Shown here: in pieces, positions 1 to 64,000 of the stretch
Numbering within the stretch: position 1 is the first letter of the stretch
Layout of the letters: each line of letters opens with the position of its first letter
Source of the DNA: Jatrophihabitans sp.
Lineage (GTDB): Bacteria > Actinomycetota > Actinomycetes > Mycobacteriales > Jatrophihabitantaceae
NCBI RefSeq assembly: GCF_036389215.1
Contig: NZ_DASVQG010000144.1
Span: forward strand, 4,300 to 68,299
Direction: 5' to 3'
DNA length: 64,000 nt
Made by a program: the position numbers and the translations under genes
Notes under the pieces: generated by a model
Told to the model about the DNA's origin: nothing
Seen by the model: the letters and a program-made list of their open reading frames with translations, nothing else
The model's database searches: none

Positions 1-1010
1 TGATGCACCACAGTCGCCAGATCGGCGTTCTGCATCCAGGCAGGTACCGAGCGCTCGGTCAGTGAGTCGGCGGTGCCGCGGACCGGCTCGATCAAGGGCC
101 GGCCGGGCTGGTAGGCGTTTGCATCGATGTCGTCGCGGGCACCGGATACCACGCCCAACCGGGACTGTGCGGCCTCGGCCAGCGCACGACCAGCGGCGAG
201 GTCAGCCTCGACGTGGCAGCCGAATCCCCCGCTGCGTATCGGCACGTCGCTGGACCAGATCTCAGCGGCATAGCACGGTATCCCGACACGGTTGGTGATA
301 TCGCAGAGGATGATCCGGCAACCGGCACCTCGCAGTGCCGTGTACACCGCCCTGGCATCCGGATCTCGAATGGTGGAGGGGTCCACGTAGCGGCGGTCAC
401 CCGGTGAACTCAGGCTGTGGTCCGTTATGCAGTCGCGCTCGATCAACTCCAGCAGGGCGTGGAGGACGGCCTCCTCGGTGTTGTTCCCGCTGGCCAGCCC
501 ATTGCTGGTCGTGTTGAACAGCCTGCGTCCCCAACCATCAGGCCTCGTGAAGTCAAGGGTGACGGTGTCGAACGGCACCAGGTGCGCCGAGCCGGTCAGG
601 ACGCCGTAGCCGGTGACCCAGTCCAGCACAGTGGCGGCGGTCAGCGGGGAGCGCGGGGCGAGGTTGAGAGTCCGGGGATCGTAGTGCAAGGCAAGATCGC
701 GGCTTGCCGCGCGGAACTCACTGGTGCAGATGGGGTTCTCGGCGTGCCATACCTCGATGCTTTCCATGATGGCACTCACCCGAGCTTCGACCAGGCGCAG
801 GCCCGTGCCGATGCTGACAGCATATGTAGAACCGACCGGTCGGTATGCTATGGCGACCGGCAGGCCGATCTCGTCCAAGCCGGTGATCTCAGCGACGCGG
901 GTGATCCCGAATCGCTCGCACAGCGGGTATACCCGTTCCCAGGTGAACTCCGGGCTCACCGCCCTGTACGAGCCCGAACGGCGGGCAACCCGATCGGTTA
1001 CTGAGGTCAT
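1..1010 (-). CDS. YcaO-like family protein, TfuA-associated (thioamide-forming) type; 3' end runs off the window
   Basis: Translated by hand; not in the ORF track because it has no stop inside the window. ATG at 1010 with GAGGA upstream. Reads MTSVTDRVARRSGSYRAVSPEFTWERVYPLCERFGITRVAEITGLDEIGLPV...SAIMESIEVWHAE...TTSNGLASGNNTEEAVLHALLELIERD...ALAEAAQSRLGVVSGARDDI, which are standalone YcaO motifs. Confidence 0.9.
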   Translation of the reverse strand, partial: MTSVTDRVARRSGSYRAVSPEFTWERVYPLCERFGITRVAEITGLDEIGLPVAIAYRPVGSTYAVSIGTGLRLVEARVSAIMESIEVWHAENPICTSEFRAASRDLALHYDPRTLNLAPRSPLTAATVLDWVTGYGVLTGSAHLVPFDTVTLDFTRPDGWGRRLFNTTSNGLASGNNTEEAVLHALLELIERDCITDHSLSSPGDRRYVDPSTIRDPDARAVYTALRGAGCRIILCDITNRVGIPCYAAEIWSSDVPIRSGGFGCHVEADLAAGRALAEAAQSRLGVVSGARDDIDANAYQPGRPLIEPVRGTADSLTERSVPAWMQNADLATVVH

Positions 1011-1477
1011 TGATGGTCCTCGGCTGAAGAGAGAGATGACCAGTGACAAGGCTGGACATGCCGGGAGCGATCGCCGAAGCTGATGCGCAGATTCGGCTTG
1101 CCCCCGGTTGCTTGGACTAGACGCTACGAACACCAGGTTGGCTCGGCAATACCGGCGCTTCCATGGCATGAAACTCGGCCGTCAGAGCGTGAGAGCTGAC
1201 CAGCTGTACGGGAAGGTTGGTGCGAAGCCGACATCGGCCCCAGCTCGCGCACCACCAGCGGGTCCGCGTTCAGGGCACGAGATCTGTTCGCTGCCACCAG
1301 CTGATGTGATGGTCGCAGTAATGACGCCATGAGGTGCTGCCGTACCTGACGCCGTTGCGGCAGGAATACCCGCCGAGGCTCCGCGCTCGGATGCCGAGCA
1401 CCCAGACTGGTGAGACGACAAGGACGGGGTCCGGTACCCAGCGCCGTCCGAGGTTGTAGCGCGGGGGAAGGGGCGCC

Positions 1478-2482
1478 ATGGTGGCTACCAAGCGGTGGCA
1501 ACTGGGGTTGTCAGCCTGTCTGGTAATGGCTGCTACAGCGATGGCCGGTTGCGCCGATCGGTCGCCGGCCATTTCTCGTGTCAGTGCCAGCTCCAGCGTC
1601 CCCGGCCTGATTGCGGCCAAGGCATCGACGATCCTCAGTTCCTTCGACGCCGCCGACTCGGCCGCCACGGTCTCGGGAGATATCGAGGCGCTGCGAAGTC
1701 AGGAGACAAATCCGGCGCTGCAGTCCAGCATTGCCGCAGCACGGCGAAATGCGGCGGCGAAGCGGGTGCAACCCGGTTACCGGCACACCAACCCCACCTT
1801 TGCCACGCCGACCGGAGATGCCTCCTGCTTCATGGTCGCGGCCACCCTGCAATCAACGGGCACCGAATTGGGAGTCACGGATTTCAGTCAGTTCGTGGCT
1901 ACTCCTGACGGGTCCTGGCGCCTCAGCCACAACGTCCACATCGGTCAGGAGGCAACGGCCGAGGTGCACGCCATCGGGTCGAAGCCGGCCATCCAGCTGC
2001 CTGGTCCGATACCCGCGGAGCGGTTGGACCAGGTGGCAGCCGAGATCTTCAACCGGAGTACCGGCAGCACAGCTCACGTGCGGACGCTGGTTGCCGAGAG
2101 TCCGGTACTGGACAAGCAGCTCGCCGTCGGGTGGCAGATCTACCAGCAGCAGATGAACAACTTCGGAATGAAGGTGACGCGAACCCGGAGCAGCGCGACC
2201 TGGTCGAGGTGCACAGCCCAGGCCGACGACGCTTACCTGAGGTTCCTCACGATGCAGATGACGGACACCGTCACGCCGGTATCCGGTGGGCAGGCGAAGG
2301 TGACGCTCAGCCCGCGCAGTCCGGACCTTGCAGCACTCGGGCGTTCGGTTCCGGTCAGCGGTACCCAGATCAGCATCGCCCGGGTGGAGGCATTCCTGGT
2401 GTCCCTGCCTGCCTCGAACGGCCCGGCCACCGTGCTCGGGCTGATGGACGCGCCGATAGCGCTCAGCAGCACCACCTCCTGA
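1478..2482 (+). CDS. Putative lipoprotein of unknown function
   Basis: 334-aa ORF; hydrophobic signal ending in the lipobox MAG-C; no family recognised. Confidence 0.7.
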   Translation: MVATKRWQLGLSACLVMAATAMAGCADRSPAISRVSASSSVPGLIAAKASTILSSFDAADSAATVSGDIEALRSQETNPALQSSIAAARRNAAAKRVQPGYRHTNPTFATPTGDASCFMVAATLQSTGTELGVTDFSQFVATPDGSWRLSHNVHIGQEATAEVHAIGSKPAIQLPGPIPAERLDQVAAEIFNRSTGSTAHVRTLVAESPVLDKQLAVGWQIYQQQMNNFGMKVTRTRSSATWSRCTAQADDAYLRFLTMQMTDTVTPVSGGQAKVTLSPRSPDLAALGRSVPVSGTQISIARVEAFLVSLPASNGPATVLGLMDAPIALSSTTS

Positions 2483-2659
2483 ATATGGGCAGACCTATCT
2501 GAGAGCGCAGCTGCCGGCCGCACGTCACGCGAGGCGTAGAAGTCACTGCCCCGGCGGATGCGCAATGGGCACAACGGTGCGGATCGATGCAATCGTCGGC
2601 TCCTCGCCCCCAGGGACCGGACAATCATCGGCAGCACAACCGCACAGATGGGAAGACCG

Positions 2660-4960
2660 ATGTTTCGTCCGCGGCTGAGATCGGACTACACATCGGTATG
2701 CCTGGATTCCCCGGACGGCATTTCCGTGTTGATCACGGGAGAAGCTCGTACCCTGCTCATCGAGGGCGCGGTCACCGCGGATCTGCTGGAATTACTGGAC
2801 GGCACCCGGCACACCCACGAGCTCGTACAGCAGTTGAGCGAGCGGTATCCGCCGAGAGCGGTCGGCGGGGCGATACGCAGGCTGACCGAACTCGGAGTTC
2901 TCGCCAGTGGCGGCACTGCCCAGGACTCGAGGACAGCGGCTGCCTGGGATGCCCGCGGCACCGATCCAGATCTGGCAGAGGCCTGGCTGCGCAACGGCCG
3001 GGTCACCCTGATCGATGCGGGGGCGCCGACCGCGGCGGTCATCGCTCGAGCCCTGGCTGACGCCGGCCTGGCGGTGGACCGGATCGAGTCGCACGCGATC
3101 ACTGCCAGCCGGCTCGCCGCGGCCGATCCGGGCAGTGAACTGGTGGTGCTGCCCCGGTCCTACGTCGATCCGATCCTGGCGGGGATCAACCAGGTCTGCC
3201 TCGACCTCCAACGGCCGTGGACGCTGGCCCGCCCCCATGGGCTCACCCTCCTGCTGGGCCCCCACCTGGTTCCCGGCCGCACCGGCTGCTGGCAGTGTTT
3301 ACTCCAGCGGTGGCAGGAGAATGAGCAGCTGGAGAACTATGTTGCCGCGCAACGGCCACAACTGCCGCGGCTGGATTCAGCCAGGGCCGCGCACGCCTCG
3401 ACGGCGTCGGTGCTGGCGGGCCTGCTTCTGGCTGAACTGCCGGTGCTGGCTGTGAACCGTAGCTCACCTCGGATCACCGGACGCATGATCGCGCTCGACA
3501 CGCGTGATCTGACGGCGAGCGAGCATGTCCTCGTGCATCAACCCCAGTGCCCGGCCTGCGGAAGCCCTGAGCTGGTGCGGCAAGCCACCGGGCGCGTGGT
3601 GATCTCCTCGGCCGCGAGCACCAGCGACGACAGGGAACCGTCACGGACCCTGAGCCTGGCCGAGACCTGGGACCGGCTGCAGCATCACGTCAGCCGGTAT
3701 TTCGGCGTGGTTTCCAGGCTTGCGCCGGTAGCGATGGCCGGTGCTGCCGGTACTCATACCTACAGTGCTGTGCACAACTTCGCACTTGCGCGAAGTGCCA
3801 CGACCCTGCGCATGAATCTGCGTGGTCAGAGTGGTGGAAAGGGTCGCACGGACCTGCAGGCCCGGGTGGGCGCCGTCTGCGAGGCGGTAGAGCGTTATTG
3901 CGGCCTGTGGCGGGGTGAGCTACCCACCCGGCAGGCAAGCTATCTCGAACTGGGACCCGAGGAGGCGGTGAACCTCCGCCAGCTACTGCACTATTCCGAT
4001 GACCAGTACGACCAGCGGGAGAAGTTGAATTCCTCGCTGGCTCATTTCCACCGAATTCCACGCCGCGCCCCGGACGACCTGGTGATGAGCTGGACCACCG
4101 GGTGGTCGCTGACCCACCAGGTGGCCCGGGCGATCCCGGCGGCATATTGCTGGTACGGCCATCCCGAACTCGAGAGCCTGGGCGTGACCGGCGCGGACTC
4201 CAATGGTTGCGCGGCGGGCAACACCCTTGCCGAAGCGGTGTTGCACGGTTTCTGCGAGCTGGTCGAGCGGGACAGCGTGGCGTTGTGGTGGCACCATCGA
4301 TCCAGGGTTCCTGGCGTCGACCTGGACTCGTTCGCCGACCCCTGGATCACGCAGTTGCGTCGCCGCTACGAGCAGGACCACCATCGGGACCTGTGGGCGC
4401 TGGACCTCACCGCGGACCTGGGCATTCCCGCGTTCGCGGCTGTGTCGGCATGCCGGGCTCGGCCGACCGAGGACGTCCTGGTCGGCTTCGGCGCCGACCT
4501 CGATGCCGGGGTTGCGCTCAGCCGGGCGATGGCCGAGGTCGATCAGTTCCTGCCGGCGGTTTCCCGATACGAGGCGGGGTCGACCCGGTACGGATTGTCG
4601 GAGCCCGAGGCGCTCCGGTGGTTCATCTCGGTCCGGGTGGCCGAGCATCCCTGGTTGGTTCCGGACCCGGACGTGCCCGCCACCACCGCCGACCGGCACC
4701 CCGACCGGACGTCGCTGGAGGTAGCCGACGGTGTCGCGCACTGTGTCCGCATCGCTGCTGCCGCAGGGCACGAGGTCATCGTGGTCGACCAGTCACGTCC
4801 CGACATCGAGCTGTCGGTCGCCCGGGTGATCGTGCCGGGGCTTCGCCATTTCTGGCGCCGCCTCGGGCCGGGGAGGCTGTGGACGATTCCAGGCCTGCTC
4901 GGCAGGGAGCCACTCGCGGCGTCCGAGCATGAGGTGAATCCGATGAACGTCTTCTTCTGA
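2660..4960 (+). CDS. Fused TOMM/LAP cyclodehydratase (RRE + E1-like C domain + YcaO D domain)
   Basis: Likely start ATG 2660 (GGAAG upstream). Zn-binding pairs GCWQC and PQCPACG; YcaO motifs CEAVERY and DSNGCAAGNTLAEAVLHGFCELVERD; C-terminus EVNPMNVFF typical of azoline-forming YcaO. Confidence 0.93.
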   Translation: MFRPRLRSDYTSVCLDSPDGISVLITGEARTLLIEGAVTADLLELLDGTRHTHELVQQLSERYPPRAVGGAIRRLTELGVLASGGTAQDSRTAAAWDARGTDPDLAEAWLRNGRVTLIDAGAPTAAVIARALADAGLAVDRIESHAITASRLAAADPGSELVVLPRSYVDPILAGINQVCLDLQRPWTLARPHGLTLLLGPHLVPGRTGCWQCLLQRWQENEQLENYVAAQRPQLPRLDSARAAHASTASVLAGLLLAELPVLAVNRSSPRITGRMIALDTRDLTASEHVLVHQPQCPACGSPELVRQATGRVVISSAASTSDDREPSRTLSLAETWDRLQHHVSRYFGVVSRLAPVAMAGAAGTHTYSAVHNFALARSATTLRMNLRGQSGGKGRTDLQARVGAVCEAVERYCGLWRGELPTRQASYLELGPEEAVNLRQLLHYSDDQYDQREKLNSSLAHFHRIPRRAPDDLVMSWTTGWSLTHQVARAIPAAYCWYGHPELESLGVTGADSNGCAAGNTLAEAVLHGFCELVERDSVALWWHHRSRVPGVDLDSFADPWITQLRRRYEQDHHRDLWALDLTADLGIPAFAAVSACRARPTEDVLVGFGADLDAGVALSRAMAEVDQFLPAVSRYEAGSTRYGLSEPEALRWFISVRVAEHPWLVPDPDVPATTADRHPDRTSLEVADGVAHCVRIAAAAGHEVIVVDQSRPDIELSVARVIVPGLRHFWRRLGPGRLWTIPGLLGREPLAASEHEVNPMNVFF

Positions 4961-4966
4961 AACCAG

Positions 4967-6451
4967 GTGCCACCCATGGTCGTACCACTACCCAGGATCG
5001 AGCCAGTGGAACCGTCGGCGGGCGAGGCCGTCGGCGTGCGGGAACTGTTCCGGCTGCGGCCTGATGCTCGACTTGTCAGCGGGGCCGATGGAACCCTTGC
5101 GCTTCGGCAGAGCCGGTTCGAGGTGGTGGTGGATCCCTCCAGCATCGCGCGGCGCGCCCTCCTGCTCCGCCTTGCCGAGACGTGGCTGGACGAAGAGGAA
5201 CTCGATCGGCTGCTGGTCTCCAGCGCCGGCGAACAGGGCGTCCTGCAGGGCCAGGTCCTGCTCCGGCGGCTGGCCGCGCATTCATGGCTCTGCCGGCGGC
5301 TGCAGACGGGTGAGCGTCCGCTGCTCGACGTCGTTCCGCAGGGCCTCGGCGCCACCAGTCGGATGTCGGCCGAGGCAGCCCAGCCGGGGGTCAGTTACCG
5401 GTTCTCCCGGTTCACGGCGGCTCTGAGCGGGCCGAACGGTCTGAGCCTGCGCAACCCGCTTGCGAACGTGACGATCGAACTCGCCGAGCCCGCGCTCGGC
5501 TGGGCAGTTGCGCTGGCCGCTTCCACGGGCTGTGACCAGCAGGACATCGAGCGCACCGCGAACCTGGAGGGCAGCGCGGCAGCCGGCGTCCTCGATGAGC
5601 TGATCCGGGCGCGGGTCCTGGTCCGGCCGCTGGAACTGAAGGCTGAGCAGAGCGGGCCGCCACAGGTGTTCTGGGAGCCTGAGGAACTCGCCGTCCACCA
5701 CAGGTCGCGGGCCGGCAGGCATGTGCTGCCGGTGGGCGGCACGTACCGCTTCCGGGATCGGCTTCCTCCCGAATCGCTCGGCAGCGGGAACCCGGAGGCC
5801 GCGGGGATCGCCCTCCCGGTGCCGGATCTGGCCGAGATCTCGGCTGCGGAGCCGAGCCTGAGCGCGGTGGTGGCGGCTCGGCGCACGCTTCGCGAACATG
5901 ATGAGTCGCTGCCTATCACCGTCGAGGAACTGGCGCAGTTCCTCTACCGGGTGCAACGCACCTGGGACGTGCGCGAGGTCGAGGGCATGCAGGTCGGGCG
6001 GCGTCCGTACCCGAGCGCGGGCCAGGTCTGTGAACTGGAGATCTATCCGCTGGTGAGTAGCTGCGCCGGACTGGCGCCCGGGCTGTATCACTACGACTCA
6101 CTCGGCCATGCGCTGGTACGGGTGGCGGACCCGAACGGGCACGCCGTCAGAGTCCTGAACTTTGCCAAGGCGGCTTCAGGCGCGTCGGGTACTCCGCAGG
6201 TACTGATGGTGGTGACCGCCCGGGTACCCCGTTTGCTGTGGAAGTACGAGGGACTTGGCTACTCGCTGATGCAGAAGGACGCCGGGGTATTGATCGAGTT
6301 GATGTATCTGGTGGCCACCGCGATGAAGCTGGCGCCGTGCGCACTGGGCTCCGGTGACTCGGAGGGTTTCGCGGCGTTGTCAGGCCTGGATCCGCTTGCC
6401 GAGCCGAGTATCGCCGACTTCATGCTCGGCTCGGTGTTGGAGGAGGTGTGA
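4967..6451 (+). CDS. SagB/ThcOx-family FMN-dependent azoline dehydrogenase
   Basis: RRTLREH, RPYPSAG..ELEIYP, GLYHYD, WKY..LGYSL..KDAG, LVATAMKLAPCALG motifs; directly follows the cyclodehydratase. Confidence 0.92.
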   Translation: MPPMVVPLPRIEPVEPSAGEAVGVRELFRLRPDARLVSGADGTLALRQSRFEVVVDPSSIARRALLLRLAETWLDEEELDRLLVSSAGEQGVLQGQVLLRRLAAHSWLCRRLQTGERPLLDVVPQGLGATSRMSAEAAQPGVSYRFSRFTAALSGPNGLSLRNPLANVTIELAEPALGWAVALAASTGCDQQDIERTANLEGSAAAGVLDELIRARVLVRPLELKAEQSGPPQVFWEPEELAVHHRSRAGRHVLPVGGTYRFRDRLPPESLGSGNPEAAGIALPVPDLAEISAAEPSLSAVVAARRTLREHDESLPITVEELAQFLYRVQRTWDVREVEGMQVGRRPYPSAGQVCELEIYPLVSSCAGLAPGLYHYDSLGHALVRVADPNGHAVRVLNFAKAASGASGTPQVLMVVTARVPRLLWKYEGLGYSLMQKDAGVLIELMYLVATAMKLAPCALGSGDSEGFAALSGLDPLAEPSIADFMLGSVLEEV

Positions 6452-7257
6452 GATTCCGGCAGCAGGCGCTGCGCAAACTCGAAGGTCCCGAGCAACTCGA
6501 TCAGGTGGTTCGGCTGGCCAGCGCTCCTTCCTGGCTACTCGCCGGCCTGTTGAGCGTCATCGTGCTGACCGCGGCGGTGTGGGCATCGGTGAGCACCGTG
6601 GCACGCACCGTACGGGCGACTGGGGTGCTGATCCACTCCAATGGTGTTTCCGACCTCGACGCGACCAAGAGCGGTGGGGTGGTCAAGGTCTGGGCGCAGC
6701 CCAACCAGCTGATCACCGCAGGCGCCCCGCTTTACACCCTGCAGCGCACCGAGGGCTCGCTCGAGACGATCAATTCACCCTGGGATGCCTACGTCGTCGG
6801 AATCCTCGTCTCGGAGGGCCAGCTGGTCCAGCCCGGCAGCAGGATCGCCTCCCTGGAGCGCGTCGATACCCCCGGTGACGCCTTGCGGGCCGTGGTATTC
6901 GTCTCCGCCGCGGCTGCGCCGATGTTGCGGGCCGGCTTTCCGGCCGACATCTCGGCCAAGTCGGTTCCCACCGCGGTGTTCGGCACGCTCAGCGGCACCG
7001 TGGCCTCGGTAGGAGCCTTTCCCGAGACCCAGGAATCGCTCCGGGCCTTTCTCGGTGGCGGAGTCGACTCGTCGGCGATCCTGTCCCATGGCAGCGTGAT
7101 CCGGGTGACGGTCACCCTGGCGACGGTGGCCGGCTCGTCGACGACCCTGCGCTGGTCCAAGACCGCACCACCGTTCCAGTTGAACTCCGAGAGTTCGGTG
7201 ACCGCCCTGTTCACGGTGGCCGAGGAGCATCCGATGAATTGGGTGCTCGGGCGATGA
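6448..7257 (+). CDS. NHLP bacteriocin system secretion protein (HlyD-like membrane fusion protein)
   Basis: N-terminus FRQQALRKLEGPEQLDQVVRL, one TM segment, biotinyl/lipoyl-like segment VSEGQLVQPG; 4-bp overlap with the upstream gene. Confidence 0.88.
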   Translation: MRFRQQALRKLEGPEQLDQVVRLASAPSWLLAGLLSVIVLTAAVWASVSTVARTVRATGVLIHSNGVSDLDATKSGGVVKVWAQPNQLITAGAPLYTLQRTEGSLETINSPWDAYVVGILVSEGQLVQPGSRIASLERVDTPGDALRAVVFVSAAAAPMLRAGFPADISAKSVPTAVFGTLSGTVASVGAFPETQESLRAFLGGGVDSSAILSHGSVIRVTVTLATVAGSSTTLRWSKTAPPFQLNSESSVTALFTVAEEHPMNWVLGR

Positions 7258-7285
7258 GGCCCCGGCGCGCGAGGCGAGTTCGCCC

Positions 7286-9460
7286 ATGAACGTCATGGAG
7301 CTTCGGACCAGTCGACCTGACGGCCTTGCCCGGCGTAAGCGGGTGCGCACGCCCACGGTGATCCAGATGGAGGCCGTGGAATGTGGTGCTGCGGCGCTGG
7401 GAATAGTGCTGGCCCACCACGGCCGCCACATCCCCCTGGAGGAGCTGCGGCGAACCTGCGGTGTCAGCAGGGACGGGTCCACCGCCTCCAGCGTGCTGAA
7501 GGCAGCGCGCAGCTACGGCTTGTCCGCGCGCGGTTTCCAGATGGATGTCGCCAACCTGGGAGAGCTGGCACTGCCGGCCATCCTGTTCTGGAAGTTCTCC
7601 CACTTCGTAGTTCTGGAAGGCTACGGCCGCACCGTCCGCTTGAACGACCCGGCGATCGGCCCCAGGTCGGTCAGCTGGGAGGAGTTCGACGGCTCCTTCA
7701 CCGGCATCGTGCTCACCCTGGAACCGGGACCGGACTTCCGTTCCGGGGGCAGGCCCTACCGGGTGCTGTCCGCTCTGGCCGGTCGGCGTCCCCAATTCAG
7801 TTCGGTGCTGCCGTTGGCCGTGCTGCTCGGCGTGCTCATCGCGGTCGCCGGGTTCACGATGCCGGCTCTCACCAGGATGTTCGTGGACCGGGTGCTGCTC
7901 AGCGGTGGGGAGGGGGAGCTGGCCGGGCTGATCGCCGCCACCGGGTTGGCCGCCGCGGTCACCCTCGCCGCCGCGGTGCTGCAACAGCGACTTCTGGTGC
8001 GGACCGAAGCGACGTTCGCCCTCGGCACCGCCGCGCGCTTCTTCCGGCATCTGTTGCGACTGCCGCTGGAATTCTTCGACCAGCGCCAGGCAGCCGATCT
8101 CACCAACCGGGTGCGTAGCAACGACGTCGTCGTCGACATCATGGTCCGGAGGCTGGCCTCGACGGTGGTGGACTTTGCGCTGGTCCTCACCTACGGCGTG
8201 TTGTTGTGTATGTACGACGTCACCCTCGGCCTGCTCGCCATGTTCTTCTCGGGCCTGAACGTCGTCGTATTGCGTTACGTGTCCACGATCAGGTCCAGCG
8301 CCGTGGCCGGCTTGCAGGCCGATCGGGGCAAGCTGTTCACCGCCGTCTTCACCACGATCCAGATGATCGAGACGCTCAAGGCCAGCGGCGAGGAGCAGGC
8401 GGGTTATCAGCGCTTCGCCGGCCGGGCCGCGGCAGTGACGTCGGCCCAGCAAAGGCTGGGTGTTCCGGCTGCCATGATGGCAGCAGTCCCCGCCTTTCTG
8501 GCAGCGGTCAACGCAGCACTGGTGCTGTGGCTGGGTAGTTTCCGGGCTGTCGAGGGTGCCCTGAGCATCGGCGTCCTGGTAGCGATGCAGGGCCTGATCA
8601 CCTCGATGAATCGGCCGATCACCAACCTCACGCTGCTCGGCACTCGCCTCCAGGAGATGAGCGCGGATCTGAGCCGCCTGCGAGATGTCGAGCGCTATCC
8701 CCGGCGAACCCACGCCGAACCGACCACTCGGGTGCCGGAGATCGATGGCCATCTGCGGATCGACCGAGTGACTTTCGGCTACAACCCGCTGGCCGCTCCG
8801 CTGCTGGAGGACTTCTTCCTGGATCTGCCCGCGGGTAGCCGGGTGGCACTGGTCGGCGGATCGGGGAGCGGTAAGTCAACCGTCGGGCGTTTGGTGGCCG
8901 GGCTGTATGAGCCCTGGTCCGGCTCGGTCACCCTGGACGGCAGGCGGCGGCAGGAGATAGGCCGCGAACTATGGGCAGCAACCTTCGCCATGGTCGACCA
9001 GGACCAGCTGTTCTTCGAGGCCAGTGTCAGGGACAACGTCACATTGTGGGACCACTCGGTGCCCGACGAGGACATCGTCTGCGCTCTCACCGACGCCGCG
9101 ATCTATTCCGAGATCTCCCGGCGGCCCGGCGGACTGGCCAGCATGGTGTCCGAAGGTGGCCGGAACTTCTCCGGAGGCCAGCGGCAACGGCTGGAGATCG
9201 CACGCGCGCTGGTGCGCAACCCGTCGGTGCTGGTGCTCGACGAGGCCACCAGCGCGCTCGACGCCGAGACTGAGCGGCTGATCGACCGCAACCTGCGCCG
9301 GCGGGGGGCGACGTGCCTGATCGTGGCGCATCGGCTCTCGACGATTCGCGACTGCGACCTGATCGTCGTGCTCAAGGCGGGGCGGGAGATAGAGCGCGGC
9401 ACCCATGACGAACTCATAGCCGCGGACGGGCACTACGCCCAACTCGTTCGCCAGCAGTGA
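7286..9460 (+). CDS. NHLP-family bacteriocin export ABC transporter with C39 peptidase domain
   Basis: QMEAVECGAAAL (catalytic Cys), SHFVV (His), TM domain, Walker A GGSGSGKST, signature FSGGQRQR, LVLDEATSALD. Confidence 0.95.
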   Translation: MNVMELRTSRPDGLARRKRVRTPTVIQMEAVECGAAALGIVLAHHGRHIPLEELRRTCGVSRDGSTASSVLKAARSYGLSARGFQMDVANLGELALPAILFWKFSHFVVLEGYGRTVRLNDPAIGPRSVSWEEFDGSFTGIVLTLEPGPDFRSGGRPYRVLSALAGRRPQFSSVLPLAVLLGVLIAVAGFTMPALTRMFVDRVLLSGGEGELAGLIAATGLAAAVTLAAAVLQQRLLVRTEATFALGTAARFFRHLLRLPLEFFDQRQAADLTNRVRSNDVVVDIMVRRLASTVVDFALVLTYGVLLCMYDVTLGLLAMFFSGLNVVVLRYVSTIRSSAVAGLQADRGKLFTAVFTTIQMIETLKASGEEQAGYQRFAGRAAAVTSAQQRLGVPAAMMAAVPAFLAAVNAALVLWLGSFRAVEGALSIGVLVAMQGLITSMNRPITNLTLLGTRLQEMSADLSRLRDVERYPRRTHAEPTTRVPEIDGHLRIDRVTFGYNPLAAPLLEDFFLDLPAGSRVALVGGSGSGKSTVGRLVAGLYEPWSGSVTLDGRRRQEIGRELWAATFAMVDQDQLFFEASVRDNVTLWDHSVPDEDIVCALTDAAIYSEISRRPGGLASMVSEGGRNFSGGQRQRLEIARALVRNPSVLVLDEATSALDAETERLIDRNLRRRGATCLIVAHRLSTIRDCDLIVVLKAGREIERGTHDELIAADGHYAQLVRQQ

Positions 9461-9467
9461 AGGATCA

Positions 9468-12400
9468 GTGGTTCGGATGCCGACGACGGTCGAGGACAGC
9501 GGCTGGGCGACCCTGCACGAACTCGCCCAGGAGCCGGTAACCGGGCCCGTCTGGCTCGACGGTGACGCCGGTGCGTATCTCGTGTCCGGCGGACCGGCGG
9601 ACCTGTTCGCGGTTCGGCGTACTCGACCGGGTGTGCGTGCGCGCCGGCACTTCGTGGCTCGGGTGCCGGAGTTCAGCGTCGTTCCCGCTACCCGGAGCAT
9701 CGGGTCGTGGCGACTGGAACTGGTCGGGTTGCCGGAAACCGAGGTGCGAGCCTGCGCGCGATCACCGGTAGCGGAGTCCGAAGCCGCCGTCGCCGCCGCG
9801 CTGACCCAGCCGGACCCGCCACGTGAGCTGACGGCGCTGCAGCAGGCGGTGGTGACCGGGCTGGATCACGCGCTACTGGCGATCGCGGACTCCGTTCGGG
9901 ACGGCCAAGCCCCGCGGAACTCGATCGCGCTGCAGCCGCGGCAGATATTGTCCGTGAGTGCTGGCAGCGCGATAACCGGAAACGCCCGGGTGTGGTGGGT
10001 CCGGGCGATCGGCGGGGTGCTCACCCGCAACGAGGGCGCCGCGGCAGAGACCGTGGCCGACGGAGAACTCACCCTGTTCGCCGGCCGCGACTGGCTGGTG
10101 GCAGGTTCGGACTGCACCGTCGAGGCGGTCTCCACCGCCGACCTGCTGAGCAGCGGTCAACTGGGCGTGTCGCTCGAGCACTTCGGTGCCGCCCTGCTCA
10201 CCACGGTGGCGGCGCGGGCGGGACGGGAAAGGTCCCGCAACGAGGCAGCCCTGGCCGCCCGTAAGCGGGCGGACGCCGCTGCCGTTGCCGGAGCTGCCCG
10301 TTCAGCGGTGGGCGTGCTCGGCGCCCGGCTCCACCGGATCGAGCCCGATCACGATGCCAGGCAGCGGCTCGACCTCTACCGTTACGCACGCGCGGTGCTG
10401 ACGATCGTCACCGAGCGAGGTCCCGTCCGGGTGAGATTGACCGAGCCGCCGGACCGGCGCAATCGGGCGACGACGCACCCGGACGCGATTCGAGCGATCT
10501 GCCTCAGCTCCGGCTTGCACATCCGCGAGGTGAAGTTGCCTCCGCGATGGTGGCGAGAAGACCTCGGCCCGCTGATCGGATGGCGCCGACACGGCGCCGA
10601 CACCCCCGTTCGCGCGGTCGCACTGGTGTTCAAGCACGGCAGCTATGTCGAGGTGGATCCCGAGACCCGCAGCTCACGGCGGATAGAACAAGGGCCTGCC
10701 GCCGAGTTCGAAGGCACAGCCACCCAGGTGCAGGTGCCACTTCCGATCGGATCGACGTTGCGCCAGGCCCTGACCCATGGCCTGGCCGGCAGCCGGGCCG
10801 ACATACGGGGCACCGTGGTAGCCGGGCTGATCACAGCAACGCTGGGTCTGGCAACGCCGGTGATCAGCGGAATCCTGCTCGGGGACCTCGCTCAGAACGG
10901 TTCGGTGCGTGGCCTTCGCACATTCCTTCCCTTGCTGTTGTGCTCCGCCTTCATCTCCGCTGGTGCCCTCATCGTGCAGAACCTGCACGTCCTGCGGCTG
11001 GAAGGACGCGCTGAGGCCGGCACCCAACTCGCGCTGTGGGACCGCATCATGCGACTGCCCGTGCGATTCTTCCGTTCGATGACCAGCGGTGAACTGGCCA
11101 ATGCCGTCCTCGGCATCTCCTTCGTCCGGGAATCGATCAGCGGGATCTTCGTGCCGTGCGTGGGAGCATCCTTCGCGATCCTCGGCGACCTCACGCTGAT
11201 CTTCGTCGTTGCCCCGATCCTCGGATTCTTCGCCCTGGGACTGATCGCGGCCTGTGCCGCGCTGGTAGCGGTACTCGGGCGGCTCGTCATCAGGCGGGCG
11301 CGGTCGGCGTTGCCGCAGGAGCACCATGCGACTGCCCTGACCAACCAACTTCTCGGCGGCATCACCAAGATCAAGCTGGCCGCGGCCGAGGACCGGGCAT
11401 TCGCCCAGTGGTCTGAAGCGCATACCGGCGCGCGCGGCATCCTGCTGCCGGTGCGGCGGGTACAGGCGATCGTGCTGGCTTGGACCGCGGTGCTGCCGAT
11501 CCTGGGCCAATTGCTGTTCTTCCTCACGCTGGCCGGCCCCCTCGAGCACAGGGTGAGCATCAGCAACTTCTTCGTGGTCAACGTGGCGTTCTCGCTGCTG
11601 CTCGGCGCGATGCTGGTTCTGGTTGCGGCGAGCATCGAGATCGTCGCGGTGGTCCCGCGACTGGAGATCCTGCAACCCATAATCTCGGCGGAGTCCGAGC
11701 AGCGCAGTGATCTCATCTCCCCCGGGGATCTCAGCGGTGACATCACGCTGGCAAGCGTCTCCTTCGGCTACCTGCCGGACGATCCGCCGGTCATCGAGGA
11801 CGTGTCACTGCACATCCGTCCCGGCGCATTCGTCGCCATCGTCGGGCCCAGCGGATGCGGCAAGTCGACCCTTCTCCGCCTGCTCCTCGGATTCGACGCG
11901 CCACGCTCGGGCTCGGTTCACTACGACGATCAGGACCTGGAGGAGTTGGACGTCCAAGCCGTGCGGCGGCAGTGCGGCGTGGTGCTGCAGGACGGCCAAC
12001 TGTTCGCGGGCAGCCTTCGCGAGAACATTTCCGGTGCCGGCAATTTCACGCTGGAAGAGGCATGGGAGGCAGCCGCCTTGGCGGGAATCTCGGAGGACAT
12101 AGAAGCCTTCCCGATGGGAATGGCAACCATGGTGCCGGTCGGTGGCGGGACCCTGTCGGTGGGACAGCGGCAACGCGTCCTGATCGCCAGAGCCCTGATA
12201 CACCGGCCGCGCATCCTGTTCTTCGACGAGGCCACCAGCTCGTTGGACAATCGGACCCAGGAGATCGTGACAGCAAGCACGAAGAAGCTGGCCGCGACGA
12301 GAATCGTCATAGCCCATCGGCTGTCTACCATCATCGACGCCGATCAGATCGTGGTGATGGATCATGGCCGCATCGTTCAGACGGGCGATTACCAGAGCCT

Positions 12401-12509
12401 CATGAGTGATCGGGACGGGTTGTTCGCCAAGCTGGCGGTGCGTCAACTGATCGAGCTGCCGGGCAGCTGGTCGGCCGATGGGGAGTTCCGGCCGGATCAG
12501 CCGGCCTGA
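9468..12509 (+). CDS. NHLP bacteriocin export ABC transporter permease/ATPase subunit (no peptidase domain)
   Basis: Long N-terminal extension, TM domain, GPSGCGKST, LSVGQRQR, FFDEATSSLDN. Confidence 0.93.
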   Translation: MVRMPTTVEDSGWATLHELAQEPVTGPVWLDGDAGAYLVSGGPADLFAVRRTRPGVRARRHFVARVPEFSVVPATRSIGSWRLELVGLPETEVRACARSPVAESEAAVAAALTQPDPPRELTALQQAVVTGLDHALLAIADSVRDGQAPRNSIALQPRQILSVSAGSAITGNARVWWVRAIGGVLTRNEGAAAETVADGELTLFAGRDWLVAGSDCTVEAVSTADLLSSGQLGVSLEHFGAALLTTVAARAGRERSRNEAALAARKRADAAAVAGAARSAVGVLGARLHRIEPDHDARQRLDLYRYARAVLTIVTERGPVRVRLTEPPDRRNRATTHPDAIRAICLSSGLHIREVKLPPRWWREDLGPLIGWRRHGADTPVRAVALVFKHGSYVEVDPETRSSRRIEQGPAAEFEGTATQVQVPLPIGSTLRQALTHGLAGSRADIRGTVVAGLITATLGLATPVISGILLGDLAQNGSVRGLRTFLPLLLCSAFISAGALIVQNLHVLRLEGRAEAGTQLALWDRIMRLPVRFFRSMTSGELANAVLGISFVRESISGIFVPCVGASFAILGDLTLIFVVAPILGFFALGLIAACAALVAVLGRLVIRRARSALPQEHHATALTNQLLGGITKIKLAAAEDRAFAQWSEAHTGARGILLPVRRVQAIVLAWTAVLPILGQLLFFLTLAGPLEHRVSISNFFVVNVAFSLLLGAMLVLVAASIEIVAVVPRLEILQPIISAESEQRSDLISPGDLSGDITLASVSFGYLPDDPPVIEDVSLHIRPGAFVAIVGPSGCGKSTLLRLLLGFDAPRSGSVHYDDQDLEELDVQAVRRQCGVVLQDGQLFAGSLRENISGAGNFTLEEAWEAAALAGISEDIEAFPMGMATMVPVGGGTLSVGQRQRVLIARALIHRPRILFFDEATSSLDNRTQEIVTASTKKLAATRIVIAHRLSTIIDADQIVVMDHGRIVQTGDYQSLMSDRDGLFAKLAVRQLIELPGSWSADGEFRPDQPA

Positions 12510-12574
12510 CTCCGAAGGGCGAACTCGACCTGACGGCGCGCTCGACCTGGCGGCGCACGCGACCTCAGGGTGGG

Positions 12575-13336
12575 TCAGCCGACATCGATGGCGGCGGCCG
12601 ACTGGTCCATCGGAAAGCTGACACCTGAGTGCTGCGCTATCAGATCGGGCACCCGCGCCTGCCCGCTGCGTTCCACCGTCGACTGAAATGCCTCGGCGAG
12701 CAGGATGGTGATGCCTTGGGTGAGTGCGGTGGTCTCCCGGTCGAGATCCTCCCAGGAGGTGAAGCTGGCTCCTTCGATCGACGGCAAGGTGGTGACCAGG
12801 CGCAGCCCGACCTCATGTACCAGCTCATCGGCCTGCGTCTGGACGTGGTCCAGGATCTCCACCAGGGCCTGCAGTGCCACGCTGGGGGCTACGCCGGCCC
12901 GGCGCAGGGTGAAAGCTGCGCGGAGCAGGCGCGGGCGCGTGGTACGTACGGTGCCGTCATTTCCTCGGGACAGCACGCCGTGCCGAAGCAGGCCGTTCGT
13001 CAGGGCAGGATGGTCCACCCAGAACCGATCGAGGTTCGCGCTGCAGGTCTCGCCCTGCTCCGAGCCGTCGCGCACGCCGAGAATCGACGCTATCGAGACG
13101 AGATTGAACCCCTGGCGCTGGAGATTCTTGATCGCCTCGATGCGCCTGATGTGTTGTCCGTCGTAATAGGCCACCCGGCCGATGCGAGTGGGTTGGGCAA
13201 GCAGCCCACGCGCCTGGTGTGCGCGGATGTTGCGGGCGGACATGCCTACCCGGTGTGCGAACTCTTCCACCGTGAGCCGAATTCCCGGATCGGACAGCTC
13301 GGGACTGACTCCGGATGGCAGAGGAGCAGTCATCAA
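12575..13336 (-). CDS. MerR-family transcriptional regulator
   Basis: LTVEEFAHRVGMSARNIRAHQARGLLAQPTRIGRVAYY N-terminal HTH; no Cys cluster for metal sensing. Confidence 0.85.
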   Translation of the reverse strand: MMTAPLPSGVSPELSDPGIRLTVEEFAHRVGMSARNIRAHQARGLLAQPTRIGRVAYYDGQHIRRIEAIKNLQRQGFNLVSIASILGVRDGSEQGETCSANLDRFWVDHPALTNGLLRHGVLSRGNDGTVRTTRPRLLRAAFTLRRAGVAPSVALQALVEILDHVQTQADELVHEVGLRLVTTLPSIEGASFTSWEDLDRETTALTQGITILLAEAFQSTVERSGQARVPDLIAQHSGVSFPMDQSAAAIDVG

Positions 13337-13438
13337 ACCTACCTAAACAAATGCGCCTGCTGATCGAGCCGACTACGCAGCGGATTCATCGCGTCGCTGT
13401 CTGCAGCGGCAGACTCTACCGCCGAATCAGTTAAATGC

Positions 13439-13462
13439 ATATACGACTCCTGCTGTCTGTTT
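13439..13462 (+). promoter_or_regulatory. Weak ARE-like site upstream of the RiPP precursor
   Basis: ATATACGACTCCTGCTGTCTGTTT; about 4 mismatches to the AWAC-N10-GTWT-type gamma-butyrolactone receptor consensus as I recall it. Confidence 0.25.
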
Positions 13463-13646
13463 CGTGGGTTCTGACGGTAAGCGGTGACCTTTGCACGGAT
13501 CGAAGCTCGCGCCGGCGAGTGGAGCGGCGGCGGCCGGTGTAATCGGGACCGGTTCCTAGCCAGTGCATCCCTGCACAGCGACGATGGCCAGCAGCAGCTC
13601 GCGGCGGCAGCCACTCGGCTCCGGCGCATCTTCGGAGGAGACCACC

Positions 13647-14012
13647 ATGGAACCCAGCAGCAGGTCCAAATTCGTCACGGCTTACAGCCGCCTGGTCGCA
13701 GATGTGTGGGCCGAGCCGGACAAGGAACGACAATTGGAAGCAGATCCGCGCGGGTTTATCGCCGGGTACGGGTTGGAGGTCCCGGACGGGGTGAAAGTGA
13801 CGTTGCTCCGCGATGTCGGCGATGCCGAACCGGACCTTGACCAGCAGGTCCAGACCTGGCTCCAAGCACCGGAAACCGGGGAACTCATCCTGGTCGTCCC
13901 GGCCCTGGACCCGGTGGCGGAGTCCGAGCTCGACGAGCACGAGCTCGACGCCGTGGTGGCCGGACTGGATCTGAGCTGCGCCTGCTGCTGTCCATGCTGC
14001 TGTACGACCTGA
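13647..14012 (+). CDS. NHLP (nitrile-hydratase-like leader) RiPP precursor; predicted core LDLSCACCCPCCCTT
   Basis: Strong RBS GGAGGAG before ATG 13647; leader with RLVADVWAEP..LEADPRG..GYGLEVP; double-glycine-like motif ELDEHELDAVVAG followed by a 15-aa core containing 7 Cys. Confidence 0.92.
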   Translation: MEPSSRSKFVTAYSRLVADVWAEPDKERQLEADPRGFIAGYGLEVPDGVKVTLLRDVGDAEPDLDQQVQTWLQAPETGELILVVPALDPVAESELDEHELDAVVAGLDLSCACCCPCCCTT

Positions 14013-14053
14013 GGCCACCAGTCCCGGCCCGGCACAGCAACAGCTGAGACAGC

Positions 14054-14096
14054 ACAGCGAGGACAGCAACAGCGAGGACAGCAACAGCGAGGACAG
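14054..14096. repeat. 15-bp tandem repeat (ACAGCGAGGACAGCA) x about 3
   Basis: Read directly; the third copy is incomplete. Confidence 0.9.
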
Positions 14097-14109
14097 AAAT
14101 GGCCAGGAC

Positions 14110-14143
14110 AAAGCAAGAGGCCCGTCGCCTGGGCGAACGGACC
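14110..14143 (-). terminator. Probable intrinsic terminator after tRNA-Asp
   Basis: Imperfect hairpin GGTCCGTTCGCC-CA-GGCGACGGGCC followed by TCTTGCTTT on the minus strand. Confidence 0.55.
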
Positions 14144-14149
14144 TGCTTG

Positions 14150-14223
14150 CGACCCCGACGGGACTCGAACCCGCGACCTCCGCCGTGACAGGGCGGCGCG
14201 CTAACCAACTGCGCTACGGGGCC
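14150..14223 (-). tRNA. tRNA-Asp(GTC)
   Basis: GGCCCCGTAGCGCAGTTGGTTAGCGCGCCGCCCTGTCACGGCGGAGGTCGCGGGTTCGAGTCCCGTCGGGGTCG; cloverleaf, anticodon GTC. Confidence 0.97.
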
Positions 14224-14316
14224 TAGAAGGAACCTCTAGACCTGCGTGCTCACCGGCAACTTTCCGGACGAGCCTGCGAAACCATACTACGTGCAGCACC
14301 GATCGTGCCTGCCGCG

Positions 14317-14389
14317 TACCCCCAACGGGATTCGAACCCGTGCTACCGCCGTGAAAGGGCGGCGTCCTAGGCCACTAGACGATAGGGGC
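14317..14389 (-). tRNA. tRNA-Glu(TTC)
   Basis: GCCCCTATCGTCTAGTGGCCTAGGACGCCGCCCTTTCACGGCGGTAGCACGGGTTCGAATCCCGTTGGGGGTA; anticodon TTC. Confidence 0.97.
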
Positions 14390-14483
14390 TTGCTCGAACA
14401 GCCGTCCCAGTTTAGCGAGGCCGCCAAGCTCGCCCGGCACAGGGCCGCGGAGCCGGTCGTGCCGGTGCCGCGTGCGCACCGGC

Positions 14484-15101
14484 TCAGTGCGGCGCCAGCC
14501 CGGTCAGCACCAGCTGCACCACCGTCTCGGGCAGGTTGACCCGGTCAGCCCGGCCGGGCCGGTACCACTCGGTGAGCGAGTTGATCATGCCGAAGATCAG
14601 CCGGGTGGCGACGGCGGCGTCGAGCCGGGAGTCCACGTCGCCGTCGCGCTGGGCCTGCAATACCAGATTGGCCACCAGCTGGTCGAACTCCCGCCGCCGG
14701 CCCAGCGCGGCCAGCTCGGTGGGGCTGTTGCCCCGCACCCGCAGCAGCAAGGTGACGTAGGGCAGCTCGTCGAGCAGCACCGCGACGGTGCCCCGCAGGA
14801 CATGGGTCAACCGGTCCACGGCCGGCCCGGTGGTCGCCCCGGGCTGGGTCAGCACCGCGAACAGCCCGTCCAGCGCCCGGTCCAGGGCCAGCGCGAGCAG
14901 TTGCTGCTTGCCCTGCACGTGGTGATAGATCGAGGACTTGCTCAGCCCCGCGGCGGCAGCCAGGTCCTCCATCGAGGTGCCCTCGTAGCCACGGCTGGTG
15001 AACACCGTCACCGCCACGTCCAGCAGCGTCTCGGTGGTGTAGGCGGGGCGGTTGCCGCGCATCCGCTGGTGCTTGACCTGCTGGCCGCCCGGTTCCGGCA
15101 T
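14484..15101 (-). CDS. TetR/AcrR-family transcriptional regulator (PaaR-like)
   Basis: FTSRGYEGTSMEDLAAAAGLSKSSIYHHV HTH; C-terminus RLIFGMINSLTEWYRP. Confidence 0.9.
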   Translation of the reverse strand: MPEPGGQQVKHQRMRGNRPAYTTETLLDVAVTVFTSRGYEGTSMEDLAAAAGLSKSSIYHHVQGKQQLLALALDRALDGLFAVLTQPGATTGPAVDRLTHVLRGTVAVLLDELPYVTLLLRVRGNSPTELAALGRRREFDQLVANLVLQAQRDGDVDSRLDAAVATRLIFGMINSLTEWYRPGRADRVNLPETVVQLVLTGLAPH

Positions 15102-15115
15102 CGCACCCGCCGCCC

Positions 15116-17539
15116 TCAGTGCGACTTGGCGTCGGCCGGCAGCAACTCATAACGCGGATTGGCCAGCGCAAGGTGACCCTTGTATTCCCCCACAGTGCCG
15201 GTCACCCGGACCATCGAGCCCGGCTCGATCCCGGGAATCCGGGTGCGGCCGAAGAACAGCAGCCGCATGCCCCCGGTGGAGTCGAAGACCTGGGCCTCCA
15301 GCGACTTGCCGGCCGTGGTGCCCACCTGCACGATCTTGATCCGCCCCTCGATGGTGACCCGCTGCTTCCACTTCACCGCCGCGATCGGCAGCACGCCGTT
15401 CTCGTCCGGCTCGGCCGCCAGCTCTGAGCCGGGGTCCGCGTCCTTGCCCGCGGTCACTGCCCGCAGGGGGTGGTCCTCGGCCAGTACCGGTTCGGCGCTC
15501 AGGGCGGGCCGTTCCTTGGCCTTGGCGCGCTGGCGTTCGAGCTCCTGTTCCTGCGCCTCGTTCAGGGTGGTGTCGAAGGGCACGATGGTCGCCGAGACGT
15601 GTGGCAACTTGGCCATGGCGCCGGCGATCCGGTCGGCCGTGCGGTCGTGCAGGATCCGCTGCGAGACCCGCCGGAACGTCCGGCGCGGCAGCAGCACGGT
15701 GACCTCGGCCCGATCGCCCACCACCACGCTCATCGCGGTCTCGGCGACCGCCCGGATCAGCCGGCGGTCGGCGCACTCGACCACTTCGAGCGGAACCCGG
15801 TCACCGAGCCCGCGCTCGATCCAGGACCGCTCCAGGTCCGCGGCCCGGTCCCCGTCGAGGGAGATGTGCACCGCTCGCAGATCGGTCGGGCGCAGGCTGC
15901 CGGCATACCGCAGTCCCCGCACCACGGCCAGATCGAGCCGGTCCACCAGCACCAGCACGACGTGGCGGGGATAGTTCGGCAGCGACGCCCCCTTGCCCAG
16001 CGCGTTCGTCACCAGGTTCAACGCACGCGCCTCGTCACGGTACTGCTGGTTCAACCGCATCAGGACCAGCCACATGATCGGCGCCAGCACCAGTACCAGC
16101 CAGGCGCCCTCGGTGAACTTCACCACCGCCGTGATCAGCACGATGGTCAGGGACAGCCCACCGCCGGAGGCGTTGATCCACCACTTGTGCTGCCAGCCCG
16201 GTTCCTTGTGGATGGTGTGGTATTTCGCCATTCCGAAGCCGGCCAGCGTGAAGCCGGTGAACACCCCGAGCGAGTAGAACGGCACCAGCTTGTCGACGTT
16301 GGCCTTGCCCGCCACCAGCAGCGCGATCGACAGCAGGGTCAGGATGAAGATGCCGTTGCTGAAGGCCAGCCGGTGGCCGCGCCGGGTCAGTTGCCGCGGC
16401 AGGAACGAGTCCTCGGCGACGAAGTTGGCCAGGAACGGAAAGCCGGTGAACGGAGTGTTGGCACCGGTGATGAGGATCAGGGCGGTCGCGATCTGCACGA
16501 CGACGAATCCGGTGTCGCCGAGCCCTCCGTTGCCGAAGGCGGCCCGGGCGACCTGGGAGATGACGGTCGGGCTGCCGCCTTCGAACGGGGCGGCGTGGGT
16601 CTCCATCGACAGCCAGCCGACGCCGCACACCAGGAATGCCAGCATCGCCGACATGATCCCCAGGGTTCGGCGGGCATTCGGCCCGGCCGGGGACTTGAAG
16701 GCGCTGACCCCGTCCGAGATCGCCTCCAGGCCGGTCAGCGACGCACCACCGTTGGCGAAGGCCTTGAGCAGGTAGAAGATCGCCAGCGAGGAGAAGATGG
16801 CGTGCCCCTGGTCGTGGATCGGGAGCTGGTTCTCGCCACCGATCACCCGGTCGGTGCCGTACTTCGGCAGCTCACCGAGCAGCTCGCGGACCACGCCGAT
16901 GACGATGACGATCGTCACCGAAGTGAAGAAGAAGTAGGTCGGGAACGCGAAGGCCTTGCCTGCCTCCCGGATACCGCGCAGGTTGCCGTAGGCCAGCAGC
17001 AGGATGACCACGATGCACAGCTCGACCTTGTACTGGCTCAGCTCGTGCACGGTGGAGGTGATCGCGGCCACCGCGGCGGCGACCTGCACCGCCACCGTCA
17101 CGATGTAGTCGATCAGCAGGGCGACCGCGGCGATCTGGGCAGTCTTGTACCCGAAGTTCTCCCGGCAGACGACGTAGCTGCCGCCGGCCCGGGTGTAGAC
17201 CATGACGACCTCGCGGTAGGAGAGCGTCATCAGGGTCAGGATGATCAGGATGACCGCCGTCATCGGCGCCAGGATGTGGAAGCCGGCCAGCCCGAACACC
17301 CCGAGCAGGACGATCAGCATCTCTTCGGTGCCGTAGGCGGAGGATGAGATGCAGTCCGAGGACAACACCCCGAGCGCCGTCTTCTTCGACAGCTTCTCCT
17401 CGTGCAACTGCGAGGACACCAGCGGCGGCCCGAGCAGCACCCGCTTGACCCGGTAACCCAGCCGCTCCGGAACCGAGACGCTGGCGGCAAGGGCCGGCGC
17501 CGCAGCCTGATCGGTCCGAGTGGACGGGACATGGGTCAT
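15116..17539 (-). CDS. APC-family permease (KimA/YdaO-like) fused to a C-terminal OB-fold domain
   Basis: LSSDCISSSAYGTEE, GGSYVV..ENFG, ALLIDYIVTVAV, GLEAISDGV motifs; C-terminal RVTIEGRIK...DSTGGMRLLFFGRTRIPGIEPG..VRVTG OB-fold. Confidence 0.9.
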   Translation of the reverse strand: MTHVPSTRTDQAAAPALAASVSVPERLGYRVKRVLLGPPLVSSQLHEEKLSKKTALGVLSSDCISSSAYGTEEMLIVLLGVFGLAGFHILAPMTAVILIILTLMTLSYREVVMVYTRAGGSYVVCRENFGYKTAQIAAVALLIDYIVTVAVQVAAAVAAITSTVHELSQYKVELCIVVILLLAYGNLRGIREAGKAFAFPTYFFFTSVTIVIVIGVVRELLGELPKYGTDRVIGGENQLPIHDQGHAIFSSLAIFYLLKAFANGGASLTGLEAISDGVSAFKSPAGPNARRTLGIMSAMLAFLVCGVGWLSMETHAAPFEGGSPTVISQVARAAFGNGGLGDTGFVVVQIATALILITGANTPFTGFPFLANFVAEDSFLPRQLTRRGHRLAFSNGIFILTLLSIALLVAGKANVDKLVPFYSLGVFTGFTLAGFGMAKYHTIHKEPGWQHKWWINASGGGLSLTIVLITAVVKFTEGAWLVLVLAPIMWLVLMRLNQQYRDEARALNLVTNALGKGASLPNYPRHVVLVLVDRLDLAVVRGLRYAGSLRPTDLRAVHISLDGDRAADLERSWIERGLGDRVPLEVVECADRRLIRAVAETAMSVVVGDRAEVTVLLPRRTFRRVSQRILHDRTADRIAGAMAKLPHVSATIVPFDTTLNEAQEQELERQRAKAKERPALSAEPVLAEDHPLRAVTAGKDADPGSELAAEPDENGVLPIAAVKWKQRVTIEGRIKIVQVGTTAGKSLEAQVFDSTGGMRLLFFGRTRIPGIEPGSMVRVTGTVGEYKGHLALANPRYELLPADAKSH

Positions 17540-17576
17540 GGCCAGAAGGCTACGACGTCCTGTATGTGGGCGTGCC

Positions 17577-17637
17577 TCCAGGCGCGCGGAGTGCGCTTAG
17601 CCCGTCCAGGCGCGCGGAGTGCGCCCAGCCCGTCCAG
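17577..17637. repeat. 28-bp tandem repeat x2 in the intergenic region
   Basis: TCCAGGCGCGCGGAGTGCGCTTAGCCCG / TCCAGGCGCGCGGAGTGCGCCCAGCCCG / TCCAG. Confidence 0.85.
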
Positions 17638-17648
17638 AAGCGGGACGA

Positions 17649-18599
17649 TCAACCGACCACCGGCCGCAGCCACCCCACCGGGTGCCCGCCACCGAGCACC
17701 GGCCGGGTGCCGAGCTCGTCCAGGGCGGCTCCGCCGACACCGAGCTGGCGCAGGCCGATGACTACGGCCAGCTCCGCCGCCCGGGCGGCGCCGTCGTCGA
17801 TCTTGAGCGCCACCGCTGCGCCGTCGGGCAGCGCCGCGACGAAGACTCCCTCCGCGCCGTCCTTGGCGATCAGGCCGGGGACGGCCTGCATCAGCCGGGT
17901 CACGCTCCGCCCGGTGCCGCCCAGCAGTTCGGGGTGGCCGCGCATCGCCTCCGAGAGCCGGCGCAGTTCGGCCGTACCGGTGGCGATCCGGCTGAACGCG
18001 CCGGCGAGGGCGGTCAGGCTGGTGGCGAACAGTGGCGCGCCGCAGCCGTCCACACCGGTCGCGGCGATCGGCTCACCGGTCAGTTCGGCGACGGTGCCGG
18101 CCAGCAGTTGCTGTAAGGGATGGGCCGGGGCCAGGTAGCCCGATACCGGCCAGCCGTTGTGCAGGCAGGCCAGCAGCATCCCGGCGTGCTTGCCGGAACA
18201 GTTCATCGCCAGCCTGGACTCGGCGTGCCCTGCCGTCAGGTAGGCGCGGCGCTCGGCCTCGCCCAGCGGCAGGTCCGGCGGGCACTCCAGGTCGTCCTCG
18301 GTCAGCCCGGCAGCCTGCAACTCGTTCGCGATCAGCTGCAGGTGCTGAGGCGATCCGGAGTGCGAGGACGCCGCCAGCGCCAGCTCGAGAGGCCCGAAGT
18401 CGACTCCGGCGCGCAGCATTCCGACTGCCTGCAGCGGCTTGAGCGAGGATCGGCCGTAGACCGGCTGGGCCGGATCGCCGGCGGCGAACCGGACCCGGCC
18501 ATCGGGGGCCAGCACGACGAGGTGGCCGGTGTGCACCGACTCCACCACGCCACTGCGCTCGAGCTCTATCAGGGGCACGCCGGTGCGGAGTCTGATCAC
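17649..18599 (-). CDS. L-asparaginase II family protein
   Basis: ERSGVVESVHTG, RSSLKPLQA, ASSHSG, MNCSGKHAGML, GVDGCGAP, KDGAEGV motifs. Confidence 0.92.
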   Translation of the reverse strand: MIRLRTGVPLIELERSGVVESVHTGHLVVLAPDGRVRFAAGDPAQPVYGRSSLKPLQAVGMLRAGVDFGPLELALAASSHSGSPQHLQLIANELQAAGLTEDDLECPPDLPLGEAERRAYLTAGHAESRLAMNCSGKHAGMLLACLHNGWPVSGYLAPAHPLQQLLAGTVAELTGEPIAATGVDGCGAPLFATSLTALAGAFSRIATGTAELRRLSEAMRGHPELLGGTGRSVTRLMQAVPGLIAKDGAEGVFVAALPDGAAVALKIDDGAARAAELAVVIGLRQLGVGGAALDELGTRPVLGGGHPVGWLRPVVG

Positions 18600-18627
18600 G
18601 CCCCGATTGTGGCCGACTCCGCCCCGA

Positions 18628-19608
18628 TCAGCGCACCGGGCGCATGCCCAGCAGTCTCAACTCGCCGAGGTCCGGGCCGTCCTTCTCGACCACCGCGGTG
18701 ATCCAGCCGCCGTCGCGACCGTGCTGGCGCAGCGCCTCGGCGTCGACGGGCAGGTCGACCGGGCCGAACTCGCGATGTTCCCACTCCATCCGCGCCCGGT
18801 GGCCGGCCTCGGCCAACGACCGCACAGAGCCGCCACCGGCCAGGACGTCGCGGCTGGAGGTCAGCCAGGCGATGGCATCGTCGAGCGCGGCGACCAGGCC
18901 GGGGTTGCCGTCGCACCAGGTGGCGACCAGGTCCGGCCGGGTCCGGGCGACCCGGCTGCCGGAGGTGTAGGAGCCCGCGGCCAGCGAAAGGCCCAGCTCG
19001 CCGCCGCGCAGGCCGGTCAGCGCCAGGGCCTCGGCCAGCATGTGGGGCAGGCCGATCACCCTCGCGATGGCGACATCCTGTTCGACCGCGGTGGTCGGCA
19101 CCGGCCTGGCACCGAGGTCACACAGCAACACCGCCAGCGACAGCCACGCCTGCAGGTCGGTGTCGGGTTCCAGGGCCAGTGCCCAGGGCGCGTCCCGGAA
19201 CAGCAACGGGTGGCCGGCCAGGAAGCCGGACTCCTCGGTCCCGGCCAGCGGGTGCCCGCCGACGAATCGGGCGCCCGGCAGGCGCCTGCGCACCGCCTGC
19301 AGCACCGGCACCTTCAGGGTGCCGACGTCGGTGAGGACGGTGTTCGGGGCAACCCAGGGGCCGATCTCGACCAGGGCGGCCTCCAGGCGCGGCAGCGGCA
19401 TCGCCAGCACGATCAGGTCAGCACCGGCCACGGCCTCCGGCGCGCTGGCGGCCACGGTGTAGCCGGCGCCCCGGGCGGCGCTCGCTTCGGCCGGGGCGGG
19501 GTCGTATCCGCTGACCACGTACCCGCCCCGCGCGAGCGCTCGAAGGATGGAACCGCCGATCAGGCCGAGCCCCAGCACGGCGATGCGGTCGAACGAATCT
19601 GGCACCAT
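18628..19608 (-). CDS. tyrA: Prephenate dehydrogenase
   Basis: GLGLIGGS Rossmann motif, TDVGTLK, FVGGHPLAGTEESG. Confidence 0.9.
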   Translation of the reverse strand: MVPDSFDRIAVLGLGLIGGSILRALARGGYVVSGYDPAPAEASAARGAGYTVAASAPEAVAGADLIVLAMPLPRLEAALVEIGPWVAPNTVLTDVGTLKVPVLQAVRRRLPGARFVGGHPLAGTEESGFLAGHPLLFRDAPWALALEPDTDLQAWLSLAVLLCDLGARPVPTTAVEQDVAIARVIGLPHMLAEALALTGLRGGELGLSLAAGSYTSGSRVARTRPDLVATWCDGNPGLVAALDDAIAWLTSSRDVLAGGGSVRSLAEAGHRARMEWEHREFGPVDLPVDAEALRQHGRDGGWITAVVEKDGPDLGELRLLGMRPVR

Positions 19609-19861
19609 TCGAACGTATAACCGGCAGCGGTCGGATAGTTACCGTTGGTAGCGCAGCGTAACCGTACCGATGCCAGGCCGACACCCGATAGGAACGAACC
19701 GGCCGCCGGGTGATCTACCCGCCGTCGGGGACCGCCCGGCCGTACCCGGGCGGCCGTGGGCTTTGTTGCGCACCCGATCCGTGCCAGGATCTTCCAAGGT
19801 CAGTTCGCTACTACGTCGGCTCGACACCGTTTGGTACAAAAGCGTGCGGAGGGGCTGGGTC

Positions 19862-20347
19862 ATGGGAGAAGGCAGTTACGCCGTAGCGGCATTCCGCGAG
19901 GGTGGGGTGTGGCGCTGCGACGCACTTCCCTCGGCCGTCCTGGGTGATCTGAGCGTGCTGCTGTCGGCACTGCGCAGCCAGCCTCCCGAGGGCGGCCCGT
20001 TCGTGGTCGCCAACGTCGATGACGAGTTCTTCCTGATCGCCCGCTCGCACGGGCCCCGGATCGATCTGCTGCTGTCGGACCTGACCGCCTCGGTCGAGTT
20101 CCCGCTCGCAGCCCAGGTGCTCAGCCGGCTGGGCGAGGACCCGCCGGAGGACGACGAGCTCGACGAGGTCTGGCCGATCGGCGAGCTGGACCTGTTCAGC
20201 GACCTGGAACTGGGTGAGGACGAGATGGAATCGATTCTCGACGACCTGGACGCCTATCCCGAAGACATGCTTGACGCCGTGATCCGCCGGATCGGGTTGG
20301 AGGACGAATTCCGCAGGGCTCGCTCGGCCGGACGGGTGGCACTGTGA
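19862..20347 (+). CDS. tRNA adenosine deaminase-associated protein (paralog 1)
   Basis: Likely start ATG 19862; very acidic, VDDEFFLIAR, LLLSDLTA, WPIGELDLFSDL; upstream of tadA. Confidence 0.8.
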   Translation: MGEGSYAVAAFREGGVWRCDALPSAVLGDLSVLLSALRSQPPEGGPFVVANVDDEFFLIARSHGPRIDLLLSDLTASVEFPLAAQVLSRLGEDPPEDDELDEVWPIGELDLFSDLELGEDEMESILDDLDAYPEDMLDAVIRRIGLEDEFRRARSAGRVAL

Positions 20348-20853
20348 GCTACTTCGCGCTCGCCCTGCTGGCCAAGGACCAGGCGCGGTCCGGGTGGCTG
20401 CTGGAAGAGGTCGACCTCGACGGGTGCGAGTCGATCGACGACGTCTGCGACGTGTTGCGTGACTTCGAGCATCCGGTGCGGCTGCTGGCACTGGAGCAGG
20501 ACGACGAGTACGCCGTGCTCGCCAGGTTGGATGTTGCCGCTGACCGTGCCGCGGAGCCGATCCGGGTCTTCCTGTCCAATGGCCACGCCGCCGATGACTA
20601 CCCGCTGGCGCAGCTGTTCGCCGACGGGCTGCCCGAGGTGGGTGGCGATCCGCTGGACGGTGACGAGGACGCCCCGACCGGTGTGCACGACGCCGCGCCG
20701 TTCGGAGATCCGCAGGTGTTGGCCGACCTCGGGGTGCCCTCGGCCGAGCTGATCGAGCTGGCGGTGCACGAGGGCACCCTGCCGGCGGACCTGATCGAGA
20801 CGGTGTGCGAGCGGCTGGGCTGCCTGAGCGAGTTCGAGGCCGTCCGCGGGTGA
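20344..20853 (+). CDS. tRNA adenosine deaminase-associated protein (paralog 2)
   Basis: MSYFALAL.., EQDDEYAVLAR, VFLSN, PFGDPQVLADLGV; same acidic pattern; 4-bp overlap with paralog 1. Confidence 0.75.
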   Translation: MSYFALALLAKDQARSGWLLEEVDLDGCESIDDVCDVLRDFEHPVRLLALEQDDEYAVLARLDVAADRAAEPIRVFLSNGHAADDYPLAQLFADGLPEVGGDPLDGDEDAPTGVHDAAPFGDPQVLADLGVPSAELIELAVHEGTLPADLIETVCERLGCLSEFEAVRG

Positions 20854-20863
20854 GCTGGGCCGG

Positions 20864-21328
20864 TTGAGCGCACCCGAGACCGACTATCACGAGGCGATGG
20901 GCGTCGCCCTGCTCGAGGCCGGGTCGGCGCTGGCAGCGGGCGATGTGCCGGTCGGGGCGGTGGTCCTGTCTGCCGAGGGCACGGTGCTGGCCACCGGGCA
21001 CAACCTGCGCCGGGCGAGCGCGGACCCCACGGCCCACGCCGAGGTACTGGCGCTGCGGCGGGCCGGTGAGGTGTTGGGGGACTGGCAGCTGACCGGGTGC
21101 ACCCTGGTGGTGACCCTGGAGCCGTGCACGATGTGCGCGGGTGCCGTGGTGCTGGCGCGGATCCGGCGGCTGGTGTTCGGCGCCTGGGACGACAAGGCAG
21201 GCGCGGTGGGCTCGCTGTGGGACGTGGTACGCGATCGGCGGCTCAACCACCGCCCGGAGGTGGTGGCCGGCATCCGGCAGGACGAGTGCGCCCAGTTGCT
21301 GACCCGCTTCTTCGCCGACCGCCGGTGA
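20864..21328 (+). CDS. tadA: tRNA adenosine(34) deaminase
   Basis: PVGAVV, PTAHAE, TLEPCTMCAGA Zn-binding motifs. Confidence 0.95.
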   Translation: MSAPETDYHEAMGVALLEAGSALAAGDVPVGAVVLSAEGTVLATGHNLRRASADPTAHAEVLALRRAGEVLGDWQLTGCTLVVTLEPCTMCAGAVVLARIRRLVFGAWDDKAGAVGSLWDVVRDRRLNHRPEVVAGIRQDECAQLLTRFFADRR

Positions 21329-21344
21329 CTGTATTGTCGTCGGC

Positions 21345-21432
21345 GGTGGCGTGTCCGAGCGGCCGAAGGAGCACGCCTCGAAAGCGTGTGAGGTGAAAGC
21401 CTCCGTGGGTTCAAATCCCACCGCCACCGCCA
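21345..21432 (+). tRNA. tRNA-Ser(CGA)
   Basis: GGTGGCGTGTCCGAGCGGCCGAAGGAGCACGCCTCGAAAGCGTGTGAGGTGAAAGCCTCCGTGGGTTCAAATCCCACCGCCACCGCCA; long variable arm, encoded CCA. Confidence 0.97.
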
Positions 21433-21817
21433 TCGATCACCTGTGATGACCACGTGCGTGATGACCACCGTGCCGCTCAGCACCGTGGTCCTGCGTCAAG
21501 CACGAGATAGGGCCGGCCGGAGTGGAGTCAGGTATCGCTGCCGACAATTCGCCAGCGTAAAGTTTCATTCCTAAACTAAGCACCGCATCGAACCGGAATG
21601 ATCTGTCTGATCGGGGAACGTGTGTGACACGCCGCGGAATCGCCACAAACAGCCAAGAAACCGTCCGGTCGACATTCAGGTTAGTGGGCAGAACGCTCAC
21701 GAACGACGGGGCCGGCTCTGGTAAGCAGCGCCTGGAGTGTCAAAGTTGGCGCGGCGCTGCAGGAGTTGACCTGACTCCGCGCGCCGCTGGGTGAAGAGTA
21801 GCGTGACCTCTACCCAA

Positions 21818-21843
21818 AAGTAAACCGACCAGCCGGTCTTTTA
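21818..21843 (+). promoter_or_regulatory. ARE-like operator (gamma-butyrolactone receptor site) upstream of the scbR-like gene
   Basis: AAGTAAACCGACCAGCCGGTCTTTTA closely fits the ARE consensus (..AWACNNACYNNNCGGTTTK.., from memory); -10-like TACACT at 21905-21910. Confidence 0.65.
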
Positions 21844-21936
21844 TCAGCCCGACTCCTGTCAATCCAGGCAAACCGGGGGAAGCAGCGGCTGAAGCCGGGG
21901 CGGATACACTTCACGACTTTCAAGATCAAGGAGAAT

Positions 21937-22617
21937 GTGCCGGTGGCGATGCAGCAGCGAGCGGTCCTGACTCGCGGACGGGTCCTGATCGCCGCTGCGG
22001 AGGTTTTCGCTCGGACCGGTTTCCTGGCAGCCAGCATGAACGACATCGTGGAAGCCGCCGGGGTCACCAAGGGCGCCGTGTACTTCCACTTCCCCAGCAA
22101 AGAGGCGCTCGCCGTCGCGGTCGTCGAGGAGCAGTTCGCACAGTGGCCGCCCTTGGTGGCCGGGATCATCGAGCACTCACCCGACGCGCTGACCAGCATC
22201 GTCGCGCTGACCTATGAGGTGGGCAGCAGGTTCCGGGACGACGTCCTGATCACGGCCGGCGTCCGGCTGTCCTTCGAACGGGAGCTGGTGCATGCCGCAA
22301 TGCCCACGCCGTTCGTGGGGTGGGTCGCCATCCTGCAGGATCTGTTCAGCCAGGCCCGACGCGAGGGCCACCTGCGGGCCGGGCTGGTGCCGGCCGCTAC
22401 CGCCCGGGCACTGGTCGGTGGCTTCTTCGGCATCCAGCACGTGTCGGAGGTGTTGACGAACCGGGTGGATCTGGAATCCCGGCTCGACGAGTTCTGGAAG
22501 GTCTTTCTGGTCGGGGTGGCCGCCGAGCCTGATTGGGCAGGCACCCAGCGCGCGGTGCGGCGGGTTCGGGCCACGGTTCGCCGGACACCGAGCGCGGCGG
22601 AGCCCGAGTTCGAGTAG
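21937..22617 (+). CDS. ScbR/ArpA-family autoregulator-binding TetR regulator
   Basis: MQQRAVLTRGRVLIAAAEVF..GVTKGAVYFHFPSKEALA; GVRLSFE, PFVGW, VGGFFGIQ, DLESRLDEFW. Confidence 0.9.
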   Translation: MPVAMQQRAVLTRGRVLIAAAEVFARTGFLAASMNDIVEAAGVTKGAVYFHFPSKEALAVAVVEEQFAQWPPLVAGIIEHSPDALTSIVALTYEVGSRFRDDVLITAGVRLSFERELVHAAMPTPFVGWVAILQDLFSQARREGHLRAGLVPAATARALVGGFFGIQHVSEVLTNRVDLESRLDEFWKVFLVGVAAEPDWAGTQRAVRRVRATVRRTPSAAEPEFE

Positions 22618-22660
22618 ACCGCTGGGTCCGGCTGTTCCGCCCGCGGGGCGACATGCAGGC

Positions 22661-23581
22661 TCAGGGTGCCGTTCGCAGGAACCCCGATGCGGTATCACGG
22701 CCTCGCTGTTGCACCACGAACTCGGTGGTGTCACTGGAGATCCGCCGCAGCACGATGTCAGTCTCCGGGCCCAGTTCGGTGAACGCCGAGCAGTCCAGCA
22801 TGCAGCCGATCAGCCGGGCTCCGTCGCCCCGCTGCTCCGTCACGGCCTGCCAGGCGGCGTCGATGATCAGCATGCCGGGCGCGTGATCCAACGGGTGGTC
22901 GAAGTAGACCGGGTGATCCAGGGGCACGACCAGCCGTCGCCGGCTACCCGGCCGCGTTTCGGGGCTGAGCAGGACGTCCTCAGCGGCCCGAACCGAGGAG
23001 GCCCTTCGCGCTGGGATGGCGTTGCGCCACCGCAGTTCCTCCCAGTTGAGCCTGATTCCGCTGCGAGCTCGCAGGGCGGCGTAACTCTGCGCCGAGATCC
23101 ACCGGACGGTCCCCCGCCCGGTGGCAAAGGGCAGCCCATCGGCGGCGAAGGACAGCTCGATGGTCATACCGCGCAGCCGCCCGGTCCGCATGATCAGGTC
23201 CCGGCAATCGACGGTGATGGCGATGTTGGTCGCCGACCGAAGCGCTCGCGGTTCGCAGCGCTGATCAAGGACGAAACTGACATCTCGCATCACCGACTGC
23301 TGGTCGAAGCCGACATCGAAGGCGAAGTGCGAGACGGCCAGACCGGTCTGCCTGATCGATTCCAGGATCAGCATCGGATCATGGCGCCCCTCGTGGTCCG
23401 GGCGGTACACCCGATGGGATCGGGGCCACTGGGCCGCTACCAGCAGTTGCGTCTCGCCCAGCCTGATGAGGTCGGTGAGCAGCACCTCCGCGATCGAATC
23501 CCGGTGCACCAGGGCGCGGTTCACGGTGTGTTCCCATTGCAGGGTTCTGTGGGTCTGCAGAGCCGTATCGGTCGTAAGCAA
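22661..23581 (-). CDS. ScbA/AfsA/BarX-family gamma-butyrolactone biosynthesis protein
   Basis: Likely TTG start at 23581 with GGAGG RBS; LVHRDSIAEVLLTD, AQWPRSH, DPMLILESIRQ, FDHPLDHAPGML (two hotdog-fold halves). Confidence 0.9.
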   Translation of the reverse strand: MLTTDTALQTHRTLQWEHTVNRALVHRDSIAEVLLTDLIRLGETQLLVAAQWPRSHRVYRPDHEGRHDPMLILESIRQTGLAVSHFAFDVGFDQQSVMRDVSFVLDQRCEPRALRSATNIAITVDCRDLIMRTGRLRGMTIELSFAADGLPFATGRGTVRWISAQSYAALRARSGIRLNWEELRWRNAIPARRASSVRAAEDVLLSPETRPGSRRRLVVPLDHPVYFDHPLDHAPGMLIIDAAWQAVTEQRGDGARLIGCMLDCSAFTELGPETDIVLRRISSDTTEFVVQQRGRDTASGFLRTAP

Positions 23582-23658
23582 CGAACCTCCCCCGGTTAGC
23601 AGATGGTTGTTTGACGGTCGTAACCGCTGGTAATTATCTGCAGACCACTTTACGCCGG

Positions 23659-23680
23659 TTAAACATAAAGCTGTGTATAT
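23659..23680. promoter_or_regulatory. Candidate ARE-like site in the afsA/scbA-like promoter
   Basis: TTAAACATAAAGCTGTGTATAT = AAAC-N10-GTAT in an AT-rich stretch about 80 bp upstream of the start. Confidence 0.35.
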
Positions 23681-23879
23681 CAAGGTTTTGCGCGGCCAAT
23701 CTGCTGCCCAATCCTGCTTTTATTACGGGCAAAGCGTTCTAAATACCCAGGCGTACTCGGCGGCACGCTATGCGGATGAGCCGCGGACGGCCGCCTGCTA
23801 TGGATAACGCCCAGGTACCTTGCAGGAATCGGCTCGCTCGGTTCAGATTTGACCGCGGCGACAGCGAGGGAGAGTTGCC

Positions 23880-24932
23880 ATGGCCGCCAGCATGAAAGAC
23901 GTGGCACGGCTGGCCGGCGTATCGATCAAGACCGTGTCCAACGTCGTCAACGACTACCCGTTCGTCAGCGCCGACACCAGATCGCGGGTGCGGGCGGCAC
24001 TGGACACGCTCGATTACCGGCCCAACACCTCAGCCCGGGGCTTGCGTACCGGCCGGACGGACCTCATCGCGCTGGCGATTCCGGCCCTGGACGAGCCGTA
24101 CTTCGCCGAAATGGCCAGCCTGATCGTGGACGCGGCCGAGCAGCGCGGTTGGACGGTGTTGATCGACCCGACCGGCGGCGACCGCAGTCGGGAGAAACTG
24201 GCAGCCGGCGGCTCCCGCTCCAACCGGATCGACGGGTCGATCACCAGCCCGTTGGCGCTGACCGGAAACGATGTCGCCGGGCTGGCGCGGCAGCGGCCGA
24301 TGGTGCTGCTCGGTGAGCGGTTCGCCAATGCCACCACCGACCACGTCGCGATCGACAGCGTGCGGGCGGCGCACGAGGCGACCCGGCACCTGATCGACCT
24401 GGGCCGGCGGCGGATCGCCTTCCTCGGGGCGCACACCCGGATGCGCACGGCCGTGGTCCGGTTGTCGGGCTACCAGGCCGCCCTGGCCGAGGCGGGCCGG
24501 CACCTGGACCAGGACTTGATCGTCCGGGCCAGTCCGTTCGGCCGTGCCCAGGGCGCGGCGGCGATGGCCCGGCTGCTCACCGCGAGGAAGCCGCCGGATG
24601 CGGTGTTCTGCGTCAATGACCTGCTGGCCATAGGCGCCATCCGGATGCTGCTGTCCAGCGGGCTGCGAGTACCCGAAGACGTCGCGGTCGTCGGCTTCGA
24701 CGACATCGAGGAGGCCAGGTTCAGCACCCCCAACCTGACCAGCATCGCGCCGGACAAGCGGGAGATCGCCGAGGTGTCGGTCGATCTGCTGTGCCGCCGG
24801 ATCCGCGACGGTGCGACCGGGCCGCCGGTGGACGTGGTCGCCGGGCATCGCCTGCAGGTGCGGGAATCAACCACCGGCACCGCCCCGCTCACCACCGGCA
24901 CCGCCCCGCTCACCAGCGGTCCACCCGGGTGA
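23880..24932 (+). CDS. LacI-family transcriptional regulator
   Basis: MKDVARLAGVSIKTVSNVVN HTH; periplasmic-binding-like domain; VGFDDIEEA. Confidence 0.95.
   Translation: MAASMKDVARLAGVSIKTVSNVVNDYPFVSADTRSRVRAALDTLDYRPNTSARGLRTGRTDLIALAIPALDEPYFAEMASLIVDAAEQRGWTVLIDPTGGDRSREKLAAGGSRSNRIDGSITSPLALTGNDVAGLARQRPMVLLGERFANATTDHVAIDSVRAAHEATRHLIDLGRRRIAFLGAHTRMRTAVVRLSGYQAALAEAGRHLDQDLIVRASPFGRAQGAAAMARLLTARKPPDAVFCVNDLLAIGAIRMLLSSGLRVPEDVAVVGFDDIEEARFSTPNLTSIAPDKREIAEVSVDLLCRRIRDGATGPPVDVVAGHRLQVRESTTGTAPLTTGTAPLTSGPPG
24870..24915 (+). repeat. 21-bp tandem duplication at the LacI 3' end (TTGTAPL x2)
   Basis: ACCACCGGCACCGCCCCGCTC twice. Confidence 0.9.
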
Positions 24933-27441
24933 TCCGCAGCACCGCCTCGCCGGCCTCGTCGCTGGCGGCGAGGTCGACCTCGGCGCTGATCCCCCAGTCA
25001 TGGTCGGCATTCGGATCCTGGAAGGTCTGCCGGACCAGCCAGCGCCCTGGCTCGACAGTGACTCCGAACAGGCCCGGGCCGCGGGCATCCTGGCCGGTGC
25101 CGATCCGGTCGTACTCGCTGAAGTACTCCTCCAGTGCGTCCTGCCAGGCCTCGGCATCCCAGCCCGCGCCGGCATCCAGTTCGGCCAGTTCGGCGTAGCG
25201 GCGTCGGGCGGCCAGCTCGACCCGGCGAAACATGGCGTTGCGCACCAGCACCGTGAATGCTCGGGTATTGGCGGTCAGCGGCCGGGTCGGCGCCGTCAGC
25301 ACACCGGCGGCCTCGGTGGCCGCCATCGGGTTGGTCAGCTCCTCCCATTCGTCGAGCAGGCTCGAGTCCACCTGGTGCACCAGCTCACCCAGCCAGCTGG
25401 TCAGGTCCTCGACCGCCTCGGTCCGGGCAGCGTGCGGAACGCCGGCTCGCAGGGCTCGATAGGCGTCACTGAGGTAGCGCAGCACCAGGCCCTCGGAGCG
25501 GGTCAGGCCGTAATAGGAGACGTACTCGGAGAAGCTCATGGCGCGTTCCCACAGATCGCGCACCACCGACTTCGGGGAGAGCTGATGGTCGATCAACCAG
25601 GGATGGCCCTTCAGGTACATCTGGTAGGCGGCCTCCAGCAGCTCCGCCAGCGGGCGGGGGTGGGTCACCTCCTCCAGCAGGACCATCCGCTCCTCGTACT
25701 CCACGCCCTCGGCCTTGAGCTGGGCGACCACTTCGCCTCGGGCCTTGGACTGCTGGGCGTACAGCACCTGTCGCGGGTCTTCCAGCGTCGCCTCGATCAC
25801 CGACAGCACATCCAGGGCGAAGGTGTCGGAGTCGACGTCGAGCAGTTCGATGGCGGCCAGGGCGAAGGTGGACAGCGGTTGGTTCAGCGCGAAGTTCGGC
25901 GGCAGGTCGACCGTGAGCCGGACCGTCCGGCCGGTGTCGTCGGGCGCTTCCAGCCGCTCGATCACCCCGGCCCGCAGCAGCGACCGGTAGGCCTGGATCG
26001 CTGCCCGGACGTGCCGTCGTTGGGCCGTCCGCGGCTCGTGGTTGTCCAGCAGCAGTGACCGCATCGCGGCAACGGGGTCGCCGGGGCGGGCGATGACGTT
26101 CAGCAGCATCGAGTGCGAGACCTGGAAGTGCGAGCTCAGCGATTCCGGCTCGGCGGCGATCAGCCGATCGTGGGTCGCCTTCGACCAGGACACGAACCCC
26201 TCCGGCGCCTTCTTGCGCTGCACCCGGCGGCGTTTCTTCTCATCATCGCCTGCCTTTGCCAGCAACCTGGCGTTCTCGACCTCGTGCTCGGGCGCCTGCA
26301 CCACCACCGTTCCGGCGGTGTCATAGCCGGCCCGGCCGGCCCGGCCGGCGATCTGGTGGAACTCCCGGGCCTGCAGCTGCCGGCTCCGGCGGCCGTCGTA
26401 CTTGCTCAGCGAGGTGAGCACCACGGTGCGGATCGGAACGTTGATGCCGACCCCGAGGGTGTCGGTGCCACAGATGACCTTGAGCAACCCCGCCTGGGCC
26501 AGCTGCTCGACCAGCCGCCGGTACCTGGGCAGCATGCCGGCATGGTGCACCCCGATGCCATGGCGCACCAGCCGGGACAGCGTCTTGCCGAAGCCGGAGC
26601 TGAACCGGAAGTTCCCGATCGCGGCGGCGATCAGGTCCTTCTCCGCGCGGGTGCAGACATTGATGCTGGTCAGCGCCTGGGCCTGTTCCAGCGCCGAGGC
26701 CTGGGTGAAGTGCACGATGTAGACGGGGGATTGCCGAGTGCCGAGCAACTCGGTGATCGTCTCGTGCAGCGGGGTGGTGACGTAGTAGTGAAACAGCGGC
26801 ACCGGGCGCTGTGCCGAACTCACCACCGCGGTGGGCCGTCCGGTGCGCCGGCTGAGATCTTCGGAGAAGAAGCTGACCGATCCCAGGGTCGCCGACATCA
26901 GCAGGAACTGCGCCCGGTGCAGTTCCAGCAGTGGAACCTGCCAGGCCCAGCCCCGGTCGGAGTCGCCGTAGTAGTGGAACTCGTCCATCACCACCAGGCC
27001 GATGTCGGCCACGCTGCCCATCCGCAGGGCCAGGTTGGCCAGCACCTCGGCGGTGCAGCAGATGATCTCGGCCTGGCCGTTGACGCTGGCATCGCCGGTC
27101 ATCATGCCGACCCGGGAGGAGCCGAAGATATCGCACAGCGCGAAGAACTTCTCGCTCACCAGCGCCTTGATCGGGGCGGTGTAGAAGCTGCGCCGGTTGT
27201 TGAGGAGCGCAGCCAGGTGGGCTCCGGTGGCGACCAGCGACTTGCCCGAACCGGTGGGCGTGGACAGGATCACGTTGGATCCCGACAGCAGCTCGATCAG
27301 AGCCTCGGACTGGGCCGGGTACAGCTCGAGCCCCTGCCCCGCGGCCCAGCCGGTGAACACGTCGTACACAGCGTCGGGATCGGCGCCGGTCAAGGCGCCG
27401 GAGTCCAGCAACGCGGCCAGCGACTGCCCGGGTGGCGTCAT
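24910..27441 (-). CDS. DEAD/DEAH-box (Ski2/HelY-like) RNA helicase with DUF3516-type C-terminus
   Basis: Start ATG 27441 overlaps the upstream stop; TPTGSGKS, MDEFHY, GVHHAG, TDTLGVGINVP, QIAGRAGR. Confidence 0.93.
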   Translation of the reverse strand: MTPPGQSLAALLDSGALTGADPDAVYDVFTGWAAGQGLELYPAQSEALIELLSGSNVILSTPTGSGKSLVATGAHLAALLNNRRSFYTAPIKALVSEKFFALCDIFGSSRVGMMTGDASVNGQAEIICCTAEVLANLALRMGSVADIGLVVMDEFHYYGDSDRGWAWQVPLLELHRAQFLLMSATLGSVSFFSEDLSRRTGRPTAVVSSAQRPVPLFHYYVTTPLHETITELLGTRQSPVYIVHFTQASALEQAQALTSINVCTRAEKDLIAAAIGNFRFSSGFGKTLSRLVRHGIGVHHAGMLPRYRRLVEQLAQAGLLKVICGTDTLGVGINVPIRTVVLTSLSKYDGRRSRQLQAREFHQIAGRAGRAGYDTAGTVVVQAPEHEVENARLLAKAGDDEKKRRRVQRKKAPEGFVSWSKATHDRLIAAEPESLSSHFQVSHSMLLNVIARPGDPVAAMRSLLLDNHEPRTAQRRHVRAAIQAYRSLLRAGVIERLEAPDDTGRTVRLTVDLPPNFALNQPLSTFALAAIELLDVDSDTFALDVLSVIEATLEDPRQVLYAQQSKARGEVVAQLKAEGVEYEERMVLLEEVTHPRPLAELLEAAYQMYLKGHPWLIDHQLSPKSVVRDLWERAMSFSEYVSYYGLTRSEGLVLRYLSDAYRALRAGVPHAARTEAVEDLTSWLGELVHQVDSSLLDEWEELTNPMAATEAAGVLTAPTRPLTANTRAFTVLVRNAMFRRVELAARRRYAELAELDAGAGWDAEAWQDALEEYFSEYDRIGTGQDARGPGLFGVTVEPGRWLVRQTFQDPNADHDWGISAEVDLAASDEAGEAVLRITRVDRW

Positions 27442-28175
27442 GGCGCTCTCAGCAGGCGGGTGTCCAGCGGCTGCTCGGTGACCGTGCCGTCGGGTGACCG
27501 GCTGACGTAGTAGGCGGTCTTGCCCTCCGTCTCGGTCACCGCCTCGACGAAGTCGCTGCCGCGGTAGAGCACGCCGGTGCCGTCTTCGGTGGCATATCCG
27601 GACGCCAGCGTGCCGTCGGCGATCAGCGAGTGGTACACCGGCCGGCGCTGCTCCTCGGAGTCGTAGTGCACGCCGTTGGAGAACGGAACCAGCGCAAGCC
27701 CATTGGTCACCGGGCGCAGCCGGGACCCGAACGAGTCGGTGGTGCCCCCGCTGTGCCAGCAGATCGACCCGGCCGAGACGCCGGTCAGCACCACGCCGGC
27801 CTGCCAGGCCTCGCGCATCGCCAGGTCGATCCCGTGCAGCCGCCACATCGCCAGCAACCCGGCCACGCTGCCGCCGAACACCCAGATCACGTCCTGGCTC
27901 AGCAGCAGTTCCCGGGGGTCCTCGACGTTGGGCATCGGGAACAGCGCCAGGTGGCTGGGGGAGAAGCCGCGCTGCACGGCGGCGTCATAGAAGCACGTGA
28001 CCTGCTCGGAGTTGTCCCCCATCGCGGTGGCCAGGAAGCACACCCTGGGCGCCCGCCCGGTGACCCCGGCCAGTTCGACGGCGTAGTCGGTGAGCGGGCC
28101 GACCTCCCAGCGCAGCCGGGGCGATGGCACCAGGCCGCCGGAGGTGGCGAGGATGGTCGGAACGGCAGCCGTCAT
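27438..28175 (-). CDS. Peptidase E (S51 family)
   Basis: DVIWVFGGS, GVSAGSICW nucleophile motif, NGVHYDSE. Confidence 0.9.
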   Translation of the reverse strand: MTAAVPTILATSGGLVPSPRLRWEVGPLTDYAVELAGVTGRAPRVCFLATAMGDNSEQVTCFYDAAVQRGFSPSHLALFPMPNVEDPRELLLSQDVIWVFGGSVAGLLAMWRLHGIDLAMREAWQAGVVLTGVSAGSICWHSGGTTDSFGSRLRPVTNGLALVPFSNGVHYDSEEQRRPVYHSLIADGTLASGYATEDGTGVLYRGSDFVEAVTETEGKTAYYVSRSPDGTVTEQPLDTRLLRAP

Positions 28176-28228
28176 GGCCGCAATCTAATCGACCGGCCGG
28201 CCTTGATCGATAGGCGCATCATGGCGTT

Positions 28229-28603
28229 ATGGACATCCTGAGCAGCCGGTTGCTGCTGCACCCCCGTGACCTGGCGGCCAGCCAGCGGTTCTACCGCGAC
28301 ATCCTGGGACTGGCGGTGTACCGGGAGTTCGCTGCCGGGTTGGTGTTCTTCCTGGGCAACGGGTTGCTGGAAGTGTCCGGCCACGGGTCCGAGGGATCAC
28401 CGGGCGGCCTGGAGCTGTGGCTGCAGGTCCGCGACGTCGGGGCCGAGCACACCCGGTTGGCGGCGCTCGGGGTGCCGGTGCTGCGCGCCCCTCAACTGGA
28501 GCCCTGGGGGTTGATCGAGATGTGGATCGCGGACCCCGACGGCGTCCGGATCGTGCTGGTGCAGGTGCCGCCGGACCACCCGCTGCGAAGGGACCAGCGC
28601 TGA
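28229..28603 (+). CDS. VOC/glyoxalase family protein
   Basis: DLAASQRFYRDILG, EPWGLIEMWIADPDG. Confidence 0.88.
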   Translation: MDILSSRLLLHPRDLAASQRFYRDILGLAVYREFAAGLVFFLGNGLLEVSGHGSEGSPGGLELWLQVRDVGAEHTRLAALGVPVLRAPQLEPWGLIEMWIADPDGVRIVLVQVPPDHPLRRDQR

Positions 28604-28608
28604 CCACC

Positions 28609-29169
28609 ATGCCGACACCGGATCCGGACTGGCCCAGCTGGGCGAGCGAACCTGTCGAGCTGGTGGCACCCGACCCGACCTGGCTGGCGCGTGGGCGCCG
28701 GGCCGGGCAGTCGCTGGACGAGGCGCTGGGCGCACTGCTGGTATGCCCCGTGGAGCACGTCGGCTCCACCGCGATCCCGGGACTGCCGGCCAAGCCGATC
28801 CTGGACCTGCTGGCCGAGGTGAGCGACCTGGCCGTCGCCGAGCAGGTCGCCGGCCTGCTGGCGCCCCAGGGCTGGCACTACGTGCCGCCGGAGTTGGACG
28901 GCCGGCCCTACGAGCGGTTCTTCGTCCAGGTCCTCGACGGCCACCGGGTCGCTCACCTGCATCTGCTGCGGGCCGGTTCGCCGCAGCGGACAGACCTGGT
29001 GCGCTTCCGCGATCTGCTGCGCGGCAACCGGCACCTGGCCGCCGACTATGCGGCGCTCAAGGCAGGGCTCGCCGCCGCGCATCGCGATGACCGGGAGCGC
29101 TACAGCGCGGCCAAGCACGGCTTCGTCACCGACGTCCTGCGCGGGCAGCATTCGCGCGGCGCCGGCTGA
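28609..29169 (+). CDS. GrpB family protein
   Basis: Likely start ATG 28609; EHVGSTAIPGLPAKPILD, FRDLLR, YAALK, YSAAK. Confidence 0.9.
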   Translation: MPTPDPDWPSWASEPVELVAPDPTWLARGRRAGQSLDEALGALLVCPVEHVGSTAIPGLPAKPILDLLAEVSDLAVAEQVAGLLAPQGWHYVPPELDGRPYERFFVQVLDGHRVAHLHLLRAGSPQRTDLVRFRDLLRGNRHLAADYAALKAGLAAAHRDDRERYSAAKHGFVTDVLRGQHSRGAG

Positions 29170-29191
29170 TCAGCGGCTGATCAGCGGCTGG

Positions 29192-30103
29192 TCACCCCGG
29201 CACGACGGCTCGCATCCGGGCCGCGGCGATCGCCACGATCGCCTGGCTGGCCGGTGACAGGGTGGCGCCCTGGCGATGCACGATCGCGAACTCGTCGTAG
29301 ATCCGCGGCCGCAGCGGTGCCCACCGCAGCTGGGGTGAGAGCCGGTCGCCCAGCAGGTGCAGCAGGCCCCGGGCGGTGACCGTGTCGGCGAGGCCGAGCG
29401 CCGCCACCTCCAGAGCGGTCTCGATGTCCTCCACCTCGATCCGTGGCCTGAGCGTCGAGCCGGTCGACTGAACCGCCCGGGCCAGCTGCCGCCGGGTGGA
29501 GTCCTCGTTGCCCCAGCTGGCCTCTGACAGCACCAGTGTTGCCGCCGCGAGCTCAGCCGCCGTCACCGGCTTGCGGACCCGCAGCGGATCAGCGCTGACA
29601 TAGACGACCTCGTCACGGATCAGCGGCTGGACCTGCAGCCCTTCATCAGCGATCGGCAAGGCGATCATGGCCGCCTCCAGCCTGCCGTGCCGCAGGTCCC
29701 GCAGCACGTCCATCGAGTTCTGGCCGATCAGTTCCAGCCGCACCCGGGGATGCGCGCGCAGCACATCGGCCACCAGCGCGCTGCCCAGGTACAGCCGGGC
29801 GGTTCCGAACACCCCGAACCGGATGGTCCCCTCCAGGACCTCGCGCACCGAGGCGACCGCCCGGCTGGCTTCGGCGACCGCGGTCAGTGCCCGCTCGGCG
29901 TGCGGCCGCAGCACCCGGGCCGCCTCGGTCGGCAGCAGCCCACGGCCGACCCGGTCGAACAGCGGCGCGTTGAGCCCCTGTTCCAGCAGCCGGACCTGCT
30001 CGGAGATCGACGGTTGCGCAAGGCCCAGCTCGGCTGCCGCCGCGGTGAACGAGCCATGCTCCAAGGTCGCCAGGAAGCACCGCAACTGGTGAAGTGATAT
30101 CAA
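29192..30103 (-). CDS. LysR-family transcriptional regulator
   Basis: LHQLRCF...GSFTAAAAELGLAQPSISEQVRLLE. Confidence 0.95.
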   Translation of the reverse strand: MISLHQLRCFLATLEHGSFTAAAAELGLAQPSISEQVRLLEQGLNAPLFDRVGRGLLPTEAARVLRPHAERALTAVAEASRAVASVREVLEGTIRFGVFGTARLYLGSALVADVLRAHPRVRLELIGQNSMDVLRDLRHGRLEAAMIALPIADEGLQVQPLIRDEVVYVSADPLRVRKPVTAAELAAATLVLSEASWGNEDSTRRQLARAVQSTGSTLRPRIEVEDIETALEVAALGLADTVTARGLLHLLGDRLSPQLRWAPLRPRIYDEFAIVHRQGATLSPASQAIVAIAAARMRAVVPG

Positions 30104-30145
30104 GGAAATGCCTTTGAGAAGGAAAGGAAGCCAAGGCTACCTCGA

Positions 30146-31120
30146 TTGGTGGCTCGCTCGTACGGTAAGCCGGTGAGCCAGACCGCCCTTGCCGCTTCGG
30201 TGCCGGCGCCGACCGTCCAGCCGGCGACCGGCCGGCCGGCGTCCGTTCGCGGAGTCGGGCTGTGCCTGCTCTCGGCGGTGGCCTTCGGCCTGGCCGCGTT
30301 GTTCGGCAAGCAGTGCTTCGCCGCCGGGTTCAGCGTCAGCTCGATGCTGGCCGCGCGGTTCGGCATCGCGGCGCTGGTGTTCTGGCTGATCGTGGGGATC
30401 CGCCGGCCGGCGCTGCCCGGGCCGCGGCTGCTGCTGAGCTGTCTGGCCCTGGGCGGGGTCGGCTACGCCGTGCAGGCCGCCTGCTATTTCAGTGCCCTCA
30501 CCAGGATCGATGCCTCACTGGTCGGGCAGATCCTCTACGTGTACCCGGCGATGGTCATGGTGCTGGGGTTGGCGTTGCGACGCGAGACTGCCAGCCGGCG
30601 GAAGTTCGCCGCCCTCGGCTGTTCGATCGCGGGCCTGGGCCTGCTGCTCGGCTACGCCGGTTCCAACGGCCCGGTGGCTCCGGCCGGGGCGCTGCTGGCC
30701 TTCTGCTCCGCCATCGCCTACGCCCTCTACATCACCGCGGCCAACGGGCTGCCCGAGGACTTCGACGTGTACCTGCTCTCGGCGCTGGTGTGCAGCAGCG
30801 CGGCGGTCAGCGTGGCCGCGTTCGGGCTGACCACCGGCTCGCTGCGGCTACCGGCGCAGCCGACCGGGTGGCTGTGGCTGCTGCCGATAGCGCTGGTGTC
30901 CAGCGTGATCTCGATCGGCTGCTTCCTCGCAGGGCTCCGGCTGGTCGGCGCCTCGACAGCCGCGATCCTGTCCTGCCTGGAGCCGGTGGTCACCGCGGCC
31001 TCGGCGATCGTGGTGTTCGGTGACCGGTTCAATGCCGGGCAGGTGGCCGGGGCGGCGGTCGTGCTGGCGGCGGTGATACTGCTGCGCCCGGCCGCCGGCA
31101 CGCGCCCGGTCAGTAGCTGA
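30146..31120 (+). CDS. DMT/EamA-family transporter
   Basis: About 10 TM segments, ILYVYP, LEPVVT; divergent from the LysR gene. Confidence 0.88.
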   Translation: MVARSYGKPVSQTALAASVPAPTVQPATGRPASVRGVGLCLLSAVAFGLAALFGKQCFAAGFSVSSMLAARFGIAALVFWLIVGIRRPALPGPRLLLSCLALGGVGYAVQAACYFSALTRIDASLVGQILYVYPAMVMVLGLALRRETASRRKFAALGCSIAGLGLLLGYAGSNGPVAPAGALLAFCSAIAYALYITAANGLPEDFDVYLLSALVCSSAAVSVAAFGLTTGSLRLPAQPTGWLWLLPIALVSSVISIGCFLAGLRLVGASTAAILSCLEPVVTAASAIVVFGDRFNAGQVAGAAVVLAAVILLRPAAGTRPVSS

Positions 31121-31168
31121 CTCCCAGCTGGTAGGTGGTAGCCGTCGAGGAGTAGCGGTTTCACGCGG

Positions 31169-34100
31169 ATGTCGACGCCACGGCCCGCTAGCCTGACGCC
31201 CATGAACGGCGGCTGGTTGGGTTTGCGCTCGCTGCGCCACCGGGCCGGCCAGTCCGTCCTGGTCGCCCTGCTCTCGATGACCGCCATCGCCGCCTGCGCC
31301 GCGGGGCCGATGTACGAGCGGGCCGTCGAGCAGGCCGCGATCCGCTCCCAGCTCAGCCACACCGGCACCGCCGAACGGGGCGTCACGATCACCGCTGGCT
31401 CGGCCGGTGAAGTCCGGTCCTATCTGCCGGTCGGAGCGGAGCAGGCGCTGTTCACGACGCCGGTGATGGGTTTCCAGACCGCCGTCTCGGTAACGGCGGC
31501 GCATTCGAGCTTCGACGCGATCGCCGCCGGCCGCGATGACCTGTGCGGCAGGCTGCGGATCACCGCCGGCCGGTGCCCGGCAACCGGGTTGGAAGTTCTG
31601 GTCAGCAGCTCCAGCAGCCGGGCGCTGAACGTCGGCGTCGGCGACCGGCTGCAGCTGATCGGCCGGGGTGGCTCCGCGGCCTATGAGATCGGAACCGCCC
31701 GGGTGTCCGGGCTCTACGAGCCCTTCGACCCGGCCACCGACTACTGGTTCGACCGGGCCTACTCGACGGCAGCCGGGGTGGTGCGCGAGCCGCGCGGAGA
31801 CATACCGGATCTGCTGCACTCCGATGCCCTGCTGCTGACACCGGCCGGCATCTCGGCGTTCGAGGCGGCGCGCCGCTCGGCGACGGCCGGCAGCAGCACG
31901 CCGTTCAGCTACTTCGCCGACCTTCCGGTGCCGGCGGGCCGGATCGGCATTGACACCAGCCGGCGGCTGCTGCAGGCGATCGACGCGATCACCGCCAGGA
32001 TCGATGCCGCGCATCCGGCCGGCGATCCCAACCGCGGCAGCGTGCGGTCAAGGCTCGTGCCGTTGCTGGAACAGGCCGATGCTGGCCGGCGCCAGAGCCG
32101 GGCGATCATCCCCACGCTGGCGGTTCAACTGGCGCTGGTGGTGCTGGTGGTGCTCGGACTGGTGGTGGCGGTCGGCGTCGACCAGCGCCGTCCCGAGCTG
32201 GCACTGGCCCGATTGCGCGGCCAGAGCAAGCGGGACGCGGCCGGCCCTTACCTCGGCGAGATCGCGGTGCTGGTCACGGGCACCCTGGTTCCAGGGCTCG
32301 GGCTGGCCTGGTTGGGGTGCTGGCTGCTCTGCCGGTGGTGGCTGCCCGCGGGTGTCACGCCCGAGTGGCGCTGGCCGGTGCTGCTCGGCGGAGTCGCGGT
32401 GGCCCTGGTGGAGGTGGCGCTGGCGGTGCTGCTGGCCCGCCGGGCGACCGCCCAACCGATCGCGCAGCTACTGCGGACGGTCGCACCGACAGCGACCGGC
32501 CGCGGTGCCGGCGCGGCCGAGCTGGCTCTGGCGGTGGCCGCCGTAGCCGGTGTGACGGTGGCCCTGACCGGTGATCGCAACAGCGCGATCTCACTCCTCA
32601 CACCCGGCTTGATCGCGATCCTGGCGGGACTGCTGCTCGGCAGGCTGGCACTGTGGGGGGCCCGGATAGCCGGGCACCGAGCCCTCTGGCAGGGCCGGCT
32701 GGCGGTTGCCGTGGCCGGCCTGCAGGCGGCCCGCCGGCCAAGCTTTCGCCGGGTGCTCACCCTGGTGTGCGTGGCGGTCGCGCTGCTGGTGTCCAGCGTC
32801 GACCAGTGGCAGGTCTCGGCGGTCAACCGGACGGCCCGGGCCGGCGCCGAGGTCGGCGCGGCGGTGGTCCTGGACGTCCGGGCGCCGACGGCGGCCAAGC
32901 TCCGGTCGGTGGTCGCCGACGCCGATCCGGCCGGTGACTACGCGATGGCGGTCATCACGCAGCGCCCGGACGGTGACTCCAGCCCGGTGCTGGCGGTGGG
33001 CCGCCGGCGGCTGAACGTGATCGCCGACTGGGGCTTTGCGCGCGATATCCCGTCGCAGGCGCTGCTGGACCGGCTGGTGCCCGCGAACCGGCCGGCTCCC
33101 ATCGTGTTCACCGGCCGCCAGCTACGGCTGCGATTGGGCTCCGCCCAGGTGGTCAGCGACGACCCGACCTCACCCGAGTCGCCCCAGCCGGTCTCGCTCC
33201 GGCTGCGCCTGCGGCGCCCGGACGGCTCGCTGACCACCACCCGGCTGCCGGTCCGCGCCGGCACGGTCCCCGGCACCGCGCTCGGCGGCTGCGAGCAGGG
33301 TTGCACGCTCAGTCAGATCGAGCTGGTCCGGACGGTGGGCGACTTCCTCGCCGTCAAGGTGGCCATCCAGCTGCTTGGCCTGGATGTCAGCTCGAGCGCA
33401 GCAGGCAGCTGGCGGCCGGTGCCGCTCGGTGGCGCCCAGGACTGGCGCAATGCCGAGGAGGCGGCGGCTGCGGCCGGCACCGCGGCCACCACCTCGTTCA
33501 CCGCCGGGCCGGCCGGCGGCCTGGTCCTGCACGCGGTCAGCCATGGGTCCGAGGCGACACTGCAGCACCTGGACGTCCCGGTGAACCTGCCCTGCCTGCT
33601 CGCCGGTCCCGGCGCCGGGACCAGCGGTGACAGCGATGATGGCGCTGCCGCGGTCCTGACCCACGGCATCGACGGAGAGTCGGCCAGTTGCCAGCCGGTC
33701 GGGTCGCTGGCCTTCCTGCCCCGGGTCGGCACCGGTGCGCTGCTGGTGGACCTCGACCTGGCGATCGCTGCCAGCCAGTCCGAGCTCACCAACAGCACCG
33801 CCAGCATCTGGCTGCGCACGGTCGACCCGGCCCGCGAGCGCCGGCTGACCGAGGCCCTGACCGCTGCCGGTATACCGGTGAGCGCGCGGTCGACGGCCGC
33901 CGAGCGGCGATCGGTCTATGACCAGTCCCCGCCGGCCTGGTCGATCCGGGCGGCGCTGGCCGCCGGGCTGGTCGCGGTCCTGCTGGCGGCCCTGATGATC
34001 GTCATCGTCGCCATGACCTCGCGGCGCTCACGCGGCTATGACCTCGCGGCGTTGCGGCTGCTCGGCTTGCCGCTACGCCTGCTGCGCCGCGCGGTGCTGA

Positions 34101-34357
34101 TCGAGCAGCTGCTCGGCGTGCTGGCCGGCGTGCTGGCCGGCGCCGCGGTGGGGGTGGCCGGCGCCCGGCTGGCACTGCCCGCGCTGGCCCTGTTCGTCAG
34201 CCCGTCGACGGTGCCGCTGCCCAGTTACCGCACCGCGTGGCCGGCCGTCCTGCTGGTGGCCTGCGGCGCGCTGGCATTGCTGTGTTGCGCCGCGGTGCTG
34301 GCAACGGTCCTGGTGCTTCGCGCCGTCTCGCCGGCCGTCCTGCGGGAGGGGCAGTGA
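31169..34357 (+). CDS. FtsX-like ABC transporter permease
   Basis: Two FtsX-like TM blocks (RRPELALARLRG; RRSRGYDLAALRLLG) separated by large extracytoplasmic domains. Confidence 0.85.
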   Translation: MSTPRPASLTPMNGGWLGLRSLRHRAGQSVLVALLSMTAIAACAAGPMYERAVEQAAIRSQLSHTGTAERGVTITAGSAGEVRSYLPVGAEQALFTTPVMGFQTAVSVTAAHSSFDAIAAGRDDLCGRLRITAGRCPATGLEVLVSSSSSRALNVGVGDRLQLIGRGGSAAYEIGTARVSGLYEPFDPATDYWFDRAYSTAAGVVREPRGDIPDLLHSDALLLTPAGISAFEAARRSATAGSSTPFSYFADLPVPAGRIGIDTSRRLLQAIDAITARIDAAHPAGDPNRGSVRSRLVPLLEQADAGRRQSRAIIPTLAVQLALVVLVVLGLVVAVGVDQRRPELALARLRGQSKRDAAGPYLGEIAVLVTGTLVPGLGLAWLGCWLLCRWWLPAGVTPEWRWPVLLGGVAVALVEVALAVLLARRATAQPIAQLLRTVAPTATGRGAGAAELALAVAAVAGVTVALTGDRNSAISLLTPGLIAILAGLLLGRLALWGARIAGHRALWQGRLAVAVAGLQAARRPSFRRVLTLVCVAVALLVSSVDQWQVSAVNRTARAGAEVGAAVVLDVRAPTAAKLRSVVADADPAGDYAMAVITQRPDGDSSPVLAVGRRRLNVIADWGFARDIPSQALLDRLVPANRPAPIVFTGRQLRLRLGSAQVVSDDPTSPESPQPVSLRLRLRRPDGSLTTTRLPVRAGTVPGTALGGCEQGCTLSQIELVRTVGDFLAVKVAIQLLGLDVSSSAAGSWRPVPLGGAQDWRNAEEAAAAAGTAATTSFTAGPAGGLVLHAVSHGSEATLQHLDVPVNLPCLLAGPGAGTSGDSDDGAAAVLTHGIDGESASCQPVGSLAFLPRVGTGALLVDLDLAIAASQSELTNSTASIWLRTVDPARERRLTEALTAAGIPVSARSTAAERRSVYDQSPPAWSIRAALAAGLVAVLLAALMIVIVAMTSRRSRGYDLAALRLLGLPLRLLRRAVLIEQLLGVLAGVLAGAAVGVAGARLALPALALFVSPSTVPLPSYRTAWPAVLLVACGALALLCCAAVLATVLVLRAVSPAVLREGQ

Positions 34358-35289
34358 TGGCCGGGGTGAGAAGGGGGCTGTCGGTCTCCGCGCACGGCCT
34401 GGTGCACATCTACCGGCTGGAAGGCAACGACGTGGTGGCGCTGACCAGCGTCGACCTGGAGGTGCCGGCGGGCCAGCTGGTCGGGCTGCTCGGGCCGTCC
34501 GGCTCGGGCAAGTCCACCCTCATCACGCTGCTGGCCGGAGTGCAGCGGCCCAGCGCCGGCCGGCTGCGGGTGGGCGAGCACGACCTGGCCGTGATGGAGG
34601 ATGCCGACCTCGACCGGCTGCGCGCGATCGAGGTGGGGGCGGTGCTGCAGGGCGCGGTGCGCAACCTGCTGAGCTACGCCTCGCCCGCGCAGAACGTTGC
34701 CTTCGCCCAGAAGGCTGCCCGCCGGCTGGGCGCCTGGGAGCTGCCCAGGCCCACCGAGGTGCTGGACCTGCTGTCGCTGGCCGACTGCGCCCACCACCGG
34801 TTGGTGGAACTGACCCCGGGCCAGCTGCAGCGACTGGCGGTCGCGGTCGGAATGGCGACCTTGCCGGGGCTGCTGCTGACCGACGAGCCGACCAGCCAGC
34901 TCGATCATCGCTACCGCGACGAGGTGCTGCAGGCCATCGGCTCGGTGAACCGGTCGGTCGGCACCACGGTGATCACGGTGACCCATGATCCCGAGGTGGC
35001 CGCCCGGATGCCGCGCACCATCACCATCCGGGACGGCCGGATCGGGGCCGAGGGGCACGGCGGTGAGGACTTCGCGGTCCTCGGCCGGGACGGGTCGCTG
35101 CAACTGCCGCCCGACGTCCGGGAACAGATCCCCCCGGGAACCCTGCTGCGGGTGCAGCTCAATCCGGACGGCACGGTGCTGCTGGACCCCCGTCCCGGCC
35201 GGGATCCCCGTCCCGGCCGGGATCCCCGTCCAGACCGGGACCCCCGTCCAGGCCGGCCCGCCGGTGGCCTGCCAGGTGCCGCGCCATGA
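34357..35289 (+). CDS. ABC transporter ATP-binding protein
   Basis: Start ATG 34357 overlaps the permease stop; GPSGSGKST, TDEPTSQLD, VTHD. Confidence 0.9.
   Translation: MAGVRRGLSVSAHGLVHIYRLEGNDVVALTSVDLEVPAGQLVGLLGPSGSGKSTLITLLAGVQRPSAGRLRVGEHDLAVMEDADLDRLRAIEVGAVLQGAVRNLLSYASPAQNVAFAQKAARRLGAWELPRPTEVLDLLSLADCAHHRLVELTPGQLQRLAVAVGMATLPGLLLTDEPTSQLDHRYRDEVLQAIGSVNRSVGTTVITVTHDPEVAARMPRTITIRDGRIGAEGHGGEDFAVLGRDGSLQLPPDVREQIPPGTLLRVQLNPDGTVLLDPRPGRDPRPGRDPRPDRDPRPGRPAGGLPGAAP
35185..35256 (+). repeat. 18-bp in-frame tandem repeat x4 (DPRPGR)
   Basis: GACCCCCGTCCCGGCCGG-type units, read directly. Confidence 0.9.
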
Positions 35290-36005
35290 CCGCCGCGACC
35301 GGCGGCGCGACGGGCGGCGCGATGGACGGCGTCCTGCGCGCCACCGGCATCGAGGTCCGCTATGGGATGGTGGTCGCCGTCCGGCCGGCCGATCTCGTGC
35401 TCGGCCCGGGGCAGCTGGTCGCCGTCACCGGCCCGTCCGGGGCGGGCAAGAGCTCGCTGCTGGCTGCCCTCGCCGGGCTGACCCCGCCGTCCGCCGGCAC
35501 GCTGAGCGTGGCCGGTCAGCCGATCACCGGCCGCGATCAGGCCGTCGCGGCCGGAATCGTGGTGATACCGCAGGGCAATGCACTCCTGCGGATCCTGACC
35601 GCGATCGAGAACGTGGCGGTGCCGCTGGTCGCGGCGAGGCTTCCCGACGCCCGGGACCGGGCTGAGGCGGCGCTGCTGGCACTGGGCCTGGACGAGGCCG
35701 CCGACCAGTTGCTGGAGGAGCTGTCCGGAGGGCAGCAGCAGCGGGTCGCGGTCGCCCGCGGGCTGGCCGAGCGGGGTTCCTACCTGCTCGCCGACGAGCC
35801 GACCAGCGAACTCGACGCGGGAAATCGAAGCCGGGTGATGGCGTTGTTGCGGGGCGAGGCGCGACGCGGAGCCGGGGTGCTGGTGGCCACCCACGATCCG
35901 GAGGCGGCCGCGATGTGTGACGCCGAGCTCCGGCTGGACGAGGGCCGTTCCACCTGGGTGCGCGAGGACCGCCCGAATCCGGCCGCAACCGAGCACGGCG
36001 GCTAA
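35286..36005 (+). CDS. ABC transporter ATP-binding protein
   Basis: GPSGAGKSS, LSGGQQQR, ADEPTSELD. Confidence 0.92.
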   Translation: MTAATGGATGGAMDGVLRATGIEVRYGMVVAVRPADLVLGPGQLVAVTGPSGAGKSSLLAALAGLTPPSAGTLSVAGQPITGRDQAVAAGIVVIPQGNALLRILTAIENVAVPLVAARLPDARDRAEAALLALGLDEAADQLLEELSGGQQQRVAVARGLAERGSYLLADEPTSELDAGNRSRVMALLRGEARRGAGVLVATHDPEAAAMCDAELRLDEGRSTWVREDRPNPAATEHGG

Positions 36006-36040
36006 CCTCCACTACGCCCGACCGGTGCCAAACTTGCGGT

Positions 36041-36433
36041 GTGAGCGAGAGCCGGAACGTGCTGGGTACCGAACTCGAGGAGTGCGGAACCGATCCAGTC
36101 ACCGGTTTCTACCGGGACGGCTTCTGCACCTCCGGTCCGGAGGACGTCGGCAGCCACACCGTCTGCGTGGTGCTGACCGTGGAGTTCCTGCAACACCAGC
36201 GCCAGATCGGCAACGACCTGATGACGCCCCGGCCGGAATACCACTTCGCGGGCCTGGGCCCGGGCGAGCGCTGGTGCGTGGTGGCAATGCGGTGGCTGCA
36301 GTCCTACCGGGCGGGGGTTGCGGCGCCGGTGGTGCTGGCGGCGACCAATGCCCTGGCGCTGGAGATCATCCCGCTGGAGCTGCTGCGCGAGCACGCGATC
36401 GACGTGCCGGCGGACCCCCGCTCACTGACCTGA
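36041..36433 (+). CDS. DUF2237 family protein
   Basis: NVLG..LE.C..DPVTGFYRDG.C, HTVC, GNDL.TPRPE, RWCVVAMRW. Confidence 0.9.
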   Translation: MSESRNVLGTELEECGTDPVTGFYRDGFCTSGPEDVGSHTVCVVLTVEFLQHQRQIGNDLMTPRPEYHFAGLGPGERWCVVAMRWLQSYRAGVAAPVVLAATNALALEIIPLELLREHAIDVPADPRSLT

Positions 36434-36470
36434 TCTTCTGCTGCGTCCCGCTCCACTAGATTGGACGCTG

Positions 36471-38201
36471 ATGAGCACCGCTGAGGACCACTCCCACGTA
36501 ACCTTCGCTGACCTGGACATCGACGAGCGGGTGCTGCGAGCGCTGGCTGATGTCGGCTATGAGAACCCGTCGCCGATCCAGGCCGCCACCATCCCGGCGC
36601 TCATGACCGGCCGGCACGTCGTCGGCCTGGCCCAGACCGGCACCGGCAAGACCGCCGCGTTCGCGGTGCCGATCCTGTCCCGGATCGACCTGAGCCAGCG
36701 GGCGCCGCAGGCGCTGGTCCTGGCGCCGACCCGCGAGCTGGCGCTGCAGGTGTCCGAGGCGATCGGCAAGTACGCCCATTACCTGCCCGGCCTGAACGTG
36801 CTGCCCATCTACGGCGGGTCGAGCTACGGCGTGCAGCTGTCGGGCCTGCGCCGCGGCGCGCACGTGGTGGTCGGCACCCCGGGCCGGGTGATCGACCACC
36901 TGGAGAAGAAGACCCTGGACCTGACCCAGCTGCGCTTCCTGGTGCTGGACGAGGCCGACGAGATGCTGAACATGGGCTTCGCCGAGGACGTCGAGACGAT
37001 CCTGAAGGACACCCCGGCCGACAAGCAGGTGGCGCTGTTCTCGGCGACCATGCCGGCCCAGATCAGGCGGATCGCCAAGCGGTACCTCACCGACGCCGCC
37101 GAGATCACCGTCAAGACCAAGACCGTCACGGCGGCCAATACCCGCCAGCGTTACCTGCAGGTGGCCAACCCGCAGAAGATGGACGCCCTGACCCGGATCC
37201 TGGAGATCGAGCCGTTCGAGGCGATGATCGTCTTCGTCCGCACCAAGCAGGCCACCGAGGAGCTGGCCGAGCGGTTGCGGGCCCGGGGCTTCTCGGCGGC
37301 GGCCATCAACGGCGACCTGGTGCAGGCGCAGCGCGAGCGCACCATCGCCCAGCTCCGCAGCGGCGCCCTGGACATCCTGGTGGCCACCGACGTGGCGGCC
37401 CGCGGGCTGGACGTCGAGCGGATCAGCCACGTGCTGAACTACGACATCCCCACCGACACCGAGTCCTACATCCACCGGATCGGGCGCACCGGCCGGGCCG
37501 GCCGGACCGGCGAGGCGCTGCTGTTCATGACCCACCGGGAACGGCACCTGCTCAGCGCGATCGAGCGGGCCACCCGGCAGCCGCTGACCGAGATGGCGCT
37601 GCCGACCGTCGAGGACGTCAACAGCACCCGGGTCGCGAAGTTCGCCGACTCCATCACGGCGAACCTGGCCTCGCCGCAACTGGGGTTCTTCCGGGGCCTG
37701 GTCGAGGATTACGTGCGCGAGCACGACGTGCCGATGGCCGATGTCGCGGCGGCGCTGGCGGTGCTGTCCCAGGACGGCGAGTCTTTCCTGATGGCTCCCG
37801 AAGCTCCGGTGGTGCGAAGGAAGAACGAGTTCGGTTCTGCGGGGGACCGGGCCTTCGACCGGGATCGGGACCGGGACCGGCCGGCGGTCCGGGTGGCCGG
37901 GCAGCGCCGCACCAAGTCCGACGGCCGGCTGGCCACCTACCGGATCCGGGTCGGCAAGCGGCACAAGGTGCAGCCGGGAGCGATCGTGGGCGCCATCGCC
38001 AACGAGGGCGGCCTGAGCCGGCAGGACTTCGGCCACATCGATATCAAGGTCGACCACAGCCTGGTCGAGTTACCGGCGGACCTGCCACCCCGGACGCTGG
38101 ACGCGCTGAGCCGGACCCGGATCTCGGGCCAGCTGATCGAGCTGACCCGCGAGGACGGCGAGCGGCCCGGTCGGGTCAAGAAGCCGCGTCACAGGGGCTG
38201 A
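36471..38201 (+). CDS. deaD: ATP-dependent RNA helicase DeaD/CsdA
   Basis: AQTGTGKT, PTRELA, DEAD, SAT, HRIGRTGRAG, and a DbpA-type C-terminal RNA-binding domain. Confidence 0.93.
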   Translation: MSTAEDHSHVTFADLDIDERVLRALADVGYENPSPIQAATIPALMTGRHVVGLAQTGTGKTAAFAVPILSRIDLSQRAPQALVLAPTRELALQVSEAIGKYAHYLPGLNVLPIYGGSSYGVQLSGLRRGAHVVVGTPGRVIDHLEKKTLDLTQLRFLVLDEADEMLNMGFAEDVETILKDTPADKQVALFSATMPAQIRRIAKRYLTDAAEITVKTKTVTAANTRQRYLQVANPQKMDALTRILEIEPFEAMIVFVRTKQATEELAERLRARGFSAAAINGDLVQAQRERTIAQLRSGALDILVATDVAARGLDVERISHVLNYDIPTDTESYIHRIGRTGRAGRTGEALLFMTHRERHLLSAIERATRQPLTEMALPTVEDVNSTRVAKFADSITANLASPQLGFFRGLVEDYVREHDVPMADVAAALAVLSQDGESFLMAPEAPVVRRKNEFGSAGDRAFDRDRDRDRPAVRVAGQRRTKSDGRLATYRIRVGKRHKVQPGAIVGAIANEGGLSRQDFGHIDIKVDHSLVELPADLPPRTLDALSRTRISGQLIELTREDGERPGRVKKPRHRG

Positions 38202-38231
38202 CGCTGGGGCGCTGCGTTTCGTAAGCCGGCT

Positions 38232-38301
38232 CGCCAGGCCGGTTCGCCAGGCCGGTTCGTCAGGCCGGTTCAGCGGCTTGTCAGGCCGGTTCGTCAGGCC
38301 G
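38232..38301. repeat. 13-bp imperfect tandem repeat between convergent genes
   Basis: CG(C/T)CAGGCCGGTT units, about 5 copies with one interruption. Confidence 0.8.
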
Positions 38302-38755
38302 CCAGTGGCGCCGCGCCGGCCACGAAGTCCTCCATGATCAGGATGCTGGCCGCCCGCAGCGGCTGCTCGGCGGCCCAGCTCACCTCGTCGGCTGCGAGCG
38401 CCGAGCCGAGCATCGGCGGCCGGTGCGGCCGGGCCTGCAGCACCGCACCCAGCGCCCGGACCAGCAAGGGTGCCTGCCGGGCGAGGATGACGTGCGAGGT
38501 GACCAGTGCCCAGGCCGGCCCGTCGCCGTCGGGCACCAGCCCGAGCAGCCGGGTGTCCAGGCGCCGCCGGCGCGCGTCGGCCAGGCTCAGCTCGGCCAGC
38601 AGCGGCTGCGGCCAGCCGCGCTCCTCGGCGTCGGTGCAGAACGCCACCCGGACCAGCTCCGGACCGAACTCCGCTGCCAGCGCTCCGCAGGTGTAGGCCG
38701 CAGCCAGGTTGCCGTACACCGACGAGTACTCGAAGGTCAGGGGTTGTGCCGCCAT
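38294..38755 (-). CDS. Hypothetical protein
   Basis: ATG 38755 with GGAG RBS; ordinary composition; no family recognised. Confidence 0.6.
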   Translation of the reverse strand: MAAQPLTFEYSSVYGNLAAAYTCGALAAEFGPELVRVAFCTDAEERGWPQPLLAELSLADARRRRLDTRLLGLVPDGDGPAWALVTSHVILARQAPLLVRALGAVLQARPHRPPMLGSALAADEVSWAAEQPLRAASILIMEDFVAGAAPLAA

Positions 38756-38889
38756 CTTCTCCGCCTTCCGCGCGACCCGATGGCCCATTCCAGTGCCCCA
38801 CTGTGACAACCGGATGACGCCGGCATGACGGCAACGACATTTCGCTGGCGACCGCGATCACAGCCTCTGGACACCGGCCTCTCTGCTGA

Positions 38890-38908
38890 TTAGGGTCGCC
38901 TAACCTAA
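38890..38908 (+). promoter_or_regulatory. DtxR/IdeR-type metal box
   Basis: TTAGGGTCGCCTAACCTAA matches TTAGGTTAGCCTAACCTAA at 17 of 19 positions; 23 bp upstream of the ZIP start. Confidence 0.85.
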
Positions 38909-38931
38909 CAACCCCGGCAAAGGAGGACGAC

Positions 38932-39777
38932 GTGACCGGTGGTGAGATCGTCGCCCTGGGAGCGATCGCAGGCGGCACGATAGTGCTCGGACTGCCGGTC
39001 GCCCGCTCCCGTGGCCTGTCGCGGGGCACCCGCTCGCTGCTGAACGCGGTGGCGATCGGCATCCTGCTGTTCCTGTTCTGGGACATCCTCAGCCACGCGG
39101 TGGAACCGGTCGAGGACGCGCTGATGTCGGCCCACGCCGGCGAGGCGAGCTGGCTGCGGTTCGGCTGGCTGGCCGCGGTGCTGGCGGCCGGGGTGACCGC
39201 GGGGCTGGTGCCGCTCGGTTACTACGACCGCTGGATGGCCGGCCGGCGCACCAGGTTCGGTCCGGGCGCGATGGCGGTGAACGAGCCGGCCACCAGAGCC
39301 GAGACCGGGCTGCTGGCCCATCCGACGTTCCGGTTGGCGTTGCTGATCGCGATCGGCATCGGACTGCACAACTTCTCCGAGGGCCTGGCGATCGGGCAGT
39401 CGGCGGCCGGCGGCGAGATCGGGCTGGCAGTGCTTCTGGTGATCGGATTCGCGCTGCACAACGCGACCGAGGGGTTCGGGATCACGGCGCCGTTCGCGGC
39501 CGCCGAGGTCCGGCCCAGCTGGTCGGTGCTCGGGCTGCTCGGGCTGATCGGCGGTGGGCCGACCTTCCTCGGAACGCTGATCGGCCAGTCGTTCAGCAAC
39601 GACGCGGTGTCCATCCTGTTCCTTGCTCTGGCCGCCGGGTCGATCCTGTTCGTGGTGATCGAGCTGGTCGGGGTGGCGCTGCGGATGGGCGGCAAGCACG
39701 TCCTGTACTGGGGGCTGATGATCGGCCTGGTCGCGGGCTTCGCCACCGACTTCCTGATCACGGTGGCGGGCGTCTGA
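38932..39777 (+). CDS. ZIP-family divalent metal transporter
   Basis: GIGLHNFSEG and FALHNATEG metal-binding helices; RBS AAGGAGG. Confidence 0.92.
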   Translation: MTGGEIVALGAIAGGTIVLGLPVARSRGLSRGTRSLLNAVAIGILLFLFWDILSHAVEPVEDALMSAHAGEASWLRFGWLAAVLAAGVTAGLVPLGYYDRWMAGRRTRFGPGAMAVNEPATRAETGLLAHPTFRLALLIAIGIGLHNFSEGLAIGQSAAGGEIGLAVLLVIGFALHNATEGFGITAPFAAAEVRPSWSVLGLLGLIGGGPTFLGTLIGQSFSNDAVSILFLALAAGSILFVVIELVGVALRMGGKHVLYWGLMIGLVAGFATDFLITVAGV

Positions 39778-39935
39778 GGCCGCTTCATCCGGCGTATTGC
39801 CGAGAAGGACCGCGTTGCTCCAAGCCAGGCCGCCCGTCAGGGCGCTGGGTCACCGGAGAATCGGCATCCCTAGTATATTGGGGATATCCGTAGTTTACTA
39901 CGGACGTCCTCGTAACTACTGACCCGAAGGCCTGC

Positions 39936-40586
39936 ATGAACGTCTCCGTGCCCTCTGAGGCAGTCGTGCCGACCCTGGACGGCGCCGTGCTGGTCACCTT
40001 GGCCAAGCTATTGACGCCGGTCACGGGACGCCAGGTACACCAGCTGACCGGCATGGGCTCCGAAGCAGGCGTCCGCAACGTACTCAACCGCTTGGTGCAC
40101 CAGGGCATCGTGCGAGCCAGTCCCGCCGGCAGCGCCTGGCTGTACGTGGCTAACCGTGAGCACGTCGCCTGGATAGCCGTGGAAGCGCTGGCCGCACTGC
40201 GTACCGAGCTGTTGTCGCGGCTCCGGTCCGAAGTCGGCATGTGGAAGTTGGCCGCACGGTCCGCGGCGATGTTCGGCTCGGCCGCGCGTGGCGACGGCGA
40301 CGCTGACAGCGATATTGACATTCTGCTGGTGCACACCGCCGGCGCCGACGAGAGTCCGGACACCTGGCAGGCGCAGGTGGACCGGCTGCGCGAGCTAGTG
40401 CCGGTGTGGACCGGTAACGCCTGCCAGGTCTACGACATCCACGAGGATGAGATCCTGCGGCTCATCGCCGAGCGCGACCCCGTCCTAGCCGAATGGCGGC
40501 GGGACGCTATTCCGCTCGCCGGCACGGGTATCCGCAACCTGTTGCGCGATCTCGGCTACCGGATGAGCCTGGAACGTGAGGCGTGA
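39936..40586 (+). CDS. MNT (minimal nucleotidyltransferase) antitoxin-like protein with N-terminal wHTH
   Basis: MFGSAARGDGDADSDIDILLV (GS..RG..D.D motif). Confidence 0.88.
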   Translation: MNVSVPSEAVVPTLDGAVLVTLAKLLTPVTGRQVHQLTGMGSEAGVRNVLNRLVHQGIVRASPAGSAWLYVANREHVAWIAVEALAALRTELLSRLRSEVGMWKLAARSAAMFGSAARGDGDADSDIDILLVHTAGADESPDTWQAQVDRLRELVPVWTGNACQVYDIHEDEILRLIAERDPVLAEWRRDAIPLAGTGIRNLLRDLGYRMSLEREA

Positions 40587-40996
40587 CCGTCCGGGCTGGG
40601 CGCACCCAGACTTGTGGCAAGAGCGAGGCTCGCACCCGGCTGGAGCACGCCCGCGCGTTCGCCGACACTGCCGAGCTGGCGCTGGACACCGAGAATGACG
40701 CCAGCCTGAACGTCTCCGCGTCGCTGGCGGTACTGGCCGGTATCGCATCCTCCGATGCTGTCTGCTGCGCCGTGCTGGGCAACCGGGCACGGGGCCAGAA
40801 CCACCGGGAAGCCGTAGACCTGCTGTCCGGTGTCGCAGCCGTCGGTGCCGAGATGAGCAAGAACCTCGCCCGCCTGCTTGATCTGAAGGACAACGCGCAT
40901 TACGGCGTCTTCTTTCTCAGCGAGACGAAGGCACGGCAGGCGGTGAAGTGGGCTCAGCGGATGGTGACCGCCGCGGAGACGGCCGTGCTGGGATGA
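40583..40996 (+). CDS. HEPN-domain protein (putative toxin)
   Basis: All-helical 137 aa, HREAVDLL and KDNAHY motifs; 4-bp overlap with the MNT gene. Confidence 0.75.
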   Translation: MTVRAGRTQTCGKSEARTRLEHARAFADTAELALDTENDASLNVSASLAVLAGIASSDAVCCAVLGNRARGQNHREAVDLLSGVAAVGAEMSKNLARLLDLKDNAHYGVFFLSETKARQAVKWAQRMVTAAETAVLG

Positions 40997-41036
40997 TCAG
41001 CAACTGCGGCCAGTCCAGGATGTCGCGAGACATCAG

Positions 41037-41348
41037 ATGGCGGAGGTGATCTTTGCCTACTCGAACTTCCGGCTTCCGGAGCTGCCGGGGAGGAGCACAG
41101 GCGGCCCTAGCTCGGAAGAACCCGGCTTGCTGGACCAATCGGCTTGCCGGGCACCTCTGCTGCTATCGCGCGATGACGGACCGCCGCCTGACACCTCTTG
41201 GCGGATCACAGAGCAGCAGCGAGCCGAGGTTCGCCGCCTTCATGCCGCAGGCCTTTCCATGACCAAGATCGCTCAGCAGACAGGAATGGCTTGGGCAACC
41301 GCTCGGTTGATCATCGATGCAGCAGCTGACTCGGTGGAGGCAGGTTAG
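41037..41348 (+). CDS. Small protein or remnant ending in a resolvase-like HTH
   Basis: ITEQQRAEVRRLHAAGLSMTKIAQQTGMAWATARLII. Confidence 0.5.
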   Translation: MAEVIFAYSNFRLPELPGRSTGGPSSEEPGLLDQSACRAPLLLSRDDGPPPDTSWRITEQQRAEVRRLHAAGLSMTKIAQQTGMAWATARLIIDAAADSVEAG

Positions 41349-41439
41349 TAGCTAAGTCGTCCTATGGCACCGACCGGATGCGCAGACCTGTCCCTCCTTG
41401 GGTGCATACTCGAAATGAACGAGTATGTGAGGAGTAGGA

Positions 41440-42669
41440 GTGACGGTCTTCGAGGAGGACGGCTTCGGCCGCGCCGATGACTTTGGTGAGGACATGACCG
41501 AGACCGGATTTGCACGAGAGCGGAAGGCGGACAGGACGTACCTGTCAAAGACGTTCCATATTGACCGAGAGACCTCCTCCGATTTCCGTCAGCCCGCCAG
41601 GATCATCCACAAGGTATTCGACTGTTACCGAGTTGCGCTTCGACGGCGAGGAGTGGACCGTCTACGAATCCGAGGCGGGAAGGGTTCAGCTGAAGTTGCT
41701 CGTGGTGCGCGAGCAAGGTCGCGTCAAGGAGCTCTGGGTACAGAAAGTGCCTTCTCCAGGTGTAGTGGGCAAGACGAAGATCATCCTCAACCTGCGTGAA
41801 CCAAACGTCACCAAGCTCATCGATTTGATACGCGGCCTTGACTACATAAAACTCGAAGGTGGAGCGACGGTACGTGTAGATGATTCGCTGATCCGGCAGG
41901 TCTTCGATGATCCGTTAGCTCTGGACCAGGCATATGCCAAGGACCGGGAGAAGTTCAAGAAGCTGATCCAAAACGACGTCGCTGCAAAGGACGTCATCGC
42001 ACTGGCGCACCGTCGCGAGCAAGTGGCGCTCTTCCGCCGGTACATTCAGGATCAGAAGTACTTTGAGTCAGTACGCGAGAACACGCCGGGTAAGTCTGCC
42101 GAGAAGGTCTGGCAGCTTCTGTTCGAGGCCAACCCGTGGATCTTGGGGCTGGGCCTCGGTACCAGGTTACTAACGTCCTGGGATGACGATCGCCTTGAAC
42201 AGATAGTCGCTGGCTCCAATGTCGCGGGTGCCGGCAAACGTGTCGATGCGTTCATGCAGACCGCTGGCCGAATCAGATCCATGGTGTTCGCTGAAATAAA
42301 GACGCATGCTACACCTTGTTACAGAAGGACTTCTACCGCTCAGGATGCTGGGCACCAACCGACGAAATGGCTGGTGAAGTTGCCCAGGTTCAGGGAACCG
42401 TCCACCGGGCTTCTATGCAGCTCAATGAACGGATCAGCCAGAAAGATGAGACTGGAGCTGAGGTTCCAGGTGAGTTTGGCTATTTATTAAAGCCGAAGTC
42501 GTTTCTTATAGTTGGTCAACTCAACGAGTTCGTGGGACCTGCAGGTGGACATAATGTTGACAAGGTTAGGTCGTTCGAGCTCTACCGACGCAATCTAGGC
42601 GAGCCTGAAATTATCACATTCGACGAACTCTTGGCGCGTGCTAATTGGATCGTTGAGTCCAACATCTAG
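41440..42669 (+). pseudogene. sduA: Shedu (SduA, DUF4263) anti-phage nuclease with two frameshifts
   Basis: Three consecutive frames join up: ..HKVFD / VTELRFDGEEW...FEANPWILG...RVDAFM..FAEIKTHAT / LLQKDFYRSGCW...AQVQ...IITFDELL. Shifts near 41622 and 42315. Confidence 0.85.
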
Positions 42670-42686
42670 ACCCTTGCCCTTAACTC

Positions 42687-43382
42687 CTACTTCTTAAACG
42701 CTGATGCCGCTGCTATTGCTGCCGCTGCCGCAGCGACGCCTGTCGCAAGGAACGAGACTAATGCGGTTAGGCTTTCACGCGTTTGGAAGCTGAGGCCAAA
42801 CGCACCGAACTCAAGCGTCAGATCATTTTCGCTAGATTCACGTGGATGCTCTTGAACATTGACGTTTTCGAGCGGCGCTGCAAGCGAACAGGTAGCTACA
42901 GAATCGACTAGTGCAGATACAGTAAGGGTCCCGCCATGGCGCAGCAGGCCCGGACCGACAAGGACGGTGTTACCGCTCAGACGAACCGGCAACAGGCCGT
43001 CTTTTTCCGTCGCCTCAGGTTCGAGTAGAGCGAGTACATTCGCGTTGAACGACAGAACGACGGGCCTACCTCCGTCAAAGGAAACCGTGCCAATGTCGGT
43101 CTTGCTGGCGTTTTCAAGACGCACCGTAGCGATGGCTGGGTGATCGACTGGATTGCCCTGCCACGTGACGACGAGTTCTCCCGTCAGACGATGGTCATTA
43201 CGAACCATTGGGACTACTGTTTGACTCCACCGAAGCGTGCGCCGGTTCCTGGCGATTACAAGCGTTCGCCACGCAAACCAACCAAGCGCGAGCGTTACGA
43301 TTACGAGGGCGACTGTTAGCCAGAACGTCCCGGAGACATATAGGTGGTCACTCGAACTTGACTCCTTCGGCGTGGTTGTCAC
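42687..43382 (-). CDS. Hypothetical membrane-anchored protein
   Basis: 231-aa ORF; N-terminal TM helix, beta-rich middle, hydrophobic C-terminus. Confidence 0.65.
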   Translation of the reverse strand: MTTTPKESSSSDHLYVSGTFWLTVALVIVTLALGWFAWRTLVIARNRRTLRWSQTVVPMVRNDHRLTGELVVTWQGNPVDHPAIATVRLENASKTDIGTVSFDGGRPVVLSFNANVLALLEPEATEKDGLLPVRLSGNTVLVGPGLLRHGGTLTVSALVDSVATCSLAAPLENVNVQEHPRESSENDLTLEFGAFGLSFQTRESLTALVSFLATGVAAAAAAIAAASAFKK

Positions 43383-43621
43383 GGAGTCCAGTGTCGACTA
43401 TTGCCACCACGCGGGCCAAGCGAGGGTCACGGGCATGTGGCGCACGGTTGTGCTCGTGTGGCGTGGACAAGGAGGTTCCTCGCGCATACAGAGGCCTCCG
43501 CGTGGATTGTGCACGCGCTGGGGGCCGAGCGGCGCGACCGTTTCCGTCGCCACGCTCCGCCCAAGCCAGGTCGTATTGGCCAATGGAACCAAGCAGCGTG
43601 CGGGCACCGTTGTTCCACTTG

Positions 43622-43796
43622 CGACGACGGACCAACACCGGACTCCTGCTCGCGCATCACGGAGCACCACCGTGCCGCCGGTTCGCCAGCTTCACGCCCC
43701 AGGCCTTTCCACCACCAAGCTCGCCAAGCTGACTGGGATGGCATGGTCTACTGCTCAGCTGATCATCGAGGCAGCAGCAGACTCGATGAGGGTTAG
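43622..43796 (+). pseudogene. Degenerate, frameshifted second copy of the 41171-41348 HTH segment
   Basis: DDGPTPDSCSRITEHHRA / VRQLHAPGLSTTKLAKLTGMAWSTAQLIIEAAADS aligns with copy 1. Confidence 0.75.
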
Positions 43797-43875
43797 TAAC
43801 GGTCCACTCCCCATAGCGACTGCCATCCTGCGCAACTCCCTTATGCAACTGCCTGCGTCCAGGCAGCGTGGCAGT

Positions 43876-44622
43876 CTAGGCGCCTAACAGGCGCGCCAAC
43901 ACAGACGCAAGGACGCTGGCACCGACGTTGGAGCCGAAGGAGCCGACGGCCTCAAGGATCCGACGTGCCGTCGATCGCTGCTCGTCGGGCCGATTGGGGT
44001 CATTCGCTACCTCCTGCAGAGCGTTGATCAGCGCATAGACGGCGGTCTCCGCTGAGGGCCATGCGCCCGCGCGGCGACGGCCCTCGCCGGAGACCGCATC
44101 TATCAGCCATGCGTTGCTGTTGGCGCCACGCCGGACACCAACAAGCAAACCATCGTTCTCTAGGGCGCGAATCCCGACCTGAACAGTTCCGAGGTCGAAA
44201 CCCGTCAGTTGGGCGATGTCCTCGGGGGCGATGTCTGGCGCACTTGGGTCCGCCTCATGCAGTTGGAGTGCCGCCCGCAAAATCCGTAGGTCCCGTCTGA
44301 TCCAGGTCTCGTCGTCGACGTTACCCATCACCATCGCCGAACCCGGTGTTGCAGCGCGTGGCGGATCGCAGTGTTCGATCCGAAGGTCAATATTCGCGAG
44401 TGACCCGCCTGGATAGACGGTTACGTCTCGCACGACCCAGTGCTCGACATTTCCATTCGCCAGTGTCGCGCGCAAGATATCGCCGCGTTGTACATCGGTG
44501 GTATCACCGGAGATGTGTGCTCGATCCCGATCTAGGAGCGCCCGGACCATGCCGTGGGGATGCAGGCTTTCAGACGGCCGGATGAGCTCTACGTCGGTCC
44601 CGTGAGTCTGAAAAAGGTCCAC
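43876..44622 (-). CDS. Hypothetical two-domain protein (beta-rich N-terminus, wHTH-like C-terminus)
   Basis: Likely GTG start 44622; IAPEDIAQLTGFDLGTVQVGIRALENDGLLVG resembles a winged helix. Confidence 0.6.
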   Translation of the reverse strand: MDLFQTHGTDVELIRPSESLHPHGMVRALLDRDRAHISGDTTDVQRGDILRATLANGNVEHWVVRDVTVYPGGSLANIDLRIEHCDPPRAATPGSAMVMGNVDDETWIRRDLRILRAALQLHEADPSAPDIAPEDIAQLTGFDLGTVQVGIRALENDGLLVGVRRGANSNAWLIDAVSGEGRRRAGAWPSAETAVYALINALQEVANDPNRPDEQRSTARRILEAVGSFGSNVGASVLASVLARLLGA

Positions 44623-44931
44623 GTGGCAAGCATGCCAGGGCACCCCAACAGCATGCGGACTGGGACGCCTTGACCATCCGCTGGTCATCATCGAGGCTGC
44701 AATTGATCCGGCGGAGGAGGTTCGTACGAGATTGATCAGGTGCCCCTGACCGAACAGCTTACGAACGAGCAATTCGGTAAAAATAACATAAAGCTTTCAG
44801 GGCTCCGAGACCAGAATCGGGCGGTCGTGGGCGAAGGCTGAGTGTGTCAATGTGGGTGCGGTACAAGGATTGCCGCCAAACGCTGTTTCGTCGATCCGGC
44901 TCATTATGACGCTTGGCGGTCGCGCTCAGAC

Positions 44932-45351
44932 CTACGGTGACCGTAGAGCAGGCGAGGGCAGCGCCAGATCACCTGCATGAAACAGGAGTCGCCGCCGGAT
45001 GCTGCCTCTGACAGCCACAGTTGCCCCACTCGAACCCTGTCCAGGAAAGAGCAATGCGTGCTCGACAGTCGCCTGGTCCACCCAGCGCGCCGCCAGGCTG
45101 AATGCTGCCAACTGCTCAAGGGCAAGCTGCTCCTCGCCACCGTCGGCGAGTGGGCGGTTTGTGCATCCGGTGTTGCGGACGGCCCAATACAGGCCTCTCC
45201 CAGCTCTGGCCCCCTGATGCACGTTCTTAAGGTTGTCGCTTCCATCGTTTGGCATGAGGCGCAGGCGCGGGTGATCGGCCTGTGGGTCGTTGAGGGAGAA
45301 CGCTTGCTGGAACAGCTTCGCCTCACCTGGATGGGTCAGCCTCAGCTTGGC
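44932..45351 (-). pseudogene. N-terminally truncated TIGR02391-like protein
   Basis: LFQQAFSLNDP...NVHQGA..GLYWAVRNTGC...EQLALEQLAAFSLAARWVDQA resembles the TIGR02391 C-terminus; in-frame TAG at 45352-45354 and no start. Confidence 0.55.
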
Positions 45352-45402
45352 CTACGTGTCGGCGGTCACGGGCTGGGCCGCGCGGCCATGACGGCCTGGT
45401 GA

Positions 45403-46066
45403 TGTGACTGGGTAGCGCAGATCGAGCAGGCGGTGGCCAGCCACTACCGAACGGTGACCTTGCCGGTCGACCTGCGGCAGGAACTCGCCGCCGGGTTTGA
45501 CAAGGCCGCCGAGGATCATCAGAACCAAGACGCCAGCCATAAGGTGCACTTGCGCAAACGACTGGCCGAGCTTGACCGCCAAGAGGACCGCTACATCGAA
45601 CTTGCCGCCGATCCCGACTGGCCGAAGGCCAAGCTCACCCAGAAGCTACGTGACATCCGCGACGAGCGAGCCCGACTCGAAGGGCGCCTGAACCAAACCA
45701 CCGCACAGCTCGATCAAGGCCAGGCGAACGCACGGCTCTTGCTGGACTACCCCTACGAGCTGTACCTCGGGTCAGAAGTTCAGGACCGCACGAAGCTCAA
45801 CCGGCTGCTGTTCAAGAAGGTCAAAATCGACGTAACTGAGGGTCATAACCCCCAAGTCACCAGTGATGAGATGCTTGAACCGTTCGCCTCGGTCGTCTAC
45901 TTCCGCCGCCAGCATGAGACGCCGACGGACAGCGGGCTGGGCACCGTCTACCTACGCGAAGCAGGCGGCGCTCCACTGAGGAGCCCCGCCTGCGACAACC
46001 ATCTGCTGTCCCTACTCGAACGGGCCCTCAGCGGCGAGCCTCTCAAGGGTTCAAGTAAGAACACAA
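45403..46066 (+). pseudogene. C-terminal remnant of a large serine recombinase/integrase
   Basis: IEQAVASHY, a coiled-coil (RKRLAELDRQEDRYIEL), RTKLNRLLFKKV; the frame runs into the tRNA antisense (GSSKNTMAEDRGFEP); no catalytic domain. Confidence 0.7.
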
Positions 46067-46154
46067 TGGCGGAGGATAGGGGATTCGAACCCCTGAGGGC
46101 GTTAACCCAACACGCTTTCCAAGCGTGCGCACTAGGCCACTATGCGAATCCTCC
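46067..46154 (-). tRNA. tRNA-Ser(GGA)
   Basis: GGAGGATTCGCATAGTGGCCTAGTGCGCACGCTTGGAAAGCGTGTTGGGTTAACGCCCTCAGGGGTTCGAATCCCCTATCCTCCGCCA. Confidence 0.97.
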
Positions 46155-46204
46155 GTCGAAGAGGATACGGGTTGGCTCAGGTCGTCGTGCCGAGTGGGTC
46201 GCCG

Positions 46205-46789
46205 TCAGCGCCGCCGGCCGCGAAACCGCCCCCGCCGCTCACCGGACAGCAGGATCAGCCGCCGCTCGGCGACGTCCTGGCTGTGGAATGCCAGCCAGAA
46301 GCACAGCGTGGCCAGCGGCAGCTCGGCGAGCACCGACATCGCGACCGCTTCGGCCAGATCCCAGCCACCGGGCGAGGTGAGCACGTCGAACCAGGCATCG
46401 GCGACCAGCAGCGCCCCGGTGGCCGCCGCGGCGATGGTCAGCCGGCGCGATCGGCGCAGCGCGCTGACCGCCGTCCACACCAGCCCGATCAGCAACCCCA
46501 CGTCATAGCCCGCCCAGGCCACGTCGTAGTTCTGCGACAGCTGGTGGGACGGCAGCGTGACCGCGGCGATCACGATCCAGGGCACCAGGACCACCGCACA
46601 GCCGAGGAACACCGGAGCGGCCCACCGGACCAGCCGGGCGTTGTCGGGCAGCACCCGGTTGCCGACCTCGTCGCTGACCGGAACCAGCTCGTCCAGCCGA
46701 TCGGCCACCCGCTCGACAGCCTGCAGAGGCGCCGGGTCACCGGAGCGCCCCGGTACGCCCGGTACCGAACTTTCCTCCGGTGATGTCAT
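46205..46789 (-). CDS. Hypothetical membrane protein
   Basis: Likely start ATG 46789; 4 TM segments, AWAGYD, DAWFDVLT. Confidence 0.75.
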   Translation of the reverse strand: MTSPEESSVPGVPGRSGDPAPLQAVERVADRLDELVPVSDEVGNRVLPDNARLVRWAAPVFLGCAVVLVPWIVIAAVTLPSHQLSQNYDVAWAGYDVGLLIGLVWTAVSALRRSRRLTIAAAATGALLVADAWFDVLTSPGGWDLAEAVAMSVLAELPLATLCFWLAFHSQDVAERRLILLSGERRGRFRGRRR

Positions 46790-46868
46790 CGAGGTGAGAC
46801 TCCTGGCAAGAACGGGGGCCTGCGGTGGAGTGAACCGTAGTACTCTTCGCCGAACTCCTGGGGGCAGA

Positions 46869-47690
46869 ATGACAGCAGGCACGAGTGCGCGACGAGTGGC
46901 CCGTAGCGACGGGTTCAAGGGTCTGGCCAAGTTGGGCTTCGCGGCCCGGGGCACCATCTACCTGCTTCTGGGCTTCTTCACCCTGCTGCTGGTGCTGGGC
47001 GAGCGTGCCCCGGAAGCGGATCAGCGGGGCGCGATGCAGGAGGTCGCCCGGCACAACGGTGGCTTCCTGCTGCTGTGGGTGATCGCGATCGGGTTCGTCG
47101 GCTATGCGCTCTGGCGCTTCTCCGAGGTGGCCTTCGGGGTGGTCGGCAAGGGCGACAAGGCCCGCGACGTCGGTCCGCGGCTGCAGTCGCTGATCCGGGG
47201 CGTGATCTATGCCGGCTTGGCCTTCAGCGCCTTCAACCTGCTGGCGCACGCTCGCAGCAAGAGCCAAGCCAGCCAGCAGCAGCTGCTGACCACCAAGGTG
47301 ATGCAACACTCCGCAGGCCGGTGGCTGGTCGGTATCGCCGGCCTCGTGGTGATCGGCGTCGGCCTGGGACTCATCTACGAGGGCGTCGCCCGAAAGTTCA
47401 AGGACCACTTCGCCTTGTCGGACATGCCGACGGCCAGCCGGCGGATCGTCTGGTTCCTCGGCACCTTCGGCATCACGGCGCGGGGCGTGGTGTTCAGCCT
47501 GGTCGGGTACTTCCTGATCCAGGCTGCTCTCGACTACGACCCGAAGAAGGCCCGAGGCCTGGACGGGGCGCTGCGCCGCACCGTCGCCGAGTCCGACACC
47601 GGCCGGCTGCTGGTCGGCGTCTGCGCGATCGGCCTGATCGCCTTCGGCCTGTACGCCTACGCCGAGGCCGCCTGGCGGCGTACCGAATGA
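46869..47690 (+). CDS. DUF1206 domain-containing membrane protein
   Basis: Three repeats: LAKLGFAARGTIY; GVIYAGLA; TARGVVFSLVG..DPKKARGLDGAL. Confidence 0.88.
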   Translation: MTAGTSARRVARSDGFKGLAKLGFAARGTIYLLLGFFTLLLVLGERAPEADQRGAMQEVARHNGGFLLLWVIAIGFVGYALWRFSEVAFGVVGKGDKARDVGPRLQSLIRGVIYAGLAFSAFNLLAHARSKSQASQQQLLTTKVMQHSAGRWLVGIAGLVVIGVGLGLIYEGVARKFKDHFALSDMPTASRRIVWFLGTFGITARGVVFSLVGYFLIQAALDYDPKKARGLDGALRRTVAESDTGRLLVGVCAIGLIAFGLYAYAEAAWRRTE

Positions 47691-48406
47691 GCCGACTGCA
47701 GCAGCAACCGGACCGGCAGCCGTCGCAGCGGCAGCCGGACCGGGGGCGGCAGCATCCTGGCTGGCTGGCCTCGGCGCTCTGGCTGCTCGCCGCGGCCGTG
47801 CTGATCTGGCTGGTGCTGGTGCTCATCGGGCACCTGCTCGGCCACCAGTGGAAGGACAGCGCCCTGGTCCGTTGGGACGCCTCGGTGGACCGGAACCTGG
47901 CCGCCCATCGCCGGGAACCATGGACCGAGATCACCCACCTGGCCACCTTCCTCGCCGAGACGATCACCGTCATCGCGGCCGGGCTGGTGGCCTTCGTGCT
48001 GCTGCGGCTGGCGCTCAAGCGCTGGCGTGAGCCGCTGTTCCTGGCGGTGTCCCTGATCGGCGAGGTGACGATCTTCGTCAGCACCACGCTGCTGGTCGAC
48101 CGGGCCCGGCCACCGGTGAAGCACCTGGACAGCGCCCCGCCTACGTCGAGCTTCCCGTCCGGGCACACGGCCGCCTCGGTAGCGCTGTACGGCGGGCTGG
48201 CGGTGATCGCCTGGCGGGTGGGAGCCGCCGCGTGGCTGCGGACGATAGCCACCGTGCTGGCGGTGCTGGTGCCGGTACTGGTAGCGGTGTCGCGGATGTA
48301 TCGGGGCATGCACTACCCCACGGACGTGATCGCCGGAGCGCTGCTGGCCTGCTGCTGGCTCGCCGTCACCAGCACCGTGATCCTGGGGCGGCGGCCAGCC
48401 TCGTGA
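47687..48406 (+). CDS. PAP2-family phosphatase
   Basis: RARP, SFPSGH, SRMYRGMHYPTDV. Confidence 0.92.
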   Translation: MSRLQQQPDRQPSQRQPDRGRQHPGWLASALWLLAAAVLIWLVLVLIGHLLGHQWKDSALVRWDASVDRNLAAHRREPWTEITHLATFLAETITVIAAGLVAFVLLRLALKRWREPLFLAVSLIGEVTIFVSTTLLVDRARPPVKHLDSAPPTSSFPSGHTAASVALYGGLAVIAWRVGAAAWLRTIATVLAVLVPVLVAVSRMYRGMHYPTDVIAGALLACCWLAVTSTVILGRRPAS

Positions 48407-49281
48407 GCGGCGTCGCCGCGGTGCTCAACCCCGCCAAGATCGAGGACCTGCCGGCGTTGAAGGCGGCCATCACCGAGCACTGCGGCGGCACCGAACCCGC
48501 CTGGTACGAGACCACCGAAGCCGATACCGGCGCCGGCCAGGCGAGCGCCGCGGTCGAGGCGGGCGCCCGGCTGGTGCTGGTCTGCGGCGGGGACGGCACG
48601 GTCGCGGCCTGCGCCGGGACGCTGGCCGGCACCGGGGTGGCGATGGCAATCGTGCCGGTGGGTACCGGCAACCTGCTGGCCCGCAACCTCGGCATACCGC
48701 TGGAGCTGCCGGAGGCACTCGACGTCGCCTTCGGCACCGCCGAGTGGGTGATCGACGTGCTGGAGGCAGCGGAGCAGCGGTTCGTGGTGATGGCCGGACT
48801 GGGTTTCGACGCCGCCCTGATCCGCGACACCGATGACGATCTCAAGGAGCGGCTCGGCTGGTTCGCCTACGTGGGCGGCCTGGCCCGGGCGCTGCGGCGC
48901 AGCCCGCATGCCCGGTTCACCATCACCATCGACGACGAGCTGCCGGTGAGCACCGAGGCGATCGGCGTGCTGGTCGGCAATGTCGGCCAGCTCGAGGCAG
49001 GCATCACGCTGATGCCCGAGGCAAGCCCCGATGACGGCGAACTCGATGTCCTGGTACTCGCTCCGCGCAGGGCGAAGGACTGGCCGGTGCTGGTCTGGCG
49101 GATCCTGCGCCGCCGTCCGGACGCCGGGCCGCAGGCCGACATCCGGCGCGGCAAGCGGGTCCGGATCTCCTCCGCCGTCGCCGTCCCGGTGGAATTCGAC
49201 GGTGACTTTCGCGGTGAGGCTACCGAGCTACGGGTCGAGGTCCTGGCCGCGGCACTCACCGTGCGATGCTTGCGGCCGTGA
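48403..49281 (+). CDS. Diacylglycerol kinase family lipid kinase
   Basis: VLNP, CGGDGTV, VPVGTGNLLARNLG, GLGFDA, EFDGD. Confidence 0.92.
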   Translation: MSGVAAVLNPAKIEDLPALKAAITEHCGGTEPAWYETTEADTGAGQASAAVEAGARLVLVCGGDGTVAACAGTLAGTGVAMAIVPVGTGNLLARNLGIPLELPEALDVAFGTAEWVIDVLEAAEQRFVVMAGLGFDAALIRDTDDDLKERLGWFAYVGGLARALRRSPHARFTITIDDELPVSTEAIGVLVGNVGQLEAGITLMPEASPDDGELDVLVLAPRRAKDWPVLVWRILRRRPDAGPQADIRRGKRVRISSAVAVPVEFDGDFRGEATELRVEVLAAALTVRCLRP

Positions 49282-50108
49282 CGGCTCGGGAGGAGAACGC
49301 GGCCGACGGCCGAGGAAAGGCCGGCGAGGCCGTGCCCCCGGGAAAGGCCGCGCCGACCGACGAGACGGCGCCGACCGACGAGCGGGAGAACGCCGGCCGT
49401 CGCCGGTTCGCCGGCCGGGCGGTGGTGGTCTTCCTGGTCGCCTTCGCCGCGGCCGTGCTGTTCCTGACGGTGCTGCTGCTGGTCACCTCGTCATCGGAGG
49501 TGCTGCTGCGGCTGGACCGCGCCACCGCCAGTGACCTGCACCGCTACGCGCTCCGCCATCCCGGGTTCACCTCGGCGATGCGAGGGCTCAGCAACTCGGG
49601 CAAGACGGTGGTCTGGTTCCTGGTGATGGCCCTGGTCGCCGGCTGGCTGCTCCGGCGCCGGCTGCGGCGGCTGGCGATCTTCGTCGTGGTGACCGTGGTG
49701 GGCAGCTCGTTGCTCAACAACGTGGTGAAGCTGGCGGTCAACCGGGCCCGGCCGCACCTGAGCGACCCGGTCGCGGTCGCGGCCGGCAAGTCCTTTCCCA
49801 GCGGGCACGCCCAGGCCGCGATCGTGGGTTACGGCGTGCTAGTGGCAGTCTTCCTGCCGATCATTAGCCGGCGCTGGCGGCCTGCGGCCATCGCCGGGGC
49901 GGCAGTGCTGGTGCTGCTGATCGGCTTCTCCCGGATCTCGCTCGGCGTGCACTACCTGTCCGACGTGATCGGGGCGTACCTGATCGGGACCGTATGGCTG
50001 ATCGGCATGATCAGCGCGTTCCGCACCTGGCGGCGCGAGGAAGGCAAGCCGGTCGCCGACCTGGACGAGGGACTGGAACCAGAACATCGCGAGCAGCTCG
50101 CGCCCTGA
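49266..50108 (+). CDS. PAP2-family phosphatase
   Basis: KLAVNRARP, SFPSGHA, SRISLGVHYLSDV. Confidence 0.92.
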   Translation: MLAAVTAREENAADGRGKAGEAVPPGKAAPTDETAPTDERENAGRRRFAGRAVVVFLVAFAAAVLFLTVLLLVTSSSEVLLRLDRATASDLHRYALRHPGFTSAMRGLSNSGKTVVWFLVMALVAGWLLRRRLRRLAIFVVVTVVGSSLLNNVVKLAVNRARPHLSDPVAVAAGKSFPSGHAQAAIVGYGVLVAVFLPIISRRWRPAAIAGAAVLVLLIGFSRISLGVHYLSDVIGAYLIGTVWLIGMISAFRTWRREEGKPVADLDEGLEPEHREQLAP

Positions 50109-50176
50109 GCCTTCGCCCTCCTCGCTACGCCCTCTCGTCGCCCTGCCTCGGCCCTGCCGGTCCGGGCTCAGTGGGC

Positions 50177-52087
50177 TCAGCCACCCGCCGGCGAATGAGC
50201 CGGGTGAGCATCGTCGGTGACGGCCAGCACGGTGCCGTGCACGATCTCGACGAAGCTGCCCTCCGGTGGCAGGTTGCCGGTGCCGACGATCGCGGCCGGC
50301 ACGCCGGCTTCGCGTAACAGGATGCCGAGGTGGCTCAGCAGCGCGCCTTCTTCGAACAGGAAGCCGTCCACCACTCCGAGCAGCATCGACAGCACGGCGA
50401 TCGGCCGGGACACCGCGATGATCACCCCGGTGCCGTCCAGGCTGAGCCGCTGGCGCAGGTGGCTCAACAGCAGCGCCTCGTTCTCGGCCGAGACCGGCTG
50501 GGCGATGCTGATGATCGGCGCGATGCTCGACTCGGTGAGGATGTCGTCGATGCTCAGCACCTGCACCCGCCCGCTGGCCACGCCGGCGCTGAGCACCCGC
50601 GCGCCGGTCACGCCGTGTCCACCCTTCGGCGCGGCGGGCCCGGTGACCGGTGCGGAGTAGTCGACGAAGAGCAGGCTGCCGTCCTCAACCACCCACTCCA
50701 GGGTGGCTCGCGGGTGGATCCGCCGGGCATGCTCGCGCGTCGTGCCCTCCAGCGCCCTGGCCTGCTCCGGCCCCAGCAGCGCGTTCAACGCCTCGCCGGT
50801 GATCGGGTGCGCGCTGCCGAAACCGCGGTTGAGGGCCAGCAAGCCCTCCTCGGACGCCTCGACGTACACCGAGCCGTCGGTGGCCACGGTCGACAGCAGC
50901 GCCGTCTCGCCCCTGATGTACTCGCGGCACAGGAACGCGAAGTCACCCTCTCCGGGCGCGGCGTCGGCCAGCCGCCGGACCGTGTCGGCCAGCTCGGCAC
51001 TGCCGATGATGTACTGGCGCTCCGTCGGGCTGGAGTCGATGACCAGGCGGCCGGGTAGCTGCTTGCTCCAGGCGGTCAGCGGCTCGACAGGCCCCGTCCG
51101 GTCCCAGTTGGCCAGCCAGCCGCCGGGCACCCGGGCGCCCTGTGAGATCGCGATCGCCCGCGCGAGCCGGCGCTTGGCGCGAATCCTGGTGTACTCACCG
51201 GCGCACTCGCCCAGGACCAGGTCGTGCAGGTCGCCTTCGTAGAGCGGGGTGATCCGCACGCCGTCGGGGGCCGGCTGCCCGGTCAGGCCCGCGGTACGGG
51301 GCCGCACCTGCACTATCCACAGCAGCCGGCCGTCCCAGGCCCACTCGACGTCGTGCCCACCGCCGCCTTCGGACAGCGCCGCCAGCGCCGTCCGCAGCTG
51401 CTGCCGCCAGCCGTCGGCGGCCGAGGACCGGCTGAGGCGCTCACCGGTCGGCACCGCCAGGCCGGCGACCAGCCCGCTCGCGTGCCCGGGGGTCCATTCG
51501 AGGTAGCAGTCCCCGGACGGCTCGCTGAAGGCGACGCCCGCGACCTGCGGGGCGATCGCCCGCTGCACCAGCACGCTCATGTGGTCCGTGGCCGGCGGCC
51601 GGCCGATCCTTCGGTACTGCGCCAGCGCCTGGCGGCTGAACCCTGATCGCCAGACCTGCTCTACGGCCCGCACCAGATCGGGCTCGTCGACGTCGACCAC
51701 GCTGTCGAAGACCCCGGCGAAGCTCAGCGATGAGCCGTCCTCGTCCGCCGAACTGCTGCGCACGACGAGAACCGGGCCCAGCCTCAGCCGGTGTGCCAGG
51801 GCATGCAGTTGCCGCACCTGGCCGGCGCTGAACCGCACCCGGTCCAGCACCGCCTCGAGCCTTGTCAGCAGCGCCTCCAGCGCGTTCCGGGGCTGGCTGG
51901 TCAGTTCGGCGAGCAGCCCGTCGAGCTCTGACCGAAGTCCGGGCTGCATGCCCTGGCAGATCCAGCTGCCGGGTATGACGAAACCGGGTGGCACCGCGAC
52001 GTGCCCGTACTCGCGGGCCAGGCCGGCGGCCTTGTTGCCGTAGCTGCCGGCCATCCGAGCTTCAGCCAGTTCGGTGAGGGCAGTCAC
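50177..52087 (-). CDS. PPDK/PEP-synthase-like phosphotransferase (ATP-grasp + phospho-His swivel domain)
   Basis: GTG start 52087 overlaps the upstream stop; GNKAAGL, VPPGFVI, VRSSSADEDG...SFAGVFDS, VLVQ, DVEWA...VQVRP, and a His domain GALLSHLGILLREAGVPA. No pyruvate/PEP-binding barrel. Confidence 0.88.
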   Translation of the reverse strand: MTALTELAEARMAGSYGNKAAGLAREYGHVAVPPGFVIPGSWICQGMQPGLRSELDGLLAELTSQPRNALEALLTRLEAVLDRVRFSAGQVRQLHALAHRLRLGPVLVVRSSSADEDGSSLSFAGVFDSVVDVDEPDLVRAVEQVWRSGFSRQALAQYRRIGRPPATDHMSVLVQRAIAPQVAGVAFSEPSGDCYLEWTPGHASGLVAGLAVPTGERLSRSSAADGWRQQLRTALAALSEGGGGHDVEWAWDGRLLWIVQVRPRTAGLTGQPAPDGVRITPLYEGDLHDLVLGECAGEYTRIRAKRRLARAIAISQGARVPGGWLANWDRTGPVEPLTAWSKQLPGRLVIDSSPTERQYIIGSAELADTVRRLADAAPGEGDFAFLCREYIRGETALLSTVATDGSVYVEASEEGLLALNRGFGSAHPITGEALNALLGPEQARALEGTTREHARRIHPRATLEWVVEDGSLLFVDYSAPVTGPAAPKGGHGVTGARVLSAGVASGRVQVLSIDDILTESSIAPIISIAQPVSAENEALLLSHLRQRLSLDGTGVIIAVSRPIAVLSMLLGVVDGFLFEEGALLSHLGILLREAGVPAAIVGTGNLPPEGSFVEIVHGTVLAVTDDAHPAHSPAGG

Positions 52088-52602
52088 CGGAAGTTCCGGA
52101 ACAGCATGGACGCCCTGGGGCCGTTGGCGTGCTGGTACTTGCCGTCGTACAGCGCGATCTCCCCGACCGTGGTCCACCACATCATCTGGCCGATCTTCAT
52201 GCCCTCGTACACGATCACGTCGTGCGTCGCGTAGAGCTGCAGCGTCCATTGCCCGATGAAGCCGATGTCACCCAGCGGCGCCGACAGGTTGATGAACAGG
52301 CCGAGCCGTGCCACCGACGAGCGCGCCGCGAACGTGGGAACGTAGTGCTCGCTTCCCATCACCTCCCGAGTCGCGGCCAGGTACAGCCTGTTCGCCTTCA
52401 GCTGCAAGCCCTCGGGCGGGATCCGGATCTCCTCGGTGAGGTTCTCGCGGCTGGCGTCCAGCAGCTCGTCGGAGTACACGATCAGGTGGTCCGACAGCGT
52501 GAAGTTGTAGCTGTTGGGGTTCACCGCGCTCTCGTCGAACGGATCGATGATGATGCGGCCGGCCTCTCGCTCGCGGGCGATCTGCAGCCCGGACAGGATC
52601 AC
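52084..52602 (-). CDS. dcd: dCTP deaminase-like protein A (dUTPase-fold); keeps RSS..R but has Gln at the catalytic Glu position
   Basis: MILSG, IDPF, NPNSYN, AARSSVARLG, GDIGFIGQWTLQL, GMKIGQ, GKYQ. Family clear, activity uncertain. Confidence 0.85.
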   Translation of the reverse strand: MILSGLQIAREREAGRIIIDPFDESAVNPNSYNFTLSDHLIVYSDELLDASRENLTEEIRIPPEGLQLKANRLYLAATREVMGSEHYVPTFAARSSVARLGLFINLSAPLGDIGFIGQWTLQLYATHDVIVYEGMKIGQMMWWTTVGEIALYDGKYQHANGPRASMLFRNFR

Positions 52603-53123
52603 GATGCGACCTCGGTGCAGAGCCGGCTCTCGGTGACCGCGACCGAGTTGGCATACCGGCCGTTGTACTGCACCACGTCACCGTTGACGCTCCAGAACGC
52701 GACCTTGCCGATGCGCATCCCGCGGTGCAGCCGGATCGGCTGGGACACCCGGATCTCCAGCGTCCATCGGACGATCGCACCGGTGTGACCCAGCGGCGCG
52801 CTCACCTGGATCCAGACGCCCAGCGCCGCGATCGACAGGTTGCCGTACAGCTCGCACGCGTAGCGGGTGCTGCCGATGATCTCCAGCGTCTCCCCGAGAT
52901 ACAGCCGGTTGGGATACAGCAGCACGCCCTCGGCGGGAATCTCGACCGGTGCTATCCGTTCCAGCGGCCGGTGGGCGTCGTAGACCTCGTCGTCACAGCT
53001 GAGCAGCCGGTGCCCCAGCCGGAAGCCGTAACTGTTCTGCTCGACCTGGTCGGCCGTGAAGGGCTCGATGGCGATGACGCCGTTGCGGCGCTGCCGCGTG
53101 ATCTCGGCACCGGTCAGCAACAT
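52599..53123 (-). CDS. dCTP deaminase-like protein B; keeps the catalytic Glu but lacks RSS..R
   Basis: Start ATG 53123; MLLTG, IEPF, QNSYGFRL, YGNLSIAALG, WTLEI, GMRIGK, GRY. Confidence 0.82.
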   Translation of the reverse strand: MLLTGAEITRQRRNGVIAIEPFTADQVEQNSYGFRLGHRLLSCDDEVYDAHRPLERIAPVEIPAEGVLLYPNRLYLGETLEIIGSTRYACELYGNLSIAALGVWIQVSAPLGHTGAIVRWTLEIRVSQPIRLHRGMRIGKVAFWSVNGDVVQYNGRYANSVAVTESRLCTEVAS

Positions 53124-53725
53124 AGGACACCGGTCAGCAACTCGGCGCAGAACTCGCGCACGTGCTCGATCCCGTCGCGATTGTTGTCGAACTCGACGTC
53201 CCAGCCGATGTTGTCCAGCTGGAAGACCTGCTCGTCGTCGACGATGCTCAGGTCGTTGCGCGCGCGCAGCCGCTGATGGCGCACCGAGCGATCGCATCGA
53301 ACACGTATGAAGTAGAAGCCCAACTCGCGCAGCCGGGGCGCGTCGACGACGTGGTCACGCAGGTCGGCATTGATGACCACCGTGCCGGCGGGAACCGCGG
53401 CCAGTGACTGTTCGAAGCGCTCGACCAGCGCGGTCGGCCGGATCCGCCTGATGTGCCTGGCCAGATCCAGCATCAGTTGCTGGTCCTGCTGGTCGCTCGG
53501 TTTCGGCTCGGCGATCTCGTGGTACAGCCGGTTCTGCAGGTCGTGCAGCAGGGCCGCGAGCCCGATCACCTGGGACCGATGGCCAGCAGCGGCAAGTGAT
53601 TCGGTCAGCACGGCCGCCGTCGTGGACTTGCCGCTGCCGGTTTCGCCCACCAGGCAGATCCGGGACCGGCGCGGCGGCGACCCGAGCCGCCCGGCAGGCG
53701 CGGGGTCGTCAGCGCAGGCTTGCAT
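53114..53725 (-). CDS. P-loop kinase, dNMP-kinase/dephospho-CoA-kinase-like
   Basis: ICLVGETGSGKST, VVINADLRD, FIRVRC, lid RHQRLRAR, DVEFDN. Confidence 0.78.
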   Translation of the reverse strand: MQACADDPAPAGRLGSPPRRSRICLVGETGSGKSTTAAVLTESLAAAGHRSQVIGLAALLHDLQNRLYHEIAEPKPSDQQDQQLMLDLARHIRRIRPTALVERFEQSLAAVPAGTVVINADLRDHVVDAPRLRELGFYFIRVRCDRSVRHQRLRARNDLSIVDDEQVFQLDNIGWDVEFDNNRDGIEHVREFCAELLTGVLCC

Positions 53726-54872
53726 ATTGATCTCGCAGGAACGTCAACTTCGACTCGTGTCGCTGGTAGTTCTCGATCCCACGCTCGTCGAAGTAGGTAC
53801 TCATCAGCACCCGCAGCCGGTCGAGGTCCTGCCGGACACTGTCGAAGGTGGCGCCCGTCAGTGCCAGGGAGTAGGCGTACTCCATCTCGCACTGCGTCAG
53901 TTCGGCGGCGGCCGGGATCCGGCGGCCCGACCGGTCAATGACGATGCTGCGGTCGTAGGTGATGGCAATGACGTTGCCGCTCTCGATGGCCTCTACGTAC
54001 ACGTCGTAGCGAACGCGCCGGAAACTTGCGTTCCACGCGGGCGTGAGGCCCAGGACGTCGCGGAGGTAGGCCTCGTAGTCTGCGACCTCGACATTGCGCT
54101 TGCGCAGTTCGACGCGCTCGTCGGTGTCCTCTGTGTAGATCTTGCGCTTCACCGTATAGCGGCCGTCGGTGGTCGGGATGAAGGAGACGTAACCCACCTC
54201 CTCAGCCGGTTCCTCGATGGCATAGACATCGTTCAGGAAGTCCCAGGCCTGGATCTCCTCCTCCCGGAACTCGACGACGAAGCCGGCCAGCCCGCCGGAT
54301 CGGGCGAGCCGGAGCGTGTCGCGGGACAGGGCGAAGACGTCCGGATGCCCGGTGAGGGTGAACTTGTGTTCCAGTTCCACGTCCGGCTTCAGCTTCACCC
54401 TGAAACACAGGTGATTCGCGATCTTGAGGAAGTGCTCGTCGATTCCGGCCAGCAGATCCGGCACGGCGGAGGCGCGCGGCGAATGCTCACCGGGAAGGCG
54501 CAGGAACTTCGCGTGGCCGCGGTAGAGGTCGACCTGCGGGTACAGCTGCATCCGCGACAGCGAGGGCAGTTCCGGCCGGAGCAGCCCGATCGGCACGTTG
54601 CGGTCGTGATCGAGGACGGCCTGCGGCGAGACGGCCGACCGGTCGGTGACGGTCCCGCCGGAATCCAGCACGAGGGCCCGCGCATCAGGCCATCCGCGAA
54701 GATCCAGCGTGTAGCTCTGGGCGCCGTCGGTGGGGGGAGCGAGCGCCGCGGCCGGGCACTCCAGCAGTGTCACCTGCCATTCGGGGGGACGCCGGACGGA
54801 GGATCGCAGATCGTGGGATCCCACCACCAGCCACGCGGCTGGGCTCAACTCGTCGAGCACGCTGTCCTTCAA
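53709..54872 (-). CDS. CYTH/triphosphate-tunnel-metalloenzyme-like protein with unknown N-terminal domain
   Basis: ELEHKF (ExExK), YTVKRK, FRRVRY, TYDR, CEMEY, ESK. The start may be GTG 54860 (GAAGGA RBS). Confidence 0.72.
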   Translation of the reverse strand: MKDSVLDELSPAAWLVVGSHDLRSSVRRPPEWQVTLLECPAAALAPPTDGAQSYTLDLRGWPDARALVLDSGGTVTDRSAVSPQAVLDHDRNVPIGLLRPELPSLSRMQLYPQVDLYRGHAKFLRLPGEHSPRASAVPDLLAGIDEHFLKIANHLCFRVKLKPDVELEHKFTLTGHPDVFALSRDTLRLARSGGLAGFVVEFREEEIQAWDFLNDVYAIEEPAEEVGYVSFIPTTDGRYTVKRKIYTEDTDERVELRKRNVEVADYEAYLRDVLGLTPAWNASFRRVRYDVYVEAIESGNVIAITYDRSIVIDRSGRRIPAAAELTQCEMEYAYSLALTGATFDSVRQDLDRLRVLMSTYFDERGIENYQRHESKLTFLRDQYASLR

Positions 54873-54954
54873 TCACTCGGACCCGAAAGTCCACATCACT
54901 CGGACCCGAGGTCGTACGGCAGAAAGTTGCCAGAAAATATCACAACCTATGTGA
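54872..54954. promoter_or_regulatory. Direct repeat pair and palindrome upstream of the nucleotide-enzyme operon
   Basis: ATCACTCGGACCCGA at 54872-54886 and 54895-54909; TCACA-N5-TGTGA at 54940-54954. Confidence 0.5.
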
Positions 54955-54987
54955 AAGATGGACTTTTTCCTAGCCCTCTTCCAGGCC

Positions 54988-56262
54988 TCAGGCCGCGGGC
55001 AGCTCGTGCCCCTCGACGACTGTCCGGCTGAGGACCCGGCTGTGCACGGTCGCCGACACCGGCCTCAGCAGCGACGCGGCGACCACCATGACCGCACCCA
55101 GAACCAGCCATCCGTAGTCGCCGAAGAGGTGCAGCGACCCGGTGACCAGGAACGGCCCGATCAGGAGCGGGAACGAGACGTAGGCCGACCAGACGGACTG
55201 GTTGTGGGCGGTGAGGTCGTGCCGGCGCAAGCTCATCGACAGGCCCCAGGTTGCCGCCGAGGCGTACAGCTCGCCGACCGACAGCGCTACCACCGCCACC
55301 AGCAGGAGAAGTACTCCTGCCAGGCTGGTGGTGGTGGCGCTGGCGAAGAAGAGCAGGCAGGCCAGGCCCAGTACCGCACCGCCGCGCAGGCCGGCCCGCG
55401 ATGCCCCGGCGATGTCGGAGGAGCCACGACTGAGCCGAACCTGGAAGGCGATCGCCACGATCGTGTTCACCGACATCGCCAGCCCGATGAGCCACTGGTG
55501 GCTGTGGTAGTTGCCCAGGATCAGCAGCGGCAGCCCGATGGTGAGCAGGCTGGTGCACAGGAAGAGGGTTCCGCACAGCAGCCCGATGACCGCGAACCTG
55601 GCGCCCGGCGGCGGTGCCGGACCCTGCGCCGCCGCCCGTACCGGATCAGGCGGTAACCGGGTCGCCAGGGCGGCCGCCAGCACGAAGGACACCCCGTTGC
55701 CGGCGACGACCAGGTACAGGCTGAGCCGGCTCTGCTGGCCGACAAGGGCCGCTGCGGCAAGCAGGGACCCGACGGCGAAGGAGAGGTTGTAGACCGATCG
55801 GTTGTAGGCCGCGATCCGCACCCGGTCGTCCACCGCCGCGAAGGCGTACAGGACGACCTTTCGAACCGGGCTCTCCCAGCCGTCCATGACCAGGAGGAAC
55901 ACGCTCAGCACCAGGAAGGCGGCAAACCCGTGGATCAGCAGGTAGGCCGGGAAGGCCGCGCCCCGGATCAGATGGACCCAGATCAGCGTGCGGCGGTGCC
56001 CCAGCCGGTCCGACAGCCGGCCCAGTGGCACCCGGGTCAGCAGGCTCACCACGCCACCGAAGCCCAGCGCCGCTCCGATCTGCGTCGGTGACACCCCGAT
56101 CACGCGCACGAACAGCACCACGCTGACGGTGAGGAAGCAGCCCGTTCCGGCCGAGTCGACGGTGGTGATGAGGGCGTAGGCGCGTTCCTGCGGCGTTGGC
56201 GGCAGGACGCTGCGAAGCGCCCGGGCAACCCTCAACGGCCAGCTCCTCGGTGCGCGCGGCAT
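54988..56262 (-). CDS. MFS transporter
   Basis: About 12 TM segments; motif A-like GRLSDRLGHRR. Confidence 0.92.
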   Translation of the reverse strand: MPRAPRSWPLRVARALRSVLPPTPQERAYALITTVDSAGTGCFLTVSVVLFVRVIGVSPTQIGAALGFGGVVSLLTRVPLGRLSDRLGHRRTLIWVHLIRGAAFPAYLLIHGFAAFLVLSVFLLVMDGWESPVRKVVLYAFAAVDDRVRIAAYNRSVYNLSFAVGSLLAAAALVGQQSRLSLYLVVAGNGVSFVLAAALATRLPPDPVRAAAQGPAPPPGARFAVIGLLCGTLFLCTSLLTIGLPLLILGNYHSHQWLIGLAMSVNTIVAIAFQVRLSRGSSDIAGASRAGLRGGAVLGLACLLFFASATTTSLAGVLLLLVAVVALSVGELYASAATWGLSMSLRRHDLTAHNQSVWSAYVSFPLLIGPFLVTGSLHLFGDYGWLVLGAVMVVAASLLRPVSATVHSRVLSRTVVEGHELPAA

Positions 56263-56356
56263 GGCTGGCGCTCGACCGGGACGGCGTGCACCGAGGGGAC
56301 ATCTTAGATCAAATCGCCTTATGTCGGCGAGTGCTTGTGGCTGGTTCGGTGGCTCC

Positions 56357-58087
56357 TCAGCCGCTCGTCACCGTCTGGCAGCCCAGCGCTGAGTTGGCCC
56401 CCACGCCGATGTTCAGCCCGTACGCGCACAGCTGGTTCGTCCCGGCGGCCAGCGCAACGGTGTAGCTGAACCCGTGGGCGCCGGTGACCGACCAGGCCCG
56501 GTTGACGTCGGCGCGGACCAGCGAGGTCTGGCTCGAGGCAACCTGCTTGCCGTTGCGGGTGACGCTCACGCCGATCGCCTGGGCGGCGTTGCTGAAATCG
56601 AAGGCCCAGCCGGTGACCACGGCCTGGGTGCCCTGGACGGTCACCGAATCGATCCGGCCGAACGGGGACGTCCTCAGCTGTACCACCCGGCACCCTGCCC
56701 GGCCGGTGGAGCCCGGGCCCTTGTTGAGGGCATAGACGCAGACCGTGCTGCTGCCGGCCGGCACCCGGACGGTGACCGTGAAGCCGTGCAGGCCGGTGCC
56801 GTGGAAGAGGTTGTTGATGTCGCGGCGCAGGATGGTGGAGCCCACCGTGCCCGCCAGCGCGCCGTTCACCCGGGCCACCACCGTCAGCGGGGCGTCCGGG
56901 GCGTCGTAGTCGAACGACCAGCCGGTGAGGGTGACGACACTGCCCTTCTGCACGACCTGGTCGACGTAGCCCACCGGAACACCGGGCAGCGGCACGCTCC
57001 GGCAGCCGATCTGGGTGTAGTGGCCGGCGCCCAGGTTCATCGCGTAGGCGCAGACGGTGTTGGCGCCGTTGTTGAGCTTGAGCGACGTGGTGTAGCCGTG
57101 GTTACCGGTGATCTTGTAATAGGCGTTGACGTCCGGGCGCGGCACGGTCGTCTGGACGTAGCTGACCGGGGTGCCGTTGACGTGGAACCAGATCCGCACG
57201 CCGCTGGTGGTGGCGTTCGGGTCGAAGGCCCAGCCGCTGATCTTCAGGTAGCGCCCGTACAGCCGCCAGACGTCCACCCTGCCCAGCGGGTCGTCGTGGG
57301 CGATCCGGCCGCCCGGCATCAGCAGCTTCGCCTCGCCGGTCACGATGCCGGGGATAGAGCCGTAGCTGCCGCCCTGGGTGAGGATCACCACCGCGTACCG
57401 GTCGCCGTTGACCAGGCCGGTGGAGTTGTAGGCAGGCTGCCAGGACGGGTTGTCGCCGCCCCAGCCCTGCTTGACGGCCGCGCCGGTGGTGGCGCTGGGA
57501 ATGCCGAAGAACTGGTAGGTGCCGTCGGAACCGTAGCGGGTCGCGTGGTGCATGGCGTTGCCCAGCCAGTTCCAGATCGCCGGGCGGTGCCGGACCTTGT
57601 TGTAGAAGGTGGCCATGCCGGCAGCCGTGATCCGGGTGCCGCCCCACCAGCCCGACCGCAGCGGGGGCGCGCCCAGGTTGGGAATGTCGAGCGCCTGCTT
57701 GATCCAGGTGATCAGGCCGTCACCACCGGTCCGGCCGTAGAGGGCGCTGGCGGAGGCGTCGTCGGACTGGGTGATCATCTTGTACGCGGTGGTCTGGTTC
57801 CAGCCGGTCATCTGCCCGGTCATCAGCAACCGGGTCGCGATGAACACCTTCATCACCGACTCGGAGGCGTAGTAGCTGTTGTAGTCACCTGCCCCGCTGA
57901 ATGTCCCGGTCTGGGTGTCGATCACCGCCACCGCCGATCGGTAGCCGTGCTGCCGGGCATAGTTGACAGCATTGGTCGCCTGGCTGCCGACCGAGGCCGC
58001 AGCCGGCGCGGGCACCGTCACCGCACTGATCAAGCCGATCACCAGAGCCAGTCCGCTGGCTCCGGCCAGCACCGCCTTTACGCGCAT
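56357..58087 (-). CDS. Secreted class-A beta-lactamase-like serine hydrolase with three C-terminal beta-rich repeats
   Basis: Signal peptide; SVMK (SxxK), SDD, KQGW; repeats of G.VD...GWAFD...R.DVN...G.HG. Confidence 0.8.
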   Translation of the reverse strand: MRVKAVLAGASGLALVIGLISAVTVPAPAAASVGSQATNAVNYARQHGYRSAVAVIDTQTGTFSGAGDYNSYYASESVMKVFIATRLLMTGQMTGWNQTTAYKMITQSDDASASALYGRTGGDGLITWIKQALDIPNLGAPPLRSGWWGGTRITAAGMATFYNKVRHRPAIWNWLGNAMHHATRYGSDGTYQFFGIPSATTGAAVKQGWGGDNPSWQPAYNSTGLVNGDRYAVVILTQGGSYGSIPGIVTGEAKLLMPGGRIAHDDPLGRVDVWRLYGRYLKISGWAFDPNATTSGVRIWFHVNGTPVSYVQTTVPRPDVNAYYKITGNHGYTTSLKLNNGANTVCAYAMNLGAGHYTQIGCRSVPLPGVPVGYVDQVVQKGSVVTLTGWSFDYDAPDAPLTVVARVNGALAGTVGSTILRRDINNLFHGTGLHGFTVTVRVPAGSSTVCVYALNKGPGSTGRAGCRVVQLRTSPFGRIDSVTVQGTQAVVTGWAFDFSNAAQAIGVSVTRNGKQVASSQTSLVRADVNRAWSVTGAHGFSYTVALAAGTNQLCAYGLNIGVGANSALGCQTVTSG

Positions 58088-58195
58088 CTGCTGCCCATCT
58101 CCTGTCCGGCCGGACGGTGTTGTCCGGCGGTGCCTTTCGCCGTGGTGCCGTGGTGCCGTGGTGCTGTGGTGCCTTTCCCTGTGGTGCCGTGGGGC

Positions 58196-59005
58196 TCAGC
58201 CTGTGGTGCCGGTGCTGCTGTCCGCGTGCGGTCGGGTACCGGCCCACCCTGGCTTGGGTCGCCAGCCGCGCTCGCCGACCAGCAGGATCAGGGTTGCCAG
58301 CAGCAACACGCCGGTGCCTGAGCTGAGCCCCGCCGCCGCATAGGCCAGCCCGCCGGCGAGCAACCCCTCGATGAGCATGACGGCGCGCAGCGAGACCGGT
58401 TCGAGCTTGCTCATCCGCAGGTGCAACTGCCGCAGCGCCGGTCCGGACCGGCACCGGGCGCTGAGCAGCACGGCCAGTCCGCGCACCAGGCCGAACACCG
58501 TTCCGCAGGCCAGCGCCAGCGCCGGTGATCCGGTCAGCGCGGCCAGCGCCACCACCAGGTAGGTCGCCGCGGTCATGATGTAGGTGGCGAAGCCGATGCC
58601 GATCTGCGCGCCGAAGCCGGCCGCGTACAGCCAGCGGCGATAGCGGGTCAGCCAGAGCTCGTTGACCTGGCGGGGATGCAGCGGCAGCTGGAATCCGGCC
58701 AGCCGCCGGTCCGCCGCGAGTGCGACCAGGCAGGCCAGCACGGCGATCCACAAGGCGGCCACCCGGTGATCGGCCAGCGGCCGCAGGACTAGTGCGAGCA
58801 GGCCGCTTGCGGACCCGAGCGCCACCCCGCCGAGCACCGAGCCCAGCACGAACCAGAGCGTGGTGAGCCAGTACCGGTTGCCGCGCGAGCGCTCGGAGAG
58901 CGGGTTGATGGCCGAGATCATCGACAGCCCGCACGGGGACCAGGTGCCGCGCGCTCCGGACACCGCCGCGATCAGCAGCGCGCCCGCTGCCAGCGCGCCG
59001 GTCAT
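58196..59005 (-). CDS. MauF/CcdA-like membrane protein
   Basis: Start ATG 59005 overlaps the upstream stop; TWSPCGLSM, RQVNELW, GFGAQIGIGF; multi-TM. Confidence 0.7.
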   Translation of the reverse strand: MTGALAAGALLIAAVSGARGTWSPCGLSMISAINPLSERSRGNRYWLTTLWFVLGSVLGGVALGSASGLLALVLRPLADHRVAALWIAVLACLVALAADRRLAGFQLPLHPRQVNELWLTRYRRWLYAAGFGAQIGIGFATYIMTAATYLVVALAALTGSPALALACGTVFGLVRGLAVLLSARCRSGPALRQLHLRMSKLEPVSLRAVMLIEGLLAGGLAYAAAGLSSGTGVLLLATLILLVGERGWRPKPGWAGTRPHADSSTGTTG

Positions 59006-61296
59006 ACCGGCACCACCGTCCAGTCGGCGTCCTCGTCCTCGGACACCGTCCGGCCGCCCAGCATGGCCGGCGCGGCGGCGGAGTCGGGACGGGCGGCGTA
59101 CACCGTGTAGGTGTGGGTGCCGGGCAGGTCGGCCAGGGTGATGTCGAAACCGGCTCCGGCAGCGCCGGTGAGCTCTGGATGATCGAGCCCGGTCTGGTGC
59201 CGCGACAGCGCGGCGCCGTCGCGGAAGACGGTCAGTGCCAGCCGGCTGGCGGGCCGGTCCGGGTCGTAAGCCCAGCCGGTGATCCGGACGGTGTCGCCCA
59301 TCCGGCGCACCGACTCCACCAGGCCGAGCGGGCCCGACTGGTTCACCCGGACGGTGTGCCGGCCGATCGGCGGGATGCCCTCGGCGCTCTTGCCGTCGTC
59401 GCCCTCGTCCTGGCTGAAGGCGTCCTGGCCGAGGGCATAGGCGGTGTAGGTGTGGACCCCGGTGCCGGCCGGGATCGTGAAGTCGAAGGCCCGCAGGCCG
59501 GCGGCACGGTCGAAGGCGGCCGGATCGGACCGGGCCGGGTACCAGTGCAGGGTGTGCTCGTCCTCGAACACCGCCACGGCGGGAGCGGCGCCGGCCGGAT
59601 CGGTGTCGGCAACCCAGCCGACCAGCCGCACGCCGGTGCCGGCGGCGGTGACCGAGTCCAGCCGGCCGGACAGCCGGGCCGGGGCAACGGCAACGGCAGC
59701 GGCAACGGCAACGGCAGCGGCCGGAGCGATGCCCGCCGGAGCCACCGCCGGCTTGGAAGCCGGCACCACCACGGTGCGCTGGGCCAGGAAGGCGTTGCTG
59801 ATGCCGCCGCCGGCGTCGAGCGCCCAGACCCGGTAGATGTGGCTGCCCGGCGTGGTCGGAATGGTGATCTTGAAACCGTGGATTCCGGTGATCTTGAAGG
59901 CGGCGTTGACGTCCTCGCGGTTCACGGTCGTCCTGGTGTCCGGAAGGCGGATGCCGTCCTGGAACACCGCGATGCCGATCGAGACGGTGGGCACGTCCTT
60001 GTCGAAGGCCCACCCGGTCAGCACCACGCTGGTGCCGATCGCGACCGCGGAGTCGAGGTAGCCGGTCGGCGCCACTCCCGGGGGAGCGGGCACCATCACG
60101 GTGCGCTGGGCCAGGAAGGCGTTGCTGGTGCCGCCGCCGGCGTTGAGCGCCCAGACCCGGTAGGTGTGGGTGCCCGGCGTGGTCGGGACGGTGATCTTGA
60201 AGCCGTGGATTCCGGTGATCTTGAACGCTGCGTTGACGTCCGCGCGGTTCACGGTCGTCTTGGTGTCCGGAAGGCGGATGCCGTCCTGGAACACCGCGAT
60301 GCCGATCGAGGTGCTGGGCACGTCCTTGTCGAAGGCCCACCCGGTCAGCACCACGCTGTTGCCGACAGCGACGGCGGAATCCAGGTAGCCGGTCGGTGCC
60401 ACCCCGGGATTGACCGTGATGCCGCGGCCGCCGAGGCGGGGGTTGGTGCCGGCCGGGCCGATGTTGATCGCCCACACGCTGTAGTAGTGGTAGCCGTTGG
60501 TCGCGGTGAAGCTGATGTCGTAACCGTGCTGGCCGGTGACGTGCCGGGCGCTGTTGACGTCCGGCCGGGGCTTGTTGGCGGCGTACGCCCGCAGGAACTT
60601 GCCGTCCTGATAGATGTGGACGGTGAGCGAGGTGCCCGGCGCGTCCGGGTCATAGGTCCAGCCCTTGATGTGCACCGTGTTGGCGGTGCTGGCGATCTGG
60701 TCGACGTAGCCGACCGGGGCCCGGTTGACGATGCACGGCGCGGAATGGCTGGCGGTGTTGTTGTCGGTGGCGCTGGAACTGGAGCAGGTGCCGCCGAACT
60801 GCACCCACGGCGGCGTGCAGGAGACCACCCGGCACAGCACCGGGCCGGTGGATGACCACGGGATCTGGGTGTTGCACTGGCCGTAGCGGAACTGGTTGCA
60901 GGCGACCAGGCGCTGGTCACAGGTGCTCTGGTTGCAGCGGCAGCCGTACCTGCCGTCGCGATAGGCGTTGCAGTCGATGTAGTAGCGGGCGCTGCCGCGG
61001 CAGAAGGAGGAGTTGTCCGCCTTCCACCAGCCACCGATGAAGGAGTCGGGCGGGCAGCTGTTGGAACCACCGTTGATGGTGCAGCAGAACACCGAGTAGC
61101 CGGCGCCGCAGGTGTTGTCGGCACCGCAGACCGAGTCATAGGCGCTGGCCGGCCGGGTCAGGTAACCCCATGGGTCGACCGCCAGCGCGGCACCGACCAG
61201 GGCCGCGCCGCCCAGGAACCCGCGGCGGCTGGCCAGCAGCCGCTCGGTCCGCTCGGCAACCCGGTTGACGATCCGCTCGGCCAGGCTAACCGGCAT
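59002..61296 (-). CDS. Tat-exported Cys-rich (MauA/MADH light-chain-like) protein fused to five beta-rich surface repeats
   Basis: SRRGFL twin-arginine motif; 16 Cys in about 135 aa, including NSCPPDS..GGWWKA...YYIDC; C-terminal repeats shared with the neighbouring serine hydrolase. Confidence 0.75.
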   Translation of the reverse strand: MPVSLAERIVNRVAERTERLLASRRGFLGGAALVGAALAVDPWGYLTRPASAYDSVCGADNTCGAGYSVFCCTINGGSNSCPPDSFIGGWWKADNSSFCRGSARYYIDCNAYRDGRYGCRCNQSTCDQRLVACNQFRYGQCNTQIPWSSTGPVLCRVVSCTPPWVQFGGTCSSSSATDNNTASHSAPCIVNRAPVGYVDQIASTANTVHIKGWTYDPDAPGTSLTVHIYQDGKFLRAYAANKPRPDVNSARHVTGQHGYDISFTATNGYHYYSVWAINIGPAGTNPRLGGRGITVNPGVAPTGYLDSAVAVGNSVVLTGWAFDKDVPSTSIGIAVFQDGIRLPDTKTTVNRADVNAAFKITGIHGFKITVPTTPGTHTYRVWALNAGGGTSNAFLAQRTVMVPAPPGVAPTGYLDSAVAIGTSVVLTGWAFDKDVPTVSIGIAVFQDGIRLPDTRTTVNREDVNAAFKITGIHGFKITIPTTPGSHIYRVWALDAGGGISNAFLAQRTVVVPASKPAVAPAGIAPAAAVAVAAAVAVAPARLSGRLDSVTAAGTGVRLVGWVADTDPAGAAPAVAVFEDEHTLHWYPARSDPAAFDRAAGLRAFDFTIPAGTGVHTYTAYALGQDAFSQDEGDDGKSAEGIPPIGRHTVRVNQSGPLGLVESVRRMGDTVRITGWAYDPDRPASRLALTVFRDGAALSRHQTGLDHPELTGAAGAGFDITLADLPGTHTYTVYAARPDSAAAPAMLGGRTVSEDEDADWTVVPV
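59763..60407 (-). repeat. Near-identical 327-bp (109-aa) internal tandem duplication
   Basis: VAPTGYLDSAVA.G.SVVLTGWAFDKDVP...SNAFLAQRTV twice; offset 327 bp measured at AGGTAG. Confidence 0.92.
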
Positions 61297-61828
61297 GCTG
61301 CACCTCGATCCGTTCCAGAACCTCGTTGGCCCGTTCGGCCAGCCGGACCGCCTGCCGGTGCGAGCCGATCACCACGTACAGGCAGAACGGCCGGTTCGCC
61401 TCGGTGAAGAAGTGCTGGAAGCCGGCCTGGCCGGCGACCCGGCGCTGCATGCCGTTCGGATTGAACTGACCCGGCCGCACCCGCGGCACGCCGCGCGGGG
61501 AGTACAGCGCCGTGCCCAGGCAGTCCGGCCCGAACTCGAGCAGCGCGACGAAGATGTTGTCAGGTCCCATCCGCTCGACCGCGCCGGTGCCGTAGTCGCC
61601 ACGCGAGGCAGGCAGCGCGAAGTTGGCCAGATGCAGGACGGGATGGCTCAGCTCGCCGGGCCAGCCGGTGGCGGTGGAGCGGGTGGACGGGGCCCGCAGC
61701 GCCGCGCCGGGCTCACCCACCGCGCCTGGCTCACCCACCGTGCGCCGGTACAGCCGCCCCTCCCAGCGCGCCGGGAGCGCGACGGCAAGGCCGTGGCCGG
61801 TGAGCCGGTTCTCGGTGAGCGGCTTCAT
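61286..61828 (-). CDS. Hypothetical protein in the mau-like operon
   Basis: Start ATG 61828 overlaps the upstream stop; LHLANFALP..RGDYG, ALLEFG, QHFFTEANRPFCLYVVIG. Confidence 0.75.
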   Translation of the reverse strand: MKPLTENRLTGHGLAVALPARWEGRLYRRTVGEPGAVGEPGAALRAPSTRSTATGWPGELSHPVLHLANFALPASRGDYGTGAVERMGPDNIFVALLEFGPDCLGTALYSPRGVPRVRPGQFNPNGMQRRVAGQAGFQHFFTEANRPFCLYVVIGSHRQAVRLAERANEVLERIEVQHAG

Positions 61829-62574
61829 GGTCGCTCGTCCTGCTCGGCCGTGGCGTACAGGCTCGGGTCCTGCGGGCCGATGCCGGCGCTCAGCAGGATC
61901 CGGTCGACGTCCCGCTCGCGCCTGCGGTCGGCGTCGGGCTTGTGCGCCAGCGCCGGGTGCCGGCTGTCCTCGACGGACACCCGGATCAGGCCGCTGACCT
62001 GGCTGAAGGACAGCCCCGAGCCCTCGCCCTTGACCCGTCCGGTGCGGCCGTCGGCGACCACCACGTAGGGGGAGCCCGGCACGTCGAAGTCGGCCCACGC
62101 CTGGCTGGACATCACCAGGTCCACGCCGTCCGGGCACAGCTGCGAGAGCACCGACGGGCTCTCCTCCTCAGGGCCCTTGGTGACCACCAGTAACCGGCTG
62201 CCCTGCGGCGTGGTCCAGGACCCGGGCTCGCCGAGCTCGTGCCAGAAGCCGGCGCAACCCTCGCACGTCGAGGACAGGAACGCCACGATGGTGTCGTGCT
62301 CGACGCCGACGGTGCGTACCGAGACGATCTCACCGCGCAGCGAGGTTCCCTCGATGTCGTGCGATTCGGCCCACTCGTCCCGGCCCTCGATCCGCTGCCC
62401 GGCGGCGGGCTCGGGGATGGCCGCCACGGTACGAAACGGTGGCGGGCCGGCCGAGGCGCCGCCGTCGAGCTGGTGCAGCCGGCGCAGCACGGCGGCATAC
62501 CCGCGCAGCAACCCGGCGACCAGCACGCACAGCACGGCCAGGATCACGGTCTCGGCAATCACCAACGCGGTCAT
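61825..62574 (-). CDS. MauD-like membrane-anchored thioredoxin-fold protein
   Basis: Start ATG 62574; N-terminal TM, FLSSTCEGC (CxxC), VPGSPY. Confidence 0.8.
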   Translation of the reverse strand: MTALVIAETVILAVLCVLVAGLLRGYAAVLRRLHQLDGGASAGPPPFRTVAAIPEPAAGQRIEGRDEWAESHDIEGTSLRGEIVSVRTVGVEHDTIVAFLSSTCEGCAGFWHELGEPGSWTTPQGSRLLVVTKGPEEESPSVLSQLCPDGVDLVMSSQAWADFDVPGSPYVVVADGRTGRVKGEGSGLSFSQVSGLIRVSVEDSRHPALAHKPDADRRRERDVDRILLSAGIGPQDPSLYATAEQDERP

Positions 62575-63107
62575 CGGGCGACCTCCAACTGTGCCGCGGC
62601 TGTGAGAAGTTCGGGAAGTGCCGTCATCACGAGGTAGGCCAGGTAAGCCAGCACGGCGGCGGCCAGCAGCAGCGCCGATGCGGTCACCGGAGCCTGGCCG
62701 AACCGGCTGATCAGCGTGCCGGCAGGGGCGATCAGGGCGACCACGCCCGCCAGCATGCAGCTCAGGTTGACCGCGGTGTGCCAGTGGCTGACCGCCACCG
62801 GCTTTGCGAAGCAGGCGCAGTCCTGCCCTGACTCGATGCTCATCATGCGGGCCGACAGCGCCGCGAGGACCAGATAGGCGAGCGCGATGGAAGCGGCCGC
62901 GACGCGGCCCCCGGCCAGCAGCGCCAGGGCCGCGACGGCTAGTTCCACGGCACCGGAAAGCCGGTTCGCCGCCTTGGCGCCGAGCCGGTCGGCACCGGGA
63001 ATGCCCGCCGCGGAAAGGGCTGAACGGATCGGTGCGGGTTGCCGGATCTTCGCCAGACCAGCCGCTGCCAGCAGCAGGGCGGCTGCGCTCACCAGAGAAA
63101 TCAACAC
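62571..63107 (-). CDS. MauE/DoxX-family redox-associated membrane protein
   Basis: LAAAGLAK, DCACF, HTAVNL; 4-5 TM segments. Confidence 0.85.
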   Translation of the reverse strand: MLISLVSAAALLLAAAGLAKIRQPAPIRSALSAAGIPGADRLGAKAANRLSGAVELAVAALALLAGGRVAAASIALAYLVLAALSARMMSIESGQDCACFAKPVAVSHWHTAVNLSCMLAGVVALIAPAGTLISRFGQAPVTASALLLAAAVLAYLAYLVMTALPELLTAAAQLEVAR

Positions 63108-63208
63108 CGCTCCCGCAGAGAACCAACCGGACGAGAAGTAACAAGCACAACACGGCTACGCCGGTCATGCAACCGTTGAGCCGGTGACTGGCAGTGACGG
63201 ATGGCTGA

Positions 63209-63769
63209 TCAGCCGCCTCGGACGACGACCCGTGTCACGCGGAACCGGCCGTCCGGCTGCTTGCTGACGGTGACGTCGATGAGCTTTCCGTTGCCCTGGT
63301 ACCCGAAGACCGTGGGCCCGTCGACGCCGTCGCGCGGCAGGTAGACCGCGGTGCTGCCGGTCGTTGCCAGCAGGCTGCGGGTCAGCGACTCAGGCACCGC
63401 ATTCGGCAGCACGCAGGCGATCGCCTCGGCTGCGTTGCCGGCGCTCAGCGCGCCCAGGTAGGCATCTGCCGCGTTCTGCGCGGCGTCCATGCCGCTGCAC
63501 AGGTGGGCCGGGACGGTGACCGTGCTCGGCGGCGGGTGCAGCACCGCCAGGCTGGTAGCGGCCGGTGCGCTGGGGCTCGGGGTGGTGCTGGCGGGCAGCG
63601 TGCTCGCCGGTTGGGTGCTGGCGGCTCGGGTGCTGGCGGGCGAGGACCGCACCGTCGCTGGTGGCGAGGTGGTCAGCTGGTGCGCGGTGCTGCTGTGTGA
63701 ACCGTCGCAGCCGGCCACCGCGAGGAGGAGCAGTACGCCGGCCAGTGCCGAGCGCCGGTCAAGCACCAT
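63209..63769 (-). CDS. Putative lipoprotein
   Basis: Lipobox VAG-C, Ser/Thr/Pro linker, small C-terminal domain with a Cys pair. Confidence 0.7.
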   Translation of the reverse strand: MVLDRRSALAGVLLLLAVAGCDGSHSSTAHQLTTSPPATVRSSPASTRAASTQPASTLPASTTPSPSAPAATSLAVLHPPPSTVTVPAHLCSGMDAAQNAADAYLGALSAGNAAEAIACVLPNAVPESLTRSLLATTGSTAVYLPRDGVDGPTVFGYQGNGKLIDVTVSKQPDGRFRVTRVVVRGG

Positions 63770-63944
63770 CCGGGCAAGCTCCTTGCGCTGTCGTGGTGGG
63801 CTGTCGTGGCGGGCGTCGTGGTGGGCTGTCGCTGGAGGGTTGTGGTACGTAGCGGCGCGGCCGGCCGGTCGGCACCGCTCGGCAAAGCTATAGCGGTCGG
63901 GGCCGGTGGGCCAATCGAGGCGCGCGGCCTACTACACTTGCGCC

Positions 63945-64000
63945 AGACCCCTCGCGTGGCGCTCATCCTGTGAACCTCCCCAGGGCCGGAAGGCAGCAAG
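63945..64000 (+). ncRNA. ffs: SRP RNA (4.5S), truncated by the window end
   Basis: ATCCTGTGAACCTCCCCAGGGCCGGAAGGCAGCAAG contains the conserved SRP helix-8 GGAA loop and the AGCA motif; a TACACT -10-like element lies just upstream. Confidence 0.88.

Follow-up and report, generated by a model that had tools for sequence, protein, structure and literature searches.

A window of 64,000 nt from Jatrophihabitans sp. (the whole stretch analysed; assembly GCF_036389215.1, contig NZ_DASVQG010000144.1, positions 4,300–68,299) contains two overlapping open reading frames on the minus strand that encode paralogous DCD-fold proteins. DcdA (termed A, positions 52084..52602) is a 172 amino acid protein with a GTG start. 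DcdB (termed B, positions 52599..53123) has an ATG start and 174 amino acids, equal in length to a database copy with 100% identity (P0121). The reading frames of the two genes differ.

Databases label both A and B simply "dCTP deaminase". A search with the Pfam DCD family (PF22769, cutoff 27 bits) gives 118 bits for A (E = 4.7e-34) and 84 bits for B (E = 1.6e-23), which assigns both to the DCD fold, and the two aa sequences show 39% identity to each other (E = 2e-41). Both proteins are below the cutoff of the dCTP deaminase equivalog TIGR02274 (92.8 bits; A 72.4, B 49.0). The trimeric dUTPase family NF002598 (cutoff 130) gives just 23.7 bits with A and no match with B, and neither protein falls within the anti-phage dCTP deaminase family (NF041025; PADLOC dCTPase). 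Full-text literature searches on related terms yielded no description of the pair or the operon. The public sequencing runs that contain the sequence are metagenomic DNA only (biocrust, soil).

The operon around A and B

The gene order is MFS exporter, triphosphate-tunnel protein, P-loop kinase, B, A and rifampicin-phosphotransferase-like enzyme, all on the minus strand. The gene at the head of the operon (54988..56262) encodes an MFS transporter and putative exporter (MFS_1, E = 4.2e-20), which is conserved in the close relatives L001–L007.

The second gene (53709..54872; its true start is likely at 54860, giving 383 aa) encodes a triphosphate-tunnel-metalloenzyme (TTM) protein with an N-terminal beta domain of ~125 aa followed by a CYTH-like domain. 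Its sequence gives no match in Pfam, CYTH included, or in NCBIfam. The AF2 model (pLDDT 91) displays the eight-stranded tunnel fold, and Foldseek matches it to the TTM/CYTH structures 7NS9, 3BHD, 5A60, 1YEM and 2EEN at a probability of 1.0. The ExExK residues E162, E164 and K166 are invariant, and Arg/Glu ladders are present as well. The protein is found at 69 of 80 species loci.

Next is a P-loop nucleoside/nucleotide-kinase-like protein of 203 aa (53114..53725; AAA_18, E = 3.5e-8). It shows weak matches to nucleoside/nucleotide kinase families, to thymidylate kinases and to the kinase part of the anti-phage dCTP deaminase, and is in the cluster at 74 of the 80 loci.

The last gene (50177..52087), present at 78/80 loci, encodes a PEP-synthase/rifampicin-phosphotransferase-like enzyme, abbreviated here as PPDK-like (PPDK_N, E = 1.8e-25, with a PEP-utilizers domain). 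It has the ATP-grasp PPDK_N domain, a middle domain and the C-terminal swivelling phospho-His domain of rifampicin phosphotransferase and PEP synthase, with the catalytic His conserved in the alignment (LSH vs TSH); however, it is far below every equivalog cutoff.

The junctions within the operon overlap. The ATG start of B overlaps the kinase stop by 10 nt, the GTG start of A overlaps the stop of B as GTGA, and the likely GTG start of the PPDK-like gene at 52087 overlaps the stop of A, also as GTGA. Judging from this arrangement, the operon is translationally coupled.

The kinase, the two DCD paralogs, the triphosphate-tunnel protein and the His-phosphotransferase form a five-gene core that is complete in 66 of the 80 loci and occurs in many phyla. 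In other phyla the clusters have other exporters (MFS, ABC, TauE, EamA), as well as ATP-grasp amino-acid ligases, an aminotransferase, phosphatases and pathway regulators. The recurrence of such genes is typical of biosynthesis, and the operon looks biosynthetic rather than defensive.

Active-site motifs and their conservation

The motifs were placed by alignment to the solved dCTP deaminases 4XJC, 2QLP and 1OGH. A preliminary description of this DNA had quoted the strings AARSSVARLG and WTLQL for A, and YGNLSIAALG and WTLEI for B. These are found in the two minus strand open reading frames at positions 52084–53123, and they fall at the GRSSxGR motif and at the catalytic Glu of the TLE sequence.

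Motifs I to IV of A are NPNSYNF, ARSSVARLG, LGDIGF..WTLQL and IGQ. In B, motif I is NSYG, motif II is degenerate, motif III is SAPLGHTGA..WTLEI and motif IV is IGK. Thus A retains the motif III Asp (LGD) and the motif IV Gln (IGQ), and B has His (LGH) and Lys (IGK) at these positions. In place of the motif I Asp, A has Asn and B has Gly. The C-terminus is of the DCD type, Y.GKY (YDGKYQ in A), and the SAPLG central-channel loop is the same in A and B.

A and B have in common with the monofunctional dCTP deaminase E. coli Dcd (EC 3.5.4.13; 1XS1, 4XJC) the DCD/dUTPase jelly-roll fold, the order of motifs and a similar length. The catalytic set of E. coli Dcd, which we take to be Ser111/Arg115 (GRSSLAR) and Glu138, is not united in either polypeptide. 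A has the Ser and Arg of motif II with Gln instead of Glu; B has the Glu and no equivalent of Ser111 or Arg115. Johansson and colleagues are said to have found, in 2005, no detectable activity for the E138Q form of E. coli Dcd. Further differences from E. coli Dcd are the replaced motif I Asp and the organization as a conserved gene pair in a non-housekeeping operon. The annotation "dCTP deaminase" is probably wrong for both proteins.

The bifunctional DCD-DUT enzymes of M. jannaschii (1OGH) and M. tuberculosis (2QLP) are among the closest solved relatives. There, one type of chain contributes the motif III Asp, the Glu and RSS..R to three identical sites. The Glu for deamination and the Asp for hydrolysis are also present in A and B, but are spread over two proteins, of type D/Q (A) and H/E (B), and neither chain has all three elements. 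At best, A and B are a split version of DCD-DUT.

A-type relatives were confirmed in 230 stretches of representative genomes. Among the sequences listed, 121 of 121 A-type proteins have RSS..R together with D and Q, and the B-type proteins all have H and E. In an alignment of 196 A sequences 61 positions are at least 95% conserved, and motif III (LGDIG..G.WT.QL) is invariant. The alignment of 140 B sequences has 41 such positions, including H113 and E123 (each at least 95%) and K140 (140/140); motif II varies across this family, with Ser97 retained. The A pocket is more conserved than the B pocket, and B evolves faster, with 45%–50% identity across phyla vs 60%–65% for A.

Both genes are present at 76 of the 80 species loci, which come from many phyla, and the remaining four are cut contigs. 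No locus with only A or only B was seen among the 80. The split (Q in A and E in B, RSS in A and a degenerate motif II in B) is found at 76/76 loci with both genes. The alignment of homologs, which the preliminary description had proposed as a check, therefore bears out a split conserved across phyla. Evolution has preserved the pattern of a heteromeric or pseudo-heterotrimeric dUTPase-fold enzyme, in which one unit retains motif III and the other motifs II and IV. The split lies far outside chance; it is a conserved property and not a product of decay.

More distant D/Q + H/E pairs have motif II in both partners. By this comparison the Gln of A and the His of B are ancient. Since motif III of A is invariant, and since Gln is found in these ancient pairs with motif II in both members, Gln and His are selected features and not losses. 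In B the entire half that would face the neighboring subunit is altered (Gly for Asp in motif I, Lys for Gln in motif IV, and no intact motif II), and the pocket His and Glu are invariant; a B homotrimer would thus be without Ser/Arg, in a protein whose pocket is still under selection.

These data modify the earlier picture of two paralogs with complementary halves of one active site, each inactive by itself. The partition of RSS and Glu between them stands. A is not a degenerate half, as shown by its invariant motif III and ancient Gln, and two inactive halves is too simple a description for proteins in which the Gln of A and the His and Lys of B are invariant and the A pocket is the better conserved. 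Invariant Gln, His and Lys, the antiquity of Gln and His, and the higher conservation of the A pocket make a new chemistry, or a split deaminase/pyrophosphatase, likely. The conservation of A suggests that this protein by itself may well catalyse a different reaction.

Two related proteins (P0251 and P0258) have three DCD domains in one natural chain. An HMM-based read-out of the motif columns shows domain 1 to be D/E without motif II, domain 2 to be degenerate, and domain 3 to have RSS..R and Q without motif III. This layout is complementary in the same way as A and B and suggests that composite inter-domain sites are used in the DCD fold. An AF2 model of P0251, from a two-sequence alignment only, has a pLDDT of 47.6 and a pTM of 0.29 and is uninformative. 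In addition, A is fused to the PPDK-like enzyme in several protein clusters (P0249, P0250 and P0253–P0257).

Proposed assembly and alternative explanations

To our knowledge, every dCTP deaminase or DCD-DUT enzyme characterised so far is a homotrimer whose three sites are identical. With the split conserved in at least 76 bacterial species within the gene cluster, a mixed trimer is the most likely assembly here. Our preferred reading, with a probability of roughly 0.55, is that A and B are anciently duplicated DCD-fold subunits of a mixed trimer which acts on a pyrimidine nucleoside triphosphate, at the core of a biosynthetic operon for a nucleotide-derived metabolite. From the observed sequences, conservation, co-clustering, gene fusions and folds we infer its assembly, stoichiometry, substrate and chemistry as follows.

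In trimeric dUTPases the catalytic cavity is formed by one subunit's motif III together with motifs I, II and IV of its neighbor (review PMC12524310). By analogy with dUTPases and with the triple-domain proteins, motif II and the Glu would come from different subunits in the DCD branch as well. The proposal that a combination of A and B would rebuild one site is consistent with this layout: motif III and Glu would come from B, and motifs II and IV from A. Co-clustering at 76 of 76 informative loci and the gene overlaps speak indirectly for a joint assembly. An A2B stoichiometry would best fit the conservation pattern. At the B-to-A interface the nucleobase pocket of B (motif III, His113, Glu123) would be completed by Arg94, Ser95, Ser96, Arg99 and Gln139 of A, and this would be the only site with the full Ser/Arg/Glu deaminase triad. 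Replacement of the motif III Asp by Asn abolishes dUTPase activity (PMC4827122), and the change of Asp to His at the B-to-A site should block dUTPase-type hydrolysis there. The A pocket, with Asp retained and Gln for Glu, would not deaminate; it may act as a binding site or as one of the pyrophosphatase type, and be coupled to the PEP-synthase-like phosphotransferase encoded downstream. The co-encoded kinase may supply the pyrimidine nucleoside triphosphate; the triphosphate-tunnel enzyme and the exporter would complete the operon, and the product would be an exported nucleotide-derived compound.

A precedent for a duplication after which the copies lost complementary motifs is found in the monomeric dUTPases of herpesviruses (PMC12524310). 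In the dUTPase of EBV and in the single-chain pseudo-heterotrimeric dUTPase of Drosophila virilis, one unit's motif III and another unit's motifs I, II and IV form a single site (PMC12524310), and the proposed logic of A and B is alike. However, those enzymes are fused single polypeptides with dUTPase chemistry, whereas A and B belong to the DCD branch and are encoded by separate bacterial genes, and in A and B, unlike these enzymes, the replacing residues Gln, His and Lys are invariant. If the proposal is true, the pair would be a conserved two-gene DCD with its catalytic residues partitioned between paralogs. It would then be the DCD branch's first heteromeric member and, in bacteria and without fusion, a counterpart to the herpesvirus solution.

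A more far-reaching version is speculative and, taken as a whole, rather doubtful. Here an obligate A/B heterotrimer would have two composite sites of different chemistry, and plain dCTP deamination would not be its reaction. Joined by the phospho-His enzyme, which some genomes fuse to A, the trimer would carry out a new type of C4 chemistry with a pyrimidine nucleoside triphosphate as substrate, e.g. phosphoryl activation followed by exchange or hydrolysis. This would be the committed step for a widespread group of natural products that derive from nucleotides and are exported. Several unrelated nucleoside biosynthetic clusters would then reuse the D/Q + X/E tandem DCD module.

An unlikely alternative is that A and B form separate homotrimers for consecutive steps. 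In one form of it, an A homotrimer would be a Gln-type NTP pyrophosphatase, or a nucleotide binder for the fused phosphotransferase, and B a remodelled enzyme that uses His, Glu and Lys on a substrate without a triphosphate. A number of observations speak for separate homotrimers; the A pocket, the distant pairs and the spacing of the genes in Streptomyces also speak against a mixed trimer. A has all motifs except the Glu, and 61 of its positions are conserved at 95% or above; its pocket is conserved beyond what is expected of a dead half-site. The distant pairs with motif II in both members could be two homotrimers that act sequentially. The two genes are separated by 2.5–9.6 kb, though within one cluster, in Streptomyces and related actinomycetes. 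The gain of the invariant Lys140 and the retention of Ser97 in B look more like remodelling than decay. Against this, a B3 trimer would be without the Ser/Arg for DCD chemistry and without the phosphate-binding motif II, the two genes always co-occur in the uncut loci, and the triple-domain relatives point to composite sites.

It is also possible, with a still lower probability, that B has no catalytic role and is a pseudoenzyme subunit, which modulates a catalytic A as its scaffold or allosteric sensor, the B pocket binding only a regulatory nucleotide. The faster evolution of B, its altered motifs I, II and IV and the central-channel loop that is the same in both proteins agree with this; DCD-family trimers communicate allosterically through that loop (PMC4827122). 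However, the catalytic-type His113 and Glu123 are invariant over large distances, beyond what ligand binding usually needs.

A role of the operon in defence against phages, by nucleotide depletion or signalling, in which the DCD pair depletes dCTP upon infection, is very improbable. In its favor are the patchy spread over phyla, plasmids included, a Shedu-like gene ~8 kb away and the weak similarity of the kinase to the N-terminal region of the anti-phage dCTP deaminase (NF041025, E = 6e-5; PADLOC dCTPase, E = 3.8e-5). Against it are the kinase score of 22 bits vs the NF041025 cutoff of 400 and the biosynthetic make-up of the clusters. In addition, PADLOC has no match for any of the proteins A, B, TTM and PPDK-like, and on this ground defence was dropped as the main reading. 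A phage origin was likewise rejected, as phage genomes gave only distant (~30% identical) canonical dCTP deaminases.

Related tandem DCD pairs are also present in clusters that resemble nucleoside-antibiotic pathways. The tandem DCD module may thus serve as a handle for genome mining.

Sequence motifs of the DCD paralogs A and B

A (positions 52084–52602, minus strand) and B (52599–53123, minus strand) both match the Pfam DCD family and display 39% aa identity to each other. Motif positions were assigned by alignment to dCTP deaminases and DCD-DUT enzymes of known structure, with 4XJC and 2QLP representing the canonical sequence. In motif I (canonical SxD), Asp is replaced by Asn in A (NPNSYNF) and by Gly in B (NSYG). 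Motif II (GRSSxGRLG) reads ARSSVARLG in A and YGNLSIAALG in B, motif III (D...TLE) reads LGDIGF...WTLQL in A and LGHTGA...WTLEI in B, and motif IV (IGQ) is IGQ in A and IGK in B. Thus in A the phosphate and Ser/Arg half is kept, as is the motif III Asp, with Gln at the deaminating Glu position. B retains the Glu; its motifs I, II and IV are altered, and His stands at the motif III Asp position. Neither protein reaches the curated cutoff of the dCTP-deaminase equivalog, 92.8 bits (A, 72.4; B, 49.0). The complementary active-site halves of the preliminary description are present as quoted and hold in alignment to solved DCD enzymes.

A scan using one genome per species confirmed relatives in 230 stretches, the best 80 of which were used for locus comparison. 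These 80 are from Actinomycetota, Pseudomonadota (Pseudomonas, Vibrio, Rhodobacteraceae, Mesorhizobium), Bacillota (Paenibacillus), Chloroflexota, Chlamydiota, an Acidobacteriota MAG and others. In 76 of the 80, both genes are present with the identical split; the other four are contigs that end before B could appear. The Q/E and RSS/NLS division, for which a homolog alignment had been proposed as a check, proves to be conserved: among the homologs listed, RSS..R, Asp and Gln are present in 121/121 A-type sequences, and all B-type sequences have both His and Glu; the positions of Arg110, Ser111 and Arg115 vary among the latter. At least 95% conservation is seen at 61 positions of A (196 sequences) and 41 of B (140 sequences), the latter including His113 and Glu123 as well as Lys140, which B has gained in place of the Gln of motif IV. 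As judged by sequence comparison, the split is a conserved feature that would be explained neither by chance nor by decay.

The case for a proposed mixed trimer

DCD, DCD-DUT and dUTPase enzymes have a common trimeric core with three sites at the inter-subunit clefts (PMC4827122). By analogy, a homotrimer of B would have neither the Ser and Arg nor a phosphate-binding motif. That the B pocket residues are invariant despite the missing half is only sensible if another chain provides that half, and A carries, invariant, exactly this half. A putative A/B mixed trimer, with strong comparative support, is the best reading of these sequences. The placement of motif II and Glu on different subunits in DCD is inferred from dUTPases and from a triple-domain architecture.

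The latter was found in an exhaustive HMMER search. P0251 (532 aa) and P0258 (549 aa), database proteins with 46% identity to each other, have three DCD domains each. Domain 1 has the Asp and Glu and is without motif II, domain 2 is degenerate, and domain 3 combines a dead motif III with RSS..R and the Gln of motif IV. None of the domains, as read from their motifs, could by itself build a site, and this complementarity gives direct support, inside the DCD branch, for the mixed-site reading of A/B.

P0251, P0258 (at locus L083, positions 1114–2712), P0293 and P0395, all from low-GC metagenomic contigs, combine three (or two) DCD domains in one polypeptide, with motifs lost in a complementary manner. 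They seem to be pseudo-heterotrimers of the dCTP-deaminase branch in covalent form.

An A2B stoichiometry would give one complete site with His and Glu at the motif III Asp and deaminating Glu positions (H/E), alongside a complete D/Q site and a third, remodelled one. With AB2, the invariant pocket of A would have no complete partner, and A2B is favored for this reason.

Distant tandem pairs and possible chemistry

Distant tandem DCD pairs are present in unrelated clusters. They are of the D/Q plus H/E type (one case Q/E), with motif II intact in both members. L081 (4588–5624) adjoins a radical SAM enzyme and a His-phosphatase, L082 (5202–6265) an aaRS-like enzyme and a carbamoyltransferase, and L085 (8496–9525) is on a Rhizobium etli plasmid. 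L084 (9444–10525), on a Streptomyces plasmid, is accompanied by an Erm-like rRNA methyltransferase, a TauD dioxygenase, glycosyltransferases, and aaRS-like and radical SAM enzymes; this cluster looks like a nucleoside-antibiotic pathway. Near A, 50%-identity cluster representatives show D/E, D/Q, and H/E signatures, the last with or without motif II.

Retention of motif II in both members of the distant pairs indicates that the D/Q versus H/E division is old and selected. Loss of motif II is a later step, in the lineage of the B described here. A picture of two complementary dead halves is too simple, and the earlier proposal that neither protein alone is active is doubtful for A, whose D/Q type is old and selected with motif II kept in the distant pairs.

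The E138Q form of E. coli Dcd is reportedly inactive, so the A pocket should not deaminate. Change of the motif III Asp to Asn abolishes dUTPase turnover and leaves binding unaffected (PMC4827122); thus the His pocket of B should not hydrolyse the triphosphate. The simplest chemistry would be a split version of a bifunctional DCD-DUT: the B pocket together with the A half would be a deaminase-type site, and the A pocket would serve for pyrophosphatase-type activity or for binding. DCD-DUT has both activities in one enzyme, whereas the A/B pair would divide them. The altered motif I and the invariance of Gln, His and Lys leave room for other chemistry or a non-standard substrate. Full-text literature searches found neither the A/B pair nor its operon described.

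The operon and its possible role

The region (GC ~0.66–0.72, actinobacterial contig) has its nearest relatives in Jatrophihabitans-like genomes, and the sequence is contained in a biocrust metagenome run. Six genes lie head to tail on the minus strand: an MFS transporter (54988–56262), a 383–387 aa protein without a Pfam match (53709–54872), a 203 aa P-loop kinase-like protein (53114–53725), B, A, and a PEP-synthase/rifampicin-phosphotransferase-like enzyme (50177–52087). Overlaps are 17 nt between the no-Pfam protein and the kinase, 10 nt between the kinase and B, and GTGA at both the B/A and A/phosphotransferase junctions, a layout typical of a translationally coupled operon. The last overlap places the true start of the phosphotransferase-like gene at GTG 52087.

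An exact 14-nt direct repeat, GTTGCTGACCGGTG, is present in two copies 6 nt apart (53108–53141, minus strand), spanning the kinase stop and the B start. It results in the same peptide being encoded at the end of the kinase (ELLTG) and at the beginning of B (MLLTG).

The no-Pfam protein gives a confident model (pLDDT 91). By structure comparison, its C-terminal part of ~230 residues resembles triphosphate tunnel metalloenzymes (7NS9, 3BHD, YgiF 5A60 and others), and the ExExK motif is invariant. Residues 1–125 form a beta-rich N-terminal domain, whose model is also of high confidence; the tunnel domain accounts for the structural matches. Two tunnel-protein paralogs lie side by side in several genomes (L011, L017, L065).

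The phosphotransferase-like open reading frame (690 aa) has the ATP-grasp and swivelling-His domains and the conserved His in common with PEP synthase and rifampicin phosphotransferase. It is fused to the C-terminus of an A-type DCD in P0249, P0250 and P0253–P0257 (several independent clusters), which functionally ties A to this enzyme. P0270 is a fusion of a D/E DCD domain, a HAD hydrolase and a P-loop kinase.

The two DCD genes occur together with those for the kinase, the phosphotransferase and the tunnel protein in 66 of the best 80 loci. Additional genes are MFS, two ATP-grasp amino-acid ligases, a second tunnel paralog, a nucleotide pyrophosphatase and an RNPP regulator in Paenibacillus; ATP-grasp, TauE, EamA, metallophosphoesterase and aminotransferase in Pseudomonas; HAD, phosphodiesterase, DUF6001, DUF6031 and SRPBCC in Streptomyces; and MFS and an ABC exporter in Chlamydiota. 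As every enzyme acts on phosphorylated nucleotides and exporters recur, the operon is read as biosynthetic, making a putative exported nucleotide-derived metabolite. A defence system is less likely: PADLOC gave no matches for the operon apart from a weak one to the kinase, and phages have only distant canonical homologs.

Immediately upstream of the operon, a 576 aa protein without a Pfam match (56357–58087, minus strand) begins with a signal-peptide-like sequence and contains the module GW(A/S)FD...V.R.D(V/I)N as three internal repeats. Directly downstream, on the opposite strand (47075–50108, plus), are two PAP2 phosphatase genes and a diacylglycerol-kinase-like gene. Positions 39936–46000 (e.g. 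41510–42490 and 39936–40586, both plus strand) have a GC of 0.58–0.63 (vs. ~0.70) and encode a Shedu SduA_C-like nuclease, a nucleotidyltransferase and several open reading frames without a family. This stretch lies ~8 kb from the operon and probably represents a small acquired defence island.

Follow-up and report, generated by a model that had tools for sequence, protein, structure and literature searches.

Five overlapping genes in the 64-kb stretch of Jatrophihabitans DNA analysed here (the window) form a self-contained, translationally coupled cassette, which we read, with a probability of roughly 0.6, as encoding a dedicated redox relay for the oxidative folding of a wall-displayed Cys-rich protein. 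The maturation role, already suggested in a preliminary description of this DNA, would follow from homology and gene linkage. The cassette combines homologues of the methylamine dehydrogenase (MADH) accessory proteins MauE, MauD and MauF (g1, g2 and g5) with a soluble protein (g3) and a Tat-exported protein bearing a domain with 16 cysteines (g4; this domain is referred to below as the head). In 30 related genomes the single conserved redox residue of the MauF homologue is predicted to be selenocysteine (Sec).

Organization and distribution of the cassette

The five coupled genes of the preliminary description are all found on the minus strand at 63107..58196 (Table 1). The g1/g2, g2/g3 and g4/g5 junctions are ATGA overlaps, and g3 and g4 overlap by 11 nt. 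Expression of the cassette genes is indicated by 90-99% alike metatranscriptome contigs that cover them. Among 60 related Actinomycetota loci with enough flanking sequence, the gene for the 16-Cys protein is accompanied by g2 and by g3 in every case (60/60 each), by g1 in 59 and by g5 in 44, an arrangement far beyond chance. In the other 16 loci g5 is not present within ±8 kb, so it is not indispensable everywhere.

Table 1. Coordinates of the cassette genes, the parts of g4 and the downstream gene in the window
Feature	Position	Strand	Length	Characteristics
g1	63107..62571	minus	178 aa	motif D-C97-A-C99-F
g2	62574..61825	minus	249 aa	motif C104-E-G-C107
g3	61828..61286	minus	180 aa	soluble, no signal peptide
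g4	61296..59002	minus	764 aa	Tat signal, 16-Cys domain and five repeats
g4 residues 1-52	61141..61296	minus		long Tat signal peptide (LAERIVNRVAERTERLLASRRGFLGGAALVGAALAV ... PASA|Y)
g4 residues 53-190	60727..61140	minus	138 residues	16-Cys domain
g4 residues 193-764	59002..60720	minus		five beta-rich repeats, ~110 aa each
g5	59005..58196	minus	269 aa	motif W-S-P-C25-G
Downstream neighbour	56357..58087	minus	576 aa	signal peptide, weak class-A beta-lactamase-like region, three g4-type repeats

The MauE-like and MauD-like proteins

The assignment of g1 to the MauE family is borne out by a match to Pfam PF07291 (43.9 bits, cut-off 27, E 3.7e-11) and by its C97-A-C99-F motif; a Lys lies near TM1 and a Glu within TM2, and both, with a CGCF(G) motif, are conserved among 78 relatives. 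The g1 protein is predicted to be a quinone-linked, DsbB-like thiol oxidase. What the CxC motif does, and that MauE complements DsbB, is described in a preprint (bioRxiv 10.64898/2026.03.05.709764), which also points out that the majority of MauE genes are found without MauA. Oxidase activity has been demonstrated for two MauE proteins only, both other than g1. There is disagreement over which way electrons flow through MauE, as the same preprint cites a report of MauE as a reductase. The MauE proteins of that preprint resemble g1 in having a Phe directly behind the CxC and in the conserved Lys and Glu residues of TM1 and TM2, yet they are presented as generalists with DsbA or MauD as partner, whereas g1 is tied in an operon to one client and to MauD-like and MauF-like partners. 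The Results and discussion of the preprint do not treat MauF or a Cys-rich client family.

In g2 an N-terminal membrane anchor precedes a thioredoxin-type core (FLSS-x-C104-x-x-C107-x-x-FW ... VPGSPY), and the C-terminal tail (D..L..AGI.PGDPSLY) is conserved. The window's own g2 has no Pfam or NCBIfam match; weak matches to Thioredoxin_2, 7 and 8 occur among its relatives. In an hhalign comparison the g2 family (A6), in which C104 and C107 are invariant, aligns with the Methylobacterium MauD of a genuine mau cluster at 92.4% (E 5.2e-7) over 111 columns that span the CxxC and cis-Pro regions. Judged by sequence, g2 is a thioredoxin-fold protein with a membrane anchor and a CxxC that remotely resembles MauD, and the earlier designation as MauD-like is upheld by this alignment and by the common layout of anchor, CxxC and cis-Pro. 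One feature counts against an extracytoplasmic relay: there are no positive charges before the anchor and several after it, so that under the positive-inside rule the thioredoxin domain would be cytoplasmic.

The MauF homologue and its predicted selenocysteine variants

The g5 family (A4) aligns with genuine MauF at 98.5% (hhalign, E 2.5e-15, 171 columns), with TWSPCG in both, and PF13386 (DsbD_2) is matched by 6 of 15 family members (best E 5.7e-7). These comparisons identify g5 as a true MauF homologue, a polytopic membrane protein of the DsbD_2 superfamily. Of the original label "MauF/CcdA-like" the first half therefore stands, while the likeness to CcdA, the name that UniRef gives to the J. 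endophyticus orthologue, holds at the superfamily level only: the membrane thiol-disulfide transporters CcdA and DsbD are defined by two membrane-embedded cysteines, and the only redox residue conserved in g5 is Cys25 (codon TGC at 58933..58931), within R-G-T-W-S-P-C-G-L-S-M.

In 30 related genomes an in-frame TGA replaces this Cys codon and is followed by a conserved hairpin. The Ser codon is fixed as AGC in all 30 of these Sec-type genes, compared with 1 of 25 Cys-type genes. Two of the 30 genomes carry sel genes next to the cassette, one (L080) with the full set of selC, selA, selB and selD and the other (L063) with selA and selB. The exchange of Cys for Sec, the hairpin and the adjoining sel genes together argue that Cys25 of g5 is redox-active. 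The catalogued bacterial selenoproteins (119 families, PMC13188914) bear the same classic signature: Cys and Sec alternate at a conserved redox motif, a hairpin lies behind the UGA, and the genome encodes Sec machinery. A MauF-like or DsbD_2-like "WSPUG" family is present neither in that catalogue, where the nearest entries are membrane metal transporters and one rhodanese/DsbD fusion, nor in NCBIfam release 20; the putative Sec variants of the MauF-like protein appear to be a new finding.

The Tat-exported substrate and its candidate partner

The g4 leader passes the Tat-signal model TIGR01409 (19.0 bits, cut-off 16.7). The resemblance of its profile to the leaders of MauA is generic, as the Tat signal of the unrelated NosZ obtains a higher score. 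The g4 protein has exactly 16 cysteines, all within residues 57-188. The head defines a family of 444 clusters at 50% identity (E<=1e-3) for which there is no existing family model, and in which the cysteines are invariant or nearly so; where Cys columns disappear they do so pairwise (20-136, 11-69 and 67-81). Further invariant positions are G-W38-W39, R52-Y, D56-C, F-R-Y-G-Q-C89, C103-R and T129..H132. The AF2 model of the domain has a pLDDT of 92.9.

The echo of MauA, the MADH light chain, that was first noticed in the Cys domain is retained here as a weak resemblance. The top Foldseek match of the model in the PDB is 2bbk_L, an MADH light chain, at E 0.87 (TM 0.33/0.36). An hhalign comparison of the head with the MauA family scores 24.2 (13.5%), a value reached by one of 150 column-permuted profiles (null 13.4 ± 2.7), and no Pfam or PDB HMM matches the head, neither PF02975 nor that of any MADH or AADH chain. 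The resemblance thus lies above the null yet is not significant by homology or fold search, and the head and the MADH light chain are probably related, though very distantly. In the profile alignment W39 falls on Trp57 of the TTQ cofactor of MauA, and CPPGT is common to both. The suspicion that a clear second TTQ Trp is missing proved correct for the whole head family, in which no equivalent of Trp108 is conserved (W95 and W112 are not invariant).

The repeats that follow the head share the pattern P-x-G-x-x-D ... G-W-A-x-D ... R-x-D-V ... H-G-F, have no Pfam family and probably form a beta-sandwich region that serves for binding or as a spacer; an Ala/Val-rich linker joins repeat 3 to repeat 4. 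In relatives they are replaced by LGFP, CWB2, ricin or B-lectin modules, the head being usually fused to wall- or sugar-binding modules, and these fusions are compatible with the surface display that had been proposed for g4.

The g3 protein has no Pfam, NCBIfam or PDB match, profile search included, no recognizable cofactor motif and no detectable similarity to MauJ. Its relatives number at least 2636, all annotated as "hypothetical" and none fused, with lengths of 157-230 aa (nearly all 159-187). The gene is always directly upstream of g4 and overlaps it, and its product is a candidate g4-specific chaperone or co-exported partner.

Comparison with mau clusters

As in the mau cluster (mauFBEDACJGLMN) of methylotrophic Proteobacteria, whose accessory set of MauF, MauE and MauD acts on the light chain MauA, homologues of MauE, MauD and MauF are grouped with a small Tat-exported Cys-rich domain. 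The two systems have in common C-x-C-F in MauE, TWSPCG in MauF, an N-terminal anchor and CxxC in MauD, and, between head and MauA, CPPG(T/D), a Trp at the position of TTQ Trp57 and comparable Cys spacing over the first half. They differ in that the cassette is without the MauB propeller, the di-haem enzyme MauG, amicyanin (MauC) and MauJ, L, M and N. None of these proteins was found among the six-frame ORFs of the window, which confirms the reported absence of MauB and MauG, and its GC3-filtered ORFs are free of CxxCH motifs; MauB, MauG and MauC are likewise absent within ±8 kb in 84 related loci. The head has 16 cysteines to the 12 of MauA and is without the second TTQ Trp, and, unlike MauA, it is joined to modules that bind wall or glycan. 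The cassette further adds the strictly linked g3, belongs to Actinomycetota, and has Sec in place of the MauF Cys in many members. Without a second TTQ Trp, and without MauB and MauG in the window and these loci, the head can hardly be an ordinary TTQ amine dehydrogenase.

Proposed relay and alternative interpretations

In the proposed relay, three membrane-bound accessory proteins of MADH biogenesis would have been taken over for a different client, the Tat-exported, wall-associated g4, whose 138-residue head would need about eight disulfides. Cytoplasmic g3, made 1:1 just before g4, may hold or pair with g4 until export. Outside the membrane, as homology suggests, the C-x-C loop of g1 would pass thiol electrons to the quinone pool and re-oxidize g2, the CxxC of which would then put disulfides into the head. 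The g5 protein would supply a single, very reactive Cys (or Sec) as a counter-current redox or isomerization partner, leading to correct pairing of the 16 cysteines, and the C-terminal repeats, or the modules replacing them, would anchor g4 to wall or glycan. The logic resembles that of DsbB/DsbA with DsbD/DsbC, where substrates with many disulfides are served by an oxidase and by another redox protein of the membrane, but a DsbC-like partner is not encoded in the cassette. Tat substrates are expected to be folded before export, which is awkward for disulfide formation in g4 after export. Candidate activities of the head itself are a binding head or a novel redox site.

The head might instead be a new kind of enzyme with a protein-derived cofactor, a quinoprotein centred on the invariant G-W-W and made without MauG, with a Cys-Trp or other cross-link, with g3 as partner subunit or modifying enzyme, and with MauE, MauD and MauF roles as for MADH. 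The W39/Trp57 alignment, the shared CPPGT, the top structural match and the strict linkage of g3 suit such an enzyme, as do invariant polar residues (R52, Y53, D56, R77, R85, Y86, Q88, R104, T129 and H132) that are more numerous than a purely structural knot would need. It is nevertheless unlikely, as an oxygenase, flavoprotein or haem protein is absent from the cassette and the 84 loci, the second Trp is not conserved, g3 has no cofactor motif and the structural similarity is not significant. Quite unlikely, too, is a metalloprotein head, with metal bound by the g5 Cys/Sec and many of the 16 cysteines, Tat export reflecting cytoplasmic metal loading or a complex with g3, and g5 being a transporter or chaperone of a metal such as Cu or Ni. 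The DsbD_2 superfamily also includes members that Pfam and InterPro name as metal-transporter-like, one g5 relative weakly matches HupE_UreJ_2, and selenoproteins of membrane metal transport are catalogued (for example MerT-like proteins and the SO_0444 Cu/Zn efflux family); the Tat signal and the soluble g3 made just ahead of g4 would also fit. Against this stand the thiol-disulfide machinery of the cassette (the MauE oxidase together with the thioredoxin-fold protein and its CxxC), the pairwise loss of Cys columns that disulfides predict, the even number of invariant cysteines with their MauA-like pattern, and the lack in g5 of a conserved His/Cys metal motif besides the single C/U.

An ordinary MADH- or AADH-type light chain, with mauB and mauG elsewhere in the genome, would account for MauE, MauD and MauF homologues beside a Tat-exported Cys-rich protein, and the absence of mauB and mauG is established for the surroundings of the loci. 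Genuine mau clusters, however, keep the MauB, MauG and MauC genes adjacent, and none of the three lies within ±8 kb in the 84 loci or within the 64 kb here; the head lacks an MADH/AADH HMM match and a Trp108 equivalent and continues into 570 residues of repeats or, in relatives, into LGFP, lectin or CWB2 modules, which makes this very improbable. MauE/MauD clusters in Streptomyces have been proposed to be RiPP-like: three decRiPPter candidate families contain mauE, one of them also mauD, and their precursors have at least 8 Cys (PMC7794033). That g4 is a Cys-rich precursor which MauE- and MauD-like enzymes turn into a small secreted peptide is hardly credible, since the region with the cysteines is a confidently modelled domain of 138 residues, lies behind a cleavable Tat signal, is permanently fused to large binding modules, and is encoded in a cassette without a conserved protease or exporter.

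The downstream gene

The g4 repeats align with three homologous repeats in the gene at 56357..58087, the product of which also matches Beta-lactamase2 at E 0.025, under the cut-off. This gene is outside the conserved cassette and may be functionally linked to it. The J. endophyticus cassette is also flanked by a gene combining a faint Beta-lactamase2 match with TIG.

Organization and occurrence of the cassette

In the cassette, a maturation module of the MauE/MauD/MauF type probably serves a different and widespread client. The five genes (g1 to g5) overlap end to end, with ATGA overlaps at the g1/g2, g2/g3 and g4/g5 junctions and an overlap of 11 nt between g3 and g4, so that their translation as one unit is almost certain. 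Re-reading of the sequence confirmed the coordinates, the motifs (DCACF, CEGC and WSPCG) and the count of five genes given in the preliminary description.

Coordinates of the cassette genes and associated features (positions without a locus prefix are those of the window)
Feature	Position	Strand	Length	Remarks
g1	63107..62571	minus	178 aa	MauE homologue
g2	62574..61825	minus	249 aa	MauD-like protein
g3	61828..61286	minus	180 aa	uncharacterised soluble protein
g4	61296..59002	minus	764 aa	Tat-exported protein with Cys-rich head
g5	59005..58196	minus	269 aa	MauF-like protein
Next gene	58087..56357	minus		secreted; weak class-A beta-lactamase-like region (E 0.025); three g4-type repeats of ~110 aa
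TGA codons in MauF-like genes of related loci (examples from the range L033-L084)	L078:6723-6725, L080:6487-6489, L084:6762-6764
tRNA-Sec of locus L080	L080:504-599			followed by SelA (E 1.3e-96), SelB (GTP_EFTU + SelB-wing_3) and a SelD-type AIRS protein

Conservation was surveyed by scanning a collection that holds a single genome for each species with a pattern; at least 600 stretches matched, at least 579 of them encoding a relative. Among the matches listed, all hosts of the cassette are Actinomycetota. The best 80 matches come from Jatrophihabitans and other Mycobacteriales/Frankiales, Pseudonocardiales, Kineococcus, Nakamurella and Nocardioidaceae, as well as from Acidimicrobiales (Iamiaceae, Microthrixaceae, Aquihabitans), Nitriliruptorales, Euzebya and Egibacteraceae. 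The spread of the five-gene set, proposed earlier as a check, held up at the 60 loci with enough flanking sequence: g2 and g3 accompany g4 at 60/60, g1 at 59/60 and g5 at 44/60, the flanks of the other 16 cassettes being without g5. The commonest gene orders are g1-g2-g5-g3-g4 (22/60 loci), g1-g2-g3-g4-g5, as in the window (17/60), and g1-g2-g3-g4 (13/60), and in all three (52/60 loci) g3 lies directly 5′ of g4. Beyond the cassette the flanking genes vary among loci. In a subset of Acidimicrobiales/Actinomycetota MAGs (L018, L021, L024, L026, L032 and L041) the cassette is rearranged: g2-g3-g4 share a strand, and downstream of them, in convergent orientation, lie g1 and another g2-like gene; such genomes thus carry two MauD-like paralogues.

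The window DNA stems from a biocrust metagenome, and its nearest relatives among the matches listed, 85-91% identical in the Cys-rich head of g4, belong to Jatrophihabitans MAGs. Rhizosphere metatranscriptome contigs that are 90-99% alike span, at low depth, the stretch from g2 through g5 as well as the gene that follows, which is weak evidence that the cassette is transcribed in close relatives. Depth rises to 144 and 92 at 59563..59813, an Ala/Val-rich linker of g4 with GCC-GTT-GCC repeats, against ~3-15 elsewhere; this jump most likely reflects unrelated low-complexity GC-rich repeats and no feature of the transcript. A consensus scan for promoters and terminators was uninformative in this DNA (70% GC).

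Homologues of MauE, MauD and MauF

The need of the methylamine dehydrogenase (MADH) small subunit for MauD, MauE and MauF has been known since the 1990s, and the chemistry of these proteins has long been open. Judged by their sequences, g1, g2 and g5 are MauE, MauD-like and MauF homologues, respectively. The assignment of g1 as MauE-like, made in the preliminary description, is upheld by a match to Pfam MauE (PF07291) above the gathering score (43.9 bits against 27, E 3.7e-11, residues 8-126) and by the active-site motif C97-A-C99-F100; 78 g1 relatives retain three features, namely the Lys close to TM1, the Glu of TM2 and the motif C-G/A-C-F. In a 2026 preprint (bioRxiv 10.64898/2026.03.05.709764), MauE is shown to form disulfides in the manner of DsbB, by way of a CxC active site; its hallmarks are CxC followed by Phe and conserved Lys (TM1) and Glu (TM2) residues. 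That source reports quinone-linked thiol oxidase activity, with complementation of dsbB, for two other MauE proteins only, and presents the direction of MauE chemistry as disputed.

The window's g2 protein has no match at E<=0.1 to Pfam or to NCBIfam, including the MauD model, and its relatives match Thioredoxin_2/7/8 of Pfam weakly (best E 0.019). The window's g5 protein likewise has no Pfam or NCBIfam match of its own. The family profiles of g2 and g5 were therefore compared with the proteins of a genuine Methylobacterium mau cluster (locus L085), which contains mauF, mauB, mauE, mauD, mauA, mauC, mauJ, mauG and others. The g2 family aligned with the MauD of this cluster at an hhalign probability of 92.4% (E 5.2e-7) over 111 columns that span the CxxC and cis-Pro region. 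C104 and C107 are invariant in the g2 family, and g2 and MauD have a common N-terminus consisting of an uncharged start, one hydrophobic helix and ...G-L-L-R.... The earlier view of g2 as MauD-like is borne out by this alignment and by the matching layout of anchor, CxxC and cis-Pro; g2 is a distant relative, below the level of an equivalog. Both g2 (61825..62574) and MauD (L085:7337-7954) lack positive charges ahead of the single anchor helix but have several behind it (GLLRxxxxLRRLH), so that the positive-inside rule predicts an N-out/C-in topology in which the thioredoxin domain lies in the cytoplasm. This prediction conflicts with the action outside the membrane that is usually assumed for MauD.

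The g5 family aligned with the L085 MauF (L085:4599-5453) at 98.5% probability (E 2.5e-15, 171 columns, 27% identity), with T-W-S-P-C-G at the equivalent place in both. The defining feature of CcdA and DsbD is a pair of conserved membrane-embedded Cys residues, in TM1 and TM4; no second conserved Cys was found in the g5 family, where C25 (Cys or Sec; g5 numbering) is the sole invariant redox residue. The link to CcdA and DsbD consists in superfamily matches to Pfam DsbD_2 by 6/15 g5 relatives (best E 5.7e-7). Of the former designation 'MauF/CcdA-like', the MauF part therefore stands, whereas the CcdA part applies at the superfamily level only.

A candidate selenocysteine form of the MauF-like protein

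At 30 related loci the g5 ORF appears to start abruptly at G-E-S-M, directly after an in-frame TGA. In these genes the frame is open upstream of the TGA and provides a start codon, a hydrophobic helix and the sequence R-S-x-W-S-P, so that the TGA stands exactly for the Cys of TWSPCG. Between the TGA and the Met codon the genes vary at third codon positions (GGN, GAG/GAA, TCG/TCC), which argues for read-through and against re-initiation at the Met. The 30 TGA loci include every one of the 22 full-flank loci in which the genes run g1-g2-g5-g3-g4. At 25 other loci the position is TGC or TGT, in the context WSPCG (24) or SSPCG (1); the window's g5 is of this Cys form, with TGC at 58933..58931.

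An invariant hairpin, GAUGCU-N4-AGCAUC, starts 8 nt past the UGA in the Sec-type genes and is followed on its 3′ side by a second hairpin in either of two versions, CCCGCUC-GGN-GAGCGGG or CUCCCC-GGUC-GGGGAG. The Ser codon in the 3′ arm of the first hairpin is AGC in 30/30 Sec-type genes, against a background AGC use of 34%; the Cys-type genes encode Ser, Ala or Thr at this position and have AGC in 1/25. Although the hairpin itself was recovered by RNAalifold from the 30 segments downstream of the UGA, no covariation was found in it. Relative to synonymous-codon shuffles, the folding energy of the whole segment is mildly lower, with a mean z of -1.1 for the Sec forms and -0.35 for the Cys forms.

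A full Sec-decoding gene set lies directly 5′ of the cassette in a Nitriliruptorales MAG (L080:504-4958), and selA and selB are found within 8 kb of the cassette at L063 (L063:12772-16292); neither selA nor selB occurs beside the cassette at any Cys-type locus. A MauF-like or DsbD_2-like selenoprotein family is absent from the May 2026 catalogue of 119 prokaryotic families (PMC13188914), and NCBIfam release 20 has no model for the Sec-type MauF-like proteins. Sec-MauF is thus a candidate new membrane selenoprotein family among the g5 relatives. Because the Cys is replaced by a Sec codon in relatives, the alternation marks C25 as the putative catalytic redox residue, which would be new for MauF in general; it provides the first direct argument for MauF as a redox catalyst acting through the TWSP(C/U)G residue.

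The exported 16-Cys protein and g3

The g4 protein begins with a Tat signal (TIGR01409, 19.0 bits against a cut-off of 16.7) comprising S-R-R-G-F-L, a hydrophobic stretch and A-S-A, and contains exactly 16 Cys, all within residues 57-188. These define the head (g4 residues 53-190; residue numbers below are those of the head), which is always preceded by a long Tat leader in its family. The family is large: clustering at 90% identity gives 524 clusters, and 444 are counted at 50% identity (E<=1e-3). The 16 Cys are invariant or nearly so, as are N27, C29-P30, G-W38-W39, R52-Y53, D56-C57, R77, F-R-Y-G-Q-C89, C103-R104, P111, T129 and H132. Where Cys columns are lost they vanish in pairs (20+136, 11+69 and 67+81), the pattern expected of disulfide partners.

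In the window an unmodelled repeat of ~110 aa, present in five copies, comes after the head. In relatives the head is followed by B-lectin domains (in most Jatrophihabitans proteins), LGFP repeats, CWB2, ricin-type lectins or DUF4214. Since the modules joined to it bind the wall or glycans, the head can be regarded as the 'business end' of a surface-held protein, in agreement with the surface display proposed in the preliminary description.

For g3, no match was found in Pfam, NCBIfam or the PDB, also when profiles were used, nor any similarity to MauJ, and no signal peptide was detected. A profile search of 5.8 billion proteins returned at least 2636 relatives, annotated as 'hypothetical' singletons; the 120 listed are 157-230 aa long, nearly all of them 159-187 aa, and among the matches listed there are neither fusions nor other Pfam domains. 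The head and g3 are thus two protein families without a Pfam or NCBIfam model.

Relationship of the head to the MADH light chain

An echo of MauA, the MADH light chain that carries the TTQ cofactor, had been noticed in the head. At the sequence level, the head has no match at E<=0.1 to PF02975 or any other Pfam family, and HMM/profile searches of PDB chains with the head returned no MADH or AADH chain at E<=10; its PDB sequence matches were generic Tat signals and a chance thrombospondin match only. Comparison of the full g4 precursor with MauA precursors gave an hhalign probability of 96.9% (E 1.4e-10), which was rejected as evidence of homology because the signal stems from the Tat leader: in a control with unrelated Tat leaders, which scored alike or better, NosZ reached 95% against 80% for a single MauA, and the n-region alone reached 62%. 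The head alignment compared with a single MauA sequence gave 0.75%, and the mature head compared with MauA gave 13.5%, with a firm alignment confined to G-x-x-N-C-P-P-G-T; global mode yielded no usable alignment. The score of the mature head (24.2) was reached by 1/150 column-permuted MauA profiles (mean 13.4, sd 2.7). In a relaxed alignment, C5, C11, C19 and C29-P-P of the head correspond to C23, C29, C38 and C46-P-P of MauA, and W39, C47 and C67-x-C69 to Trp57, C61 and C86-x-C88. The paired Cys losses in the head do not cleanly fit the MauA pairs under the simplest alignment.

A first AlphaFold2 model of the head, built from an alignment of 40 sequences with 59-85% identity to the window's domain, had a pLDDT of 40 and was discarded; a model from a more diverse alignment of 80 sequences reached 92.9. 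When this model was compared with 350,542 PDB chains by Foldseek, the MADH light chain 2bbk_L ranked first (126 columns) and two more MADH light chains ranked third and fourth, yet the match to 2bbk_L is not significant (E 0.87, TM 0.33/0.36, rmsd 8.4). In favour of kinship also counts that three of the four remaining cassette genes are homologues of MauA maturation genes. The echo is weak; a distant common origin of the head and the MADH light chain is probable, yet not demonstrated.

A working model and alternative explanations

The established part of the account comprises the gene identities, the linkage of the genes and the redox character of the g5 residue, and the remaining steps are inferred. 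In the model judged most likely, g4, with its leader, would be made right after g3, which could shield either the leader or the still unfolded head up to export by Tat, or could pair with the head and be co-exported. The g2 protein would introduce disulfides into the head and would be oxidised by g1 through its CxC motif, with the electrons passing to quinone. By offering a highly nucleophilic thiol or selenol, g5 might reshuffle or resolve wrong pairs, or return electrons. The eight disulfides of the head would thereby be set correctly, and the repeats or lectin modules would hold the finished g4 on the wall. Tat export of a protein that would be oxidised outside the cytoplasm is puzzling, for g4 as for MauA. 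Overall, the observation behind the preliminary description is real and its interpretation of the cassette as a redox maturation system is supported.

That the cassette belongs to an ordinary MADH whose mauB and mauG genes lie in another part of the genome is very improbable. The genes for the heavy chain MauB and the di-haem, TTQ-forming MauG are adjacent in genuine mau clusters, whereas the cassette has neither in the 64-kb window, as noted before, nor at the 84 related loci, examined up to 8 kb per side. Relatives of amicyanin, MauJ, MauL, MauM and MauN are absent from the same sequences, and the window's GC3-filtered ORFs contain no CxxCH. The earlier failure to see a clear second TTQ Trp was also justified, the head family having no conserved Trp at or near the position of Trp108; the W95 of the window belongs to an insertion that ~4% of head sequences have, and W112 is 72% conserved. 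As the family has no conserved Trp108 equivalent and no MauB or MauG nearby, it is clear from these comparisons that the head is no TTQ protein of the type known so far.

A novel enzyme with a MauG-independent cofactor and g3 as its partner is unlikely. The same applies to its boldest form, in which the 16-Cys head and g3 would constitute a new extracytoplasmic redox enzyme of Actinomycetota that descends from the quinoprotein light chains, or is a cousin to them, and needs neither MauG nor MauB. Its active site would be its own, protein-derived or Cys-based; lectin or LGFP modules would expose it on the wall, and for its assembly it would depend on Sec-MauF, a hitherto unrecognised membrane selenoprotein. 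That the head is a metalloprotein and that g5 serves as a metal carrier is quite unlikely; the Cys columns of the head are lost as disulfide partners would be. A RiPP-like precursor, as proposed for Streptomyces mauE clusters (PMC7794033), is extremely improbable for g4, whose relatives carry wall- and glycan-binding modules.

With the cassette read as a redox maturation system, the MauE/MauD/MauF trio becomes a portable module with a second and far more widespread client, and the cassette may help in the production of many-disulfide proteins in Gram-positive hosts.

Neighbouring genes and an unusual head protein

In the gene that follows g5 (56357..58087), each repeat has one Cys pair. The 108-nt spacer between the two genes (58088..58195) is made up of GGCACCAC/GGCACCACAG-like repeats (ccacggcaccacagggaaaggcaccacagcaccacggcaccacggcaccacggcgaaaggcacc), after which comes a short inverted repeat, CCGGAC-aacacc-GTCCGG. 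The J. endophyticus cassette is flanked by a gene with a faint Beta-lactamase2 match and TIG (L001:4458-5801). The gene 5′ of the window's cassette (63209..63769, minus strand) encodes a protein of 186 aa in which a signal of the lipoprotein type (LLLLAVAG-C) and a linker rich in Ser/Thr/Pro/Ala are seen; other genomes do not keep this gene as a cassette neighbour.

One protein of the 50%-identity library, P0121 (409 aa), joins a 16-Cys head to a C-terminus resembling a haem domain of cytochrome c peroxidase or of MauG/RoxA, with CIGCH ... FKTPTLRELAWTAPYMHDG and a RoxA-like_Cyt-c match that stays under the cut-off (E 7e-4). Either the fusion is genuine or the metagenome contig is chimeric; a genuine fusion would hint at a haem partner.
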